Both the position numbers and the translations under genes were made by a program. From Candidatus Latescibacterota bacterium (GTDB lineage Bacteria; Latescibacterota; UBA2968; UBA8231): a stretch of 64,000 bases of DNA. Location: NCBI GenBank assembly GCA_965197905.1, contig CBDAOB010000005.1, forward strand, positions 672,001 through 736,000. The letters are read 5' to 3'. The notes under the pieces were generated by a model that saw only the letters and a list, made by a program, of their open reading frames with translations, had not been told where the DNA came from and ran no database searches. Below are positions 1 through 64,000 of this stretch, one piece after another. Within the stretch, counting starts at the first letter, position 1, and the number at the start of each line of letters is the position of its first letter.

Positions 1-640
1 ATCGTCCGGCGACGGTGTTCCTGTATTCGCTCGATTTGGCTTTCTTCGACTTGTCGACCACGTTCAATAATATCGCGCAGCTTGGGCGTATAAGCCTGCC
101 CGTACTGTTGAAAAAGATCAGTGTGGCTCTGGGCGCACTCTGCGGCGACCAATGTCCAGTGGTTCTCGTATGCATCGGAAATTGAAGCGGGCAACGCCAA
201 GTCACTAACCTCATGTCCCAGATCTGATAATTGGCCGGAGGCAGCCTGGAGCGCCTGTGACATCGACGTCTCAGGCGGGTCGCATCGCATGTCTTGTACA
301 AACGCAATCCGAAGCGACGGTCGCGCTTCTTTGACGGCTTCGTCGGTAAGCGACAAGAAGACAGTCTGGACGTCTCGCACATTTGTGGCGAAGACACCGA
401 CCGTATCCACGCTGGGCGCAAACGGAAAAACGCCTTCGATGGGTAATCGTCCGAAAGTGGGCTTAAATCCCACGACACCACAGAAGGACGCCGGTCGATT
501 CACAGAGCCGACGGTTTGGGAGCAATGCGCGCCATACCGCTAGCCACGGCCGCGGCTGATCCGCTACTCGATCCGCCCGGTGTATGGTCCAAGTGCCAGG
601 GGTTTCGTGTCGGACCGGGATCAGCGTAAGCGAATGTCGT
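1..640 (-). pseudogene. Amidase-signature family protein, partial and frameshifted
   Basis: Manual translation gives [35 protein letters not shown], then after a frameshift near 520 [25 protein letters not shown]. The N-terminus is missing at the repeat at 642, and the gene runs off the window start. Confidence 0.8.
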
Positions 641-641
641 G

Positions 642-720
642 GACCATCGGCCGCTACGCGCCAGCGCTGGCGTCCTTGACCGTCAGTTGACCATCGGCCG
701 CTACGCGCCAGCGCTGGCGT
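642..720. repeat. 32-bp direct repeat, two copies, with an internal palindrome
   Basis: GACCATCGGCCGCTACGCGCCAGCGCTGGCGT at 642-673 and 689-720, separated by 15 bp; contains the perfect palindrome CGCCAGCGCTGGCG. Confidence 0.9.
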
Positions 721-801
721 GCCGTCGGTTCATCCCAATCGACCAACGCGTGAACTTCTGGCTCCCATCGGACTTTCCAACTCTTTTTCGTTCATATCTG
801 A

Positions 802-879
802 TCCATCGGGCGGCGAGAATGGGCAGAAAGACGGCCTCAAGACGACGACATCACCTTAGTGGCGTTGAAGGCGAAGTAA
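802..879 (+). pseudogene. C-terminal remnant of a SpoIIE/RsbU-type PP2C phosphatase
   Basis: Reads EWAERRPQDDDITLVALKAK-stop, matching the DDIT terminal motif; no upstream body. Confidence 0.55.
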
Positions 880-883
880 CCTC

Positions 884-1045
884 TTAAACCCTCCATCGAT
901 CCTCCGAACGTACCAGTACCAGGTAGTCTCGGCCCTGCCGACTCACATGGCGAACTACAGGGCCAGAAACCTCCCGAATCGCGCCAGGGTATTCGAGAGT
1001 CCGTCGCTCCTCATCGAATTCCTTGAGGATGCTTTCGAGGTTCAC
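884..1045 (-). pseudogene. Truncated N-terminus, probably of a GNAT acetyltransferase
   Basis: AAGGAG RBS with GTG at 1045; ILKEFDEERRTLEYPGAIREVSGPVVRH resembles GNAT N-termini; ends after about 53 codons. Confidence 0.45.
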
Positions 1046-1116
1046 CGTCTTCTCCTTGGGTGATTCCATGTGGTTCTGTGGCGTTTTCATGAATCGATCG
1101 GATTGGAAAAGGGCCA

Positions 1117-1890
1117 TCAGGCCGCCAGGATCGTTTCGACATATTCGCGTTCCGTTCGGGCTGCCTCTGCCGGGTCGGCCCAGGTGACGCCTTCGAGTTC
1201 GACGACCAGGGTGCCGTCGTATCCGGCCCCTCTCAGGGTGCGAATCAGACCTTCGAAGGGAAGGTCGCCTTCTCCGAAGGGCACCGGTTGATCTCCCTGC
1301 TGGTCCCTGAGGTGGACCAGGCCGATTCGGTCGGCAAAGGTTTCGGCAAATTGAAGGATGTCACCGCCGGCGGAGAGGAGGTGTCCGGTGTCGAGGAGGA
1401 TTCTGACGCGGCCGTCCAGGTGGGGTATGACGGTCTGGTAATCGGCCAGATCCTGCAGGCGGCTGCCCATGTGGTTTCCCAGGTTCAGAGTGACGTCCGG
1501 GACCCGTTCCAGGAGCTGGTTGACACCTTCGATCAGGTCCTCCTGGGCTTCCTGCGTTCGGGCGCCCGCTTTGAGATTGGCGGTTTTGAGGCCGAGCGCC
1601 CGGGCCAGGTGGATGTCCCACTCCACCTGCCCCAGGTTGTAGTGCAGGTTGCGTTCGTCCGAATCGGCTTTGCGGCCGGTGAGATTGCGGACGTTCAGGC
1701 CGATGAGAGTGACACCGGCAGATTGAAGGCATTCGCGGACCATCCGGACCGAGGTGTCGGGATGGATCGGACTGCTTTCGGTCCAGGCCCGGAAGAGTTC
1801 GATTCTGCCAAAGCCGGCGTTTTTGGCCATTTCGAGGGCGTCGGAGAGGAGGGCTTCTGGACAGACGGTCGGGCTGAAGCTCAGGTTCAT
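1117..1890 (-). CDS. Sugar phosphate isomerase/epimerase (AP endonuclease 2 TIM barrel)
   Basis: Start MNLSFSPT with AGGAG RBS; motifs LLDTGH, VHLRD, FGEGDLP, VVELE. Confidence 0.85.
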   Translation of the reverse strand: MNLSFSPTVCPEALLSDALEMAKNAGFGRIELFRAWTESSPIHPDTSVRMVRECLQSAGVTLIGLNVRNLTGRKADSDERNLHYNLGQVEWDIHLARALGLKTANLKAGARTQEAQEDLIEGVNQLLERVPDVTLNLGNHMGSRLQDLADYQTVIPHLDGRVRILLDTGHLLSAGGDILQFAETFADRIGLVHLRDQQGDQPVPFGEGDLPFEGLIRTLRGAGYDGTLVVELEGVTWADPAEAARTEREYVETILAA

Positions 1891-1952
1891 GGTAGCTCCT
1901 GTGAAAGGTCGTAGAGGTGACCGGGCGGGCGACCCCTTGAACCATGATCGGT

Positions 1953-2705
1953 TTATTCGATCCCTTCGTAGTATTCCCAGATGTCGTCGGGGCTTTCGAA
2001 AAGGATGTCGTCGTTGTCGATCCGACGCAGGCGGCCGATGAGGGCCAACCGGATCTCTTTGCCGTAGTTCTGGCTGCCGGTGTGCACCAGCTGTCCGTGC
2101 CAGAAGCAGGCCGTTCCGGGCGGGCCGGTGACCTCGACCGCTTCGGGCATGTCGAAGATGTCGTAGGCGTTGGCGTTGCCGCCCTTCAGGCTGGGCAGGG
2201 CGTGGGTCTTGAAATATTCTGCGGCCTGCCTGTGGGTGCCGGGGAACAGGGTGAAGCCGCCGGCCCTGGGTTCGACGTGGTTCAGGTAGAGGATGGTGCC
2301 CAGGCTGAATTTGTCCACGGTGCCTTCCGGCACGCCGTTGGTCGGGGTGTAGTAGCCGTCCAGGTGGCCGCCCGAAGCGGGTTTCCAGTCCGATCTGCCG
2401 GTCGGAAACCGGAAGTGGGGCCCCGGTCTTCCGTCTTTGCGGAGTTTCCCCTTGCCGACGATCTCTTCGGCCATGTCGAAGATGGGGGACTCGTAGAGGG
2501 TGGCCAGGATTGCCGGATGGTCTCCGACGGGCGGATTGCGCGGGCCGGAGTCGATCCAGGTTCCGGGGTCGTCCCGGTCGCATTCGAGATGCTCCCAGAT
2601 CACATCGAGCGCATTCTGGAGCTGTTCCTCGGTGAGGGTGTCGTGCTTGACCAAATAGCCGTTCTCTTTAAAGGTGGCTTTGTCGTCAGATGTAAGATAG
2701 GGCAT
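1953..2705 (-). CDS. Phytanoyl-CoA dioxygenase (PhyH) family protein
   Basis: FKENGYLV, HLD facial-triad motif, GGFTLFPGTH, WHGQLVH; GGAG RBS before MPYLT. Confidence 0.85.
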   Translation of the reverse strand: MPYLTSDDKATFKENGYLVKHDTLTEEQLQNALDVIWEHLECDRDDPGTWIDSGPRNPPVGDHPAILATLYESPIFDMAEEIVGKGKLRKDGRPGPHFRFPTGRSDWKPASGGHLDGYYTPTNGVPEGTVDKFSLGTILYLNHVEPRAGGFTLFPGTHRQAAEYFKTHALPSLKGGNANAYDIFDMPEAVEVTGPPGTACFWHGQLVHTGSQNYGKEIRLALIGRLRRIDNDDILFESPDDIWEYYEGIE

Positions 2706-2809
2706 CAGAAGTGTCTCCCCGGCGTTGCCATTCAGATGGGTATGCCAAGCGCCGGTTGGGGTTGCTGCCCTGGGAACAGCCGGCACCTCTTGACTGAAAG
2801 GTGAATAGA

Positions 2810-3551
2810 ATGTCGAAGCATGAAAAGTACGATTGTGACGAGATTTGGGAAGAAATATGGGGACCTGGCGGCGTCGAACTCACAGAAACGTTGGCAGACA
2901 GCATGGCTCTTTCCCCCGGATCTAACGTTCTGGATGGTGGAGCCGGGGTCAGGCGAGACTAGCTGTTTCTTGGCAGCAGAGTACAAATGGAATGTTCTGT
3001 CGGTCGAGATCGATCCTCAAGAAGTGCCCGTAATCCAGCGCAAGGCGAACGAGCGCGGGTTGGCGGGTGTGGTGGCTATCCGAGGGAATTTGGCAGACCT
3101 TGACCTGGCTGATGAGAGTGTTGATGGGGTTATTTGTCAGGGCGTCTTTGAAATGCTTGATGAACAAAGACCCAAAGCATTGCGGGAAATGAAGCGCATT
3201 TTACGACCTGGAGGACGCATTGGCATTGCTGACCCCATGCAGACAAGGGAGGTCCCCGATGACGAGGCGCTACGTCTTTATGGAGAAGATGATCCATGTC
3301 GATTTCGCAAGTTATTTCGGACACTAGAGTGGAACGTTGATCTAGCGAATCGGACAGACTTGGAGGTCATATCAGCCTACTATCATCCAGATAGCTAACG
3401 GTTCTGGGATGATTTCTACGCTCCGCTGTTGGACGAACAGGGCCAAGTGAAAGAAGAGCATACGGACCGAGACACAGAAGTGGAGATCTGGAAGAAGGAT
3501 GCCGGAAGGTATCACTCGATAGGGGTGATGGTACTTAGGAAGCCGGAGTAG
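2810..3551 (+). pseudogene. Class I SAM-dependent methyltransferase, disrupted
   Basis: ATG 2810 gives MSKHEK...GPGG...VLDGGAG. A +1 frameshift in GGGG at 2945-2948 leads into SGETSCFLA...ILRPGGRIG. An in-frame TAA at 3396 is followed by RFWDDFYAPLL...VLRKPE-stop. Confidence 0.8.
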
Positions 3552-3580
3552 AAACAGATATTACCAAAGTAAACTGGGAC

Positions 3581-4156
3581 ATGAACGTTAATGCACTAGC
3601 TGCACGACTAGAAGGTGAATTGGACTCGCATCAATGCCTCTTGGTTGCAATCGACGGGCCAGGTGGGGCGGGTAAGTCCACACTTGCCAACCACTTGAGC
3701 CGATCAAGAAGTTTGGTGTCCGTCGTGCGTGGCGACGATTTCTATTCGGTCATGGATCGAATTGAGAGATCAGAGCTATCCGCCCAAGACGGATATGAAA
3801 GATATTTCGATTGGAAACGCATGCGCGATCAGCTCCTTGAACCGTTGTCAAATGGCGCGGCAGCTCGATACCAACGCTACGATTGGGAACTAGATCAGCT
3901 AAGGGAATGGTTGGAGGTGCCGGCTACAGGTGTGGTATTGGTTGACGGCGTGTATACCTTTCGCCCGGAATTGAGGGAATACTACGGCTATTCAATCTTC
4001 GTCGACACGCCGAAACAGGACTGTCTCACCAGACTTAAAGAACGAGGCGACTCAGCGGATTTGATATGCCGTTGGCGCGCATCGGAGGATTATTATCAGA
4101 CGCACTTCGAGCCCGCCAGGCATGTTTCTGTTGTCATGTCAGGCGCGGACAATTGA
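3581..4156 (+). CDS. Uridine kinase-like P-loop protein
   Basis: VAIDGPGGAGKST, DDFY, YQRYDW, VLVDGVY. Confidence 0.85.
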   Translation: MNVNALAARLEGELDSHQCLLVAIDGPGGAGKSTLANHLSRSRSLVSVVRGDDFYSVMDRIERSELSAQDGYERYFDWKRMRDQLLEPLSNGAAARYQRYDWELDQLREWLEVPATGVVLVDGVYTFRPELREYYGYSIFVDTPKQDCLTRLKERGDSADLICRWRASEDYYQTHFEPARHVSVVMSGADN

Positions 4157-4266
4157 AGACGGTTCAATCGAATCAAGTCAAGGCGCTAAGAACACTTCAC
4201 GTAGCATCCGTTGAGAGCGACTTGGCAATAGGCAACTGGAGAGACATTTCGCAAATGCCGAATTGA

Positions 4267-4740
4267 ATGACAACTGCTCATTTACTTTGTGGTTTGCCTG
4301 GCTCCGGAAAGACGACGTTTGCCATTGAGCTTGAAGATTCGCACAAGGCGGTCCGGTACTCGCATGACGAATGGCTCGCCCATCTTTTCGGGCGGTGCCC
4401 GCCAAAACACGATTTCGAAGCACTACACAGCAAAGTGGCCGATCTAATCTGGCGCAATGCCTCACGGAATCTGGAGCTCAGCAACGACGTGATTCTCGAC
4501 TACGGGTTCTGGCGCCAAAAGGATCGAGACGCGATCAGAGAGGCCGTAGACGACCTCGGTGCCAGGTCAAAACTCTATTACCTCGACGCGCCGATTGAGG
4601 TCATGAGGACTCGGGTACTGAGCCGGACCAACGAGGATGAGAACTCGCTGTGGATTGACGAGGAGGCGTTTTCGAACTTCGTGACTCAGTTTGAGCCTCC
4701 AGACGAAAGCGAGAACTTTGAGCATGTCTGGACCGGGTAG
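4267..4740 (+). CDS. AAA_33-type small P-loop kinase
   Basis: CGLPGSGKTT, DEW, VILDYGFW. Confidence 0.85.
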   Translation: MTTAHLLCGLPGSGKTTFAIELEDSHKAVRYSHDEWLAHLFGRCPPKHDFEALHSKVADLIWRNASRNLELSNDVILDYGFWRQKDRDAIREAVDDLGARSKLYYLDAPIEVMRTRVLSRTNEDENSLWIDEEAFSNFVTQFEPPDESENFEHVWTG

Positions 4741-4749
4741 TGCAGGCCT

Positions 4750-5497
4750 ATGGTGAAACCCACCGACGCATACATAATCTGTGGGACCCCACGCACGGGG
4801 AGTACGTTTCTTTGTTCCCTTCTTAAGTCTACTGGAGTCGCCGGAGTACCAGAATCCTACTTCCGGGAGCCTGATGTACCAATGTGGGCAACTCGGTGGG
4901 GCATCGCTGCGAAAGACGGCGACTTTAGTGATGTGGATTATGTGCGAGCGGCCGTGAATGCCGGAAGTACCGAAAACGGCGTTTTTGGAGTTCGCATAAT
5001 GTGGGGATCAATGGAGTTCATTGTTGACAGGTTGAGAGCTATGTATCCCAACATGAGCGGGAACGCACTCGACTTGCTTGACAGCGCTTTCGGCAACGTT
5101 CGATTCGTTTGTATGACACGCGAGAACGTCCTGGCTCAAGCAATTTCGTGGCTGCGAGCCGAGCAGACAGACGTTTGGCACCTGGATGACCCAGCGATCG
5201 CGGCCAAAGAAGGACGGTCACCTCGGTTCGACTACGACGAGCTGTGCCGGCTTAGTGCTTTGATCGAGAATCACAACCAGGCATGGGCTTCATGGTTCGA
5301 GGAAGTAGATGTCCAACCCTATGTACTGAAATACGAAGATCTTGATACCGATCCCGTCGGCACGACGCGATCGCTCCTCGATTTCCTTGGGCTGTGTGTC
5401 CCGGAGGGTGTCACGATTGCTGCACCAAACGCGCGCATGGCTAGACGAAGTGACCAGGGAATGGATGGAGCGTTACAAGCAGCTTATGGCAAGCTGA
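4750..5497 (+). CDS. Stf0-family sulfotransferase with a frameshift near the 3' end
   Basis: YIICGTPRTGST PAPS-binding motif, PESYF, LAQAISW, YEDL. An extra base at about 5443 hides the true end DEVTREWMERYKQLMAS-stop. Confidence 0.85.
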
Positions 5498-5529
5498 AGA
5501 TAGATCAGTCAAGAGGGGACGTAATATTT

Positions 5530-5839
5530 CGGTGGAATAAACGCTGGAACGATCGGGATCTCATTTTCTGCACCCGGAATGGCGGACCTCAGACCCACGG
5601 TTATATAGGACACAAGTGGTTTAAGCAAATTCTCAAGCATGCTGGGCTTAGAGATGTAACTTTCCACACCTGAGGAAAACTTCTGGGTCGTTATTGCTGC
5701 AGGAAAGCGGCGATCTCAAAGAAGTGCAAGCCCATCTGCGCACGCTCGCATCGAAACCACCGCCAATGTTTATGCCACGGTGTACAAAGGCAAGCGGCGC
5801 GAGTCCTTGACGAGAATCCAGGAAAAGATCGCCATCTAA
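5530..5839 (+). mobile_element. Tyrosine recombinase/phage integrase C-terminal remnant
   Basis: WNDRDLIFCTRNG...FKQILKHAGL...FHT(L)RKT...VQAHL(G)HARIETTANVYA, i.e. HxLR, LGH and the catalytic Tyr, with frameshifts near 5670 and 5740. Confidence 0.8.
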
Positions 5840-6061
5840 TTATTTGCTAAGTATTTCGCTATGAATTGCGTATAACCATGTGTAATCGAACACCCCGTCC
5901 TCTCTGTATTCGCCTCTGTTCCTACCCCTTCATATCTTCCGCGCACTACTACTCCTACTGGTTCGAGCATCTACAACAGTTCAGGCCAGAAAATCCGCAC
6001 TCTCGCCCATGGGCATTTTTCACCCGGAAGGCACGAGATCTACTGGGATGGTCGGGACGAG

Positions 6062-7156
6062 GTGGGAAGAGATGCGGCCTCCGGGCTCTACCTCTATAGC
6101 CTCCGGGCCGGGTCTTTTGCCCAACATCGCAAGATGCTTATGACCGATGGCGGCGGTGGTGTGTCAAAGACTGGCAAGATTGTGCTCCAGGCAGCCGTTT
6201 ATTCGGTGGCGCTCACCGGCGAGCAGATTCTGGATCGCGTCGAGCAGGTTCGCGTGGGTGGCGATAGCAACATCGATTTCCGTGTCGACGAGCGCTTCTT
6301 GTGGACCCGACGCGCACCCATGCCGACGTTGCGACAGGAGATTGCCGCCGCCGCAATCGACGACAGGATCTACGTCTTCGGCGGATTGGACGACGACGCC
6401 AATTCGATCGACGTGGTCGAGGCGTACGCGCCTCACACCGATACCTGGGAACGTCGACAAAACCTTCCGCTAACCCTCAATCACCTCGCCGCGGTTGCCG
6501 TAGGAGGACGGATCTACATCATGGGCGGGTACGTCAACTTCGGCCGCGGTCTGCTCATTTCGGATCAGACCCTCGAGTACGATCCAACCGCCGACTCGTG
6601 GTCGAGAAAGGCGGACATGCCGTTCGCGCGTGGCGCCCACGGCGCGGCTTTTCTGGATGGCCGCGTCTACGTGGTGGGTGGCATCGGGTCGCCGGCCGGA
6701 GAGCAGACGCGGGTGATGATCTATGATTCAGCGGAGGATACCTGGGACGTAGGTGCTCACATGCCGATTCCGTCGGAACACCTGGCGGTGGCCGCCGCGG
6801 CGGGTCGGATCTATGCCATTTCCGGTCGCTTCGGAACGGGTCTCTCCGAGGTCCAGGTCTACGACCCCGGTAGGGACACCTGGGAGTTGCGCGCCCACAT
6901 TCCGACGGCGCGTAGTGGTATCACTTCTCAGTCGTGGTTGGGGCGGATCTTCGTTTTCGGCGGCGAGCTCCCCGGGGTCTTCGATGACAACGAGGTGTAC
7001 GATCCCTTGGGAGATGCCTGGGAGACTGCTGCCCCCATGCCTACCGCCCGTCATGGTTTGGCCAGCGGCATCGTCGACGGCAAGATCTACGTTATCGGCG
7101 GCGGAACGGTGGCCGGCTTGCGCGCCACCGACGCAGTAGAGGAATACGTCCCTTGA
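6062..7156 (+). CDS. Kelch-repeat protein preceded by a partial FlgD-Ig domain; 5' truncated
   Basis: Six kelch blades (YVFGG, YIMGG, YVVGG, YAISG, FVFGG, YVIGG). The frame continues upstream as IYNSSGQKIRTL...WDGRD...ASGLYLY from about 5966 with no start codon. Confidence 0.85.
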   Translation: MGRDAASGLYLYSLRAGSFAQHRKMLMTDGGGGVSKTGKIVLQAAVYSVALTGEQILDRVEQVRVGGDSNIDFRVDERFLWTRRAPMPTLRQEIAAAAIDDRIYVFGGLDDDANSIDVVEAYAPHTDTWERRQNLPLTLNHLAAVAVGGRIYIMGGYVNFGRGLLISDQTLEYDPTADSWSRKADMPFARGAHGAAFLDGRVYVVGGIGSPAGEQTRVMIYDSAEDTWDVGAHMPIPSEHLAVAAAAGRIYAISGRFGTGLSEVQVYDPGRDTWELRAHIPTARSGITSQSWLGRIFVFGGELPGVFDDNEVYDPLGDAWETAAPMPTARHGLASGIVDGKIYVIGGGTVAGLRATDAVEEYVP

Positions 7157-7235
7157 TCGCCGAGTCCTTAGAGGTTAGGTCTATGGTGTCGGGGCTTGGT
7201 CGGCCTCAAGCCCATAACCAAAAACGGGATATGAC

Positions 7236-8120
7236 ATGATAGAAATGAGCGAACGCGAGAAGTTTCTCCTGGACTTGCAGGGTTTTTTGCATGTGAGGGA
7301 GTTTCTGTCTGCGGAAGAAGTACGTGCCCTCAACGAAGCCGTAGATGCCAATGTAGACGAGGAAGCCGAGGATTTCTTTCCTCCGGAAGCCCAATACGGC
7401 GGCGGGATGGACGGGCAAATCGGCAAAGGAACCATAGAAGGAATGCTCACCTGGGAGCAGCCGTGGTGCCAGCCCTTCCGCGACATGCTGGCCCATCCGA
7501 AACTCATCCCATATCTCAATACGCTCTTTGGTCGAGGCTGGAGAATGGACGAACGGCCGTTTATCAGCGTTGCCAAGAAGGGCACGGGCGGTCACGGCCT
7601 GCATGGTGTTACCAGCCGAATTTTCGACGGGAGCCAGTTCTACCACTATGCCAACGGCGAGATACGCGCGGGGCTGGCCGTTTTCCAGTTCCAACTGGCA
7701 GACATCAATCCCGGCGACGGGGGGCTGGCCGTAATTCAGGGCAGTCACAAGGCGAATTTCAAATGCCCCGAAGATATCATGCTCTGGAGCGCTGACCGGG
7801 AAGTGGTGCGAGGTGTGGGTGGCAAGGCCGGGGACATGGCGATCTTCCTCGAGGCCACCATACACGGGGCTTTTCCCTGGACGGCGGAGCACAATCGGCG
7901 CTCGCTCTTCTACCGCTACGGACCCAAGTACCTCACTTATCACGCGGACTACATCGAGACCAGCCAGCCCGAGTGGGTGAGCGAGCTGACCGATGTGCAA
8001 CGAGCCGTTCTGGAACCTGCCTACGTTTATGCCCGGCCCCTGCTGGAGGACGACGGAGCGACGCTGGTGCATCCCGGGCAAGAGCCGGCCGCCCACCGTC
8101 CCCCGAAAAAGGACGCGTAG
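7236..8120 (+). CDS. PhyH-family dioxygenase-like protein
   Basis: FLLDLQGFL, GGLAVIQGSHK, EATIHG, RRSLFYRY. Confidence 0.8.
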   Translation: MIEMSEREKFLLDLQGFLHVREFLSAEEVRALNEAVDANVDEEAEDFFPPEAQYGGGMDGQIGKGTIEGMLTWEQPWCQPFRDMLAHPKLIPYLNTLFGRGWRMDERPFISVAKKGTGGHGLHGVTSRIFDGSQFYHYANGEIRAGLAVFQFQLADINPGDGGLAVIQGSHKANFKCPEDIMLWSADREVVRGVGGKAGDMAIFLEATIHGAFPWTAEHNRRSLFYRYGPKYLTYHADYIETSQPEWVSELTDVQRAVLEPAYVYARPLLEDDGATLVHPGQEPAAHRPPKKDA

Positions 8121-8127
8121 AATCCAA

Positions 8128-9774
8128 ATGAGCCCAATGGACGAGAAACGAAAAGCAGCACGCTGGCGGCAGCGGCGCATCATCTACAACAACGACGGCG
8201 ACGACGTCAGGGAGCCGGTTAATCACCACGAACTCCTCTGGCAGATCATCAAGCGCAGTGGCGGCGACCTGGCAGAGGACTTCCTGAAGGCGCGCAGCAC
8301 GCCGCTATTGGGCACCCAGGTGGACAGCATATGGTACTCCACCTGCTTCGCCGGCCTCACTTTCTCACACCACACCCAGCGGGGCGATTTCTTCGGCAAG
8401 GACGTTCCCCTGGAACTCGTAGAAAGCTGTGGGCGCGACAACCTGCAGATCCAGGCGGACTTCTGCCACCAGAACGGCCTCGAAGCGTTCTGGTCGCTGC
8501 GCATGAACGACACCCACGATGCTTTTCCCGATGGTATCCGCACCAACTTTCACCCACTGGCCCCGTTCAAGCAGGCCAATCCGCACTATATGATGGGGGA
8601 GCCTGGTGACTGGGAGAAATATCCCAAGGGACCGAAACACGGGTGGACCTCTCTCGATTTCAGCTATCCGGAGGTTCGGGAGCACGTATTCTCGTTGATC
8701 GAGGAGGTATGCCAGGGTTACGACGTCGATGGGGTGGAACTGGACTTCTTCCGCGCTCCGAGGTTTTTCCCGCCTACAATGGAGGGGCAAGCCGTCGAGG
8801 AACAGCACATACAAATTATGACCGACCTGATGCGGCGCATCAGTTCGGCCGCTAACGAGGCGGGTCAGAAAAGGGGACGTCCGTTACTGCTGGCCGTGCG
8901 GGTGCCAAGGACCGTCGAGGCAGGGCGTTTCATCGGACTCGATACGGAAACGTGGCTCGCGGAAGATTTAGTTGATCTGTTGATCGCGGGTGATAATCCC
9001 AATTCGACATTGACCAAGTCATTCGAGGAGATCGTGACGCTGGGGCACCGCCACGATGTTCCGGTGTATCCCTGCGTTCCGTGGCTGTTCTGGCATTACT
9101 GGGCTTTTCTTGAACTGGCGGCAGATGAACACCCGACTCAGGACGACTGGATAGCCACGATGTACTGCGGCGATCCGAAAGATCTGGACAAACCGTGTTA
9201 TCTCGACCTCTTCAACGCATGGGAAGGAACTGCGGCCAACTTGCGCGGTGCCGCTGCGAATCTTTGGAACGCTGGCGCCGACGGGATATATGTCTTCAAC
9301 GGATTTTGCGGTCCCAGCATGAATGCCTGGAACGAGATCGGTGATCCCACATCGCTGGCAAACAAGGACAAGGTGTTCGGCGTTGACTGGTTTCCAGGAG
9401 ACTTGAGTGTTGAGGAGGCGCTTGGAATGCGCGGAATGGAGCTAAAACTGGGAGAGCCGGCCCAGGCACACTTTCAGGTGGGGGAGGAGGTGACGGCGGG
9501 AACAATCTCGCAGTTGCGATTTCGTCTTCACCTGTGGCACTCTTCCGACGCGGACGACCTCGATATCAAGCTCAACGATGAATCGCTCGACCGTCTCACG
9601 CCCGACGGCCCCGGCAGCTCGTCTACGGGAAGTCGCTGGTTCGAGTGCGCGATAAGTCCGACTCATCTAAAACGGGGCGAGAATTGGGTCGAGCTGCTGC
9701 TAAAGAAGCGAGGAGATTCGATAGACGTGCCGCTCGTACTGGATGCCGTCCAGCTTCATGTTCAGCAGGGATAG
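8128..9774 (+). CDS. Glycoside hydrolase-like TIM barrel (GHL10-like) with C-terminal beta domain
   Basis: RIIYNNDG, SLRMNDTH, LDFSYPEVR, YDVDGVELDF, GADGIYVFN. Confidence 0.7.
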   Translation: MSPMDEKRKAARWRQRRIIYNNDGDDVREPVNHHELLWQIIKRSGGDLAEDFLKARSTPLLGTQVDSIWYSTCFAGLTFSHHTQRGDFFGKDVPLELVESCGRDNLQIQADFCHQNGLEAFWSLRMNDTHDAFPDGIRTNFHPLAPFKQANPHYMMGEPGDWEKYPKGPKHGWTSLDFSYPEVREHVFSLIEEVCQGYDVDGVELDFFRAPRFFPPTMEGQAVEEQHIQIMTDLMRRISSAANEAGQKRGRPLLLAVRVPRTVEAGRFIGLDTETWLAEDLVDLLIAGDNPNSTLTKSFEEIVTLGHRHDVPVYPCVPWLFWHYWAFLELAADEHPTQDDWIATMYCGDPKDLDKPCYLDLFNAWEGTAANLRGAAANLWNAGADGIYVFNGFCGPSMNAWNEIGDPTSLANKDKVFGVDWFPGDLSVEEALGMRGMELKLGEPAQAHFQVGEEVTAGTISQLRFRLHLWHSSDADDLDIKLNDESLDRLTPDGPGSSSTGSRWFECAISPTHLKRGENWVELLLKKRGDSIDVPLVLDAVQLHVQQG

Positions 9775-9975
9775 ACATCGGCTGGTAAGACGCCTGTCTT
9801 CCGTCTCAATCTCATAGCCTCTGCCAAGCAGGAGACGAGCACTAAAAACGACATAATTGTCGCCATGATTCATATTTGGCACAAAACTGTAGTATTAATC
9901 AGAGGTCCCGAACGCCCGAAGTTTTCTAATTAAATCGCTTACGTCGCAGTTTCTCGACAAAATTGTTGTATTTCT

Positions 9976-10107
9976 GTGCTGTTGGAACAAACCGGCGGAA
10001 ACATCGCCGCAGCCGCGCGGTTATTGGGCACCAACCGACCGAGAATCTATCGATTTATCGAAGAGAATCGCGCCCCGGCGAGCGGAAAGGTCAATCTGGA
10101 GAATTGA
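9976..10107 (+). pseudogene. Isolated Fis-type HTH fragment
   Basis: LLEQTGGNIAAAARLLGTNRPRIYR with no upstream AAA domain. Confidence 0.6.
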
Positions 10108-10133
10108 TGCCCAGACGGTGAGTCGAGTAGGGA

Positions 10134-10703
10134 ATGAAAAACGATGTGAACTATGAGATTGTGCTGATCGGTCCAATCGGGGTTGGGAAGAGTACTCTTG
10201 GCGAGCTCATTGCGAAGGAGCTGAACGTCCCATCGTGTTCACTGGATGATGTTTGGCGGAACTACGCGCAGGAAATTGGCTACGATAGTGACTTCGCCAA
10301 AAGTCTACAGGAGAGGGGGGGGGGATTTTGGGCGAGTTATATCTACAGGAAAGAGTTCTGCTGCTACGCCGTCGAAAAAGTTCTGTCAGAGTATCACAGT
10401 TGTGTCTTAGATTTCGGTGCCGGTCACTCCGTCTACGAGATCGACAGTCACTTTACGCGAGTCCAGAAGGCGTTAGAACTCTTCAGGAACGTCGTGCTTG
10501 TCTTGCCTTCTCCTGACGAATCCGAGGCAATACGAACACTAGCGGAGGTGCGACCTGACATGCCCAAGGATATCAAGGCACATTTTCTCGCACATCATTC
10601 CAATTACGATCTGGCAAAGTTCACGGTTTATACAAAAGGAAAATCTCCGGAACAGACCAAGGTCGAAATCCTCAATTTCGTCTACGATAGTGGCCAACCA
10701 TAG
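10134..10703 (+). CDS. Shikimate kinase-like P-loop protein
   Basis: IGPIGVGKST, VLDFGAGH. Confidence 0.8.
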   Translation: MKNDVNYEIVLIGPIGVGKSTLGELIAKELNVPSCSLDDVWRNYAQEIGYDSDFAKSLQERGGGFWASYIYRKEFCCYAVEKVLSEYHSCVLDFGAGHSVYEIDSHFTRVQKALELFRNVVLVLPSPDESEAIRTLAEVRPDMPKDIKAHFLAHHSNYDLAKFTVYTKGKSPEQTKVEILNFVYDSGQP

Positions 10704-10856
10704 CGTTTCTTATTCGCGACGCATGGCCGATTGAGCTGAATGATCTTGGCATTGCTGTGGCGATATGGTCAAGAGAAGCAAGCTCACAATTCCTACCAGA
10801 TGCCGAACTACTGATGCTGCGAACCGTGGGCGGCAAAAAGAGGCAACTTCTCAGCC

Positions 10857-11216
10857 TCATGCCGCTTCAACCTCTGGTGGCGCAACAGGCGATGGCTTCC
10901 ATTCGTTTCTGAGAAGAGCTGACCGAATCTCACGTTTGGCCAGGCCGTTTTCGATGTGAGCCAGCCTGAGCTTGAGGGAGTCAAGTTTCTTTTCCAGCGC
11001 GACCTTCTTGCGTTCCAGCGCCAGCCTGTTCTGCTCTGCCGTCTCTCGTTCAACCTCAAATTTTCTGAGGGAGTTCATTCGTTCCTGGCGCAGGCATTTC
11101 AGCTCCCAGATAGATTTGTGCATTCGAACTAGCAGGTGGCTGGTCAGAATCTTCGTGCCAATGGCCGCTGCCATGATTGCGAGCGACACGCTCAAAAAAC
11201 TGGTATCGACGTACAT
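10857..11216 (-). CDS. Small protein with N-terminal hydrophobic helix and coiled coil
   Basis: GGGGAGG RBS before MYVDTS; hydrophobic stretch followed by a heptad-rich segment. Confidence 0.7.
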   Translation of the reverse strand: MYVDTSFLSVSLAIMAAAIGTKILTSHLLVRMHKSIWELKCLRQERMNSLRKFEVERETAEQNRLALERKKVALEKKLDSLKLRLAHIENGLAKREIRSALLRNEWKPSPVAPPEVEAA

Positions 11217-11270
11217 TGAGCACCTCCCCAGTTTGTCTTCTTGTGCTTGAGCCTCCTCGCCTATAGTTGA

Positions 11271-11285
11271 GCAATTGCGATGCCA
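11271..11285 (-). promoter_or_regulatory. Sigma-54 -24/-12 promoter
   Basis: Minus strand TGGCATCGCAATTGC has exact GG-N10-GC spacing, 55 bp upstream of ATG 11216. Confidence 0.7.
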
Positions 11286-11584
11286 CAATGGGTGCGCCCC
11301 GTCGACACAGAAGGGACAAAAGATGCCCAATATCGGCACACGAGTTGTAGCTTGAGCGGCGCCTGTCCCGCAAATGCGATTGATTCGCGCAGGGCTCTCC
11401 ATGGCATTGGGGCATTTGGCCCGAAGAACTCGAGAAGTCCAATCCGAGACCGTGCTACGTAAGTCATGGCAACCTATTGGTTTAGAATTGTCGCGCCAAG
11501 GAAAGCCTGACCACGACGGGGCAACGAACCCAGTGTCGGGCGTGGACCCAATCTACCGAAAGCATTAAGGAACGAGGACTTGAA

Positions 11585-12313
11585 CTACCCGACGAGGACC
11601 ACCAGAGCCGAAATGTTGTCCAAATTTCCGTGCCCCTCATGCGCTGCGCGGTTTACAAGCTCACTGGCGATGGCAGCCGCGGAGCCGTTGTTGCCGAGAA
11701 TCTCCCATATTGACGAGTTCTCCATTTCCCCATGCAATCCGTCGGAGCAGAAGAGCAGCCGGTCATTTTCTTCCAGCTGCTCTTCACCCAGCTGCGGTTC
11801 TACATTTCGCGGGGTACCCAGGTATCGCGTCAGAACATTCTTGTAGCTGGAGTGAGCCGCCTGTTGCGTCGAGATCAGTTCGCGATCAACTAGGTATTGG
11901 GCCTGGGTGTGGTCGAAGGTGAGTTGCTTGAGCTCTTCGTCGCGGAGGTGGTATAGACGACTGTCGCCCACGTGACAGAAATGCAGGCGTTGATCTCTTA
12001 CGAGCCCGAGCGTTAGGGTGGTACCAAGATCCCGAAGGCTGGGGTCTTGCCGGCCAACACCTCTGATGCGGCGATTCGCCGCCTGGAAGAGCCGGTCCAG
12101 CAGCGACGGGATTTCACGGTCGACGGCGGCGAGAAGAGTTTGAATATGCTCGTCCACCGTATCGACCGCTAATTCGCTGGCAACCTGACCACCGGCCTGC
12201 CCTCCCATGCCATCGGCAATCAGATAGACGATCCCTTCCCCCAGGACCGCCCCGCGGTCTTCGTTTGTATCTCGATCTCCGCGATTGGAGCAGAGAGCGC
12301 TATCGAAGGTCAT
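11585..12313 (-). CDS. PP2C/Stp1-type Ser/Thr protein phosphatase
   Basis: RDTNED, IADGMGG, HVGDSRLY, CSDGL, DNIS. Confidence 0.93.
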   Translation of the reverse strand: MTFDSALCSNRGDRDTNEDRGAVLGEGIVYLIADGMGGQAGGQVASELAVDTVDEHIQTLLAAVDREIPSLLDRLFQAANRRIRGVGRQDPSLRDLGTTLTLGLVRDQRLHFCHVGDSRLYHLRDEELKQLTFDHTQAQYLVDRELISTQQAAHSSYKNVLTRYLGTPRNVEPQLGEEQLEENDRLLFCSDGLHGEMENSSIWEILGNNGSAAAIASELVNRAAHEGHGNLDNISALVVLVG

Positions 12314-12320
12314 TGATTGG

Positions 12321-15300
12321 TCAGGCGAGCTCGGCGAGGATGTCGCGCACCCGATTGAGATCCGCATCGGCATCGATCTTGGCGAAGATCGACTCGGCTT
12401 CTCGCAACGGGATCAACGCCGTGTCAGCCTCGCCTCGGTCGCGGCTCAGGATACCCAACTCGAAGAGGGCTTCACCAAGACTGACCGATTCGCCGAACTG
12501 CCGGTTTATCTCGATGCTCTTTTCGAGATAGGCTTTGCCGTCATCCCATTTGCCCTCCAAGCGGCAAAAGCGACCGTACATCTTGAGCGCATCTGCGACG
12601 CCGAGGGGATCGTCGCGGCGGCGGTATCCTTTGAGCGTGCGACTGCATGCCTCTTGAGCTTTGTTCCGCTCACCCGCTCCCAAGAGCGCCTCCGACCGGC
12701 TCAGCTCAATGTCAGATTGGTGAAAGAAGTAGCGCGTCTCGTGACAGACGTCCATGCTGCGAGAGTAAAGCTCGAGGGCTTCATCCCATCGTTCTTCGTC
12801 GGCGCGCAGCATTCCCATGTTCCACAATGTCATCATCTTCTGCCAGGTAACTGTCCCGCCCTCGTCGATGGCCAGAACCCGCTCGTACAACCTCCACGCC
12901 TCGTCCCGCTGACCCCGCACGGTGGCGAGCACCGCCATGTTGTTGAGTACATCGCCGGTCTCTTGCGGTGTGTCACTGAGTATTTCCAAAGCTGCTTTCC
13001 AGCGGTTCTCTGCCTCGTCGTAACGACCGCACTCGAAATCGATGCAGCCCCAACTGGTCAGCACACGCGCCCCGATCGGCGACGCATTCTGGCCTTCCAA
13101 ACACTGAAGGGCGTCCTTGTAGTGCGACGACGCTTCGGCAAAGCGGCGCAGCTGCTCATTGGCTTCGCCCATCAAACGCAGAGCCTCCGCCTCTTCAAGA
13201 GGACGTGCCATTTCTCGGGCGGCCTGGCGCATTTCTTCGCACGACTCCAACGCTTGTTCCAGGTTCGAGAGGAAGACCTTCGCCTTGGCGCCAAACGAAA
13301 GGGCATGCAGGAGGTCGTCTCCAGACCCGGCCCCCTTGCGACATGATTCCCCGGCGCACTCGAACAGGCGGATGGATCCGCGCCAATCGAAGAGCTTGAA
13401 CGCCTCGTCAGCGCCACGAATGAGATAGGGTAAAGCAGCGTCGAAATCTTCGGCGAAGAAGAAATGGGTTCCCAGCTCTTCATCGCTGACTTCGTTCCCT
13501 TGTGCCAGCTGGTCCTTCAATGCGGCGGCAACGATCTTGTGGTATTCGCACCGCAATTCCCACGGCATCTCGGCGTACAGCACCTCGCGAATCTTCGAGT
13601 GAGTGAACTCGTAGTAGCCGTTTCGGGTGACGATGAGCTGGTTCGACTTTTCCAACTTGAACAGCGACTTCAACAGGTCGATGCGCCCGACCCCGGAGGC
13701 CTCCTCCAGAACGCGGGAGGTAAATTGCTGACCGATTACAGCAGCGATCTGCAGGAGCTCGCGATTCTCCGAGTCTAGCTGCTCGACCCGTCGCATGACC
13801 AAGGAGCTGATGCGTTCGGGAACCACCACCTCGGTGATCCCGGTCTGCGCCGTCCACACTCCGCTCTCGCAATAGAGCATGTCGCGACTGCGCAGCAGCT
13901 TCAGAATCTCGAGCGCTATGAACGGATTGCCCTGGGACTGCTCGTGGAGGTATTTGGAGAACTCTTCGCTGAAGTCCGATTCGAGGAACAGCGACCTCAC
14001 CAGCTTGGCCAGCTCGGGGATGGAGAAGCGCCCCAAACTCACCTCGTTCAAGCGACCCTCGGAATCGAGCTGTCGCAATACGTTTTCGAGCTGAACGCTT
14101 TCCGTATCTCCGCTTGAAATTTCCTCGTTGCGGTAGGTTGCAACCCACAGGATCTGCGCCTCCGCTGCCCGCCGTGCCAGGTTTTGCAGCAGCAAGAGGG
14201 AGCCCTCGTCCGCCCAATGCATGTCCTCCAAGAATACCACCAGGGGATGCTGGGATGCGGCGGTTTGCAGGACTTCGAAAATCGTGTCGAACAGACGCTG
14301 CCTGGCCGCCTCCGGATTGGCTTCAGCTCCGAACGCGGCGGCGAAACTTGCGCGGATTTTGGCGGTGGTGCTGGAGCTGCTCGCCAGCTCGGCGAGCTCT
14401 GGTGCCTGGCGCTGCAGGATGTCGGCCAATGCGGCGCGCTCTTCCGGGGAAAGCTCGCCTTCACCGGCAGCAAATAAGCTGGCAAGGGCGTCCAGATAGG
14501 GCATGTACGGACCCATGCCGTGCTCGAAAAAACAGATTCCCTTGACCACGCGGCCCTCGTTCTCGATCACGTAGCGGCCAAATTCCTCGACGACGCGGCT
14601 CTTGCCGATGCCCGCCTCGCCGGCCAGGAAAACCACCTTGCCGCCATCCACCAGCGCATCGAAATGCGCCACCAAAGTGCCGACCTCGATCTCGCGTCCG
14701 GTGAAACGGGACTGGAAATACCTGGTGCGAAGCTCTTCCCCCTCGTCCACCGGTTCGGTCGCACCAACTTCGGGTACGGTGAGAAGCTGCTGTCGATGGC
14801 TGACTTCCTCTATACCGTTGAAGGCGGCGTCAGCGGATGGAAAGCGGTCTTCCGGTACCTTGTCCAGTAGCCGCAATACGAAACGGTCGACGGAACGCGG
14901 CAGATTGGGGTTGAGGAAGGATGGAGGGCGCGGCTCTTCGTTCAGCTGGTGATAGACCAAGGTCGCCGGAGAATCTCCCGCGAAAGGCAGAATACCGGTG
15001 AGCATCTCATAAAGCACGACGCCCGCCGCGTAGAGGTCGACTGCGGGACCGATTTTGTCGCCCACGATCTGCTCGGGAGCCATATACTCGACGGTGCCGA
15101 GGATCTCGTCGGCTCGGGTCAACGCCACGTCTTCGGCCATCTTTGCCACGCCGAAGTCGAGAATCTTTATCGTGCCATCTTCTTTGATGACCAGATTTTC
15201 AGGTTTGATATCCCGATGGATGACCTCACCGTCGTGCGCCGCCTGGAGACCATTGAAAAGCTGCGAAGCTATCGCCAACGCCTCTTCCACTGCCAACCCG

Positions 15301-15626
15301 CTCTTGCGCTGGCGTATGAGCTGCCGCAATGGCTGACCTTCAACCAGCTCCATCGCCAAAAAGAGGTGGCCTTCGTCCTTGCCGGCACCGTAGACCGCCA
15401 CGACGTTGGGGTGGGATATCTTGGCGGCCAGCTGGGCTTCTCTTTGAAAGCGATCGGCTTCGCGAACATCATCCACCCGATCCAGCCGCAGCAGCTTGAG
15501 GGCCACGTCTCGGCGGAGGTTCTCGTCCCGGGCACGGTAAACCGCCCCCATGCCTCCGCTCCCGAGCAGCCGGGTGACGACATAACCTCCGAACTGACGC
15601 CCCACTAACGGATCATCGGTTTCCAT
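12321..15626 (-). CDS. Ser/Thr kinase - AAA/STAND ATPase - TPR fusion protein
   Basis: GSGGMG, VALK, HRDIKPEN, DFG, GTVEYMAPE; Walker A GEAGIGKS; Walker B FLEDMHWAD; GNPF; TPR-like C-terminus. Confidence 0.93.
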   Translation of the reverse strand: METDDPLVGRQFGGYVVTRLLGSGGMGAVYRARDENLRRDVALKLLRLDRVDDVREADRFQREAQLAAKISHPNVVAVYGAGKDEGHLFLAMELVEGQPLRQLIRQRKSGLAVEEALAIASQLFNGLQAAHDGEVIHRDIKPENLVIKEDGTIKILDFGVAKMAEDVALTRADEILGTVEYMAPEQIVGDKIGPAVDLYAAGVVLYEMLTGILPFAGDSPATLVYHQLNEEPRPPSFLNPNLPRSVDRFVLRLLDKVPEDRFPSADAAFNGIEEVSHRQQLLTVPEVGATEPVDEGEELRTRYFQSRFTGREIEVGTLVAHFDALVDGGKVVFLAGEAGIGKSRVVEEFGRYVIENEGRVVKGICFFEHGMGPYMPYLDALASLFAAGEGELSPEERAALADILQRQAPELAELASSSSTTAKIRASFAAAFGAEANPEAARQRLFDTIFEVLQTAASQHPLVVFLEDMHWADEGSLLLLQNLARRAAEAQILWVATYRNEEISSGDTESVQLENVLRQLDSEGRLNEVSLGRFSIPELAKLVRSLFLESDFSEEFSKYLHEQSQGNPFIALEILKLLRSRDMLYCESGVWTAQTGITEVVVPERISSLVMRRVEQLDSENRELLQIAAVIGQQFTSRVLEEASGVGRIDLLKSLFKLEKSNQLIVTRNGYYEFTHSKIREVLYAEMPWELRCEYHKIVAAALKDQLAQGNEVSDEELGTHFFFAEDFDAALPYLIRGADEAFKLFDWRGSIRLFECAGESCRKGAGSGDDLLHALSFGAKAKVFLSNLEQALESCEEMRQAAREMARPLEEAEALRLMGEANEQLRRFAEASSHYKDALQCLEGQNASPIGARVLTSWGCIDFECGRYDEAENRWKAALEILSDTPQETGDVLNNMAVLATVRGQRDEAWRLYERVLAIDEGGTVTWQKMMTLWNMGMLRADEERWDEALELYSRSMDVCHETRYFFHQSDIELSRSEALLGAGERNKAQEACSRTLKGYRRRDDPLGVADALKMYGRFCRLEGKWDDGKAYLEKSIEINRQFGESVSLGEALFELGILSRDRGEADTALIPLREAESIFAKIDADADLNRVRDILAELA

Positions 15627-15655
15627 TGCGGAATCCCTTTGAGTATCCAGCCAAT

Positions 15656-18025
15656 CTAAGCGGCCAACGAATCGATGAGTTCTGCGGCTTCGTCGGCGGC
15701 CGCCGATGCCCCGATGTCAGAGAAACGGAGCCGCGCTTCTTGCCAGGATCTGCGCGCTGCAATCAGGTCACCGCGGCGTTGATGGACATGTCCCAACTCT
15801 CGATCGCATTCGGCTACCTCGTAGCTGTTCTGCAGATCGACGAGCAGATTCTTGCTTCTCAGCAGCAATTCCTCGGCTCGATCCGCTTCCCCCTGTTCGC
15901 GTTTGATGATGCCTTCCACCTTGATATTTTCGGCCTGACCTCGCCGGTCGCGCGCCTGATCGGCATAGGCGCTGGCAGCGGCGCATGTGCGTTCCGCCGT
16001 CTCGGGCTGTCGCGTTTCCAGCTCGGCTAACGCGCGGCTGCTCAGAGCCCGCCCGAGGAGGGCGGTGGCTCCCATGTGCCGCGCCAATTCCACCTCATTC
16101 CGAAAATTTTCCAACGCCGCCGGCCAATCCTTCTGGACAACGTGATTGAATCCAATTCCGTGCGCAACTGGGGGAAAGCCCCCTGCACCCGTAAAACAAC
16201 GCATCGCTTTGGTGTAGAGCAGCATAGCCTGGACATTGTCACCTTGTAACGTTGCCAAATGGCCGCGGGTAGAGTAGATGGCCCCGAGTAGTTCGTCGTC
16301 GCCGGCCACGATCGCCAGTTCGGCGCCGACGCGAAGGTGCTCGGCAGCTGTGATAAACTGCGATTTCCCGAGAGCAATCCGAGCCAGCAGCTCCGACAAT
16401 CCGGCACGCTGCATGGCGTCGATTTGGGACTCGAACTGGATGTCGTGACACAAATGTTCCGCTTCCTCGTTCTGCCCTCTCTGAAAGTGCAGCTCGCCCA
16501 TCAGCAGCAGGGCCCTGACCTGGGCCGCCCTATTCTCGTTCGGCGCGGCAAGCTGCAGGGTTTCGCGGCAGTTTCTGGCTGCATCCTGCCATTCACCTAG
16601 ACGAATCTCCACGTCCGCTAATTCCAGCAGCACGGTTATGGTCCGGTTACGGTCCGGACCGGTCTCCAACTGCCGAGCCATCTGCAGTCCCATCCCAAGA
16701 AAGCTCCGAGCTACCGTCAGCTCTGCCCGCTGGCGCGCTTCTCGGCTCGCATTTAACAGGTATTCCACCGCCTTGGCGGATTCTCCGGCGTGACGCGAAT
16801 GTCGCGCCAACGCCTCCGTTCTATTGGCGGGCGCTTTCTCCATGAAGTGAAGAAGACGCAGATGCATCTGGCGGCGTTTTTCAGCGGGCATCCTGGCGTA
16901 GAACAGGTCAGCCATCGCGCCGTGGGAGAAACGAAAACACCTGCCGGCCGGGGCGAGCAGGTGGGTTGATCGCTGCATTCGCACCAGCCTCCTCAAGACG
17001 CTGGTGCGGGGCCAACCCAACGCTTCGGCAACGAGCACACCTTCAAACACCGGACCCTGAATCGAGGCGGATTCCAGCAGGGAACGGTCCTCCGTATCGA
17101 GGCCCTCCAGCAAATAGTCGACGTGCAGGACATCCTCTGATTCAACCACTTCCCAGCGGCGATTAACCCAGACTCCGTCGTGCTCGTACAGGATGCCCTG
17201 TTGTCTTGCCCGTTCCACCTGTTCGATTACGTCGGCGGGGTAGCCGTCGCTGCGGGAACAGATTTGTGCAGTGAGATCCTCGTTCAGTTCGGAGTAGACC
17301 AGGTAAGCTTCGGTCAGTTGGCGCACGTCGGTTGCAGACATTCTGCTCAGTCGGACGAGCTCTACATGCTTGCGACAGGTCAGGGAACGCAGAAGGGGGG
17401 TGGTTGAGCTCGGTCCGGACCAACCTGCCGTCCGCGGCCGCATCGCGCAGACCACCACCAGTGCTTGGCTCTCAATCCTGTTCGTAAGGTAGGCGACGAG
17501 ACTGATGGTAGCGGAATCGGCCCGATGAAAGTCGTCAAAACACAACACCAGCGGTTGCTTTCGCGACAAGCTCAACAAGCAATTTGCAATGCGGGCGACG
17601 CCAAGTCTGGCACCCAGGACCTCGTCGGTGTCAGGCGAAGACCCACTGCGCTTGCGGGGGCGAGGATACACTAGTTGCGCCAGTTGTGGGTCGTATGCCT
17701 CGATTGCAGTACGAAAGTTCCTTTGTTCAGCGGGAGAACCCAGGCTGGAGCAAACGCGCAGGCCGTTCAGAAAGGCGCCGAAAGGAATGCCGGGGTCCTC
17801 GTGCGATTCGCCCGCCCCGACATACTGTATTCCAAGGTCCGCGGCGGAGAACTCCATTTCGGCGAGCAGCCGGGACTTTCCGGTGCCGGGTAGGCCGGTG
17901 ACAAATACGGCCGAACCGCGCGACGAAAGGGATTCGTTCAACTTTTCCCTTAGCAGCGATAACTCCGCGTCGCGGGCGATCAGCTGTGGGCGCACTTCGC
18001 TTGTTGTAGTCGATCGAGTTTTCAT
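15656..18025 (-). CDS. AAA/STAND ATPase with TPR repeats
   Basis: GLPGTGKS, CFDDFHRAD, FRFSH, helical TPR-like C-terminus. Confidence 0.88.
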   Translation of the reverse strand: MKTRSTTTSEVRPQLIARDAELSLLREKLNESLSSRGSAVFVTGLPGTGKSRLLAEMEFSAADLGIQYVGAGESHEDPGIPFGAFLNGLRVCSSLGSPAEQRNFRTAIEAYDPQLAQLVYPRPRKRSGSSPDTDEVLGARLGVARIANCLLSLSRKQPLVLCFDDFHRADSATISLVAYLTNRIESQALVVVCAMRPRTAGWSGPSSTTPLLRSLTCRKHVELVRLSRMSATDVRQLTEAYLVYSELNEDLTAQICSRSDGYPADVIEQVERARQQGILYEHDGVWVNRRWEVVESEDVLHVDYLLEGLDTEDRSLLESASIQGPVFEGVLVAEALGWPRTSVLRRLVRMQRSTHLLAPAGRCFRFSHGAMADLFYARMPAEKRRQMHLRLLHFMEKAPANRTEALARHSRHAGESAKAVEYLLNASREARQRAELTVARSFLGMGLQMARQLETGPDRNRTITVLLELADVEIRLGEWQDAARNCRETLQLAAPNENRAAQVRALLLMGELHFQRGQNEEAEHLCHDIQFESQIDAMQRAGLSELLARIALGKSQFITAAEHLRVGAELAIVAGDDELLGAIYSTRGHLATLQGDNVQAMLLYTKAMRCFTGAGGFPPVAHGIGFNHVVQKDWPAALENFRNEVELARHMGATALLGRALSSRALAELETRQPETAERTCAAASAYADQARDRRGQAENIKVEGIIKREQGEADRAEELLLRSKNLLVDLQNSYEVAECDRELGHVHQRRGDLIAARRSWQEARLRFSDIGASAAADEAAELIDSLAA

Positions 18026-18111
18026 GGACTATGCTTTTTTTCAGTTACAGCGGAGAGACTGGTGTGGAGAATCTCCGGGATGCCGTTCCTCGAGCGGCTC
18101 CAGGCAGATCA

Positions 18112-18732
18112 TCAGCGGCGCGAACCGCGGCGCAGACCGTACCGTGAAAAGCCCGGTATGGAGATTTCTACTGCGAGCTCATCGTCGTCGGCATCTATGT
18201 CAATAATCTCAGCAACGGTGCTGGTGCCATCGGGATAGATGTGAAATGCCTGAATATCAGAGCTTTCGGGATTGTCGTCCTCAGATTCCATATCGATCTT
18301 GAGAACCGCCGGAATTACGAACTGAGTGCCGGGGGGGTGGAAAGCGATAACCAAATCGTTCAGTGTGCTTCCGGACACCGTCATGGTGATTACCACATCC
18401 TCGCCAACCCCTCCCTCTTGCACACAGAACTCCACGTTGACTTCGGAGTCCTCCTCCTCCATTTTCACTTCGAACTCGCCAGCGTCATCGGGCGTGAACA
18501 GGTCCGAATCGGTGCGGCTGTTGTCGTCATCGTCGTCGAGCCGTTTTGCGGCGCGCATGGCCGCCTCGGGTGAAAAGGCGATGATGACCCTGCCGGAGGG
18601 ATCCTCTTCCACAGCTTGACCAGCCGAAGTCGGGGAGTCGGAGACGTCACTACACCCGTACATGGCCAACGCAAGGAGGGCCACCAGGAAGGTGATGGCG
18701 AGGAGTGCCGGACTGTTGAATCGAGGTAACAT
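18112..18732 (-). CDS. Acidic lipoprotein with a ZU5-like domain
   Basis: Lipobox MYGC; FHPPGTQFVIPAVLKI and terminal IPGFSRY; GGAGG RBS. Confidence 0.65.
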   Translation of the reverse strand: MLPRFNSPALLAITFLVALLALAMYGCSDVSDSPTSAGQAVEEDPSGRVIIAFSPEAAMRAAKRLDDDDDNSRTDSDLFTPDDAGEFEVKMEEEDSEVNVEFCVQEGGVGEDVVITMTVSGSTLNDLVIAFHPPGTQFVIPAVLKIDMESEDDNPESSDIQAFHIYPDGTSTVAEIIDIDADDDELAVEISIPGFSRYGLRRGSRR

Positions 18733-18777
18733 TCGTATTTCCTCCAGAAGGGGGAGTTCTAACAGATCCTCATACAG

Positions 18778-18792
18778 GCAAAGGTCGTGCCA
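18778..18792 (-). promoter_or_regulatory. Sigma-54 -24/-12 promoter (consensus)
   Basis: Minus strand TGGCACGACCTTTGC matches TGGCACG-N4-TTGC. Confidence 0.85.
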
Positions 18793-18813
18793 TCTGCGCG
18801 GACCCTCTCGCCT

Positions 18814-18844
18814 TTTTTATTAATTGTTTAATTTCAACGAGTTA
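18814..18844. promoter_or_regulatory. IHF-like site with AT tract
   Basis: TTTCAACGAGTTA is one mismatch from WATCAANNNNTTR, sits next to a T/A-rich tract, and lies between the promoter and the enhancer-like boxes. Confidence 0.55.
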
Positions 18845-18868
18845 CGGTTAGTCTGCAAAGCCCTGGTT

Positions 18869-18933
18869 GGGGTTTTCATCCCGTGGTGGTGAAAAACGAC
18901 GCGGGTGATATAACCCACTGGGTCAAATGACCC
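18869..18933. promoter_or_regulatory. Phased palindromes, putative enhancer (UAS) sites
   Basis: GGGGTTTTCATCCC at 18869, GGGTGATATAACCC at 18903, GGGTCAAATGACCC at 18920, spaced in multiples of 17 bp. Confidence 0.6.
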
Positions 18934-18939
18934 GGGGGA

Positions 18940-19320
18940 TTAAACCCGGAACTTCAAAATCGTATGGCCCATTTTGATCAGATCATCGTTTTTCAAGAGC
19001 GTAGGCGCCTGAATGCGCTCGCCGTTGACGTGGGTGCCGTTGGTGGTGTCGAGGTCCTCGACCCAGAAACTGTCCGACTGGTAGGATATCTTGGCATGCG
19101 CCGTGGACACCTCGTCATCGCTCAAGACGATATCGTTGGATTCTCCCCGACCGATGAAACGCTCGACCACTGAGATCAGGTACTCCTGTTTCTCTCCATC
19201 TGCCCCCATGACTACCAGACGGCCGACGATGTACGGTTCGATGGCGAGGCCATTGCCGCACTGGGTGCAGAAATTCGTCCCGCTTCTGTTTTGATGGCCG
19301 CAGTTAGTGCAGAGTTTCAT
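18940..19320 (-). CDS. Zinc-ribbon + FHA domain protein
   Basis: CTNC/CTQC; FHA motifs IGR, VSTAHA, TTNGTHVNG. Confidence 0.9.
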   Translation of the reverse strand: MKLCTNCGHQNRSGTNFCTQCGNGLAIEPYIVGRLVVMGADGEKQEYLISVVERFIGRGESNDIVLSDDEVSTAHAKISYQSDSFWVEDLDTTNGTHVNGERIQAPTLLKNDDLIKMGHTILKFRV

Positions 19321-19330
19321 GGGATGCTGT

Positions 19331-19618
19331 TCAGCTGCTCTTCTCCATGAGGTCTTTCGCTTCGGCGATTCGGTCCTTTATCTCCTCATTTTGCGGGTCT
19401 TGCTCCAGCGCCTTTTCCCAGGATTCGACGGCCTCAGAATACATCCCCTTCTTGAAGTAGACGAGCCCCAGGTTGTACTGCACGTCCACCAGATTCAGTG
19501 ACTTTTGGGTTCTGGCGCCACTCTCGAGGAACTGCGGATCGACCAAGCGCGTGCCGCATACGCCGCAGTACCTGTCGCCTTCATGGTAGGCTGATTGACA
19601 ACCGGGACACTCTGGCAT
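19331..19618 (-). CDS. Zinc-ribbon + TPR protein
   Basis: CPGC/CGVC; YNLGLVYFKKGMYSEAVESWEKALEQDP. Confidence 0.88.
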   Translation of the reverse strand: MPECPGCQSAYHEGDRYCGVCGTRLVDPQFLESGARTQKSLNLVDVQYNLGLVYFKKGMYSEAVESWEKALEQDPQNEEIKDRIAEAKDLMEKSS

Positions 19619-19633
19619 TTTACTCCTGCGCTC

Positions 19634-20192
19634 TCAATCTGTCGCCACAGAATCGCCGCAATTGCCGCAAAATCGATCGCCGGGGCTGAAGAGAGTCCCA
19701 CACTGTTGGCATTCCCTCTCCGCTTCGAGGGTAGTGCCGCATTGCCGGCAGAATCGATCATCTGCTTGGGCCTGGGTCCCGGCACTGAGGACAAAACAGG
19801 TATAAATCACCATTCCGATCCTCCAGCACCCGGCCAAGCTCCTGTAGAAGCCGCTCTTGGTCGAACGGCTTGGCAATGATTCCGCAGACCCCCAGGTCGA
19901 TTAGCGGCCCTATCGCTTCCTTGTTCAGATAACCTGAGACTACGATCGTGGGGGGCACCGCCATCTTCCTGTTTTTCATGAAGCTCAAGAGGTCTTGCCC
20001 ATGGGGCCCAGGCATATGAAGGTCGAGGAGCATGGCATCGACCGTTTGGACCTTGAGAAGCTCGAGGGCCGTACGCACCCTTTCGGCCTGGAGCGTTAAG
20101 TGGCCGGCTTTCTCCACCATGCGGGACAGGGTTTCCGCAACGGACCTGTCGTTGTCGACGATCAAGACCCTCTTGATGATGTTGGTACCCAT
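19634..20192 (-). CDS. Response regulator receiver + double zinc ribbon, frameshifted near 19781
   Basis: VLIVDND, LLDLHMP, AKP. Removing one base near 19781 joins FCPQC-GTQAQADDRFCRQCG...CQQCG...FCGNCG. Confidence 0.8.
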
Positions 20193-20202
20193 CTCCAGGC
20201 GC

Positions 20203-21177
20203 TCAGCTCAGGGGTAGGAAAAACCGAAAACTAGTGCCCTCGCCGACTTTCGAAGCCAAGAGGATTTCGCCCCGGCAGCTGTCAGCAATGCTCCTGCATA
20301 TGGCTAAGCCCAACCCGGTGCCCACATCCTCATCCTTTGTCGTGAAGAAAGCCTCAAAGATCTCAGCCATCGATTCTGTAGCAATCCCCGGACCATTGTC
20401 GCGTACCTCGGCAAATGCCATGGGGACATCGTCAACGTCCGAGCTCAGAGCGCGAAACACCGACCAGCCTCGTTCTTCCTCTTCAGATGCGACCTCCTCG
20501 GCCGCGGCGGCACCGGTAGCGATCTCGATCAGTCCGCGGTCGACATTCCTGGTGGCATCCAAGGCGTTGACCAAAAGATTGGTTATTACCTGCTCGATCT
20601 GTGTCGCATCGCCGCGGACTTCCGGCAGCTCGAAGTCGAAGCTGGTGTGCACGTCGATCCCCTGTGTGAGCGGGAGGAAGAACGTCAGCAGATCGTCGCA
20701 CACGGAGTTGAGGTTGAGGTCGCTGACTTCGGCGTGTTTCTTGCGTGAAAAATTGAGAATGTTCCGGGTCAGGTCTTTCAACCTCTGCGTGCCGCGGTGC
20801 ATGGCCGTAAAAACAAACTCTTGCTCTTCGGTATTCTCTTCTTTGAGCAAGAGCTCGAGATGGCCGGAAATCACGGCCAACGGATTGTTGATTTCGTGGA
20901 TGATCGCCGAGGCCATCTGGCCCATCGCGCTCATGCGCTCCGAGCGCACCAACATGCGTTGCGCCTGCTTTAGCTGCACGTGGGCTTGCTCGATTTCGCT
21001 CAATCTCTGCTGCAGCTCCCGATTGCGCGCGCGTAATTCCTGGTAGGCGATCTGGGTCTCGAGATCGGACACCGAGAGAATCCCTTCCATCTGCCGATAC
21101 GCCATTTCCAGCTCGTCCAGCAGATAGGTATTCTCCGCCTGCAACTTCTCATCGGTATGGGTAGATTTTCGGCTCAT
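20203..21177 (-). CDS. Cytoplasmic histidine kinase (HisKA-HATPase) with coiled-coil N-terminus
   Basis: HEINNPL, NLLVNALDA, DNGPG, FFTTK, GTGLGL; no TM or sensor domain visible. Confidence 0.92.
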   Translation of the reverse strand: MSRKSTHTDEKLQAENTYLLDELEMAYRQMEGILSVSDLETQIAYQELRARNRELQQRLSEIEQAHVQLKQAQRMLVRSERMSAMGQMASAIIHEINNPLAVISGHLELLLKEENTEEQEFVFTAMHRGTQRLKDLTRNILNFSRKKHAEVSDLNLNSVCDDLLTFFLPLTQGIDVHTSFDFELPEVRGDATQIEQVITNLLVNALDATRNVDRGLIEIATGAAAAEEVASEEEERGWSVFRALSSDVDDVPMAFAEVRDNGPGIATESMAEIFEAFFTTKDEDVGTGLGLAICRSIADSCRGEILLASKVGEGTSFRFFLPLS

Positions 21178-21179
21178 GA

Positions 21180-22571
21180 CTATACGGCGTTGTTGATGCC
21201 GAACTTTCGCATGCGGTACCGCAGCTTGTCTCGGCTGATCGCGAGGAGGGCGGCGGTCTGCGAAACGTTGCCGCCGGCGTGTTTCAAAGCCGCTTCGATC
21301 AGTTCCCGCTCCACTGCTTCCATCGCAATTCCGCCCTCGGGAAATTGAATGCTGATAGAGCCCCTTTCGTCAACTGCAACGTTGGAAACCGGCTCGCGGC
21401 GGGCGTCCCGGGATCGCCGATCGATCTCCAGATCGGCTGCCGATATCACCTCGCCGTCGGTCATCAGGACCGCGCGTTCGACGACATTGCGCAACTCGCG
21501 GACGTTTCCCGGCCACGGATACGCCTTGACCAATTCGCAGGCATCCTCGCCAAATCGGCGCCGGGCCGATCCGTGCATGTCCGAAAAGGCATTCAAACAA
21601 TGTTTGGCAAGGAGAAGCGAATCTTCGCTGCGCTCCCGTAAGGGCGGCAAATCCATGGGAACGACATTGAGCCGATAATAGAGGTCTTCACGAAATCGAC
21701 CTTCGGCTACCGCCTTTTCCAGATCTTCGTTGGTGGCGGCGAGGAATCGCACCGAAACCTCCTGCTGTTGCGTGCTGCCAACGCGGCGAAATCTCTGCGT
21801 CTCCAAGACGCTCAGAAGTTTGGCCTGCAGATTGATGGGCATCAAGCCGATTTCGTCGAGCAACAGCGTCCCCTGATCGGCCACCTCCAGCAGGCCCTGT
21901 TTTCGAGCCTTGGCATCCGTGAAGGCGCCGCGCTCATGGCCAAAGAGCTCGGATTCCATCAGGTTGCCCGGGATGTTGGTGCAATCGACGCTAATGAACG
22001 GTTTGTCACGCGTGCTCCCAAGCGTATGAATCGCTCTCGCCACCAGCTCCTTTCCGGTGCCGCTTTCTCCCCTGATCAATACGGTGGCCCGGGTGCCAGC
22101 GACACGGTGAATCATGCGAAACACATCCTGCATCGCCTCACTGGCACCGACGAGTCCCTCCAGCTCGCTCTCCGGTTCCGGGGGCGGCTCCAAGAGCTTG
22201 TCGATGAGCACGCGCAGTTCGGCGAGGGGAGTTGGTTTGGTGAGGTAATGCGTCGCTCCCAGACGTATCGCATCCATTACCGCCGATGCTCCCTGGTAGG
22301 CGCTCATCATCACCACGGGACACGAGTGTTCCAACTGCTTCAGGCGTTTTAGAACCTCCAGGCCATCCATGTCGGGAAGGCGCAGATCGAGCAACACCAA
22401 CCCCGGTTCGATCTCGCCACAGATGGAGATGCCCTCTTCCCCGGAGCTCGCTTCGACCGCCGAGTACCCCAAGCCGCGAACGAAATTCGACAATAGTCCA
22501 CGAAGATCGACGTCGTCGTCGATTACCAGTACCGCGGTAGTCGTTCCAATGTCTTCCGCGTTGCTCACCAC
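21180..22571 (-). CDS. NtrC-family sigma-54-dependent response regulator
   Basis: Receiver LLDLRLPDMDG; GESGTGKE; GAFTDA; WPGNVREL; Fis-type HTH. Confidence 0.95.
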   Translation of the reverse strand: MVSNAEDIGTTTAVLVIDDDVDLRGLLSNFVRGLGYSAVEASSGEEGISICGEIEPGLVLLDLRLPDMDGLEVLKRLKQLEHSCPVVMMSAYQGASAVMDAIRLGATHYLTKPTPLAELRVLIDKLLEPPPEPESELEGLVGASEAMQDVFRMIHRVAGTRATVLIRGESGTGKELVARAIHTLGSTRDKPFISVDCTNIPGNLMESELFGHERGAFTDAKARKQGLLEVADQGTLLLDEIGLMPINLQAKLLSVLETQRFRRVGSTQQQEVSVRFLAATNEDLEKAVAEGRFREDLYYRLNVVPMDLPPLRERSEDSLLLAKHCLNAFSDMHGSARRRFGEDACELVKAYPWPGNVRELRNVVERAVLMTDGEVISAADLEIDRRSRDARREPVSNVAVDERGSISIQFPEGGIAMEAVERELIEAALKHAGGNVSQTAALLAISRDKLRYRMRKFGINNAV

Positions 22572-23615
22572 TCAGAATCCCACGGCGACACTCACCGTAT
22601 GCAGCGAGTCAAAGAACTTCACATCGGTAAAAGCATAGTCGACGTCGACATCTTCGAGACCGCCGACGTCGAGCTCCAGCCCCAATCCAAAGCTGCTGCC
22701 GAACAGGTCATTATCTCTTCCGCCTGGCGCGACATCGAATCCGGTGCGCAACGTGAGAAAATCGCCAAAGCCGTATTCAACCCCCATCTTGATCTCGTCC
22801 AGATCGAAGTTATTGCGCTGGAACATGGTATGCAGCTGCAGGCGGTCAGCCGGGCGTGGGCGGTAGCGATATCCGAAACCCAGCTCGAAGGTGGAGGGGA
22901 GATCGCTGAACTCGCCTCGATCTTGTAGGTCGAGGAGGGGCGGCGCAGGTTTTCCGTTTGTCCACGTCGCCTCAATCCGGAACCGTCGAACCGCATCGGC
23001 GTTCCCAGATTCTTGATCGATACGCCGAAGTCCAACCCTTGTATGGCACCGAAATCGGCATACTGCAAACCGAAGTTGAAGGCGAGCGCCGAGGCACCGA
23101 CTTGGTCGAAGCGGTTGGCCACGTAGTTCACTGTGCCTGCCACCGCCACCCGAGTTCCCACCTGCCGCGCAAAGCTCAACCCGGCGACCACAAACGTCGG
23201 TGCAAAGGTGCCACCCGTGCCGTCGGGCTGGGTTTCGGTGGTGATCTCGATCTCATTTGCGGTGAGGACCTTCATGTTGGCGGCAACCGAACCCAATCCG
23301 GCGAACCGGGCGCTGGCTGCGGCGTAGCTGATGCGAATGTCCGCCAGGTAAGACATGGTGGCGAACAGAAGGGTGGCGTCGTGCGACCCTCGCGCAAGGC
23401 CTGCAGGATTCCAGGAGAGGGCGGTTATGCCTTCGGTGGTGGCGATGGAAGCGCCTCCCAGTGCAGCGGCCCCGGGCGTCGACCGGAATCAGCAGTTCAG
23501 GTGCAGCAGCGGTCCCGGCCCGTTTGTCCCCGTTGGCGAAGACACTGGAGGCAAGGCACAACAAAACAACGAATGCCATCAACTGTATCGCGGAGGACGT
23601 TCTCAGTGTATGCAT
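22572..23615 (-). pseudogene. PorV/PorQ-family outer-membrane beta-barrel with two frameshifts
   Basis: Signal peptide, GTAAAPELLIPVDARG-AALGG, WNPAGLA, terminal Phe. Frameshifts near 23470 and 22905 join three ORF pieces. Confidence 0.8.
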
Positions 23616-23625
23616 AGCTAGGAAC

Positions 23626-24870
23626 CTAGAACCGATCTAGGACCTGTTGTTCCTGCACCAGGATCAGCTTGAGTGTTCGGGCGATGTTTAGATCGGGCAG
23701 CTGCACCAGCGCCAGATACATGCCGCTGGCTACCGGAATCCGGTGGTCGTTGAGCAGATCCCAGCGCATGAACTGGCTGTCGTCTTCTTTTAGCAGGGTG
23801 CGAACCCGGGTCCCTGCCAGATCGAAAATCTGGATTCGGACATGCTCCGGAAGGTGGCTGAAGGTGATGAAACGATCGTGACGGCTGGTCTCAGCCTCGT
23901 TTACTCCGTAGTACGGATTCGGAAATGCCTTGATCTTCCTGGCATCGGCCCGGCGCAGTGAATCAGAGGAGGCGATACCGGGCACCTCAAAGGAGAAGAC
24001 GTCTTCCACAGCCAAAGGCGAGGTCGGAACCAGCAGGAAACTGTCCTCTTCGCGGGGGAATCGATCCTCTTGCAAGCGACTGGCAAAAACGATCCACATG
24101 ATGGGCAGGTCGACCTCTTCCGGCAGCAGGCCGTGATCGGTCAACAATCCGTTTCCGGCGCCGGCGTTCGGATCGGTGTAATCGAGGTCGAAAACGAGCA
24201 ACCACTCGCTGGGGCTGTAGATGGAGATGTTGTCGGTAGTCTCCTGCCAGGCGGGGCCGTAAGCGCCGTTGACCAGACCCTCCGGCACGTTGTTTTCCAT
24301 AAAGCCCACCTCGAGGCGGCGCGGGGGGTCGCTCTGCACGTCGTAAGCAGCTACCCCGATCGGTACCCGGTCCTGGTAGAGGATGAAACCGGGCCCCTCC
24401 GTTTGCACGACGAATTCGCTCCAATCGTATGGATTGGAGGTGTTGAGCAGCTCATCGGGGGCCGGCACCGGCGCATCGGCATGATCGAGATAGCGATAAG
24501 CCCAGGATACATCGGCAGCCGTCAGGTCAACCGGCCGGTACTGATCTCTGCCTTCTTCAACAACCACGTCGGCAAAGCGCAGCTCGACCGTTCGTGCGCG
24601 GTCCGCGGACACGGAGGATGGCGCGAGCCAGAAGGTGTTCGGATCGCCCGTTATGGCGCCGCCAAAACCTTCGGCGCCCCACTCGGCGCCCACCCATGAA
24701 TACCAGCGCTCTCCCGACGGCACGCTCCACTCCTTCATTCCAGGGGCGGGGCCCTGGACCCGGACCTCGAACCCTTCGGACCCGACATAGTGTCGGCTGC
24801 CTTGCTGATCGGTCTGCCCGTCAAGCAACAGGGTATTGGTCGCCTCATTAGTGAGCTCCCACTCCAGCCC
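23626..24870 (-). CDS. Secreted protein with a T9SS type-A-like C-terminal sorting domain; N-terminus missing
   Basis: IKAFPNPYYG...FSHLP...IFDLAG...WDL...VASGMY. The frame extends upstream as WELTNEATNTLLLDGQTDQ until it meets the RND gene. Confidence 0.75.
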   Translation of the reverse strand, partial: GLEWELTNEATNTLLLDGQTDQQGSRHYVGSEGFEVRVQGPAPGMKEWSVPSGERWYSWVGAEWGAEGFGGAITGDPNTFWLAPSSVSADRARTVELRFADVVVEEGRDQYRPVDLTAADVSWAYRYLDHADAPVPAPDELLNTSNPYDWSEFVVQTEGPGFILYQDRVPIGVAAYDVQSDPPRRLEVGFMENNVPEGLVNGAYGPAWQETTDNISIYSPSEWLLVFDLDYTDPNAGAGNGLLTDHGLLPEEVDLPIMWIVFASRLQEDRFPREEDSFLLVPTSPLAVEDVFSFEVPGIASSDSLRRADARKIKAFPNPYYGVNEAETSRHDRFITFSHLPEHVRIQIFDLAGTRVRTLLKEDDSQFMRWDLLNDHRIPVASGMYLALVQLPDLNIARTLKLILVQEQQVLDRF

Positions 24871-27815
24871 ACCGTAAAGGTGGTCATCAGGATCGGACGA
24901 AACCGGTGCCGGCCTGCCTGCATCAGGGCGTCAAACCGATCCAAGCCCTCCTGGCGCAATCGGTTAACCAGGTCCACGAGAACCATGGCGTTATTAACCA
25001 CCACGCCCACGAGGATCACCGTTCCGATGCGCGACATGTCGTCCATCGGTGTTCCCGTGAGATAGAGCGTCCAATAGACACCGAGCCCGGCGAACGGTAT
25101 TGAGACTATGACCGAAAGGGGCAGCACGAACGACTCGAACAGAACCCCCATGAGCAGGAATACGAAGGTAATGGACAACGCGATAGCGAACTGCTGAGAC
25201 CGGTCCGTTTCCTCCATACGGATGAAACGGGCTCCCTTGTCCCAGCGGTAGCCGCGAGGCATCTCCAGGTCGGCCATAGCGCCATCTACCTCTTCGAAGA
25301 GTCCCTTGGCGTCATCTTGCGTCGCATAGGCGGTGACTGCCACCATGGCCTGACGATTGTAGCGGGTGATTTTGTCCAGGCTCCGTTCGAAGTAGAAGCT
25401 GGCGAAGGCGTCCAACGGCATCTCTTCACCGCCCGTTGTGCTGAAGAGCAGGTTGCGCAACTGTTGGAGATCCTGTCCGTCCTCGTCCCGCAATCGAGTT
25501 TTTATCTGTATCTCGCGATCATCCCCGATATGTGTCCAGCCGATCTCATTCCCCGGGATCGCCCCCGTGGGCCAGCGGACGCCGATGGCGTTGGATACGG
25601 TACGAGGTTCGATCCCATACCGTTCCATCTTTTCGCGGTTTAGTCGTATCTGTACTTCTGATGAGCCGCGGTCCAGGTCGGTGTGGACCGCGACGAAGCC
25701 CGGTATGCTGAGCAGGCGCCGCTGCACTTCCAGCGCCAGTCTCGTCAGCACCAAGTGGTCGGTACCATATATGTTCAACGTCAAAGAGGCATCCTGTTCC
25801 CCCTGTTCGCCGTTGATGGTCAGAAAAATTCCCGGGCGGGTTGGAAGGCGTTGCCTCATATCGGCGATTATCTCGTCGTATTCCATGCGCTTCTGCTCTA
25901 ACATTCCCAGCCTGTCGAGGAGCCCGTTCCAGACCACCTGATACCACTCCTGCCGCTCTTCTTTCTTTAGCGCGATCGACGCCCGACCCCCCATGCCATA
26001 GTAGCTGGAGACGCGCACCTGGTCGACGTTGTAACGCTCGCGTTGGTTCATCAGGGTATCCTCTACTGCGGTCATGAACTCGTTCAACCGCTTCAGCGAA
26101 AAACTCCGCGGCATGTCGAACTTCATCCAAGCATGGCTGCGGCGTTGCGAAGTGCGGTCGGTTTGTTCGAGGCCCTGGTACGGAATCCAGATGCTCGCCC
26201 CTACCAGGAGCGCCAAAATCAGCGCGTCCAGACGGTGGGAAAGCACCCATTGCAGACAGCTCCCATAGCGACGCTGCAGATTCTGAATAGCCTTGTGCTC
26301 GCGGTGCGCTCCGGGGCCGGAAAAGCGCTGGGCAGCTAACGGAAACAGCAGCAATGCCACGAACAGGGACGTGAAAAGACCCACGGTGACCGGGAAACCC
26401 ACACGCCACATCCAGAACGAGAAGAGATCGTCGTCGCTCATCAAGATCAGGGGAAGAAACACCACGACGGTGGTCAGCGTCGCCATGGTGATGGCCAATC
26501 CGACTTCACCGGCACCGGTTACGGACGCTTCTCGTTCGCCGAGACCCTCGCTGCGTTTTCTGAAGATGTTCTCCACCACGACGATGGCATTGTCCACGAC
26601 GAGCCCCAGGCTCAACATCAAACCCATCATGGTGGCCAGGTTCAACGACCAACCGTAGAAATAGATGGCGGTCATGCTGGCCAGAATCGACAGCGGAATG
26701 GCGCTGGTGATGATCAGGGTCATGGGCAGGTTGCGCAGGAAAATCATCAGAACGATCGCCGCAAACAGGCCGCCCCAAAGACCGGAAATCTTGAGATTGT
26801 CGATGGAGGCAGCGATATGTTCGGCCTGGTCCCAGACGATCTGCAGCTCGGCTCCGGCCAAGCGCGGATCATCGACGAAGTCAGCCAATCTCCGACGCGC
26901 TTCTTCGCACACACCCACGATATTGGCATCTGGCGAACGCTGAATTCCGATCCAGACGGATTCCTTGCGGTTGATGCGTGTAACCCGCAGTTCGGTGGAG
27001 GAGCGCAGCTCAACCTCGGCGATGTCGCTCAGGCGCAGTGCTCGCCGGGGCTCCACAACGAACTCGCGAAACTGTTCCAGAGAGCTCAACGTCGCTACCG
27101 AGCGCACCATGATACGCCGCCCCCCCTCGTGAACATGGCCACTGGAGAGGGCGAAGTTTTCCTCCGTGAGGCGCCTCAAGACTGTATCGATGTCGACACC
27201 AAGGCTGCGTACCTTGTCCTCATCCAGCACGATCCAAAGCACGAGGTCGAGGCCGCTCCAAACGCTCACTCCGCCGACACCGTCAATACGTAATATTTCG
27301 GGTTTTATGGTCTGGTCGAGCAACAGGTCAGGCCGTGAGATGGAGCGGTCAAAGCGTGCATTGATCCACATCACATCGAAGCTCTCGTCACCTGATTCCA
27401 CCCAGCCGACGTCGACTTCACGACCCCTCATGGTTTCATCGAAATCCAACTGAGCGTAAAACCAATCCATGCGGTCGCGCAGCTCATACCAGGCGCGCTT
27501 CATATCGGTGCCCTTGTGGTATTCCACATAGGAGGAACCCCGTTCCCGCTGCGCAAACGCCCTGGTGCCCTTGAAGCCGCTCAGGGTATATAGGGCGTTC
27601 TCCAACGGAATAACGATCTCCTCGAGAGTCTGAGTCGCGGTTGAGTTGGGAAAGGGTACCCAAGCCCAGAGGGTGCTGGTTGCCTCACCCTTGGGTTCCA
27701 TCGCCAGGGGGATGCGCAGGTAGGCGATCCATCCGATCACCAGCAATGCGAGTAGCGCCATCACCACGGTGACGGGACGGTTTACGGACAGACGGGGCAG
27801 CAGGTATTTCTGCAT
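24735..27815 (-). CDS. AcrB/AcrD/AcrF-family RND permease, C-terminally truncated
   Basis: RPVTV, GLVVDNAIVVVENI, GVVVNNA, RFRPILMTT; family-like sequence stops at about 24872. Confidence 0.88.
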   Translation of the reverse strand: MQKYLLPRLSVNRPVTVVMALLALLVIGWIAYLRIPLAMEPKGEATSTLWAWVPFPNSTATQTLEEIVIPLENALYTLSGFKGTRAFAQRERGSSYVEYHKGTDMKRAWYELRDRMDWFYAQLDFDETMRGREVDVGWVESGDESFDVMWINARFDRSISRPDLLLDQTIKPEILRIDGVGGVSVWSGLDLVLWIVLDEDKVRSLGVDIDTVLRRLTEENFALSSGHVHEGGRRIMVRSVATLSSLEQFREFVVEPRRALRLSDIAEVELRSSTELRVTRINRKESVWIGIQRSPDANIVGVCEEARRRLADFVDDPRLAGAELQIVWDQAEHIAASIDNLKISGLWGGLFAAIVLMIFLRNLPMTLIITSAIPLSILASMTAIYFYGWSLNLATMMGLMLSLGLVVDNAIVVVENIFRKRSEGLGEREASVTGAGEVGLAITMATLTTVVVFLPLILMSDDDLFSFWMWRVGFPVTVGLFTSLFVALLLFPLAAQRFSGPGAHREHKAIQNLQRRYGSCLQWVLSHRLDALILALLVGASIWIPYQGLEQTDRTSQRRSHAWMKFDMPRSFSLKRLNEFMTAVEDTLMNQRERYNVDQVRVSSYYGMGGRASIALKKEERQEWYQVVWNGLLDRLGMLEQKRMEYDEIIADMRQRLPTRPGIFLTINGEQGEQDASLTLNIYGTDHLVLTRLALEVQRRLLSIPGFVAVHTDLDRGSSEVQIRLNREKMERYGIEPRTVSNAIGVRWPTGAIPGNEIGWTHIGDDREIQIKTRLRDEDGQDLQQLRNLLFSTTGGEEMPLDAFASFYFERSLDKITRYNRQAMVAVTAYATQDDAKGLFEEVDGAMADLEMPRGYRWDKGARFIRMEETDRSQQFAIALSITFVFLLMGVLFESFVLPLSVIVSIPFAGLGVYWTLYLTGTPMDDMSRIGTVILVGVVVNNAMVLVDLVNRLRQEGLDRFDALMQAGRHRFRPILMTTFTVGWSGSSLMRRPIPCCLTGRPISKAADTMSGPKGSRSGSRAPPLE

Positions 27816-28066
27816 GTCGACAGGACCGCCGTTAATTACGGTCTATCAGATGGATGCAAATGCGGCCTCGCCGGCAGGGGCGCCCACGATAGAGTGCCAC
27901 ACGGTTCAACGCCAGGCGAGGTGCAAATAAGCTAGGGGGAGAATATGAACAATGACCAACCTTTTGTGCTCGCTATGGATCGGGTAGTATCACATGGACG
28001 CGGTACTGTATATTGGACGCGGGACATCAAATATGATGAAGATATGGCGGTGTTAGGATAGAGCGA

Positions 28067-28801
28067 ATGAAGAAAGTGTCCCTAAGCTTGATGTTGCTTT
28101 GTTGGTGCTGCAATCTCGCAGCCGCAAGCGAGCCTATTCGCCTCATGACCGAGGAGTTTGCGCCCTTCCAGTACTACGAAGGTAAAACACTGACCGGAGT
28201 TTCAATTGAGATCGTGCGGGCCTTGCAGGCGAAGGTAGGCAGCACTGATGCGATTGTCGTCTATCCCTGGAGCAGGGGCCTCAGGCTCTTGGAGCGAACG
28301 AAGAACAGTGCGCTCTTCTCTACGTTGAGGACGGAAAGTAGAGAGAAAAAGTACAAGTGGGTGGGTCCACTGGCTGAGCTCAGGATGGTGTTCTTCAAGA
28401 AGGCGGGCAGCCCGATCCAGCTCGCTTCCGTAGATGATGCTATGAAGCTTGCTAAAGTCGGCGTTACCAAGAATGTTGGGTCGCACGACCTTCTTCTCAG
28501 CCTCGGATTCACCAACCTGGATGTTCTCGAGAGTGGTGCGGATGAGACCAACATCAAGAAGCTGGTCAGGGACCGCATCGATCTTTGGCCGAGTTCCTAT
28601 CTGGCCGGACTACACAGCGCGAAAAAGATGGGTCTTCAGGGCCGGATCGAAGCGATAACCAATGTCAACATCATGTCGGGCCATCTCTACTTGGCCTTCA
28701 ACAAGGATACCGATGATTTGATCATCAAGTCCTGGCAGGCTGGACTCGACGAGCTCCGTGGGCACAGGGTGGTGGACGCGATCATCGCCAAATACCGGTG
28801 A
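28067..28801 (+). CDS. Polar amino-acid-type substrate-binding protein (SBP family 3)
   Basis: Signal peptide, TEEFAPF, YPWSR, RTESRE, YLAFNK. Confidence 0.85.
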   Translation: MKKVSLSLMLLCWCCNLAAASEPIRLMTEEFAPFQYYEGKTLTGVSIEIVRALQAKVGSTDAIVVYPWSRGLRLLERTKNSALFSTLRTESREKKYKWVGPLAELRMVFFKKAGSPIQLASVDDAMKLAKVGVTKNVGSHDLLLSLGFTNLDVLESGADETNIKKLVRDRIDLWPSSYLAGLHSAKKMGLQGRIEAITNVNIMSGHLYLAFNKDTDDLIIKSWQAGLDELRGHRVVDAIIAKYR

Positions 28802-28870
28802 GGAACCGGGAGGCGGATAAACCGGCCGCAGCTACACTTTGAATTGTACTACCGCGCGTTGTAGCTTGTC

Positions 28871-28971
28871 GGCTAACAGACTGAGCTGTTGCGCGGAGTC
28901 CTGCACCCCGCTCGCACGCGCCGAGATCTGATCGGATCCCTCAGCTACATCCACCAGCGTTCGTGTTATGC
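28871..28971 (+). other. attC-like recombination site
   Basis: GGCTAAC-N6-AGCTG ... CCAGCG-N5-GTTATGC over 101 bp; GTTAGGA at 28052 just before the upstream gene. Confidence 0.4.
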
Positions 28972-29115
28972 CCTCGCTATTTCCCGCAAGGCTGGTGGTG
29001 CTCTCCGAAATTGCTCGTTGCGTCGAATTTTGTTGTTCAACCGCTTCTGCATTCGTTTCGGAGAGATCCCCGATCTGTTTGACCCACAGCGGAACGGTTC
29101 GTTTGTTCTCCGACC

Positions 29116-30309
29116 ATGAAGATCAAATCGATCAGATCCGTCGATGTAACGTTCCCCACCACCGCACCTGCGAAGACCAAGAAAATCACTTACAAGACAG
29201 CCAGACGTCCGTCCTGGGCGGAGACCGGACCGGTCGCCAATCCGATGACACGCTATCCACGTTATGCCGAGTTTCGCCCTTCGTGGATGCCGACCTGGAG
29301 GAACTTCGGATGTGTCGTCGAAGCGGAAGACGGCACCTGGGGGTTCGCCACGGCCAGCCACGGTCGCCCGGTGGCCGCCATCATCGATGACCACCTGGGG
29401 CCGCGGCTCGAGGGCGAGAGCTGCCTGGCTACCGAGAAGTGTTACGACATGATGGTGCGTTTGGGCGCCCCTTACGGCGCGACCGGGCTCCACGCCTATG
29501 CCGTTAGTGCAATCGATCTGGCTTTGTGGGATCTGAAAGGGAAGTTGCTGCAGCGACCGGTCTACGAGCTGCTCGGCGGCCCTGCTCGCGACGAGCTTTT
29601 CTGCTACGCCACCGGAGGCGATGCAGATTGGTACCGCGAGCTCGGTTTTACCGCGATCAAGCTTCCGTGCCCGTACGGCCCGGACGATGGTCTCGAGAGG
29701 CTCCAGAAGAACGTCGAGATGGTGGCGAAAACCCGGGACCTGGTCGGTGACGGGACGGAGCTGATGCTGGATTGCTGGATGGCGTTCGACGTGGAGTACG
29801 CGGTGCGCCTGGCAGAGGCGTTGCGGCCCTACAATCTCAAATGGATGGAAGAGGTCCTGAGGTCTGAAGACTTCGATGCCCATGCTGAACTGCGCCAGCG
29901 GGTCCCGTGGCAAACTTTGGCTACGGGCGAGCACTGGTACACAACCGTGCCGTTTCAGCACGCCGCCAAACGTCAGCTGGTAGACATCCTGCAGCCAGAT
30001 ATCGGCTGGGTTGGAGGTCTCACCGCCATGGTCAAAATCTGCGCCATCGCCGAGGCAGCGGGCATCTCCGTCATTCCTCACGGCGGTGGCAACTCGCCCT
30101 ACGGACACCATGCGTGTTATGGGCTGCCGGCCATTCCCTGGACCGAGTGTTTCATAGCGACCCCACCCGGCGTTCCTCCGCAGGAAGCTCCGTGGATGCC
30201 CGGAGTAGCTGCTCCCGACAAGGGCCGCATGCGGCCGTCAAACAGCCCCGGCTTTGGCCTGGAGATCAACCTGACAGATGTATCGCCATTCGATCACCGG
30301 AAGGCGTGA
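29116..30309 (+). CDS. L-rhamnonate dehydratase-like enolase-superfamily enzyme
   Basis: ANPMTRY, IDLALWDL, LMLDCWM, WMEE, TGEH, QPDIGWVGG. Confidence 0.8.
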   Translation: MKIKSIRSVDVTFPTTAPAKTKKITYKTARRPSWAETGPVANPMTRYPRYAEFRPSWMPTWRNFGCVVEAEDGTWGFATASHGRPVAAIIDDHLGPRLEGESCLATEKCYDMMVRLGAPYGATGLHAYAVSAIDLALWDLKGKLLQRPVYELLGGPARDELFCYATGGDADWYRELGFTAIKLPCPYGPDDGLERLQKNVEMVAKTRDLVGDGTELMLDCWMAFDVEYAVRLAEALRPYNLKWMEEVLRSEDFDAHAELRQRVPWQTLATGEHWYTTVPFQHAAKRQLVDILQPDIGWVGGLTAMVKICAIAEAAGISVIPHGGGNSPYGHHACYGLPAIPWTECFIATPPGVPPQEAPWMPGVAAPDKGRMRPSNSPGFGLEINLTDVSPFDHRKA

Positions 30310-30369
30310 CGATACGGTGACCGGAAACCACAACCAGTGCCGCGAACTTAAATGGACCGGATCTCGACG

Positions 30370-31773
30370 ATGACCGAAGCGCCGCTTCATTTCAAAACCA
30401 TCACTCAGCTTGCTGAGCTGATCAAATCAAAGCAACTGTCGCCGGTAGAACTCGCCGAGAAGTCGCTTCGGCGCATCGAGGAGCATGATGCCCGATTCAA
30501 GAGCTACGCCACCGTGATGGCGGATCAGGCACTGGCAGCAGCTCAGGATGCGGAGAAGGACATCATTTCAGGTGCCTACCGCGGGCTCTTGCACGGAGTT
30601 CCGCTGGCGGTCAAGGATCTATGTTTTACCCAAGGCGTTCGCACCATGGGAGGAACCAAGGTGCTGGCCGATCACGTACCTTCCTTCGATGCAACCGTCG
30701 TAACAAGACTCAAAGCAGCGGGCGCGGTGTTGCTGGGCAAGCTCAACATGACCGAAGGCGCGATGGCGGGCTACAATCCGGTGCGCGATATCCCCATCAA
30801 TCCCTGGAACGCCGAGCGCTGGACCGGCTCTTCGTCCAGCGGCTCGGGGGTGGCGACGGCGGCGGGTTTGTGCTTCGGATCGCTTGGCAGCGACACGGGC
30901 GGCTCCATTCGTTTCCCTTCAGCATGCAACGGCATAGTCGGTCTCAAACCGACGTGGGGGAGAGTCAGTCGCTACGGGGTGCTCGCTCTTGCCGAGTCGC
31001 TGGACCACGTGGGACCGATGACCAGGAGTACGGCCGATGCGGGCATCATGCTGCAGGCGATCGCTGGGCACGATCCCCATGACCCTACCTCGTTGTCCGC
31101 GCCGGTCCCCGATATGCTGGCAGGTATCGACAGAGAGATCGCCGGCATTCGCATCGGTTTCAATGAACGATTCGCCACTGAAGGCATCGACCCTGAACTG
31201 GTCGAGGCGGTTAACGCGGGGGTGAAGGTTCTTCGGGATCTGGGAGTCGAGGTGGTCGAGGTGGAACTGCCAGACATGGATCAGTACACCTCGGCGTGGC
31301 CGGTTTTGTGTACCGCGGAGGCGGTTCTGGCCCACGAGGCCACCTATCCATCGAGGAAGGACGAGTACGGTCCCTGGCTCCGGGAATGGCTGGACCGGGG
31401 CGCGAGGGTCGCGGGGGCCGACTACGCCCGGGCCAACAACCTGCGCGCCGAGTGCGCGGGTCATCTTCGCCGAGTGCTCGAGGAGGCGGATCTGCTTGCC
31501 TGCCCGACGACGGCTGGACCGCCGTACCCGATCACACCCCAGGAACTGTATGGGGGCATTGCCAAAGAGCGCGAACCCAAGTTCCAGCGGTTCACGGCGC
31601 CGTTCAACTTCAGCGGTGGCCCCACGCTGTCGCTACCGTGCGGACTGAACAGCGAAGGTTTGCCCCTCAGTCTTCAACTAGCCGGCAGACATTTGTCCGA
31701 ACCGTTGCTCTGCCAGGTGGGTCACGCCTATGAGCAGGCAACCGAATGGCACCGGTTACATCCTGATATCTGA
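30370..31773 (+). CDS. Amidase (AS family, GatA-like)
   Basis: AVKD, GSSSSGS, GSDTGGSIRFPS; alternative start at 30352. Confidence 0.9.
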   Translation: MTEAPLHFKTITQLAELIKSKQLSPVELAEKSLRRIEEHDARFKSYATVMADQALAAAQDAEKDIISGAYRGLLHGVPLAVKDLCFTQGVRTMGGTKVLADHVPSFDATVVTRLKAAGAVLLGKLNMTEGAMAGYNPVRDIPINPWNAERWTGSSSSGSGVATAAGLCFGSLGSDTGGSIRFPSACNGIVGLKPTWGRVSRYGVLALAESLDHVGPMTRSTADAGIMLQAIAGHDPHDPTSLSAPVPDMLAGIDREIAGIRIGFNERFATEGIDPELVEAVNAGVKVLRDLGVEVVEVELPDMDQYTSAWPVLCTAEAVLAHEATYPSRKDEYGPWLREWLDRGARVAGADYARANNLRAECAGHLRRVLEEADLLACPTTAGPPYPITPQELYGGIAKEREPKFQRFTAPFNFSGGPTLSLPCGLNSEGLPLSLQLAGRHLSEPLLCQVGHAYEQATEWHRLHPDI

Positions 31774-31804
31774 GGCGCCAGATGTCAGCAGCAGGGAGTA
31801 AGAG

Positions 31805-32209
31805 ATGGCAGACGCATTCAATGTTCCCGGGGTAGTCAAGCCGTTTGGCGTGTTCTCCAGCGCTGCCTGGCAGCCCCGGGGTCGGGTGCTGCATGTTTCG
31901 GGTCATGTCTCCCAGAACGAAAGCGGTGCAACCGTCGGCAAGGGAAGCATGGAAACGCAGACGCGGCAGGTGCTCGAGAATATCCGAGATGTGTTGGCTC
32001 ACGCCGGCGGTACCATGGACGATGTGGCCAAGGTAACCGTGTTCGTGACCGATGTTTCCGAGATTGGGACCATCCACGAGGTCCGCCGTGAGTACTTCAA
32101 GGAACCGTATCCCGCCAGCACGCTGGTGCAGGTGGCCCAGCTCATCGACCCCGACTGGCTGATCGAGATCGAGGCGGTGGCCGTCATCCCGGACGATCGC
32201 GCGGTCTAA
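31805..32209 (+). CDS. RidA/YjgF family protein
   Basis: QTRQVLENI, YPASTLV, LIEIEAVA. Confidence 0.9.
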   Translation: MADAFNVPGVVKPFGVFSSAAWQPRGRVLHVSGHVSQNESGATVGKGSMETQTRQVLENIRDVLAHAGGTMDDVAKVTVFVTDVSEIGTIHEVRREYFKEPYPASTLVQVAQLIDPDWLIEIEAVAVIPDDRAV

Positions 32210-33384
32210 CTTCGCTCGATCTTGCTCCTGGGGATCAGCAGCGGCACCATCCAGGCGGTGTAGATTAAACCGCAGACAAGAAGCATCCCTCCAAACGCTA
32301 AAAAACCGACGCGAAAAGCCCCCTCGCCGACGATGTTTCCCATGGCGAGAAAGGTCAGGATTCCCCAGAGCTCGATGGAGACACCGCGCACCGATGCCAC
32401 TGTCGCCCGGGTTGCGGACGGAATCATATGCTGCAGCCGGCCATCGAACACAACGTCCGCCGTCTGGATGAGGAAGGTGATGATCACCAAGAAGGCGATG
32501 CTGGCAGGTGTCATCTGCCAGGCGGCCAGGAGCAACAGGACTCCGCACAGAAGGATCGAAGCGCAGAATATACGCGTTGGCCAGTTCTCAAAACGATGGG
32601 CAACGAAACTCGACGCCGCCGGAACGGCATAGACCACAGCCAGGAATAAGCCCAAGGAGTATTTCGGCAATCCCGCTTCCGTGGCGAAGAGAGGCCAGTA
32701 CTCGTCGAGCACGCCCCCGATTGTGACCGTGATTGCCACGAAAACTATGAGACGAAAAACCGCTGGTTCATGAATCACGTAACCGACTCCGCTTTTCAAG
32801 AGCCTGAGATAGGTGTGCTCTGACGTTGCTTCCACGGCCGGGGCTTCAGGTAGGGTCAGCAATAAGGCGAATGCGAGGAGCACGGCGGCCGCGCTGCCCC
32901 ATACGAGAAGGTCGTACCCGTAGCCGAACAGTGCGGTTGCCGCCAACGAGGAAACGATCAAACCGCCGTAGCGCAGACTGCGCGTGCGCCCAAGTACCTT
33001 GACGTATTCCGATTCCCGCTCCAAGCGTTTGAGCTCGTCATAGACCAGCGCTTCGAATGATCCTGAGGAAAGGGCGCTTTCGGTGCCCCAGAGCACGAAA
33101 CCGATAAAAAAACCCCAGAAGTCGGGGTAGAGCACCCAACAGGCATATCCACACGCGCGGATCAGCTCGCCCGCTGCCATGACCCATTTGCGCGAGAACC
33201 GATCCGCCAGCGCACCCGAAGGTACCTCCAGGGCGACGCAGGTGCCGGACCAGGCGGCGAAGAGGATCGAGACCTCCAATCCGCTCAAACCGTAGTCGAC
33301 AAACATGACGGCGTAGAACGGGTAGATGAGCATGAGCTCATCCAGGAAGCTGAAGGCGTACAACCTGAAGAGAAAGCTTTTCAA
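32206..33384 (-). CDS. MFS transporter
   Basis: EVPSGALADRFSRK, SGSFEALVYD, about 12 hydrophobic segments. Confidence 0.88.
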   Translation of the reverse strand: MKSFLFRLYAFSFLDELMLIYPFYAVMFVDYGLSGLEVSILFAAWSGTCVALEVPSGALADRFSRKWVMAAGELIRACGYACWVLYPDFWGFFIGFVLWGTESALSSGSFEALVYDELKRLERESEYVKVLGRTRSLRYGGLIVSSLAATALFGYGYDLLVWGSAAAVLLAFALLLTLPEAPAVEATSEHTYLRLLKSGVGYVIHEPAVFRLIVFVAITVTIGGVLDEYWPLFATEAGLPKYSLGLFLAVVYAVPAASSFVAHRFENWPTRIFCASILLCGVLLLLAAWQMTPASIAFLVIITFLIQTADVVFDGRLQHMIPSATRATVASVRGVSIELWGILTFLAMGNIVGEGAFRVGFLAFGGMLLVCGLIYTAWMVPLLIPRSKIERS

Positions 33385-33569
33385 GGGGTTCTTATATGTC
33401 TGTTTCGAAATGTGTATCGTAGATGCCGGTGCATGCGGACGAACTGATGTAGCCGCTTGCGCAATGGTATCGCGTAGCTACCTTATACTTACGCAATCTC
33501 TGCGTTCATTTTCGCCCTCTGTCTCGATGTATTCGCTGCGTGCATGCCGACGCTTGGTAGATAAAAAAC

Positions 33570-33797
33570 ATGGAAGATCTGCAGCCTGACGAAGTGTTAG
33601 CTGATATAATAGGTGATACGCCGCGCCCACGTACCGAAATCATGCAGAATTTCTGGCAATACGTTAGAGAGCAGGGATTGCAGGACGCGGGGCGGCGCGA
33701 AGTCAAGATCGACGACAAGCTGAAACCGGTCCTGGGGGACGAGAAGAAGGTGAGTATCTTTCTCGTGGCCAACCTCGTGGAGCAGCACCTCAGCTAG
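33570..33797 (+). CDS. SWIB/MDM2 domain protein
   Basis: LADIIG...RTEI...WQYVREQGLQD...DDKLKPV. Confidence 0.85.
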   Translation: MEDLQPDEVLADIIGDTPRPRTEIMQNFWQYVREQGLQDAGRREVKIDDKLKPVLGDEKKVSIFLVANLVEQHLS

Positions 33798-33818
33798 CCG
33801 GTCCACAAGAGGACCGCA

Positions 33819-35420
33819 CTGCCCGTTTTCGACTATCACGAGGCGACGAAACACTCCTTCCAGCAGTATGCCAGGGGCCCGGGGTATATGGACTGGGCCA
33901 CTCAGCCGAATCCCTTTCGTCGGTTTGAGGGCGCAAGGCTACTGCCGCTGCAGAAAATTTCCCCTTCAGAAGAACCGCTGTACGACCACGCATTCCTTCC
34001 AGGCCGCATATCTTCCCAGTCGGTGAATCGGCTGAGCATCTCTCAGCTGTTCTATGACAGTTTGGCTATATCGGCCTGGAAAAGTATCGGCGAGACCAGC
34101 TGGGCTCTTCGGGTTAATCCCTCGAGTGGCAATCTGCACCCGACCGAGGGTTACCTGATTTGCGGCCCCATAGAAAACCTCTGCAGCACACCGATCGTCG
34201 GCCATTACGCACCAAAGGAGCATGGGTTGGAGGTTCGGGCAGAATATCCCCTTGAATTGTGGAAGACTTTGCGGGCGAGATTTCCCGAGAACGTTTTCTT
34301 CATCGGACTCAGTTCCATTCACTGGCGGGAGGCCTGGAAGTATGGCGAGCGTGCCTTTCGATATTGTCAGCATGATGCAGGTCACGCCATAGGTGCTATT
34401 GCCATAGCTGCCGCCGGAATGGGCTGGAAGACAAAAGTCCTGGAGGATTTGGGGACAGACGAGCTGGGGTTGCTCATGGGTTTGTCTCAAGAGCACGATG
34501 GCGAATCGGAAGAGCCTGATCTGCTGTTGGCAGTGACGCGATCGGAAGAGCAGATGGTCGAGTCAGGTCTTCCCGCTGATTGCGTGCGGACCTTCGAGTC
34601 GCTTGCCTGGCGAGGCCGACCCAATCGACTGAGTCCGTCCCACGTCGATTGGGGCATGAATGAAATGGCCAAAGCGGCGAGGAAACCGCAGGGTGCCAGC
34701 CGCTATGAACCAGTTTGGAATTTGCCGCAACAGCGGGAGTTGCCCGTTCGCCCGGTTGCTCTCCGCAGCATGATTCGCCAGCGCCGTAGTGCGGTTTCCA
34801 TGGACGGAGAGTCGCACATTTCCAGGGACACGTTCTATCGTATCCTGCAAAATACTCAGGCCGTACCGGGAAACATGCCTTTCAACGCCCTCCCCTGGAA
34901 GTCCCATATACACCTGGCCATTTTTGTCCACCGGGTGGAGGATCTAGCCCCAGGACTCTACTTCTTAGTGCGGGACCCGGCACAGAGAAGAAACCTTGAA
35001 GCGGCAATAACCCGGGCTGACCAATGGCATCGACCCGTTGAATGTCCAGAGCAACTGGAGCTGTTCTGCGTTGTGGAGGGCGACATGCGGAATGCTGCCC
35101 GGCAGGTTTCCTGTGGTCAGGAAATCGCCAGTGATGGTTGTTTCAGTCTTGGTATGATCGCCGAATACGAGGAATCACTGAAACGGTACGGTCCATGGTT
35201 TTATTCGCGGCTTTTCTGGGAAGCCGGCATCGTCGGGCAAGTGCTCTATCTAGAAGCCGAGGCCGCAGGCATTCGAAGCACTGGCATCGGTTGCTACTTC
35301 GACGATCCCATGCACGAAATCCTCGGCCTGAGAGACCGAAAATATCAAGATCTCTACCATTTCACGATCGGTGGACCGGTCGAGGACAGCAGGCTCACAA
35401 CCCTCCCAGCCTATCCGTAA
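33819..35420 (+). CDS. SagB/ThcOx-like tandem nitroreductase
   Basis: YHEATKH, DWATQP, RVNPSSGNLHP, WKYGERAFRYC, RRSA, GIGCYFDD. Family-like sequence begins upstream of ATG 33888; possible CTG start near 33819. Confidence 0.85.
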   Translation: MPVFDYHEATKHSFQQYARGPGYMDWATQPNPFRRFEGARLLPLQKISPSEEPLYDHAFLPGRISSQSVNRLSISQLFYDSLAISAWKSIGETSWALRVNPSSGNLHPTEGYLICGPIENLCSTPIVGHYAPKEHGLEVRAEYPLELWKTLRARFPENVFFIGLSSIHWREAWKYGERAFRYCQHDAGHAIGAIAIAAAGMGWKTKVLEDLGTDELGLLMGLSQEHDGESEEPDLLLAVTRSEEQMVESGLPADCVRTFESLAWRGRPNRLSPSHVDWGMNEMAKAARKPQGASRYEPVWNLPQQRELPVRPVALRSMIRQRRSAVSMDGESHISRDTFYRILQNTQAVPGNMPFNALPWKSHIHLAIFVHRVEDLAPGLYFLVRDPAQRRNLEAAITRADQWHRPVECPEQLELFCVVEGDMRNAARQVSCGQEIASDGCFSLGMIAEYEESLKRYGPWFYSRLFWEAGIVGQVLYLEAEAAGIRSTGIGCYFDDPMHEILGLRDRKYQDLYHFTIGGPVEDSRLTTLPAYP

Positions 35421-35508
35421 GCGCAGCTATAGGAGAGATTGGGCAGGTTACGTACACCGCATGATGGCTCCGCAGGACAGCTCCACCTATGCCTCCCAAG
35501 TTCGGTGA

Positions 35509-36003
35509 CTATTCGATCGTTACACCAACCTTGTGGATATCGATCCATGCGGACGTAACCGTCTTCAGCATGTGTGCCGTACGCATGATCGTTTGACGGA
35601 ACCACCGGGTTCCCGCATCATCCGCCGACAGAAAGGCGATCGCGTCATCCGGCTTCATCCAGCGATACTCTGAATGTTCCGCGTCCGCTTCTACGGTATC
35701 GTTTCCCGTGATCGAACAACAGAACATGACTCCTTGTAGCTCGTTCTCGGGTTTCTCCTCGCCGCGGTAGAAGTGGGTCAGACCGATGATGAAGTCGATA
35801 GTCACGCGAAGCCCGGTCTCCTCCGCCACTTCGCGATGCAGGGCTTCCTCGAACCCCTCTCCCTGATTTACGCGGCCGGTGACGCATTCCCAGACATCGG
35901 CGCCAAAATCACGATCGGGGACCCGCTTCATCATCAGGTAAGCGCCATCGCGGTTGCGGATCAGTCCGGCGATGCCGGTCAAGAAGGTGCCTGGTTCATG
36001 CAT
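35509..36003 (-). CDS. NUDIX hydrolase
   Basis: GRVNQGEGFEEALHREVAEETGL Nudix box. Confidence 0.9.
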   Translation of the reverse strand: MHEPGTFLTGIAGLIRNRDGAYLMMKRVPDRDFGADVWECVTGRVNQGEGFEEALHREVAEETGLRVTIDFIIGLTHFYRGEEKPENELQGVMFCCSITGNDTVEADAEHSEYRWMKPDDAIAFLSADDAGTRWFRQTIMRTAHMLKTVTSAWIDIHKVGVTIE

Positions 36004-36031
36004 AGTTCACGCGCAAGAAATAGCTATTGGT

Positions 36032-37885
36032 TCAACGACCCTTGCCCCCTTGCCCATTTTTCTGGGCCCGCTGGCGCACGCCGTGCTGCAGCTCCTTCTT
36101 GCGTACACGCAGCTCTCCGGGGGTAACCTCGAGCAGCTCGTCTTCACCCAGGTAATCGATGGCGTCATCCAGAGACATGATGCGCGGCGGCGAGAGTGCC
36201 TCGGCGATCGCCTTCGGAGTCGTGCGGTGGCCCGTCAAGTTCTTTGTGCGGCAAACGTTCAACACCAGATCCTCGTTGCGAATCGTCTGGCCGACGACCT
36301 GTCCGCCGTAAACCTGATCCCCAGGGCGGATAAAGAAGGTACCGCGCTGCTGCAGGTGCTCCAGGGCGTAGGCGCTGGTAGTACCGGTTTCGTGTGAGAT
36401 CAGCGAACCGTGCCCGGAGGTTTCGATTTCACCGGCGAGGGGTTGATTGCCTTCGAACAAGGTATTGAAGGTGCCAGTCCCGCGCGTAGCGTTGAGGAAG
36501 GGTTGGCGAAAACCCAGCACGCCGCGCGTCGGCACCAGGAACTCGGCGAATACGGTGCCGTCTTCACCGTGGCGGATATTCTGCACCTGCCCCCGGCGCT
36601 TGCCCAGCATCTGACTCACCGGCCCTAGATACTCGTTGAGCACTTCGACAAAAACGCGCTCGATGGGTTCGAGAAGACCTCGTTCGCTCTCGCGGAAAAT
36701 CACTTCGGGTTTGCCGACGGCAAACTCAAATCCTTCGCGCCTCATGGTCTCGATCAGAATGGCCAGGTGCAGCTCGCCCCGACCCGAAACGATGAATTCT
36801 CCGGAATGTTCGGTTTCGGCCAACCGCAGAGCAACATTGCTTTCGAGTTCGTCGACGAGGCGCTTGTGTATCTCCCGACTGGTGACAAAGCGCCCTACGC
36901 GTCCCGAGAACGGACTGTCGCTGACCTTGAAGAGCATGCGTACCGTCGGATCCTCGACCGTTATCGGCGGCAGGGGTCGAGGGTCGAGGGGGCAGGCCAG
37001 AGTGTCGCCGATTCCGACTTCAGCCACGCCGGAGACGGCGACGATATTGCCAGCGTTCACCTCCTCCACGGCCACGCGCTTCAAGTTGCGGAAAACGAAG
37101 ACCTGACCGACGGTGGCGGTGCGGGTCTCACCTTCAACGTTGATATGGGCGATTTGCTGTCCGGCACGAATGACACCGCTGCTGAGGCGTCCCACTGCGA
37201 TCTTGCCAACGTAGCTGCTGTGCTCCAAGGTCGTGACCAACAGCTGGGAAGCACTGTCCGCATCTATTTGGGGGGGAGGCAGGTGTTCGATGATGGTCTC
37301 GAACAGCGGGCGCAAATCGTCGGCCAGATCGATGGGTGCCAATCCTGCGCGTCCTTCGAGAGCCCGGGTGAAAACCACTGGAAAGTCGGCCTGGTGGTCT
37401 TCGGCGCCAAGATCGACAAAAAGGTCGAAAGTGGCATTGACCACCTCGTCGGGCCGGGCAGCCGGCCGATCCACCTTGTTGACTACCACCACCACCCTGT
37501 GGCCCCGGTTCAATGCCTGGCGGAGCACGAAGCGGGTCTGGGGCATGGGGCCTTCCACCGCATCCACCAGCAGCACGACACCGTCGACCATATTCATTAT
37601 ACGCTCGACTTCGCCGCCGAAATCGGCATGACCAGGGGTGTCGACGATATTGATCGTAGTATCCCCGTAGAGGACTCCAGTATTCTTGGCGAGGATGGTG
37701 ATGCCGCGCTCGCGCTCGAGATCATTGGAGTCGAGCACTCGCTCGGCCACCTCCTGGTTGGTCCTAAACACATTGGTCTGACGCAGCATGCCGTCCACCA
37801 GCGTAGTTTTGCCATGGTCGACATGCGCAATGATAGCCACGTTGCGGATGTTGGCGGGCGTTGCGACGCGGTCGATCTCAGTCAT
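36032..37885 (-). CDS. typA: Translational GTPase TypA/BipA
   Basis: [50 protein letters not shown]. Confidence 0.95.
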
Positions 37886-37920
37886 CAGTATCGTAGGATC
37901 CGGACGGCTAGGCGGTTACT

Positions 37921-37956
37921 AAAAAAGGATCCTGACTCGATCTTCAGGATCCCTTT
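37921..37956 (-). terminator. Intrinsic terminator in the typA leader
   Basis: Minus strand AAAGGGATCCTGA-AGATCGAG-TCAGGATCC-TTTTTT, ending 36 bp before the typA start. Confidence 0.75.
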
Positions 37957-38002
37957 CATCTGGCAGTCCCAAGTTACATCCAAGATAGGGCATGAGGGTC
38001 AA

Positions 38003-38068
38003 TCAGAGAACCGGTGCCTTGCCGGTGTCAGGCCAACAACGACACGCGCTGCGATCGCCGGTGGACAT
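38003..38068 (-). CDS. Putative 21-aa leader peptide MSTGDRSACRCWPDTGKAPVL
   Basis: AAAGGA RBS 7 nt before ATG; stop 47 bp before the terminator. Confidence 0.45.
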   Translation of the reverse strand: MSTGDRSACRCWPDTGKAPVL

Positions 38069-38097
38069 GGAGTCGTCCTTTCGTAGGTTGCATCACG

Positions 38098-38487
38098 ATG
38101 ATTCATAAACAAGGAAACGGCATCTTCGTGTTCGGAGAAAACACCGACCAGCTCGATCCGAAGGATGTAGAGTCGATTGCACCGCTCATCGGCATCGGTT
38201 GCCAGTCCGGCGACACGGTTATGGGTTTATCGGCGGTGCGGCGCGGGGCGACCTTCGCCTTCGTGTTCGTGGCGACGGAACTGGCGGCCGGCACGTTGCG
38301 GGAATTGGAGCGCCGTCATTCCGGATCCCGGCTGTTCCGCGTCGCGGACATGACCAGCTTGACGGCGGCCGCGGGGCGCGCAGACGTATCTGTCTTAGGT
38401 GTAAAGCCAGGTTCACTGGCTGACGGTATTGCCGCCAAGCTGTCAGTGTCAGGTCCACCACAAGAAACGCCCGGAGGCAAGGGATAG
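38098..38487 (+). CDS. L7Ae/L30e/YlxQ-like RNA-binding protein
   Basis: LIGIG...VMGLSAV...LTAAAGR...VLGV...LADGI pattern; start uncertain. Confidence 0.6.
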
Positions 38488-38500
38488 GCTTCGACGGCTC

Positions 38501-38869
38501 ATGCCACGAAAAAGAGTGGTCAACTCCAGGCCAGTATACTCATCCCAATCGGGCCGCCTCTGCTCCGACTGTGGCAAACCGGTGTCCGAATGTTCGTGCA
38601 AGACCGGTCAACAGGGGCGTGCGGCGAAGGATGGCATCGCGCGCGTCGGTCGCGAGACCAAGGGCCGGAAAGGCAAGGGCGTTACCATAGTAACCGGCGT
38701 GCCGCTGGCGGGTGCTGAGCTGGAAAATCTGGCGAAGGAACTGAAGGCGAAATGCGGAGCCGGCGGCACCTTGAAGCAGGGCGTTATCGAGATTCAGGGA
38801 GATCACCGGGACGCGATCGTTGCCCTGCTGCAAGAGAAAGGGTTTGTGGCGAAGCGTGCCGGCGGGTAG
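38501..38869 (+). CDS. yciH: SUI1/YciH translation initiation factor
   Basis: [29 protein letters not shown]. Confidence 0.9.
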
Positions 38870-38920
38870 TTGCGTCGGTTTAGCACGTAGGGTTGAACAA
38901 CAAACGCTGAGGAGACAGCA

Positions 38921-40301
38921 ATGATGGTTCTATTTGTACACCGCCAGCGTAACCGTAGTCGCCTGGTGCACCGCCCTGTCAGCGCAATCCGTCGAATGGA
39001 AAGAGCTGGCGCGCAATCCGATATTCGGAGAAGCCAGAAACGACGGTCCCAAGGCCTACTATCCCAGTGTGCTATTCGACAAACATGGTTTTGCTGCAGG
39101 TCGCGACCGGCGTGGACGATTCAACTACCGCATGTGGTACGGTACCGCGGATGGGCAGACGGGTATAGCCGTCTCGAACAATGGCCTACGCTGGCGTGAC
39201 GAGGGTATCGTGCTTCCTCAGGGATATCACGCCACGGTCAAATATTTCCGGCGGGGGTTTTCCGGAGTCGACAGCGGCGAGCAGCCCAGTGCCGATCGGA
39301 TGCACTATCGCGTTTGGTACTGGGATCCCACCCTGCTCTATACCGTAGCTGCCATGCGCTACGCCGAATCGCCCGACGGCGTGTCGTGGCACAACGACCA
39401 GCCGGTTCAGAACGGCGCCGTAGAGATCGTCACGGGCGAGTTGCCCGATTGGAACAGAGGCACTTACGGCCCCTGCGATATCATCTACAATCCGCGCGCG
39501 GACGCGCCGTTTGTATTGTATTACAACGGCACGACCGGTGGAGACGAGGCGATCGGTCTGGCGCACTCGCCCGACGGAATAACCTGGACCGGATACGACA
39601 GCGACGGGGACGGTGCCGCGGATCCGGTGTTCAGTGGCACCTACACTGCAGGTGACTGGGACTTCGATTACGTCGGCCGCGCGACTGTGGTCAGGACCGG
39701 CCGCCGGCAGTACGAGATGTGGTACTCGGGGGGCGACGGCGCCCTCAACCAGGGCATTGGTTACGCTGTTTCTCGGGACGGGCGCAACTGGGTGCGAGAG
39801 GCTGGAAACCCGATCTTCCACGTCGACGATGGAGTCGGCTGGCGCACCGAGCGCAGCTATACCCCTGCCGTGCTGCCCTGGAAACGAAATTCCTACAAGA
39901 TGTGGTTTGCAGGTCGCTCCGATGGGGAGACTTCCATCGGCTACGCCGTCGGCGGGCGGAGGCGGTCACCGTCCAGGCTGGCCGCTGGGCCCAGGGGCGA
40001 TGACCTGCCTGACGTGGACAGGGCCAGTCGGCTAGTGGTATCCACCCACCCCAATCCCGCCAATCCCGAAACCGCAATTCGGATCAGGTTGTCGGTCGCA
40101 TCTCGGGTCGAGGTCGATCTGTTCGACGCACTCGGGCGTCGGGTGCGGACGCTCTTCGAGGGTTCGATGCAACCGGGCGGGCATAACTTCGTCTGGGATG
40201 GCCGCGACGATCGCGGGCGTGACGTTGGCAGCGGCGTCTACTTCTACAGGGCGCTTGCCGGTCGTGTGAGGGAGACGGGACAGATTACGCTCCTGCGCTG
40301 A
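38921..40301 (+). CDS. Secreted five-bladed beta-propeller glycosidase-like protein with C-terminal FlgD-Ig domain
   Basis: Repeated YRMWY/IGYAxSxDGxxW; PNPANP...WDGRDDRG...SGVY. GGAG RBS and ATG 38921 need removal of one T at 38933-38935. Confidence 0.78.
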
Positions 40302-40364
40302 TCACTCGCATCCAGCGATATAGGTCAGACCGTCACATGAAGTCTAGCGCGCCAGCCGGGGGTT

Positions 40365-40910
40365 TCAAGCGGACTGCGGTGCTTGCGCAAATGTCGAGTG
40401 GTAGGAATCGAGCGCAGCTCCACCCAGGCGTTCACTGATGATCCTGATTTCGGTGCGCCTGTACTCCCAACCGTCAGACCGTTCGACCTGCTCCAGATAG
40501 TCGCTCAGATGCAGCCGCATTAAGTCTTCGAACTGTTCGTGGGAAAGGTCTATGTGCTCACCTGAAAGCCGATCTTTGATCAGGTAGCGGGCCTGGTGTT
40601 GGTCTACCAGGGCAAAGAAGCTGTCGCGATCCATGGCACAATTGGCGTAGGCAAGCAGCTCGGCTCGATCGCCGATCAGCTCCCGCAGCTCCGGGCGTCG
40701 GTCCAGCGGCAGGGTGAAATCCTGAAACCGTTCGGTGCCGTAGATCGAATGGAACATCGCGGCGCGACAGAGCTCGTCGTCCGCGTCCCATGATTGCATG
40801 TACTTGTACACGCCAACAGCGTGAGCAAGGTAGGTCGTTCGCGAATGCGGAATCTTCGCGGCGCCGAGCTGGGTGATATACTCCGTCATGGTTTTCATCG
40901 GTAGGGTCAT
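40365..40910 (-). CDS. DUF6817-like (HD-type) protein
   Basis: PHS...AH...FHSIYGTE motif; GGAG RBS before ATG 40910. Confidence 0.65.
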   Translation of the reverse strand: MTLPMKTMTEYITQLGAAKIPHSRTTYLAHAVGVYKYMQSWDADDELCRAAMFHSIYGTERFQDFTLPLDRRPELRELIGDRAELLAYANCAMDRDSFFALVDQHQARYLIKDRLSGEHIDLSHEQFEDLMRLHLSDYLEQVERSDGWEYRRTEIRIISERLGGAALDSYHSTFAQAPQSA

Positions 40911-41106
40911 TTTAGTCTCCATGTTCGCGGTGAAGGTAGATCCCGACCACTATTAAACATACACTGTCCCAACGTCTTTGCCGGAAGGGATCGGAGACCA
41001 GTCATTCGGCCCTGCTCGCCGATCAAGGATTCCTTCCTCTTGCCGCTATAAGTAATTATCAGATAATCATACGTCTGCAGCGGACCCCTCAAGACTCGGG
41101 CACACC

Positions 41107-42726
41107 ATGAAACGTAAAAAACGTGCGGCTAAGCTCAATCTCATCAAACCCGATGACGTCAATCCAGAGTTGTGGCAGATGCTCACCGCCGCACGGGCTG
41201 GTCATCGGGGTAAGGTAGCCCGTCTGCATGCTGCCGATTCTTCGTTGATGCAACAGGAATTCTGGTACACCCGGCCGCTGCACTTCGCCGTGCGTGAAGG
41301 GCACCAGGGGGTGGTCAGGTTTCTCCTTGATAACGACGACGACTCCACTTGGGTCCGCTATGGACACGACGACCTGGCTACGGTAGCCCGGGATCGAGGA
41401 CACGATACCGTCGCCGATCTTCTTATTGCAGACCGGCTGAAACATAACGTCGATCGGGTCCGAAACATACACTTTGCGGCGGCAAACGGTGATCTGAAGA
41501 AGGTCGAGAGGGAACTAGGTGACGACGCAAGTCTGGTGAATGCGGGAGACGGCGAAGGCTGGACACCGCTCCATCATGCGGTCGACAAAGACCAATTCGA
41601 GGTTGCCGGCCTGCTGATCGAGCGCGGCGCCAACATCGATGCCGTGCAAAAGGGCGGTAGCGAGAATTGGTATCGAGCCCGCGGGCTACGTCCGGTGGAC
41701 CTGGCGCTCAAGAAAGAAAGCCATATGATGCTCGGTTTTCTATTGGCCCGGGGTGCCCACTACAGCCTCGATCTGGCGGTGGCTGCCGGAGATGGCAAGG
41801 CGGTCAGGCAGTTGTCGAGATCGAAGGAAAACCGACAAGCCTTCGGCGGACGCGCCCTGGCACTGGCCGTGAATGCGGGCGATCCGAAGCTGGTTAAAAC
41901 GTTGCTGCGATCCGGCGTGGACCCGACTCAACCGGAGCCACATGCTCCTCGCGGTTCGGCCCTGTGGGTCGCGACTCAGGACGGACATCTGGAAATCGCC
42001 GAGATGTTGCTGGAGGCCAGCGCCGATCCCAACGGCTGGATCGAGTCGGGCGGTGCTCCCGTGCACCAGGCGAAGGACGACGCCATGAAGGCGTTGATGT
42101 ATCGCTATGGAGGAAAACCTAAAGACGCGGCTGATTTTGTTCTCGATGACAACCTGGATGCGCTGGCGGTGCTGATCGACCGCGATCCACAAGGGGTATC
42201 AACTGCCGAATGCGGAACGGTATACACCTACGTCTCCCTCGGCAAGGTGCACATGCTGGATCTGTTGCTGGCGCGAGGAATCCCGGTTCCACCGGTCGTC
42301 ACCGCCTGCCGCACCTACCTATGGCGCCGGCCCGAACTGACCCGCCGCCTGCTGGAAGCTGGCATGGATCCCAACCTGCCCAACTGGCAATGGGTTACCC
42401 CGCTGCACAACATCGCCGAGATCAATCCGATGTATAAACACCGGGCTCGCCACAAGAACTCGCGAAAGAGGGAACGAACCAATCGTGCGAACCTGGTAGA
42501 TCTGTTCCTTCAATTCGGAGCCGAGATCGACGCCGTGGACGAGGAGTACCGCTCGACCCCGCTCGGTTGGGCGGCGCGTCAGGGAGAGGAAGACGCGGTC
42601 GAGCTGCTGATGAATCGGGGAGCGAATCCCAATGGTGGCGAAGCGTGGGCACGACCGCTGGCGTGGGCGGAACGGCGGGGTTATGCGAGGATAGCTCGCC
42701 AGCTGCAAAAAGCTGGCGCGAAATGA
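41107..42726 (+). CDS. Ankyrin-repeat protein
   Basis: PLHFAVREG, GWTPLHHA, TPLGWAARQG. Confidence 0.9.
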   Translation: MKRKKRAAKLNLIKPDDVNPELWQMLTAARAGHRGKVARLHAADSSLMQQEFWYTRPLHFAVREGHQGVVRFLLDNDDDSTWVRYGHDDLATVARDRGHDTVADLLIADRLKHNVDRVRNIHFAAANGDLKKVERELGDDASLVNAGDGEGWTPLHHAVDKDQFEVAGLLIERGANIDAVQKGGSENWYRARGLRPVDLALKKESHMMLGFLLARGAHYSLDLAVAAGDGKAVRQLSRSKENRQAFGGRALALAVNAGDPKLVKTLLRSGVDPTQPEPHAPRGSALWVATQDGHLEIAEMLLEASADPNGWIESGGAPVHQAKDDAMKALMYRYGGKPKDAADFVLDDNLDALAVLIDRDPQGVSTAECGTVYTYVSLGKVHMLDLLLARGIPVPPVVTACRTYLWRRPELTRRLLEAGMDPNLPNWQWVTPLHNIAEINPMYKHRARHKNSRKRERTNRANLVDLFLQFGAEIDAVDEEYRSTPLGWAARQGEEDAVELLMNRGANPNGGEAWARPLAWAERRGYARIARQLQKAGAK

Positions 42727-42781
42727 GTGGTGAGCATGTGGCTGCCAAAGGATATACGGATCGCTGAGAAAGGAGAGCAAG

Positions 42782-43834
42782 GTGGGGAAGAAAAACAAGA
42801 AGCTGAGAGTGGCGTTTATCGGTGCCGGGGGAATTGCCGGCACGCACATGGGATATCTGGCGGAGATGGAGGACGTGGAGATGATCGCCGCTGCGGATGT
42901 AGTGCAGGCAAGCGCCGAAGGGCGGCGCGAGGAGTACGGGATGGCCGCCGCCTACGTCGACTACAAGAAAATGCTCAAGGAAATGAAACCGGACGCGGTC
43001 AGCGTTTGCACGCCCAATGGTCTGCACGCACCATGTAGCATTGCAGCGCTCAATGCCGGCGCCCACGTAATCGTCGAAAAACCGATGGCTATGAACGCCC
43101 GCGAGGCGCAGAGGATGGTGGAGGCCGCGAAGCGGAACCGGCGCAAGCTCGTCATCGGTTTCCAGTATCGGTTCGATCCGAAGACGCAATACATCAAGAA
43201 TGCACTGGATACCGGACGTATGGGCGCGGTAGTCTATACGCGTATACAGGCGCTGCGTCGCCGCGGGATCCCCAACTGGGGTGTGTTCGGTCGCAAGGAG
43301 CTGCAGGGAGGTGGCCCCCTCATCGACATTGGAGTGCACCTCATGGAAACGGCCCATTACCTGATGGGTTCACCCACGCCGGTCGCGGCCAGCGGCAGCA
43401 CCTACACCTATCTGGGTGATAAACCTACGGACGTGCGTTCGATGTGGCCGGACTGGGACTACAAGACCTACACCGTCGAAGACCTGGCCGTGGGCCAGAT
43501 CCGTTTCGCTAACGGCTCCACCATGCAGATCGAATCGAGCTTCGCCGCCCATATCGAACACAACGTATGGAACGTCACGATCATGGGGGAGAAGGGGGGC
43601 GCCTCGTGGGATCCCCCGGGGCTGTTCACGGACGACTCCGGCTACATGACCAACAGCAGTCCGAACTGGCTCCCCGCGAAGGATCCGTTCCGGCTGAAGA
43701 TGCGCAATTTCGTCGACCACGTTCTCTACGGTAAGAAGAGCATGGCTCCCGGGACCGACGGCCTTATGGTGCAGAAGATGCTGGATGGAATCTACGCGTC
43801 GGCAGAAAAGAAGCGTGAGGTGGCGATTAGATAA
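42782..43834 (+). CDS. Gfo/Idh/MocA oxidoreductase
   Basis: IGAGGIA, EKPMA, GGPLIDIGVH. Confidence 0.93.
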   Translation: MGKKNKKLRVAFIGAGGIAGTHMGYLAEMEDVEMIAAADVVQASAEGRREEYGMAAAYVDYKKMLKEMKPDAVSVCTPNGLHAPCSIAALNAGAHVIVEKPMAMNAREAQRMVEAAKRNRRKLVIGFQYRFDPKTQYIKNALDTGRMGAVVYTRIQALRRRGIPNWGVFGRKELQGGGPLIDIGVHLMETAHYLMGSPTPVAASGSTYTYLGDKPTDVRSMWPDWDYKTYTVEDLAVGQIRFANGSTMQIESSFAAHIEHNVWNVTIMGEKGGASWDPPGLFTDDSGYMTNSSPNWLPAKDPFRLKMRNFVDHVLYGKKSMAPGTDGLMVQKMLDGIYASAEKKREVAIR

Positions 43835-43876
43835 GCTCGAGTCGCCTGGCGGCAGTCAGGGGCGAGTTAGCGCGTT

Positions 43877-46405
43877 TTATCTAAAAACCTTGAATACCTT
43901 GGGACCTCCGCCATCGGCGCGAATGCAACCGTTGAGGAGTTCGCTGGGTGAAGCGCAGAACAGCTTGTTAGTGCGACCGACGGTGAAGAGGTACTTCCTG
44001 CCCGTCTGCAACACCTCGGTGCCCTCCGCTTCGGCTTTCTTCTTTGCGGCGGCGTGGACGCGGCTAGGTTTGTATTCCCGCATCTCGAAGAGATCCGAAA
44101 AGCTGCCATCTTCGAAACCGTCAACGGTCATCAAGTTGCCGTTTTCACTCACCCTGACGTAGAATTCGCGCAAGTTCGGGTTTTCGGCCACTTTTTCGAG
44201 ACTGACTACGGCGAGGGTGACGGAAGGCTTCTCCGTATGTCGTCGGTTCTCACCTTCGAACACCAGGCTTCCCACGAGCACCTCGCGCAACATCGTCCTG
44301 ATTTTCGCCATTACCTCGTCCGGTTGGTGAACCGGCGACAGCATGTCCCACGCCTGGCTCGCCAGATAGGTGTAGGCGGCGTCGAAGACATCCCCGAAAC
44401 CGCTGGCGGACAGCGTCTCCGCCGGAATTTGATCGGGGGGTTCGGTCGGGGGCTCCATATCCTCGAAATTCAAGGGCGTGCCGGCAAACGCTTCTTTCAG
44501 TCCGGCAAGGGTTTTCGTGTGCCCTTCGGCATGCAGGTCCACTATGTATTCCCGGCACAAACGCATCAGCTCCTCCACGAACCTCTCGGCCAGAAAGTGC
44601 GCGAACAGCTTTCGGGTGTCTGTATCTGCTTTCTGCCGGCCAAGCCCCAGGAGATCCCCGTCGTTTATCTGGTCGGTGATGGAACGCAATGCCTCCTCGT
44701 AATATTTGGTAACCGCTTCCGGTGAATAGTCGTCGGGGTGTTCTTCCGAAAAGTTGTGGTTGGTTTTCAGGGCTTCGAGACGAACCAGGGTTACAGCGGC
44801 GTGATCCAGAATCTTTTTCAGAGCGCCAAGTGCCCGGTCTCCTGCGTCGAATGTCTTGTTGCTGTTGGCGACACCGTTTATGAATGAAGTCACATCGATG
44901 GTGAAGTTGCGGCCCTTCGAAACGCGCTGGTCCTGTCCGTGGAGCAATTGACCGACGGTATGATACTGGGCAATCTTCTTGATAGCGCTGTAGGCATTGT
45001 TGCTTCCGGTAGTGGAGGTAGTAATGGTCCTTGCCATCGTGCGCAGATTCTTGAAGTCCTTGCCGGGTTCGAGATACACACTCCATATCTCCTGCTCGGC
45101 TGATTCGATAGATGACAGCAACCTGGCGATTTCCTGTACCCGATCGCTGAGCTCCGGCAGGCTCGTTTCTCCCGACTCCACCATGTCGGAAGCCGAAACG
45201 TCGACCCCAGAGTCGACGTTGCCGGTCTCGATAAGACCGCTGTCGGCGCCGGTTTTCCTTTCGCCCCCTTGCTCGCTCTTGATAATCGCCGAAGTTCGGT
45301 CCACCGGGCTCGTCCCGTCCGTCGAACCCGCGGCCGCGGGAGGGGCCACCATTCCACTGCCGCCGCCTGACCCTCCGGGTCCAGTCACGGCAGGGCTGCC
45401 TCCTGTACCGCGGGGAGTGGCCGTCTGCTTTCGGGGTTTGCCGGCGTTTCGAGCTACCTCCAACCGCTTCGCGACCGCCTGGGCTTCTTCCATGGAGGGG
45501 ATGTGGGCTCGCAACGGTTTGAAGAGAGACACAGCCTTCAAGCGGTGTTTGAGCAGAGCTGCAGTCGCTTCCGACGAGATTTCCTTCGCGTCAACCTCGT
45601 ATTCAGCCCGGTAGATCTGCTGTAAAGCGTAGTTGAATTTCGTCAGGAATTCATCAAACCGATTTTCCTCGTCGTCCTCATCGTCATCTTCTTCCTCCTC
45701 CTGCTCCTCCTCGTCCACGTCCACCTCCAAGGCATCTTCCTCGCTAGCTTCTTCAGCGGCCGCTACATCTTCAGTCTTCTCGCAATCATCATCCGGACTG
45801 TCATCGACGTCCACCGTGGTGGCATCCGAACCATTCAGACAATCCCTGACCGCATCGGCGTAAGGTTGATCGCCCAGTGATTTCAACCCCAGGCCGACGG
45901 TCTGCTCGATGTTTCCACGCTTGTCGATGACTGGCTTGAGCACTCCTCTCAAGGTGATGTTGCCGTCGGGCAACACTTTGGCGACGAGAAGCGCGGAACA
46001 CAGGGACCTGAGAAAGCGTTCGACGAATGCATGTGTGTGTTCTTCGGGCAACGCCTCGGCCACGAGGCTTTTGTAGAATCTCAAGAGCAAACTCTTGATC
46101 TTGCTCTCGGGAACCTGTTCATCCTTGAGAGAAAGGAGAAAAGTGTAGGTGTGCAGAATCGCTGGGACCTCTTCCTTGAAGTCGAAGAGATTCAGCTGGA
46201 GCCTGGCGGCCCGCATCTGCAGGATGTAGGCGACTTCCGGCAGCTTTTGGGTAGCGATGAAGATTGGTTGGCAGATTTCCTCCCACACCTCAACTGCATC
46301 TTTCGGATCCACCTCCAGGACGGTACACCACTGCCTCCAGGTTCGGGCGGGAATGCGACTCTGACTCTGAAGCCTTGAGAGACCGTCGGATTCTGTTTTT
46401 GACAT
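43877..46405 (-). CDS. Large hypothetical protein with acidic and Gly/Ser-rich linkers
   Basis: 842-codon open frame with protein-like composition; no motif recognised. Confidence 0.75.
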   Translation of the reverse strand: MSKTESDGLSRLQSQSRIPARTWRQWCTVLEVDPKDAVEVWEEICQPIFIATQKLPEVAYILQMRAARLQLNLFDFKEEVPAILHTYTFLLSLKDEQVPESKIKSLLLRFYKSLVAEALPEEHTHAFVERFLRSLCSALLVAKVLPDGNITLRGVLKPVIDKRGNIEQTVGLGLKSLGDQPYADAVRDCLNGSDATTVDVDDSPDDDCEKTEDVAAAEEASEEDALEVDVDEEEQEEEEDDDEDDEENRFDEFLTKFNYALQQIYRAEYEVDAKEISSEATAALLKHRLKAVSLFKPLRAHIPSMEEAQAVAKRLEVARNAGKPRKQTATPRGTGGSPAVTGPGGSGGGSGMVAPPAAAGSTDGTSPVDRTSAIIKSEQGGERKTGADSGLIETGNVDSGVDVSASDMVESGETSLPELSDRVQEIARLLSSIESAEQEIWSVYLEPGKDFKNLRTMARTITTSTTGSNNAYSAIKKIAQYHTVGQLLHGQDQRVSKGRNFTIDVTSFINGVANSNKTFDAGDRALGALKKILDHAAVTLVRLEALKTNHNFSEEHPDDYSPEAVTKYYEEALRSITDQINDGDLLGLGRQKADTDTRKLFAHFLAERFVEELMRLCREYIVDLHAEGHTKTLAGLKEAFAGTPLNFEDMEPPTEPPDQIPAETLSASGFGDVFDAAYTYLASQAWDMLSPVHQPDEVMAKIRTMLREVLVGSLVFEGENRRHTEKPSVTLAVVSLEKVAENPNLREFYVRVSENGNLMTVDGFEDGSFSDLFEMREYKPSRVHAAAKKKAEAEGTEVLQTGRKYLFTVGRTNKLFCASPSELLNGCIRADGGGPKVFKVFR

Positions 46406-46447
46406 CAGACCTGGCGCTCGGAAGGGTGCAGGTACCTCTGATCTCGC

Positions 46448-46829
46448 TTAGTTCAAATCCAAGATTGCGCGTACAACTTTGGACATCTTTGGACATCTTT
46501 GGGATCTGAACAGGCTTCGAGATAATTTCCTCTACCCCGACCAGCCGTTCCTCGTCCGGCATGTATCCAGTGACGACAATCATCTTGACATCTGGATCAA
46601 TGAGTTGCAGCTCAGCCTGCATATCATAGCCTGTCATTTCGGGCATGTTGAGATCGAGAATGACCAAATCAATCCGACTCTGATTGCCTTTGAACACTTC
46701 GAGACCCTCCCGCCCATCACGTGCCTCCAATACATCCAGTCCTTCACCTTCCAGGACGGTCCTCAGTAGTTCGCGCACCAACGCTTCGTCATCTACGATG
46801 AGGACCGCTTGTGATTCCATGTTGCTCAT
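46448..46829 (-). CDS. Single-domain response regulator, frameshifted by a 10-bp duplication
   Basis: VLIVDDE, ILDLNMP, ISKP. Removing one AAAGATGTCC copy restores KVVRAILDLN-stop. Confidence 0.82.
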
Positions 46830-47017
46830 AGGTGTATCTCGTCGTTTCGGAGAACTTTCGCGCTGAGCATGCGGGCAACCAACCTTTGCGCGTAGATGCC
46901 ACTTTGCCCTACCACTTTGAGAATTAATTCTCAACTAGTATAACTACGTACCGAACGTCACGGACGGCCTAGGCGCTCACAGTTTACTGGGGGACTATGT
47001 GAACGTGATGCGACCAC

Positions 47018-47047
47018 GCCAATTTTGGAATTGATTCCAAAATTGGC
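47018..47047. promoter_or_regulatory. Perfect 14-bp-arm inverted repeat, putative operator
   Basis: GCCAATTTTGGAAT-TG-ATTCCAAAATTGGC in a divergent intergenic region. Confidence 0.65.
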
Positions 47048-47291
47048 ATGCTGTGGCGCCGGCAAATAATGATGTAAAGTATTTGTTTATCATCACTTAG
47101 GTCATTTTAAAGTGGTTGAACAGGCCTTCGCCGTGACCGGATCTCGCCTTATTTGTTAACAGGTTGGCACGAATGGCGGCGCCAATTTCCCAGTAACCCC
47201 GAGCCAGGCACTTCCTAGGTGTCCGTCCTGAGAATCTAGGTATATTGCCTCCTGCCAACACAATCTAGCCTTCGAGTGAAAGGACGTTACC

Positions 47292-48794
47292 ATGAAACAC
47301 CTGTTCATCGACGACCACGAGCTGGAAGCGATCGACAACTTGGCGCACAAGCTGCACCAGCCGCAGAAATTTCGTGGCAACGCGGTGCTGCGTCCCGAAC
47401 ACCGTTGGGAGAATTGTTCTATCCAGATTCGCACGACGCCGGCGTGGGATGAGGAAGAGAAGCTGTTCAAGGTGGTGTACATGGCATCGGCGGAAGGCGA
47501 CGAGCCGAACGTCACCTTAGATCCGACCGGGGCACCCAAGGGTGGGGAGAGTTTCTTCTGCCTGGCTACCTCGGAGGACGGGGTCAACTGGGAGAAACCG
47601 ACGCTGAGTCTTTATGATTATCAGGGCTTACACTGGACTGGGCGGCCGCTGGGCAAGGAGAACAACATTCTGAGCACGGAAGGCAAGCTGCTTCTGGCGC
47701 CGATCTATGACCCGCTGGATGCGGATCCGGGGCGGCGCTACAAAGGCATGGGTTGGTGGCCGGGAATCAACGGTTTGACGCCGGCGGTGTCGCCCGACTG
47801 CATCGAATGGACCCCGCTCATGAATACGAACGTCCCGAGCTCGGACGAAGCCCACCTCACGCACCTACGGGATGAGAAGCTGTTCGTCGCCATGGTAAAA
47901 CACCGGGATCCCCAGGGGCGGTCGCCGTACGGGCGCAGCTTCTGCTTGAGCACGAGCCCGGATCTGGAGGAATGGACGGAGCTGGAGCTGGCGTTCCACG
48001 CCGACCATCAAGATCAGGAGAACGGGAATGAGCGGATCGCCCGTTTCATTGAGGATCCGGAATACTTGAGCCCGGTCTACAACCGGCCCGAAGAGTACCG
48101 CACCGACGTCTACAACTTTCCGGCATTCAAATACGAAGGCATCTATCTGGCTTTTCCGGTGATGCACCATTGGATCGCCAAACATCCGCCGATGTACGAG
48201 AACGTGGACAGCCGCAAATCAATTGAGCTCGCCAGCAGTCGCGATCTGCGCAACTGGGAGCGGGTGGCGAACCGGGCGCCGTTTCTGGAGCTCTCTAAGG
48301 TTGGGGACGGCAGCGCCTACGACCTCAGTCAGAATGTGATGACGAACGGCCCGATCGTGCGCAACAACGAGCTGTGGTTTTACTACCTCGGATGCAAACA
48401 CCGCAGCCTCTCCATCGCCGACACCCTGAACCGAGGTTATCTCGACAGCACCGCCGCTTGCATGGCCCGTTTACGCATGGATGGTTTCGTCTCGTTGAAG
48501 GGTGGGGTCGAATGGGGTTCGGTGACCACGAAACCCACCGAGATCAGCGGAGATCAGTTGCACATGAACGTCGACTCGTGGCGCGGCAGGGTGAAAGCAG
48601 AGGTTCTGGACGCGTCCGACGGCTCAACCATTGCGGGGTTCGGCGCCGATGACTGCGTTCCGGCGATCGAGGACAATATCGATCACGTCGTCAGCTGGAA
48701 AGACAAAGCGGATCTTTCGAACCTTCGCGGCCAAACGGTGAAGCTGCGCTTCTCGCTATGGAACGGCGAGATCTATTCCTACTGGATCGAATGA
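47292..48794 (+). CDS. Five-bladed beta-propeller (GH32/43-like) hypothetical protein
   Basis: HLFIDD, ATSEDGVNWEKP, SSRDLRNW, LWFYY, LRMDGFVSL. Confidence 0.75.
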   Translation: MKHLFIDDHELEAIDNLAHKLHQPQKFRGNAVLRPEHRWENCSIQIRTTPAWDEEEKLFKVVYMASAEGDEPNVTLDPTGAPKGGESFFCLATSEDGVNWEKPTLSLYDYQGLHWTGRPLGKENNILSTEGKLLLAPIYDPLDADPGRRYKGMGWWPGINGLTPAVSPDCIEWTPLMNTNVPSSDEAHLTHLRDEKLFVAMVKHRDPQGRSPYGRSFCLSTSPDLEEWTELELAFHADHQDQENGNERIARFIEDPEYLSPVYNRPEEYRTDVYNFPAFKYEGIYLAFPVMHHWIAKHPPMYENVDSRKSIELASSRDLRNWERVANRAPFLELSKVGDGSAYDLSQNVMTNGPIVRNNELWFYYLGCKHRSLSIADTLNRGYLDSTAACMARLRMDGFVSLKGGVEWGSVTTKPTEISGDQLHMNVDSWRGRVKAEVLDASDGSTIAGFGADDCVPAIEDNIDHVVSWKDKADLSNLRGQTVKLRFSLWNGEIYSYWIE

Positions 48795-48867
48795 GGGGAG
48801 ACGATGATCGAGGCCCTCTGGTCTGAGGTCGACACCTACTTGGCTGCCGCATCACAAAGGACTGAGT

Positions 48868-50211
48868 ATGCCTGAAGCAAAGCCAGCATTGCTCCATCGC
48901 GATCCGACCCACGATTATCCCGTTATCGTCCGGGGTGAGGGCATCTATCTTTTTGACGACGCGGGAAAACGCTACATCGACGGCGGTGCGGGAGCGGCGA
49001 ACGTCATCTTGGGCCACGGCAGCCGGCGCATCGCCACAGCGATGGCACAGCAGGCTGAGAAACTTGCTTACGTCTTTTCGGCGGAATTCGCGAATCTACC
49101 AGCGCTTGAGCTGGCCGACCGTCTTGCATCGATCGCACCGGGCGACTTGAACCATGTGTACTTTGTCTCGGGCGGCTCGGAAGGGAACGAAAGTGCCCTC
49201 AAGATGGTCCGTCAATATCATCAGCAGCGCGGAAATTCCGATAAGCGGCAGGTCATCGCCCGCTGGCGCAGCTATCATGGCGCGACGCTCGGTGCGTTGT
49301 CGCTCACGGGCATGCCCTGGCTTCGGCGGGACTTTGATTCGTGGCTGCTGCCCTTCCCCCATATAGCCACCTGCTATCCCTATCGATGCGCCTTCGAGGG
49401 CTGCGAAGGCAAATGCAATCTGGCATGCGCCGATGACCTGGAGAAGACGATCCTCGAAACTGGTCCAGAAAACGTCGCGGCATTCATTGCGGAACCAGTA
49501 GGCATGGCTGGGATAGCAGCCTCCGCACCGCCACCCGACTACTACTCGCGCATCCGTTCAATATGTGACCAGTACGACGTCCTGTTTATCGTTGATGAGG
49601 TCATCAGCGGATTTGGAAGAACCGGCAAGTTTTTCGCTATCGAGCACTGGGACGTCCTACCGGACATGATTGTCTTCGGGAAAGGAGCCAGTAGTGGTTA
49701 CTGTCCACTCGGTGGTGTGATTCTCAGAGATAAGATACGCGAGGCGCTGGCGGAAACCGGCAAAGCCTTTCCTCACATATTCACTTACGTAAACAATCCG
49801 GTTGCCGCTCGTGCCGGACTCGAGGTGCTGGATATTATCGAAGAAGAAAACATGATCGCACACGTTGAAGAAATCGGCGAATACCTGTCTGAACGCGCCG
49901 GAGAGCTGAAGAAGCATCCGATTGTTGGGGAAATGAGAGGTAAGGGACTGCTGTTTGGTGTAGAATTGGTCAAAGACCGGGCAACAAAGGAGCCCTTCCC
50001 CGCATCAGCGGCAGTGCACAAGCGTCTTCACCGCATACTTATGGAAAGAGGTCTCTCTTGTGCTACCGTTGGCTCTTCAACGGAATGGAAAAGCGGTGAT
50101 GACTTCCGCCTTTCGCCGCCATTCATCATCACCCGAGAGCAAGTCGATGACGTCGTCCATATCCTGGATGAGGGAATCACGGAACTGCGGCAGGCACTAG
50201 GCGAGCTGTAG
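48868..50211 (+). CDS. Class III PLP aminotransferase
   Basis: SGGSEGNE, SYHG, FIVDEVISGFGRTG, FGKG. Confidence 0.93.
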   Translation: MPEAKPALLHRDPTHDYPVIVRGEGIYLFDDAGKRYIDGGAGAANVILGHGSRRIATAMAQQAEKLAYVFSAEFANLPALELADRLASIAPGDLNHVYFVSGGSEGNESALKMVRQYHQQRGNSDKRQVIARWRSYHGATLGALSLTGMPWLRRDFDSWLLPFPHIATCYPYRCAFEGCEGKCNLACADDLEKTILETGPENVAAFIAEPVGMAGIAASAPPPDYYSRIRSICDQYDVLFIVDEVISGFGRTGKFFAIEHWDVLPDMIVFGKGASSGYCPLGGVILRDKIREALAETGKAFPHIFTYVNNPVAARAGLEVLDIIEEENMIAHVEEIGEYLSERAGELKKHPIVGEMRGKGLLFGVELVKDRATKEPFPASAAVHKRLHRILMERGLSCATVGSSTEWKSGDDFRLSPPFIITREQVDDVVHILDEGITELRQALGEL

Positions 50212-50286
50212 AGCTACGTAGCTTCGTGACAATACCAGCATTCTCTCTCAGATAATCGGATTGGGATCCGGCGCCGTACAATTAAC

Positions 50287-51699
50287 ATGGTCCGCACACT
50301 ACTACTGTCAACGGCTTTCGCCATTGTGTACGCCGGCTGCGGCGATCCCATCGAGCGCCAGGTACGGGACGTTCTGTCGGGTGGTGAGGGGCGGGAACAG
50401 GCGATGATGGAACTCCTCCTACGGAGGGGCGACGTGGTCGAGGTGATCCTCCCGATTCTCAACGATACCACGCAACCGGCCGCAGGCCGGATCGATCTGG
50501 TGGATGTTTTGTGGAAGATCAATCTCCGCGAGGGCGACGTTCGCATTCTTGTAGCCCTGACCAAGCTGATAGGTGATCCTTCGTCCGATGTGCGCGCCAG
50601 CGCCGCTCAGGCGCTAGGCGACATGGAGAAGAAGAAGCTCGTCCATCCGTTGTTGGCGCGTCTGGTGGTCGAGGAGGTTCCGAAAGTGCAGCTGGAGATC
50701 CTGCGAGCGCTGGAGGTTTTGGATGGGTGGAAGATTCAGCTGGTGGGACAGCGGGCCCACTTCAGGGTTGATGGCGGTGCCCAGTTGACGCCGGACCAGC
50801 GCATCCAATTCACCCACCGAGTCAAGCACCTGTACCAAACCACCGAGCACGACAGCGTGCGCCTTCAAGCCGACGAATTCCTAGAGAAAATTGTAGCCCA
50901 GATTGCGCAAGACGCAGACAAGCTGGTCCTCAAGGCAGACCTGTCAGGAGCGGAAGCCCGGTACCGCGAAGCTCTGGAGGTGAAGCCCAACAGCAAGAAT
51001 GTTCTCATGCGGTTGGGGAAGTTCTACCTCGACAACCTTGATCGACCGCGAGGTTTGGAACTTCTGATGGCCAATGGACTGGCCATTCGGGCGCCGCACC
51101 TGGAACCAACCCCCGCCATCGACGGTGAACTGGATGAGCCGGTTTGGCGGCAAGCCGCCCGGATCGACAGTTTCTACGAGATGCGAGGATCCATGCGTGC
51201 CGTCTTGAGCCCGGGCCGGACCGAAACATACGTGGGGTACACTGACACCAGTTTGCTGGTGGCGTTCAAAGGGTATGAGGAAACCACGGCCAATCTCGTA
51301 GCGGAGGGCGCGAGGCGTGACGATAGGAATATTCCTCGCGATGATAGTGTGCTGATTTTCATGCACACGGACCGCGACGTGCATGTGTACTCTCACCTAT
51401 ATGTGAACAGCGTCGGCGCCATGGTCGACTGGCTCGTTGGAGTGAATAAGGGACCCTCCATCGACACCGCGTGGAATATGGATCCCACAGTTGCCAGCCA
51501 GGTAAACCCCACCCATTGGACGACCGAGGTGGAAATTCCCTTCAGAAGTCTGAACGACGTGAAGGTGAAAAAGGGGGATATATGGGGGTTCAGCGTGGGC
51601 CGACAACGAATGATTTACGAGTCGGAGCTAAGTCTGTGGACGCCTACCTATGGCCTCACGCGGCGTCCGGACCAGTACGGCATACTGTTATTTGATTAA
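50287..51699 (+). CDS. Lipoprotein with HEAT, TPR and CBM9-like domains
   Basis: Lipobox YAGC; VRASAAQALG; YREALEVKP; PAIDGELDEPVW...WTTEVEIPF. Confidence 0.75.
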   Translation: MVRTLLLSTAFAIVYAGCGDPIERQVRDVLSGGEGREQAMMELLLRRGDVVEVILPILNDTTQPAAGRIDLVDVLWKINLREGDVRILVALTKLIGDPSSDVRASAAQALGDMEKKKLVHPLLARLVVEEVPKVQLEILRALEVLDGWKIQLVGQRAHFRVDGGAQLTPDQRIQFTHRVKHLYQTTEHDSVRLQADEFLEKIVAQIAQDADKLVLKADLSGAEARYREALEVKPNSKNVLMRLGKFYLDNLDRPRGLELLMANGLAIRAPHLEPTPAIDGELDEPVWRQAARIDSFYEMRGSMRAVLSPGRTETYVGYTDTSLLVAFKGYEETTANLVAEGARRDDRNIPRDDSVLIFMHTDRDVHVYSHLYVNSVGAMVDWLVGVNKGPSIDTAWNMDPTVASQVNPTHWTTEVEIPFRSLNDVKVKKGDIWGFSVGRQRMIYESELSLWTPTYGLTRRPDQYGILLFD

Positions 51700-51726
51700 G
51701 TATCGATTCTACGCGGTCGAAACGAG

Positions 51727-53121
51727 ATGCTGCTTTCGCTTATTGTCAAAGAAATCGTCAACAACGTGCTCAGCCTGCGTTTCAGTGTCACGTTCGTCTT
51801 GTTCTTCGTGCTCATTTTGGTCAGCATCTTCGTACTGACGGATAATTACGGAAGCGCCCTGCGCGCCCACGAAGCTTCCGAAACGGATAGTCGCGACCGC
51901 TTGAACGACGTGCTGGAGGATAGCGACGACAATCAAAGCTTCAACAAACTCTTTCACGACAAAATACTGTACGACCAAGGGGTGTATAAAGGTCGCGCTC
52001 CGCTGCCGTTAAGTATTTTCGTAAGTGGTTTGGAAGCAGAGCTACCGACCCAGGTTAATACGCGCTTGGGAGGTACAGCGCGCATATTCAACGAAGAGTA
52101 CTTTCGCAATCCGCTTTTTGAGCTGTTCGCAACCCCAGATTACAGCTATTTCGTCAACATCGTGGTCAGTCTGCTGGCGCTGCTGTTCGTCTTCGATGCC
52201 GTCTGTGGCGAAAAGGAACGCGGGACCCTCAAGCTGCTGCTGGCCAACTCAGTGCCGCGAGATCTGGTCCTGCTGGGCAAATGGATCGGCGGGTACATCT
52301 CTCTGGCGGCTCCCTTCCTCATCGCCGTTCTGGGAGGGGTCGCCTATGTCTACTTGGTCGGTGCCATTCAGTTCACGGATGAGGTTGTGGCACGGCTATT
52401 GTGGATCGTCGGGGTTTCTCTGCTCTACATCGCGCTTTTCTTCGCCCTGGGGATGTTCATATCCACCGCTACACACAAAACCTCCACGGCACTCCTGGTA
52501 GCGCTTTTTGTTTGGGTATGCTGGATTCTTGTAATCCCCAACCTCACCCCCGTGATAGCCAGAATAGTGTCGCCCGTACCTACCTTGCAAAAGATAAATG
52601 CCGAAAAAACGGCGATTGACCGGGAGACCAATATACGCGTGACGCGACTTAGCCGGAACATGCTGTACTATGGTAAAAAGGCGCAGGACAAGCGCGGGAA
52701 GATTTATGAGGAAGGAACAAAACAGAAACGGAGGTTGGACCAGTTCTACCAGGACAAGCTTCAGACGCAGATTCGAGTCAGCAAGGTGCTGTCGCGCATC
52801 TCACCTTCGGCAAGCTTTATTTACGCCAGCAACGACCTGGCCGGCACCGGAGTGGGTCTGTTCGACAGCTTCAAACGCGCCTACAAACGATTGGGGGAAG
52901 AGTATCGAGAATGGGGAGAGGATTGGGATCACAATTATCACGATGATACGCTGGGGGATAACTGGTTTCAGGAGGGTCAGATCCCGGGCTTGACGGTTGT
53001 CCACACACGTCTGGACGATACGATAAGCGTCATCCTCATGGATATTCTGCTGCTCCTTGTCTTCAACGTGCTGTTCTTCATGCTCACCTATCTCTGCTTC
53101 CTGCGCTACGACGTCACCTGA
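51727..53121 (+). CDS. ABC-2 type transporter permease
   Basis: DAVCGEKERGTLKLLLANSVPR; ends FLRYDVT. Confidence 0.85.
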   Translation: MLLSLIVKEIVNNVLSLRFSVTFVLFFVLILVSIFVLTDNYGSALRAHEASETDSRDRLNDVLEDSDDNQSFNKLFHDKILYDQGVYKGRAPLPLSIFVSGLEAELPTQVNTRLGGTARIFNEEYFRNPLFELFATPDYSYFVNIVVSLLALLFVFDAVCGEKERGTLKLLLANSVPRDLVLLGKWIGGYISLAAPFLIAVLGGVAYVYLVGAIQFTDEVVARLLWIVGVSLLYIALFFALGMFISTATHKTSTALLVALFVWVCWILVIPNLTPVIARIVSPVPTLQKINAEKTAIDRETNIRVTRLSRNMLYYGKKAQDKRGKIYEEGTKQKRRLDQFYQDKLQTQIRVSKVLSRISPSASFIYASNDLAGTGVGLFDSFKRAYKRLGEEYREWGEDWDHNYHDDTLGDNWFQEGQIPGLTVVHTRLDDTISVILMDILLLLVFNVLFFMLTYLCFLRYDVT

Positions 53122-53136
53122 TACTCTGACGCAAGA

Positions 53137-54510
53137 ATGTTTTCGCTACTCATCCGCAAGGAACTGCTGGAACAGCTATTGAGCCTGCGCGCGGCCATGT
53201 CCGGCGTCATTTGTCTGGTTATTGTGCTGTCCAGCACCTTCGTGCTCACCCGGGATTTCAAAGAAGCCCTGGCCGACTATCGCACCAATCTGGTGATGCA
53301 CAAGCACGAGATAGAAGAGTCGAGGGATTTTGCCTTCGAGGGGATCAACATCGACAAACCGCTCAATCCGATGCAGATCTTTTTTAGAGGAGTCGGTAGA
53401 GAGTTGACCAGCACCGCGAGGGTGAGTGGGGAGCGGGAGCCGCAATTCGAAGCCAACTTCGAGCGCAATCCGGTTGTATTCCTGTTCCCTCCCATAGATC
53501 TGCTCTTTTTCATTGGTGTTATCATGAGCCTGCTGGCCATAGCCTTCAGCTACGACGCCATATCCGGCGAGAAGGAGCAGGGGACTCTAAAGCTATTGAT
53601 GTCCTACAGCGTGCCGCGCGACCAGGTGATTCTGTCCAAGTGGATCGGAGGCTACCTGGCAATGATCTTACCTTTGATTGTGTCGTTGCTTTGCGGTTTA
53701 GTCATAGTAATCCTGTTCCCGACTGTGGAATTGAGGCTCGAAGATTGGTCGGCTTTGGGCGCGGTGCTCCTGGTGGCGTTGCTCTACTTGTCGGCCATAT
53801 TTTCACTAGGGCTCTTCGTTTCGGCACGCACTCATCTGGCCTCGACCTCGATAACGGTACTGCTGATGGCCTGGGTCTTGACGGTGCTGGCTGCGCCGAA
53901 TATCGCGCCATATATCGCCAAACAGATCAAACCGGTGCGTTCGTTTACCCTGGTCGAGAGAGAGAAGTATCAATTGGAACGGGAGGATCAGCAGAAATTC
54001 GATGAGGGGATGGCGAGGTGGTCCGAGGAAAATCCTCACGTACCGGGACGATGGGGGCCGGAATGGCATGCCGAGTATTACTCCAGGAGGCTAGAACAGT
54101 TACCCCGAATCATGGACATGCAAAATCGAATCAACGAGCAATATCACAAACACCTAAACGAGCAGATACAGCTTGCTCAGAATATCTCACGCCTATCCCC
54201 GTTCTCATCTTTCGCCTACGCGGTCTCCGATCTGGCGAACACCGGGGTCAGGGATCGCAACCGTTTTATGGATCAGCTTCCCGATTATAGGAAAGAGGTC
54301 ACGGTCTTCGGTTTGGAACGCCAGATAGCAGCCGAAGAAACCGCGGACTACGAAGATGAGGCGATCATCGAGGGATATCCTCAATTCAGGCTCGAGGAGT
54401 CCGCCGTGGTCGACCGGATAAGCTGGGTGGATATACTGATTCTCGGGGTGTGGAACGTAGTTTTCTTCATGGGAGCCTATCTGTCGTTTCTGCGATACGA
54501 TGTGATGTGA
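53137..54510 (+). CDS. ABC-2 type transporter permease (paralog)
   Basis: DAISGEKEQGTLKLLMSYSVPR; ends FLRYDVM. Confidence 0.85.
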   Translation: MFSLLIRKELLEQLLSLRAAMSGVICLVIVLSSTFVLTRDFKEALADYRTNLVMHKHEIEESRDFAFEGINIDKPLNPMQIFFRGVGRELTSTARVSGEREPQFEANFERNPVVFLFPPIDLLFFIGVIMSLLAIAFSYDAISGEKEQGTLKLLMSYSVPRDQVILSKWIGGYLAMILPLIVSLLCGLVIVILFPTVELRLEDWSALGAVLLVALLYLSAIFSLGLFVSARTHLASTSITVLLMAWVLTVLAAPNIAPYIAKQIKPVRSFTLVEREKYQLEREDQQKFDEGMARWSEENPHVPGRWGPEWHAEYYSRRLEQLPRIMDMQNRINEQYHKHLNEQIQLAQNISRLSPFSSFAYAVSDLANTGVRDRNRFMDQLPDYRKEVTVFGLERQIAAEETADYEDEAIIEGYPQFRLEESAVVDRISWVDILILGVWNVVFFMGAYLSFLRYDVM

Positions 54511-54555
54511 TCCGCCAATTGCATGCCCTTCTACTAAACCTTAATCTTCCATGCA

Positions 54556-54936
54556 TTACAGTTCGAGAGGCTCCGGGGTCTTGAGCACGAAGAACTTGCG
54601 GACCGCCTTTTTGACCTTCCAATGGGTCTTGAGTCCTAGCGGGAAGTGAGCCATGTCGCCAGGGCCCACGTCATGACTCTTACCTCCCTCCTCTGTGACC
54701 GTGGCCTCCCCCTCCAGGACGTAGACGAACTCGTTCCAGGTATAGTCCCAGTTGAATTCGCCCGGCTCGCAGGTCCACAGGCCGCTGGACTGCGTCTTGT
54801 CGGCAGACTGGTTGAGGACCGCACCGCGCGCGACCGGATTGCCGGCGGTGATGGAGGCCGGGTCGATGGGCATGGCCGGCAATGGACCGGAAGGTGCGCT
54901 GGCCGCGACTATTCCAAGCATTTCGATATGGGTCAT
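54556..54936 (-). CDS. Cupin domain protein (DUF861/EutQ-like)
   Basis: GLWTCEPG, EFVYVLEG, FPLG...W. Confidence 0.85.
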   Translation of the reverse strand: MTHIEMLGIVAASAPSGPLPAMPIDPASITAGNPVARGAVLNQSADKTQSSGLWTCEPGEFNWDYTWNEFVYVLEGEATVTEEGGKSHDVGPGDMAHFPLGLKTHWKVKKAVRKFFVLKTPEPLEL

Positions 54937-55121
54937 TTTTTGATCTCCGATGGGATGGTGACGGGTTGGTTAAACCTGATACTGCCCGGACTGAAAGTCA
55001 ACGGGAAAAGCATTAGACGTTGCCCACGAATAGGGATCGATTCGTACCATTTACCCCCGACCGCCTGGACCGTACCATTGCACTGAGCGTTTAACTGCTC
55101 GAAGTGATGCGAGGAGAATTC

Positions 55122-55400
55122 ATGACGGAGAGCGCGGAATTCACGGTGCCGGCAGGGCAGCGGCAGCTGGTCATCGACGATTGCTTGCGCTTCACGCATA
55201 TCCAGCTATGGTCGAGTCGCGACGTCCGCAACTGGGAGAGGGTGGCGAATCGACAGGCCTCCATCCCGTGGTCACCAGGAGGCTCCGACGCCTGCGATCT
55301 CAACAAGAACATGCCGCCCTCCTGTCCGCTCGTGCGAGGCGAGGAGCTCTGGTTCTACTACTCGGGGCGCAAGGATGTCGAGGCGTCGCTCCGGTTGTAG
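55122..55400 (+). pseudogene. Internally deleted remnant of the beta-propeller family at 47292 and 57579
   Basis: AEFTVPAGQRQLVIDD joined directly to QLWSSRDVRNWERVANR...ELWFYY; GAGGAG RBS. Confidence 0.75.
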
Positions 55401-55602
55401 GGCTTCATCAGTCATTGTTGGAGCTCTTCCTCGGTGAGTATTGCGGAGGACGATCATTGCTACAAGACGCAATTGTTGAGCGCGAGTGACGACCAAGTGG
55501 GCTTCTATAGGAGCGTGGATTCCAGGACGCAAGGAGTCGGGGATTCAAGGGATATTTCGTTGACCGTTTAGGACCCGGGTACTCGCAGCGCTCAACGAGT
55601 TT

Positions 55603-56475
55603 TCAGTACAGTCTTCCCTTGGGATCGTGCCGCGAAGGTTTTGTTACCTTGCGTTTCCTCTTTTCCGCCTGTTGGCGGTAGCGAATCGGCATTTCCTTGC
55701 GGCGCCAGCGCAGAAAACTGCGCTCGTGTTCATCGCGGTTAGCGGCCGAGGGCGGAGCCGGGACCTCAATGGTGCCAAACAGCAGTTTCGTTTTCTCCCG
55801 CGAGTGAGCGACGATCTTGCCTTTGCTGATGATGAGGGTGCGTCCCACATTCGCTTCCACCACGGGAACCCCGTTCTCCCAGGCCCGTGCCAGCGCCGCC
55901 TCGTCCTGACGTTTGGTGCAATCTCCGTAGGAAGGGATCAGCAGGTAGCGCGCACCATCGAGCACGGGTAGGCGTCCGATGTCGGCGTTCCAGCGGTCGT
56001 TACAGATGAGAAAACCACACCGTCCGAACGGGGTGTTGACGGAACGACTCTTCTTGCCCAGTCGATTGAACCACCACGATGAGTGACTGCCCTCAGCTAG
56101 CTGCATCTTGTGGTATTTGCCCCGCAGTTTACCGCTCTGGTCGATGAAGACGGCACAGTTGTAGACGTTGCGGCCAATCTTCTCGGCACAGCCGAACGCC
56201 AGGCAGATCCCCAGCTCCTTTGCCAAGTCGCGGAAACGCCCGAGCTCGGGGCCTCGCATCTGAATGGCTACGTTGTTCATCCGCTGCAGCGGGACCTCGC
56301 CATTGAGAAGTTCGGTCACCACGTATCCTTCCAAAACTCCTTCCGGACCAAGAGCGAGCTGAGCTCCTCCTTTGGCGGCTCTGCGGAACATCTGCTCGAG
56401 CCGATCACAGTTAGCTTCCAACTCGAATTTCTTGGGCACAAACGAAATAGCTGCCACCTTCACTGACTGAAACAT
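55603..56475 (-). CDS. Carbon-nitrogen hydrolase (nitrilase superfamily)
   Basis: PEG, YHK, LICND catalytic-triad motifs. Confidence 0.88.
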   Translation of the reverse strand: MFQSVKVAAISFVPKKFELEANCDRLEQMFRRAAKGGAQLALGPEGVLEGYVVTELLNGEVPLQRMNNVAIQMRGPELGRFRDLAKELGICLAFGCAEKIGRNVYNCAVFIDQSGKLRGKYHKMQLAEGSHSSWWFNRLGKKSRSVNTPFGRCGFLICNDRWNADIGRLPVLDGARYLLIPSYGDCTKRQDEAALARAWENGVPVVEANVGRTLIISKGKIVAHSREKTKLLFGTIEVPAPPSAANRDEHERSFLRWRRKEMPIRYRQQAEKRKRKVTKPSRHDPKGRLY

Positions 56476-56680
56476 GTCTCGACACTCCCGCAGTTAGAGA
56501 TACAGCTCTCGAATTGGGGGAAGGTAGCAAATTGGGCGGTTAAAAACACTACCTAGCAGCCGGAATGGATTCTTGCCACGGGCTGCCAAGGTCTGGTTTG
56601 GCTCTCGTGGCTGGTCTATCTTCATCGCGGGCGGACAGGGGTGAGGAAGCGGACACGGTTTTCAACGCGGGTGTCAGAAT

Positions 56681-57544
56681 ATGGAACTGAACTTCAGCAT
56701 CAGTCTGTGGAACTACATTCACTACTTCCCTCTGAAAAAGGGGGGGACTAACTTCGCCTTTGACAACGGATTGGATGGGCTTGCCGCCGTGGTCGACGAT
56801 GTGGCCGCCCAAGGATTCGGCGTTGAACCCTGGTCTAAATGGACCAGCTGGGAATGGACCTCGCCGGCTCGGGAGGGTTTGATATCCCAGCAGATCGATC
56901 TCTTCGATCCGGACAACCATCCGCGTCTCAGCGCGATTCTCCGGGGCGTGCGCTCGAGCTGGCATACGGGCAACGAAGACACCATCGAGGAGTATCAGCG
57001 CCAGATCGACACCGTCGCCGCCACCGATAGTCAGGTGCTTGTGGTGCATGCCGGCAACCTGTTTCTATCGGGGCCTGATCCGGACTACGGTTTCGCGCGC
57101 GAGGTGCTCCAGTGTGCAGATGTCAAGAGCGTTACCCTCGCCCTGGAGAACGCTTCGGAGGGTGAGGCTGATGAAGATCCGTCCCTGTGGAATCTCGAGA
57201 TCTTGAGGCGCGCTCTGGAGGCCCTGCCCGACCTGAAGGTATGTCTGGACACCACCCACACGCAGAAGTACCGAAGGCATCCTCTGCGCGAGTACATCGA
57301 TGCCCTCAAGGAGCGCTTGTGTCACCTGCACATCAGCGATGCATTTGCGCCTGATGAGCCGTTCGCCCGCATGCACACCACACCCGGCCATGGGAGCATC
57401 CCGGAGGATGACTGGCAATATCTGCTGGAGACGCTCGATGAAATCAATTTTCGAGGTGACGCCGTGCTGGAGATCATTCCGTCGAGTCCGCTGAGGATCG
57501 CCCGGGAGACGCGCAGGTTTCTCGGGCAACTGGTGCCGGCGTGA
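56681..57544 (+). CDS. Sugar phosphate isomerase/epimerase
   Basis: ALEN, CLDTTH, HLHISD, VLEI. Confidence 0.85.
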   Translation: MELNFSISLWNYIHYFPLKKGGTNFAFDNGLDGLAAVVDDVAAQGFGVEPWSKWTSWEWTSPAREGLISQQIDLFDPDNHPRLSAILRGVRSSWHTGNEDTIEEYQRQIDTVAATDSQVLVVHAGNLFLSGPDPDYGFAREVLQCADVKSVTLALENASEGEADEDPSLWNLEILRRALEALPDLKVCLDTTHTQKYRRHPLREYIDALKERLCHLHISDAFAPDEPFARMHTTPGHGSIPEDDWQYLLETLDEINFRGDAVLEIIPSSPLRIARETRRFLGQLVPA

Positions 57545-57578
57545 TCTCGGGCCAACAGATAGCGAGGGCAACGCAACA

Positions 57579-58940
57579 ATGAACGCAGCGGAGTTTCGCG
57601 TAACGACGGGGGAACGTCAGCTGTTTCTAGATGACATTGGCGTCCAGGCGATCGACCATCTCGAGCGCACTATGCATACGCCGGCTAAGAAAGGGGCGGT
57701 GCTACGAGCCGACTGGACCGTGGAGGATGACGCCACGCCGCAGATTCGCAGTGCGCCGCAATACGATGCCGAGGCGAAGCTGTTCAAACTCTGGGTGCGC
57801 GGCCGGCGCGAGAGCCCGGACGGACTGCACTGGCGGCGAGCATTACCGGACGCCAACACCGATCACGGCGAGGTGGTCTACGATGGCGACGATCCGGACC
57901 CCAGTCGACGATTCAAAGCGTTCTACCCCAACCGACGACATATTTCCGCCGACGGCATTACCTGGACGCAGCTGCCGGGAGATCCGGTGGAGAGCCAGGA
58001 TGAACACAATTTCTCCTTCGATCGGCGGGACCGGGTCTTCATCGCCACGGTAAAACAGAGCGGGCCCCACGGCCGTTCCGTATTTCTATCCACCAGCGAA
58101 GATTTCGCCAACTGGACGAGGCCGGAGCTGATTTTTTCCACGGACGAGAAGGACCAGGAGCTGGGGCGCGCCAACATCGAGGCGCGACGTGCCGATCTCA
58201 CGTTACAGCAACCGGGGTCCTATGATCCGAAGGTGTACAACGTCGATGTGTACAACATGGGAGTTTACCGCTACGAGAGCGTGTATCTCGGTCATCCCGC
58301 CATCTACCACGCCGTTGCCCCGCATCCTAACCCTACCTACCCCAACACCGACGGTTTTCACCTGGTCGAGCTGGTATGCAGTCGCGATTTGAAGAGCTGG
58401 CAGCGGCTGGGGAATCGCAAGCCTTTCATCGGTCCCTCCCCGTTGGGGACCGGGGCGTACGACCGCCAGCAAATCATCGGCCCCTCCGACGTGGTCGTCC
58501 GCGACGACGAACTGTGGATCTATTACACCGGACTTAAATATCGCGGTACCCACGAGTGGATCGGCGACTATCCGGAGGGCGAGATGAAACAGCTGCCCGG
58601 TTACGAACCGGACAGGGGGGCTATCTGTCTGGCGGTGTTGCGCCGGGACGGATTTATCTCACTTGATGCGGGAGCCGATGGCGGATCCGTAGAAACGAAG
58701 CTGTTTACGGTTCCGCCCGGCAGGTTGCACGTAAACGTGGATGCTCACGACGGAGAGCTGGTGGTCGAAGCTTTGGATCCCAAGGGCGCCGTACTCGCCA
58801 CTTCCGCACCCATCGCCGGCGACAAACCCAATCTCACGGTTGAGTGGCGCGAAGGAGATACAGCGGTCCTCTCCGGAAGGGAGGTGAGTTTTTTCTTCGA
58901 GCTGCGCAACGCCGAGCTCTACTCATACTGGTTCGAATAG
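57579..58940 (+). CDS. Five-bladed beta-propeller (GH32/43-like) hypothetical protein
   Basis: QLFLDD, CSRDLKSW, LWIYY, LRRDGFISL; paralog of 47292. Confidence 0.75.
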   Translation: MNAAEFRVTTGERQLFLDDIGVQAIDHLERTMHTPAKKGAVLRADWTVEDDATPQIRSAPQYDAEAKLFKLWVRGRRESPDGLHWRRALPDANTDHGEVVYDGDDPDPSRRFKAFYPNRRHISADGITWTQLPGDPVESQDEHNFSFDRRDRVFIATVKQSGPHGRSVFLSTSEDFANWTRPELIFSTDEKDQELGRANIEARRADLTLQQPGSYDPKVYNVDVYNMGVYRYESVYLGHPAIYHAVAPHPNPTYPNTDGFHLVELVCSRDLKSWQRLGNRKPFIGPSPLGTGAYDRQQIIGPSDVVVRDDELWIYYTGLKYRGTHEWIGDYPEGEMKQLPGYEPDRGAICLAVLRRDGFISLDAGADGGSVETKLFTVPPGRLHVNVDAHDGELVVEALDPKGAVLATSAPIAGDKPNLTVEWREGDTAVLSGREVSFFFELRNAELYSYWFE

Positions 58941-58942
58941 CC

Positions 58943-59752
58943 ATGACCGTAGCGCAAACCGTTTCGCGTCTCAACGAAGAGGGATGGTGCCTGGTCGACG
59001 GGGTCATCCCAGAAGCTGAGGTGCCCGCCATACTTGAGAGTCTGGACCAAACCGAAATGCCTCAAGATACCTTCGGCGACGGGCAGCCAGGGCCCGGGAA
59101 GAAGATCCGTTCGGTGATAAACTACAACCAGACCTTTGCGCCCTACCTCGCCGACGAGCGAGTTCTTGGCACGTGCGAAGCGCTTCTCGGTCCACACACA
59201 AGGATCCTGGAAACCCTCTACAGTTCCGATATCTGCACCGAACGCGGTCGTTGGCACGCGGATTGGCCCTTCGCCCAGGACGACACCATACCGGGGCGCC
59301 TGCCAGCGCCTTATCCCGACGTGGTCATGGAGATTACCACCCTCTGGATGCTGGTGCCGTTTACGATCGAAAACGGGGGCACGCTGCTGATTCCCGGTAC
59401 TCACAAGGAGCCGAACAACCCGACGGGGGATTATTACGGCATCGGTCCGTTCGATCCGCATCCGGACGAGTTGCAGGTCGAAGGCGCTGCGGGTAGCGTG
59501 TTGATGTTCGACGCGCGACTGTGGCATGCCCGACCACTCAACCATTCCGGCGTTTTGCGGCCTATGCTCCGGGTGCTCTACGTGCCCTGGTGGATAAACC
59601 TGGATGTCTTCAAAGCAGGCTCCCTGGATCGTCTGCGTCTGGTGGAAGAGCAGGGTCTGGAGTGGCCGATTGTCGACCTCGTCCCCCAGGACGTCTTTGC
59701 GAAGCTGCCGGAAGACGTGCAAGCGGTGTTCGGACATTGGGTGGGGAACTAA
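58943..59752 (+). CDS. PhyH-family dioxygenase
   Basis: WHADW, ENGGTLLIPGTH, RLWH. Confidence 0.85.
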   Translation: MTVAQTVSRLNEEGWCLVDGVIPEAEVPAILESLDQTEMPQDTFGDGQPGPGKKIRSVINYNQTFAPYLADERVLGTCEALLGPHTRILETLYSSDICTERGRWHADWPFAQDDTIPGRLPAPYPDVVMEITTLWMLVPFTIENGGTLLIPGTHKEPNNPTGDYYGIGPFDPHPDELQVEGAAGSVLMFDARLWHARPLNHSGVLRPMLRVLYVPWWINLDVFKAGSLDRLRLVEEQGLEWPIVDLVPQDVFAKLPEDVQAVFGHWVGN

Positions 59753-59787
59753 AACTGGGATTATAGCGAAGGCCGAGGGACCCCAAC

Positions 59788-60798
59788 ATGATGGTGGAAC
59801 AAACAAGCGACGACTCGAAGGAAGTAGCCGAGCAATTCAAGCGCTCCAGGGACAGGGGGTGTGCTTTTCTACTCAAAGAGCTGGGAGCAAACGGCGCATT
59901 TCCCGCGGGCGAGCCCGAGGTAGGTCAGTACTACAAGACTCTGACCGCCTTTCAAGTCTGCGGCCACAACGACGCCGCCAATCGGCTGTGCCGTTGGATT
60001 CGCGCCGAAGGCATGACCGCCGATGGGGACTTTCAGCCGCGGGGGGAATCGACATCGGGGCATGCCTATGCGTACTTCAACGCCTGGGTAATTCTCGGAG
60101 CGCACCGACTGGGGCAATTGGATATCTCCCAGCGAGGCGTCGACTTTCTGTCGGGGTTTCACGATGAGCGGACGGGGGGGTTCTACTCCAGCCTGGAAGA
60201 ACGCGAAGCCGATACCAAACAAGATCTTATGGTGGTGAGCATGTGCGGGCTGGCGTTTCTCCAGGTCGGTCGATTGGAAATTGCGTGCAGGGTCGGCGCC
60301 TGGCTCAAAAACCTCATGGACGCCCAACCAGATTTTCCACAGCGTCTCTACACCGTCTACAGCCGTGCACTCGGTCTCCACACCGTTCCCGAACCCGGAC
60401 TCGAATTTCGCTACGTGGTGGTGGCCGACGCGCGAGACGATCAAGCCTTCTTCAATGCCGGCATAGCAGCCAGTTTTCTTTGTCGTCTGTTCCAGGTCAC
60501 CGGGGAGAAGCAGTGGCTGGAATTGGCGATGAGCTACATGAGTTTTGCCGAAGTGGCCAGTGATGAGCTGTTTCGCCTGATCCGCGCCGGCAAGGTGGGT
60601 TGGGCGGCGTCCTTGCTCTTCAGCCTTACGGGAGAAGAGAAGTACCGGGAGATGGCGATCAGGATCGGAAACAACCTGGAGGCACTCCAAGCCGAGCAGG
60701 GGTACTGGTCCGGTGTTGGCCAAACGGCGCCGAGCAACGATTCAACCGCCGAGAGGATGATCTGGATGGACGAGATTGCCCAGGTGGCACGTATTTAG
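59788..60798 (+). CDS. Hypothetical protein, probable alpha/alpha toroid (prenyltransferase-like)
   Basis: Repeated helical units ending in DGDF, GGFY, GYW. Confidence 0.6.
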   Translation: MMVEQTSDDSKEVAEQFKRSRDRGCAFLLKELGANGAFPAGEPEVGQYYKTLTAFQVCGHNDAANRLCRWIRAEGMTADGDFQPRGESTSGHAYAYFNAWVILGAHRLGQLDISQRGVDFLSGFHDERTGGFYSSLEEREADTKQDLMVVSMCGLAFLQVGRLEIACRVGAWLKNLMDAQPDFPQRLYTVYSRALGLHTVPEPGLEFRYVVVADARDDQAFFNAGIAASFLCRLFQVTGEKQWLELAMSYMSFAEVASDELFRLIRAGKVGWAASLLFSLTGEEKYREMAIRIGNNLEALQAEQGYWSGVGQTAPSNDSTAERMIWMDEIAQVARI

Positions 60799-60881
60799 TC
60801 CGGGAAAGCCGACGTGTGCGCCATCTCAGAGTACGCCCGTCAAGCCCCTCATACCGTCACTTCAAACCGAGGTTGATTTCG

Positions 60882-61616
60882 ATGAGTAGTTGGATAACAC
60901 ATAAACATATGATGCTAGGGGCGGCTGCTGTCGCCGTACCCTTACTGATGCTCGTTGACAAACAGAGCATCGCTCAGAATAGCGAAACAGCCGCTATGAG
61001 CTTCTTCATTACCAGCCAGGGTCCTGGCAACGGGGCGGATCTGGGCGGGCTGTCGGGTGCCGATGCCCATTGCGAGGCACTCGCTGATGCAGTAGGCGCG
61101 GGAGACGAAACCTGGCGCGCCTACTTGAGCGCGGCGCAGCGTTCCGGAGTCGAGGTGGTCAACGCGCGCGATCGCATCGGCAAGGGACCCTGGTTCAACG
61201 CGGCAGGTGTGAAGGTTGCGGACGACGTTGAGGAGCTGCACGGCGAGAACAACCTGTCGAAGGAAACGGCTCTCGACGAACTTGGCGGAGCAGTGAACGG
61301 TCGCGGAGATAGTCCCAACCGCCACGATATCCTCACCGGATCTCAGCTGGACGGTACCGCTTTCCCCGAAGGGGAAGAGCGCACCTGTGACGACTGGACC
61401 AGCAGCGATTCGGGAAGCGCCCAGCTGGGACATCACGATCGCCAGGGGGGTGGCACCAACCCGACCTCGTGGAATTCGGCGCACGGTTCGAGGGGGTGCA
61501 GCCAGAGCGCGCTGCGCGGCACGGGGGGCGACGGGCTCTTCTATTGCTTCGCGCTGGACGTGCCGACCGCGGTCGAGGAAACCTCATGGGGGGCCTTCAA
61601 GCGGCTTTCAAAGTGA
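60882..61616 (+). CDS. Secreted lectin-like (endostatin/C-type lectin fold) protein with SWGxxK tail
   Basis: GADLGGLSGADAHC, WRAYLS, ARDRIG, LFYCFA; C-terminus PTAVEETSWGAFKRLSK. Confidence 0.75.
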   Translation: MSSWITHKHMMLGAAAVAVPLLMLVDKQSIAQNSETAAMSFFITSQGPGNGADLGGLSGADAHCEALADAVGAGDETWRAYLSAAQRSGVEVVNARDRIGKGPWFNAAGVKVADDVEELHGENNLSKETALDELGGAVNGRGDSPNRHDILTGSQLDGTAFPEGEERTCDDWTSSDSGSAQLGHHDRQGGGTNPTSWNSAHGSRGCSQSALRGTGGDGLFYCFALDVPTAVEETSWGAFKRLSK

Positions 61617-62620
61617 AACTCCTGGCGATAACCATCATCGTTGCACTTGCTACCCTCGGATGCGACTCCGACGCGGAGAAGTCGATGCTTATGACGCAGG
61701 CGGCGGGTGATTCGGAGATCTTCGTACCTACGTTTGAGGAGTACCCGGTGCCGGCCGGTTCGCGACCTCACGATGTCGCTCCGGGAGCGGACGGCATCGT
61801 TTGGTACACCGCCCAACGGCAGGCGGCACTCGGTCGCCTCGATCCCGCCACCGGAGAAACCAGGCATATTGCCCTCGGGACAGGGGCCGCGCCCCACGGA
61901 GTGATCGTCGGTCCCGATGACCTGGCCTGGGTCACCGACAGTGGTCTGAACGCAATCGTCAGCGTCCATCAGGTTACGGAAGAGGTTCGTATCTTTCCCC
62001 TGCCTGAAGGATCGAGCAGAGCCAATCTAAACACCGCAACCTTCGACCTTGATGGTGTTCTGTGGTTCACTGGTCAGAACGGAATCTACGGTCGGCTGGA
62101 TCCCGAAGTCGGGGAAGTCGAGGTGTTCCCCTCGCCCCGAGGTCGAGGTCCTTACGGCATTGCAACCACGCCGAATGGTTCGGTCTATTTCGCTTCGCTC
62201 GCCGGAAGTTACGTCGGTCACATCGCGTTGCAGACCGCCGAGGTTGTCGTACTCGAGCCGCCCACCGGTGGCCAGGGGGCTCGACGGGTCTGGTCCGACT
62301 CGAGTGGTCGTATCTGGGTAAGCGAGTGGAACAGCGGTCAGCTTGCGCTATACGATCCTGCTACCGGGGCGTGGAAGGAGTGGCGCTTGCCGGGAGAGCG
62401 ACCGCGTCCGTACGCAGTCTACGTCGACGACGTGGACATGGTCTGGTTGAGCGATTTCGGCGCCAACGCTCTGGTCCGCTTCGATCCCGCGATTGAGATG
62501 TTCGAAGTTTTCGAGCTTCCCAGCGCCGGCGCGAATGTCCGCCAGATTCTAGGACGCCCGGGAGAGGTGTGGGGTGCCGAATCGGGCACGGACAAACTCG
62601 TTGTGATTCGAACGCGGTAA
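61613..62620 (+). CDS. Vgb (virginiamycin B lyase)-like beta-propeller lipoprotein
   Basis: GTG start overlaps the upstream TGA; lipobox TLGC; PHDVA, PHGVI, GARRVW. Confidence 0.82.
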   Translation: MKLLAITIIVALATLGCDSDAEKSMLMTQAAGDSEIFVPTFEEYPVPAGSRPHDVAPGADGIVWYTAQRQAALGRLDPATGETRHIALGTGAAPHGVIVGPDDLAWVTDSGLNAIVSVHQVTEEVRIFPLPEGSSRANLNTATFDLDGVLWFTGQNGIYGRLDPEVGEVEVFPSPRGRGPYGIATTPNGSVYFASLAGSYVGHIALQTAEVVVLEPPTGGQGARRVWSDSSGRIWVSEWNSGQLALYDPATGAWKEWRLPGERPRPYAVYVDDVDMVWLSDFGANALVRFDPAIEMFEVFELPSAGANVRQILGRPGEVWGAESGTDKLVVIRTR

Positions 62621-62708
62621 TCGCCGCGCGTTATTCGCCTCCGCTCCTAGCCATTCATATATTCCCCGAACCAAACTTTCGACCCGCTTGAATGAAAGGA
62701 CATGAGGG

Positions 62709-64000
62709 ATGGGTATTTCAACCCAGGCCGATCTCTACATCTCTCCACAAGGCAACAATGAATGGTCGGGAGCGCTTCCGGAGCCCAATTCCGACGGTAC
62801 CGACGGCCCTTTGGCCACGCTCGAAAGAGCGCGGGAGGAGCTCTTCCTGCGCAAGGAGGAGGGGAAGCTTTCGGGCCCCGCAACGGTGCTCTTTCGTGGC
62901 GGGCGTTATCCGATCAAGAAGACGATCAAGTTCACGCCGGCGGACTCCTGGCCGACCACCTACCGCGCCTACCCTGGAGAGCAGCCGATCCTGGACGGGG
63001 GCACGCCGATCGAAGGCTGGCGTGTCGAAAAACGGAACGGCATCGAGATGTGGGTGACCGAAGTCGCCGACGTGGCTGGCGGTCGCTCCTACTTTCACCA
63101 GCTCTTCGTCAACGGCAAACGCCGGCGTCGTCCGCGGCTGCCCAAGGAGGGGCGCTACACCGTCAAAGCCGTGCCGGCCACCCACTCCTTCGCGCCGGAG
63201 TACTGGGGGGCGGAAGGAAGCTTCTACTGTAACGACGGGGAGATTCAGGAGTGGGACAACCTCACCGACGTGGACGTGGTGGCGATGCACCGGTGGGTGG
63301 AAGAACGGTTGCCGATCTCCGCGTTCGATTCCGAAACCAACCTGGTGGAGTCGTCACGCTACTGCATCTTCCCGCTGGATCCGGGTGATGCGGCGGACGG
63401 TCAGGCGCCCAAGTTCTACGTGGATAACGTCAAAGAAGCGCTGCGCGAGCCGGGGGAGTGGTACCTCGATCGGCCCACGGGGGAGCTCTGTTACATCCCG
63501 CTGCCGGGTGAAACCCTGGACTCGGCGGAGATCTTTGCGCCCGAGATCGAACAACTGATTCGCCTAGAGGGCGATCCGGACAACGGGCAGTACGTGGAGC
63601 AGCTGCATTTCGTCGGCCTCGGTTTCGAGCACACCGAGTGGAGTCTGCCTCCAGGAGGGGGCGAGCGCTGGGTGCCCCACTATCAGGCCGAGCTGGATTA
63701 CGGCAGCGCACCGCAGGGGGCCTGTCATGTACCTGGTGCCATCTCGCTTTCGGGAGCGCGCTACTGCAGCATCGAGGATTGTACCATCCAGAACATCGGC
63801 TGGTACGGCATCGAGCTCACGGCCGGGAGTCAGGGCAACTACATCGTCGGCAACACCGTGCTCGACCTGGGTGCCGGCGGCCTCAAGGCAGAGTCTCGCG
63901 GGTATCCCAACTCAGAAGTGCCGCTGCAAAGACACACCGGCGCCAATCGAATCACCGACAATCACATCGGTGACGGCGGCCATGTCTTTCACGCCGCGCT
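62709..64000 (+). CDS. Right-handed parallel beta-helix protein (GH141-like), runs off window end
   Basis: Manual translation MGISTQADLYISPQGNNEWSG...DGPLATLERA...RGGRY...YPGEQP...PGEWYLD. Confidence 0.8.
   Translation, partial: MGISTQADLYISPQGNNEWSGALPEPNSDGTDGPLATLERAREELFLRKEEGKLSGPATVLFRGGRYPIKKTIKFTPADSWPTTYRAYPGEQPILDGGTPIEGWRVEKRNGIEMWVTEVADVAGGRSYFHQLFVNGKRRRRPRLPKEGRYTVKAVPATHSFAPEYWGAEGSFYCNDGEIQEWDNLTDVDVVAMHRWVEERLPISAFDSETNLVESSRYCIFPLDPGDAADGQAPKFYVDNVKEALREPGEWYLDRPTGELCYIPLPGETLDSAEIFAPEIEQLIRLEGDPDNGQYVEQLHFVGLGFEHTEWSLPPGGGERWVPHYQAELDYGSAPQGACHVPGAISLSGARYCSIEDCTIQNIGWYGIELTAGSQGNYIVGNTVLDLGAGGLKAESRGYPNSEVPLQRHTGANRITDNHIGDGGHVFHAA

Follow-up and report, generated by a model that had tools for sequence, protein, structure and literature searches.

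Fusions of a kinase or an adenylyl cyclase to a STAND NTPase with TPRs have been named SWACOS (Leipe 2004, as cited in PMC8195603 and PMC7159879), and one protein encoded in the 64-kb stretch of Latescibacterota DNA analysed here (the window) resembles this type as outlined there, combining AAA_16 with GRE motif, Walker A/B, C-terminal TPR and a fused Hanks kinase. Its STAND region also matches TIGR03903, the TOMM kinase/cyclase fusion (E 1.7e-93), but the match reaches 314 bits vs a cut-off of 706, and neither a cyclase domain nor TOMM genes are present. Unlike SWACOS and TIGR03903 proteins, the kinase of the window is embedded in a circuit of 7-9 genes that includes dedicated adaptors as well as a ZU5 lipoprotein. 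Cyanobacterial HstK/cbSTKIII proteins couple a Ser/Thr kinase to a histidine kinase, but do so in one polypeptide with a GAF domain, according to the available text of PMC2176072, whereas the window has separate genes, no GAF domain, and FHA and Thr-TPR adaptors between the two kinases. The phylum's own kinase-STAND-TPR-GAF-σ54 fusions, which couple a Ser/Thr kinase to a σ54 activator, differ from the separate, GAF-free proteins of the window in the same way. In the Esp system of Myxococcus (EspA with PktA5) Ser/Thr kinases are linked to a histidine kinase with transcriptional feedback, and its FHA is similar (NF052573, which matches both the FHA protein and the histidine kinase of the window); however, EspA is one hybrid protein, its output consists in proteolysis of MrpC, and neither a STAND nor a ZU5 lipoprotein figures in the portion of PMC4320627 available. 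The GarA/OdhI and Rv1747 switches, in the excerpts at hand, also pair FHA with a linker threonine, but the window splits the two over two zinc-ribbon proteins and adds a TPR, and the predicted target is a histidine kinase as opposed to metabolic enzymes or a transporter.

The minus strand carries all listed genes of the cluster, in the order first described (ORF list, with domains by Pfam; Table 1). Of the twelve co-oriented genes in the preliminary description, whose order and strand hold, nine are conserved: NtrC, histidine kinase, REC-zinc ribbon, zinc ribbon-TPR, zinc ribbon-FHA, lipoprotein, STAND-TPR, kinase-STAND-TPR and PP2C follow each other in three other genera (G015, G022 and G157; NtrC orthologs 54-65% identical), i.e. 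the synteny search proposed there found homologs that do co-occur. The cargo, PorV and coiled-coil genes have zero matches at any relative's locus. As contigs from another sample (run X4) span 10472-20068 and 20060-24508 and the gene order is kept in the three genera, an assembly chimera, named beforehand as a possible refutation, is excluded.

Table 1 Features of the cluster (positions in the window)
Feature	Position	Strand	Basis and details
NtrC-type σ54 activator	21180..22571	-	Pfam REC + sigma54 AAA + HTH; Asp62, Walker A, GAFTDA loop, Fis HTH
Sensorless histidine kinase	20203..21177	-	Pfam HisKA + HATPase; N-terminal coiled coil, His94, N/G boxes
REC-zinc ribbon (Asp57; double zinc ribbon)	19634..20192	-	Frames 19758-20192 + 19634-19876; Pfam REC
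Zinc ribbon-linker-single TPR adaptor	19331..19618	-	Pfam zinc ribbon + TPR; Thr37 codon 19508-19510
Zinc ribbon-FHA adaptor	18940..19320	-	Pfam; residues G57, R58, S72, H75, N94
Terminator-like hairpin 3' of FHA gene	18901..18918	-	Weak: 16 such sites found vs 13 expected
σ54 -24/-12 box	18778..18792	-	Exact consensus, 60 bp 5' of lipoprotein start
Lipoprotein, predicted ZU5-fold domain	18112..18732	-	Lipobox Cys27; domain ends G194-F195-S196, short variable tail
STAND-TPR without effector domain	15656..18025	-	Pfam AAA_16 + TPR
Hanks kinase-STAND-TPR	12321..15626	-	Pfam Pkinase + AAA_16 + TPR; Lys44, HRD Asp139, DFG, Walker A/B intact
PP2C phosphatase	11585..12316	-	Pfam; ORF caller start 12373, homolog alignments begin around residue 20
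Coiled-coil gene, outside conserved system	10857..11285	-	Start most likely 11216; own σ54 box 11271-11285
PorV-family gene, outside conserved system	22572-23615	-	Frameshifted
N-truncated cargo fragment, outside conserved system	23626-24873	-	Abuts C-truncated acrB

Across the phylum, 12 of 168 genomes contain a rearranged core, i.e. the module, as judged by sequence, recurs in a minority of uncultured Latescibacterota. With 30 candidates scored per genome, the N-terminal profile of the histidine kinase marks 12/168 genomes and the full-length zinc ribbon-TPR 11/168 (6 of the 11 absent from the seed alignment); these are the same genomes, the twelfth contig ending right after the kinase. Kinase-STAND-TPR shares the locus in 11 of the 12 histidine kinase genomes (in the remaining one the histidine kinase is where the contig begins). 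Of the 11 zinc ribbon-TPR genomes, 10 have the FHA gene at the locus, one G026 locus having zinc ribbon-TPR and no FHA; these counts include kinship, the relatives being non-independent samples. The conserved gene set agrees with the earlier idea of a self-contained circuit that couples His/Asp and Ser/Thr phosphorylation with STAND-TPR switches. The two STAND proteins and PP2C noted in the window are indeed there, but are not constant: both the two-STAND arrangement and PP2C are limited, among the loci compared, to the family of the window with its four loci. No named system matching the cluster was found in the literature searched, as the preliminary description had suspected.

Somewhat better than an even chance is what we give to the cluster being a conserved autoregulatory, likely self-reinforcing circuit that runs from the STAND kinase via a phosphothreonine adaptor and FHA to the histidine kinase, NtrC and a σ54 operon with feedback. 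The TPR of the STAND-TPR kinase would likely bind an inducer, and the kinase thus triggered would have Thr37 in the zinc ribbon-TPR adaptor as its substrate. Binding of this phosphothreonine by the FHA adaptor would likely switch the sensorless histidine kinase, and phosphorylated NtrC would fire the σ54 promoter 5' of the genes for ZU5 lipoprotein, STAND, kinase-STAND and PP2C, which would close the loop. PP2C may reset the loop, and REC-zinc ribbon may be a phosphate sink or a second output. What is observed comprises the gene set and its order, the co-occurrence, the intact catalytic motifs, the invariance of the Thr, the fusion of FHA and TPR, the conserved promoter motif, the model's ZU5 fold and the lipoprotein-TPR pairing; each step of phosphorylation, binding or transcription is inferred, as is the direction in which the signal runs. 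The ZU5 fold, the pairing and the threonine were absent from the preliminary description, and the lipoprotein's σ54 box, the sensorless histidine kinase, a dead-kinase lineage and kinase-STAND-TPR/σ54 activator fusions are likewise new in this analysis.

In Pfam the two STAND proteins match AAA_16 (E 6.5e-28 and 1.1e-20) and TPR, and the P-loop NTPase, GRE motif, Walker A/B, helical domains and repeat sensor of STAND proteins were found; the lone STAND has ARDAE where the GRE motif would stand, retains Walker A/B and has diverged furthest within its clade in a tree that contains no named reference sequence. No solved-structure relative of the STAND was found by sequence search. Oligomerisation upon inducer binding is established for the STAND protein MalT, as summarised in PMC4381067, and by analogy may be assumed for the window proteins. 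The kinase domain covers residues 15-263 of the 1101-aa kinase-STAND-TPR (Pfam); next to this Ser/Thr kinase fusion, cyclase-fused homologs exist in kin, and in L099 and L106 kinase, AAA_16, TPR, GAF, sigma54 and HTH form one polypeptide.

FHA domains read phosphothreonine, and the residues responsible (G-R, S-x-x-H, N-G) are invariant in 13/13 sequences. Thr37 of the zinc ribbon-TPR, a candidate phospho-acceptor by its conservation, sits within an otherwise variable linker and is Thr, never Ser, in all 45 homolog rows aligned (27 distinct at <70% identity). Two distant loci (L062 and L068) encode a single protein that joins FHA, Thr motif and TPR; its gene stands behind the same type of histidine kinase and adjoins the gene of a different Hanks kinase. 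Only here are linker threonine and FHA on the same chain, i.e. the GarA/OdhI-like layout in cis, which the window lacks.

Gene order alone leaves the direction of flow unfixed. The preliminary description had a two-component system induce the kinase module, which the exact conserved σ54 box makes likely, but one-way flow is probably half of a loop. In a purely one-way cascade, which we consider unlikely, the histidine kinase would take other input, NtrC would induce the STAND kinase as an output device for outside targets, and the adaptors would act downstream or as negative feedback. Such a cascade fits the window's family, where the box precedes lipoprotein-STAND-kinase-STAND-PP2C and the kinase-STAND, located downstream of this promoter, does not adjoin the histidine kinase; kinase-STAND follows a σ54 box in G078 and G067, too. 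However, in seven loci (G026, G030, G043, G067, G078, G079 and L069) the histidine kinase comes directly behind the kinase-STAND or across one receiver gene. Related sensorless histidine kinases do stand alone at five loci (L070-L074), with no module gene nearby, which fits a one-way cascade and speaks against the circuit. In the histidine kinase of the module Pfam and the alignment reveal a conserved N-terminal coiled coil, intact N/G boxes and a family-specific insert in the ATPase domain, but no sensor or input domain. Moreover, the kin fusions put STAND upstream of a σ54 activator, and Hanks kinase activity appears, by motif, to decay in a lineage without the adaptors: the kinases of G021, G161 and L154 lack HRD and/or DFG at loci without adjacent histidine kinase and adaptors (the L154 activator also lacks the receiver Asp), and the motifs are intact in the 12 other cluster proteins compared. 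These three loci count as one event since they form a single branch (87/87). As the histidine kinase is sensorless and sits behind kinase-STAND in most other arrangements, and as the kin contain fusions to a σ54 activator, the STAND kinase more probably acts ahead of the histidine kinase than behind it, as in the autoregulatory circuit.

The activator has a receiver Asp, an AAA+ domain with a GAFTGA-type loop, an HTH, a genomic σ54 (RpoN box detected) and a nearby -24/-12 box; the loop reads GAFTDA, not GAFTGA, as in 8 of 11 related activators checked. In 10 of 13 loci the first lipoprotein gene has a σ54 box ≤500 bp 5' of it (9/12 without the window; absent in three), vs 0/13 on the opposite strand, 48/2600 in shuffles and 87/3091 at long ORFs of the window genome, i.e. 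a background of 2-3%, and such a box is also found in 10 of 20 further regions. Because an exact conserved box lies 60 bp 5' of the operon, the activator likely induces lipoprotein, STAND, kinase and PP2C. The output would likely be exported ZU5 lipoproteins being switched on, as signalling and not as phage defence.

The window lipoprotein is 206 aa long and its relatives about 200-250 aa; the lipobox Cys, judged by motif, is invariant in 7/7. Its model (pLDDT 92) has the ZU5 β-sandwich fold: it aligns with ankyrin-B ZU5 (6m3q) over 118 residues (Z 12.2, rmsd 2.5), ZU5/GAIN chains make up most of the top 11 structure matches (top matches Z 9-12), and Foldseek agrees without reaching E 0.001. 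Within the F-S motif the position after Phe is Ser in 47/48 lipoproteins and Thr in one, and the preceding residue is Gly in 40/48 and His in 8/48. The self-cleavage motif is His-x-Ser/Thr, e.g. H-F-S for PIDD, but the window lipoprotein has G-F-S; a different His (164) is kept in 40/48. Several of the top structural matches (ankyrin ZU5) are not known to self-cleave. The autoproteolytic ZU5/GAIN/FIIND domains listed in the available text of PMC3482391 (ankyrin, UNC5, adhesion GPCRs, NLRP1, bacterial toxin ZU5) share the fold and the conserved F-S near the C-terminus, but the window protein is a stand-alone bacterial lipoprotein and has Gly before F-S, as do most of the lipoproteins compared.

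The C-terminal tail of the lipoprotein is the best candidate for the inducer, albeit a doubtful one. Similarly tentative is the idea of peptide autoinduction in a diderm, in which the ZU5 lipoprotein would self-cleave between F and S and free a lineage-specific tail, the cognate cytoplasmic TPR or STAND-TPR would read this tail, and the relay would drive σ54 transcription of more precursor. If true, this would be an autoinduction circuit built from NLR-like and FIIND/GAIN-like parts. RRNPP quorum sensing, as covered in the section of PMC10075063 available, likewise has an exported precursor gene adjoining a cytoplasmic TPR gene, and relatives of the module contain tandem lipoprotein-TPR pairs (L166, L168) with variable C-terminal tails. 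However, RRNPP propeptides have 10-100 aa and a Sec/SPI signal peptide, whereas the precursor here is a lipoprotein (206 aa and, by motif, a lipobox in the window) with a folded ZU5 domain in a diderm host. RRNPP receptors have 250-500 aa, a range that the adjoining STAND-TPR of the window exceeds (789 aa) and into which the TPR protein of other families (about 400 aa) falls. No RRNPP protein is among the best 60 solved-structure matches to the TPR profile.

A TPR or STAND-TPR gene follows the lipoprotein in 15 of 20 further regions (the gap to the adjoining STAND-TPR is 86 bp in the window). This pairing could also mean that two cassettes merely share a neighbourhood without direct coupling, a σ54-driven ZU5 lipoprotein-TPR pair, the TPR being a chaperone or export sensor, and a Hanks kinase-FHA-histidine kinase relay, which we regard as decidedly unlikely. 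The two cassettes can be found apart: 23/168 genomes have ZU5 lipoproteins vs 12 for the relay, the L062 and L068 relays have no STAND or lipoprotein nearby, and lipoprotein-TPR pairs elsewhere precede various unrelated histidine kinases. Yet 11 of the 12 relay genomes also carry the lipoprotein, mostly at the same locus, and the activator of the relay locus adjoins a boxed lipoprotein in most loci. Furthermore, the slot of the lone STAND holds a stand-alone TPR of ~400 aa in other families, which is colinear with the kinase-STAND sensor (hhalign probability 100, 358 columns).

The preliminary description had treated defence as an equal option. NLR-like anti-phage defence, in which the TPR would sense a phage protein, with growth arrest or remodelling of the surface brought about by either the kinase or the induced operon, now seems quite improbable. 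The STAND-TPR layout is that of Avs sensors, but among 589 STAND clades the 198 defence-associated ones are interspersed with non-defence clades (both from the accessible part of bioRxiv 2026.01.04.697583), and unlike Avs and bacterial NLR STANDs, as far as portrayed there, the module has a dedicated transcriptional output and neither toxic effector nor defence neighbourhood. ZU5/FIIND domains do occur in animal immune sensors, as stated in an excerpt of PMC3482391, and defence would suit the patchy distribution (12/168 genomes) and the fact that G002, a genome from the same genus, lacks the region at a site where synteny is otherwise kept; however, nuclease, protease, NADase and pore effector are all absent from the module, and the sensors are conserved, not hypervariable. 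PADLOC matches of module proteins are generic (kinase, PP2C, TPR, receiver, sigma-54 AAA) with none to the STAND domain: the 25 matches listed for kinase-STAND fall within residues 4-281, none of those listed covering the NTPase, and the lone STAND has one marginal TPR match. No defence-island neighbourhood emerged from 118 flanking ORFs in 16 stretches (PADLOC at 1e-15), 7 of which match, all via generic domains; the flanks of module loci are metabolic or housekeeping genes, those of the window metabolic (Pfam).

The window's copy of the cluster may be decaying, the lone STAND being diverged and REC-zinc ribbon, a single ORF in four relatives (G015, G022, G157 and G030), being broken by a frameshift near 19780; an X1 contig across this site has no indel there, and X1 may equal the source sample. 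The PorV-like gene is spread over three frames; an indel in all four runs shows its break at 22904 to be an error of the assembly, and the break near 23470 is left uncorrected by X1 and X3 contigs. The T9SS-like cargo of the preliminary description turned out to be the last ~410 codons of a gene only (a paralog frame has 1119 aa) and abuts acrB cut at residue 981; this break lies in the DNA, as an X1 contig (24820-26637, zero differences) spans the junction. Homologs of the coiled-coil gene are unlinked in 15 of 41 genomes, and in the window genome this gene is possibly co-regulated with the module.

The cluster is real and conserved. On the minus strand its genes run from NtrC via histidine kinase, REC-zinc ribbon, zinc ribbon-TPR, zinc ribbon-FHA, lipoprotein, STAND-TPR and kinase-STAND-TPR to PP2C, just as in the preliminary description, and a domain search found the domains named there. 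The homologs also co-occur elsewhere: the full order is conserved in the genomes G015, G157 and G022 (in the latter pieced together over two contigs), i.e. in three other genera of the window's family. An assembly chimera, initially considered, is ruled out by this synteny and by two contigs of run X4, which stems from a different sample and study and differs from the window by a few percent. Contigs from four runs were compared over 9500-29000, no one piece covering the whole stretch. The receiver and its zinc ribbon lie in different frames, and REC-zinc ribbon is a single ORF in four relatives. An X1 contig, whose sole gap coincides with the first PorV break, has the same receiver/zinc ribbon break as the window; X1 may be the source sample of the window assembly. 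The PorV-like gene is spread over three frames, with an NF033709 match below the cut-off; all four runs correct its first break, X1 and X3 leave the second one as it is.

Among 168 genomes of the phylum the zinc ribbon-TPR profile, seeded from five of the 11 genomes finally retained, matched in 12, in 11 of them at full length; G098 was excluded from these, its match being weak and TPR-only. With a profile made for the N-terminus of the histidine kinase, the same 11 genomes matched plus G102 (12/168), whose contig (L069) stops right after the histidine kinase. For either profile 30 candidates per genome were scored. A separate search with this N-terminus matched 2 proteins, and loci L075-L098, which carry ordinary histidine kinases, were left out. 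Kinase-STAND-TPR is encoded in the same locus in 11/12 genomes and the FHA gene in 10/11, the usual order outside the window's family being kinase-STAND, histidine kinase, (receiver), zinc ribbon-TPR, zinc ribbon-FHA; the second STAND, like PP2C, was found solely within that family. In a STAND tree, made by a quick method and without named references, the kinase-STANDs of the cluster group together (SH-aLRT 96), and the lone STANDs have a branch of their own (99). By sequence, no solved-structure relative of the STAND region was found. When a representative library was searched with the zinc ribbon-TPR profile, 6/150 among the matches listed had the right length, the rest being mostly long TPR proteins. 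An Rfam scan of 5000-30000 found no family.

Judging from the sequences, we lean slightly towards a closed loop that leads from the STAND kinase via a pThr adaptor and FHA to the histidine kinase, NtrC and the sigma-54 operon. An inducer would act on the TPR of the STAND protein and activate the kinase, which would phosphorylate Thr37 of zinc ribbon-TPR; pThr37 would be bound by FHA and thus signal to the histidine kinase, which via NtrC would switch on sigma-54 transcription of the lipoprotein-STAND-PP2C operon, and the output of this operon would close the loop. For every biochemical step we rely on inference, drawn from sequence conservation, from fusions and shared losses of the parts, and from the way such domains are known to behave (MalT model, PMC4381067).

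The kinase motifs are intact in 12/13 cluster proteins. Position 37 of zinc ribbon-TPR is Thr in 45/45 homologs, of which 27 are distinct below 70% identity. Ser does not occur at this position, which lies 7 residues ahead of the TPR in a linker that is variable elsewhere. FHA domains are specific for pThr, and the phosphothreonine-binding residues are conserved in 13/13; GarA/OdhI and Rv1747 serve as comparison for such an FHA switch. The histidine kinase (324 aa) lacks a sensor domain and has an N-terminal coiled coil with invariant positions as well as intact His94 and ATP-binding boxes. In the loci L068 (titled Acidobacteriota) and L062, FHA, Thr motif and TPR are fused behind the same histidine kinase; the adjoining Hanks kinase is unrelated to that of the cluster, and there is no STAND. 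Genomes G021 and G161 and locus L154 have no adjacent histidine kinase or adaptors, HRD and/or DFG are missing from their kinases, and in L154 the activator has no receiver Asp; as all three lie on one branch (87/87) they count as one natural experiment. Modelled as a complex without phosphothreonine, two copies of histidine kinase 1-150 together with FHA and zinc ribbon-TPR scored 0.26 (mark 0.32), which speaks neither for nor against the relay. Five loci where related histidine kinases stand alone (L070-L074) and one locus in G026 without FHA argue against the relay; that the cluster consists of two uncoupled cassettes instead appears quite improbable to us. L070-L074 belong to other lineages and have gcvT-like, lamin-tail-like and HIT-like genes as recurring neighbours (labels read from the sequences). 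Finally, ~1600-aa single chains of kinase-AAA_16(STAND)-TPR-GAF-sigma54-HTH in kin (L099, L106) tie this STAND type to sigma-54 transcription.

As for the output of the proposed loop, the window, positions 672001-736000 of contig C5 in genome G000, carries two exact sigma-54 boxes in its 64 kb (0.27 expected), and an RpoN box was found in this genome. If up to one mismatch is allowed, 10/13 loci have a box no more than 500 bp ahead of the first lipoprotein (9/12 when the window is left out; among the 13 is one subtilase lipoprotein), eight of them at 60-93 bp, as compared with 0/13 on the opposite strand, 48/2600 in shuffles and 87/3091 for long ORFs; 10/20 further lipoprotein regions have it as well. 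Scans for sigma-70 promoters and terminators stayed at chance level. Among the sequencing runs listed, no RNA run contained the window, which has no bearing on its expression. A one-way cascade is unlikely in our view.

Coordinates of the features discussed, in the window and in other loci
Feature	Location	Positions	Observation
Variable island	Window	~7000-24873	Absent from the G002 site
PhyH dioxygenase and GHL10-like genes	Window	7236-9774	
Coiled-coil gene	Window	10857-11285	Small, membrane-anchored, own exact sigma-54 box
Exact sigma-54 box	Window	18778-18792	
acrB-family gene	Window	24735-27815	Cut ahead of last transmembrane helix by cargo junction (24873)
X4 contigs	Window	10472-20068; 20060-24508	
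X1 contig	Window	16692-24849	
Receiver/zinc ribbon break	Window	near 19780	
PorV breaks	Window	22904; ~23470	
Single-base differences	Window	12638; 12655; 23374	In every run with coverage there; probably consensus errors of the window assembly
Lipoprotein subtilase (I9 + S8)	L027 (G026)	17548-19411	Replaces ZU5 lipoprotein behind NtrC and sigma-54 box; followed by 72-aa ORF with leader-like acidic repeat
Module activator	L031 (G030)	6749-8197	Arg for a Walker A Gly, which may be sequencing error or decay; no sigma-54 box ahead of the lipoprotein
Zinc ribbon-adenylyl cyclase-STAND-TPR gene	L036 (G000:C3)	6418-11734	Broken by stops; neighbour is a cNMP-binding sigma-54 activator; second place in G000 that joins STAND to sigma-54
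Kinase-AAA_16-TPR-GAF-sigma54-HTH	L099; L106	6460-11274; 5266-10092	In one genus of family f2, each genome has several matches of similar length
ZU5 lipoprotein gene	L140 (G079)	7328-10711	Split by transposase-like ORF; TPR partner still next

The lipoprotein has no Pfam match, and the Atlas indicated ZU5. A model from 48 rows reached pLDDT 92 (an earlier full-length fold from 7 sequences, pLDDT 47, was discarded) and superimposes on ankyrin-B ZU5 with Z 12.2 and rmsd 2.5 over 118 residues; its structural top 11 are mostly ZU5 and GAIN chains, which Foldseek also placed on top, E 0.001 not being reached. The end motif, a candidate site of self-cleavage, consists of Phe (48/48) and Ser (47/48; Thr in 1/48), preceded by Gly (40/48) or His (8/48), a different His being conserved in 40. 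PIDD is said to carry a self-cleavage motif. The family occurs in 23/168 genomes, including 11/12 relay genomes. Of 30 non-seed places 25 were examined, the five weakest matches being left out; they fall into 20 regions, several from the same genus or genome, and in 15 of these a STAND-TPR or a stand-alone ~400-aa TPR directly follows, three others lacking TPR pairing and two lying at contig ends. Among 19 metagenome loci, 10 extend >1.2 kb downstream, and the pairing is present in 7/10 (4/5 after removal of duplicates; L152/L154, L159/L164, L153 and L163 duplicate one another or earlier loci); L166 and L168 contain the pairs in tandem repeat. Alignment shows the stand-alone TPR and the STAND sensor to be colinear over 358 columns (probability 100). 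Among natural proteins of solved structure, those closest to this TPR by sequence are the peptide-binding TPRs of LGN/Pins. The tails after F-S differ between genomes and are common to paralogs within one genome (G079, G081), whose cores are just ~30-37% identical. We may speculate that the tail is the signal, although we doubt it, and topology is a serious obstacle: an exported lipoprotein faces a cytoplasmic TPR, and the cluster contains no importer gene. If true, this would be peptide-based communication of a new kind, and the ZU5/FIIND logic known from PIDD and NLRP1 would have a bacterial counterpart. No relatives of the lipoprotein were found in viral contigs.

Kinase-fused STAND-TPR proteins are common in genomes, but to our knowledge few of their pathways have been worked out; the name SWACOS reportedly goes back to Leipe 2004. 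The cluster represents such a pathway with every part present, offering testable residues (Lys44/Asp139, Thr37, Arg58/Ser72, His94, Asp62) and one promoter. It suggests a concrete route from Ser/Thr phosphorylation to a histidine kinase via a split FHA-pThr adaptor, and stand-alone bacterial ZU5 domains gain a genetic partner. As a system it is apparently undescribed, in agreement with the initial impression, i.e. the arrangement was not found in a literature search that covered few subscription papers. It resembles a split, elaborated version of kinase-STAND-sigma54 and HstK-type fusions; membership in HstK, RRNPP or Avs was rejected. Comparisons with the literature drew on PMC13236601, PMC8195603, PMC7159879, PMC3482391, PMC4320627, PMC2176072, PMC10075063 and bioRxiv 10.64898/2026.01.04.697583.

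The T9SS-like cargo, PorV-like and coiled-coil genes had originally been counted as members, but were rejected, as no counterpart was found in any relative's locus. Of the cargo gene only the C-terminal part is present (paralog frame 1119 aa); it is joined to an acrB that ends at residue 981. Another X1 contig spans the junction and is identical to the window there, and an X4 contig runs on into 5.6 kb of different sequence. In G002 (same genus, single contig) acrB is intact and adjoins a Kelch gene, the intervening region being absent, which thus is a variable island. Bacterial STAND-TPR proteins now under characterisation are mostly defence sensors, and the island character and patchy distribution would suit defence, proposed earlier besides envelope or developmental signalling. 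PADLOC, the check envisaged for this, did return matches, but for the module proteins these are limited to generic domains, and just 7/118 flanking ORFs match (cNMP-binding, topoisomerase, ClpB, ABC, ankyrin and desulfurase-like domains, labelled from sequences and neighbours), which weakens a defence role to the least probable reading. Homologs of the coiled-coil gene (15/41 genomes) are unlinked to the cluster; the family is scattered over 14/24 sampled genomes of the window's family, with two further copies in G000. The PhyH dioxygenase and GHL10-like genes are large family expansions: each of the two genomes from the same genus has paralogous matches to them by the dozen.
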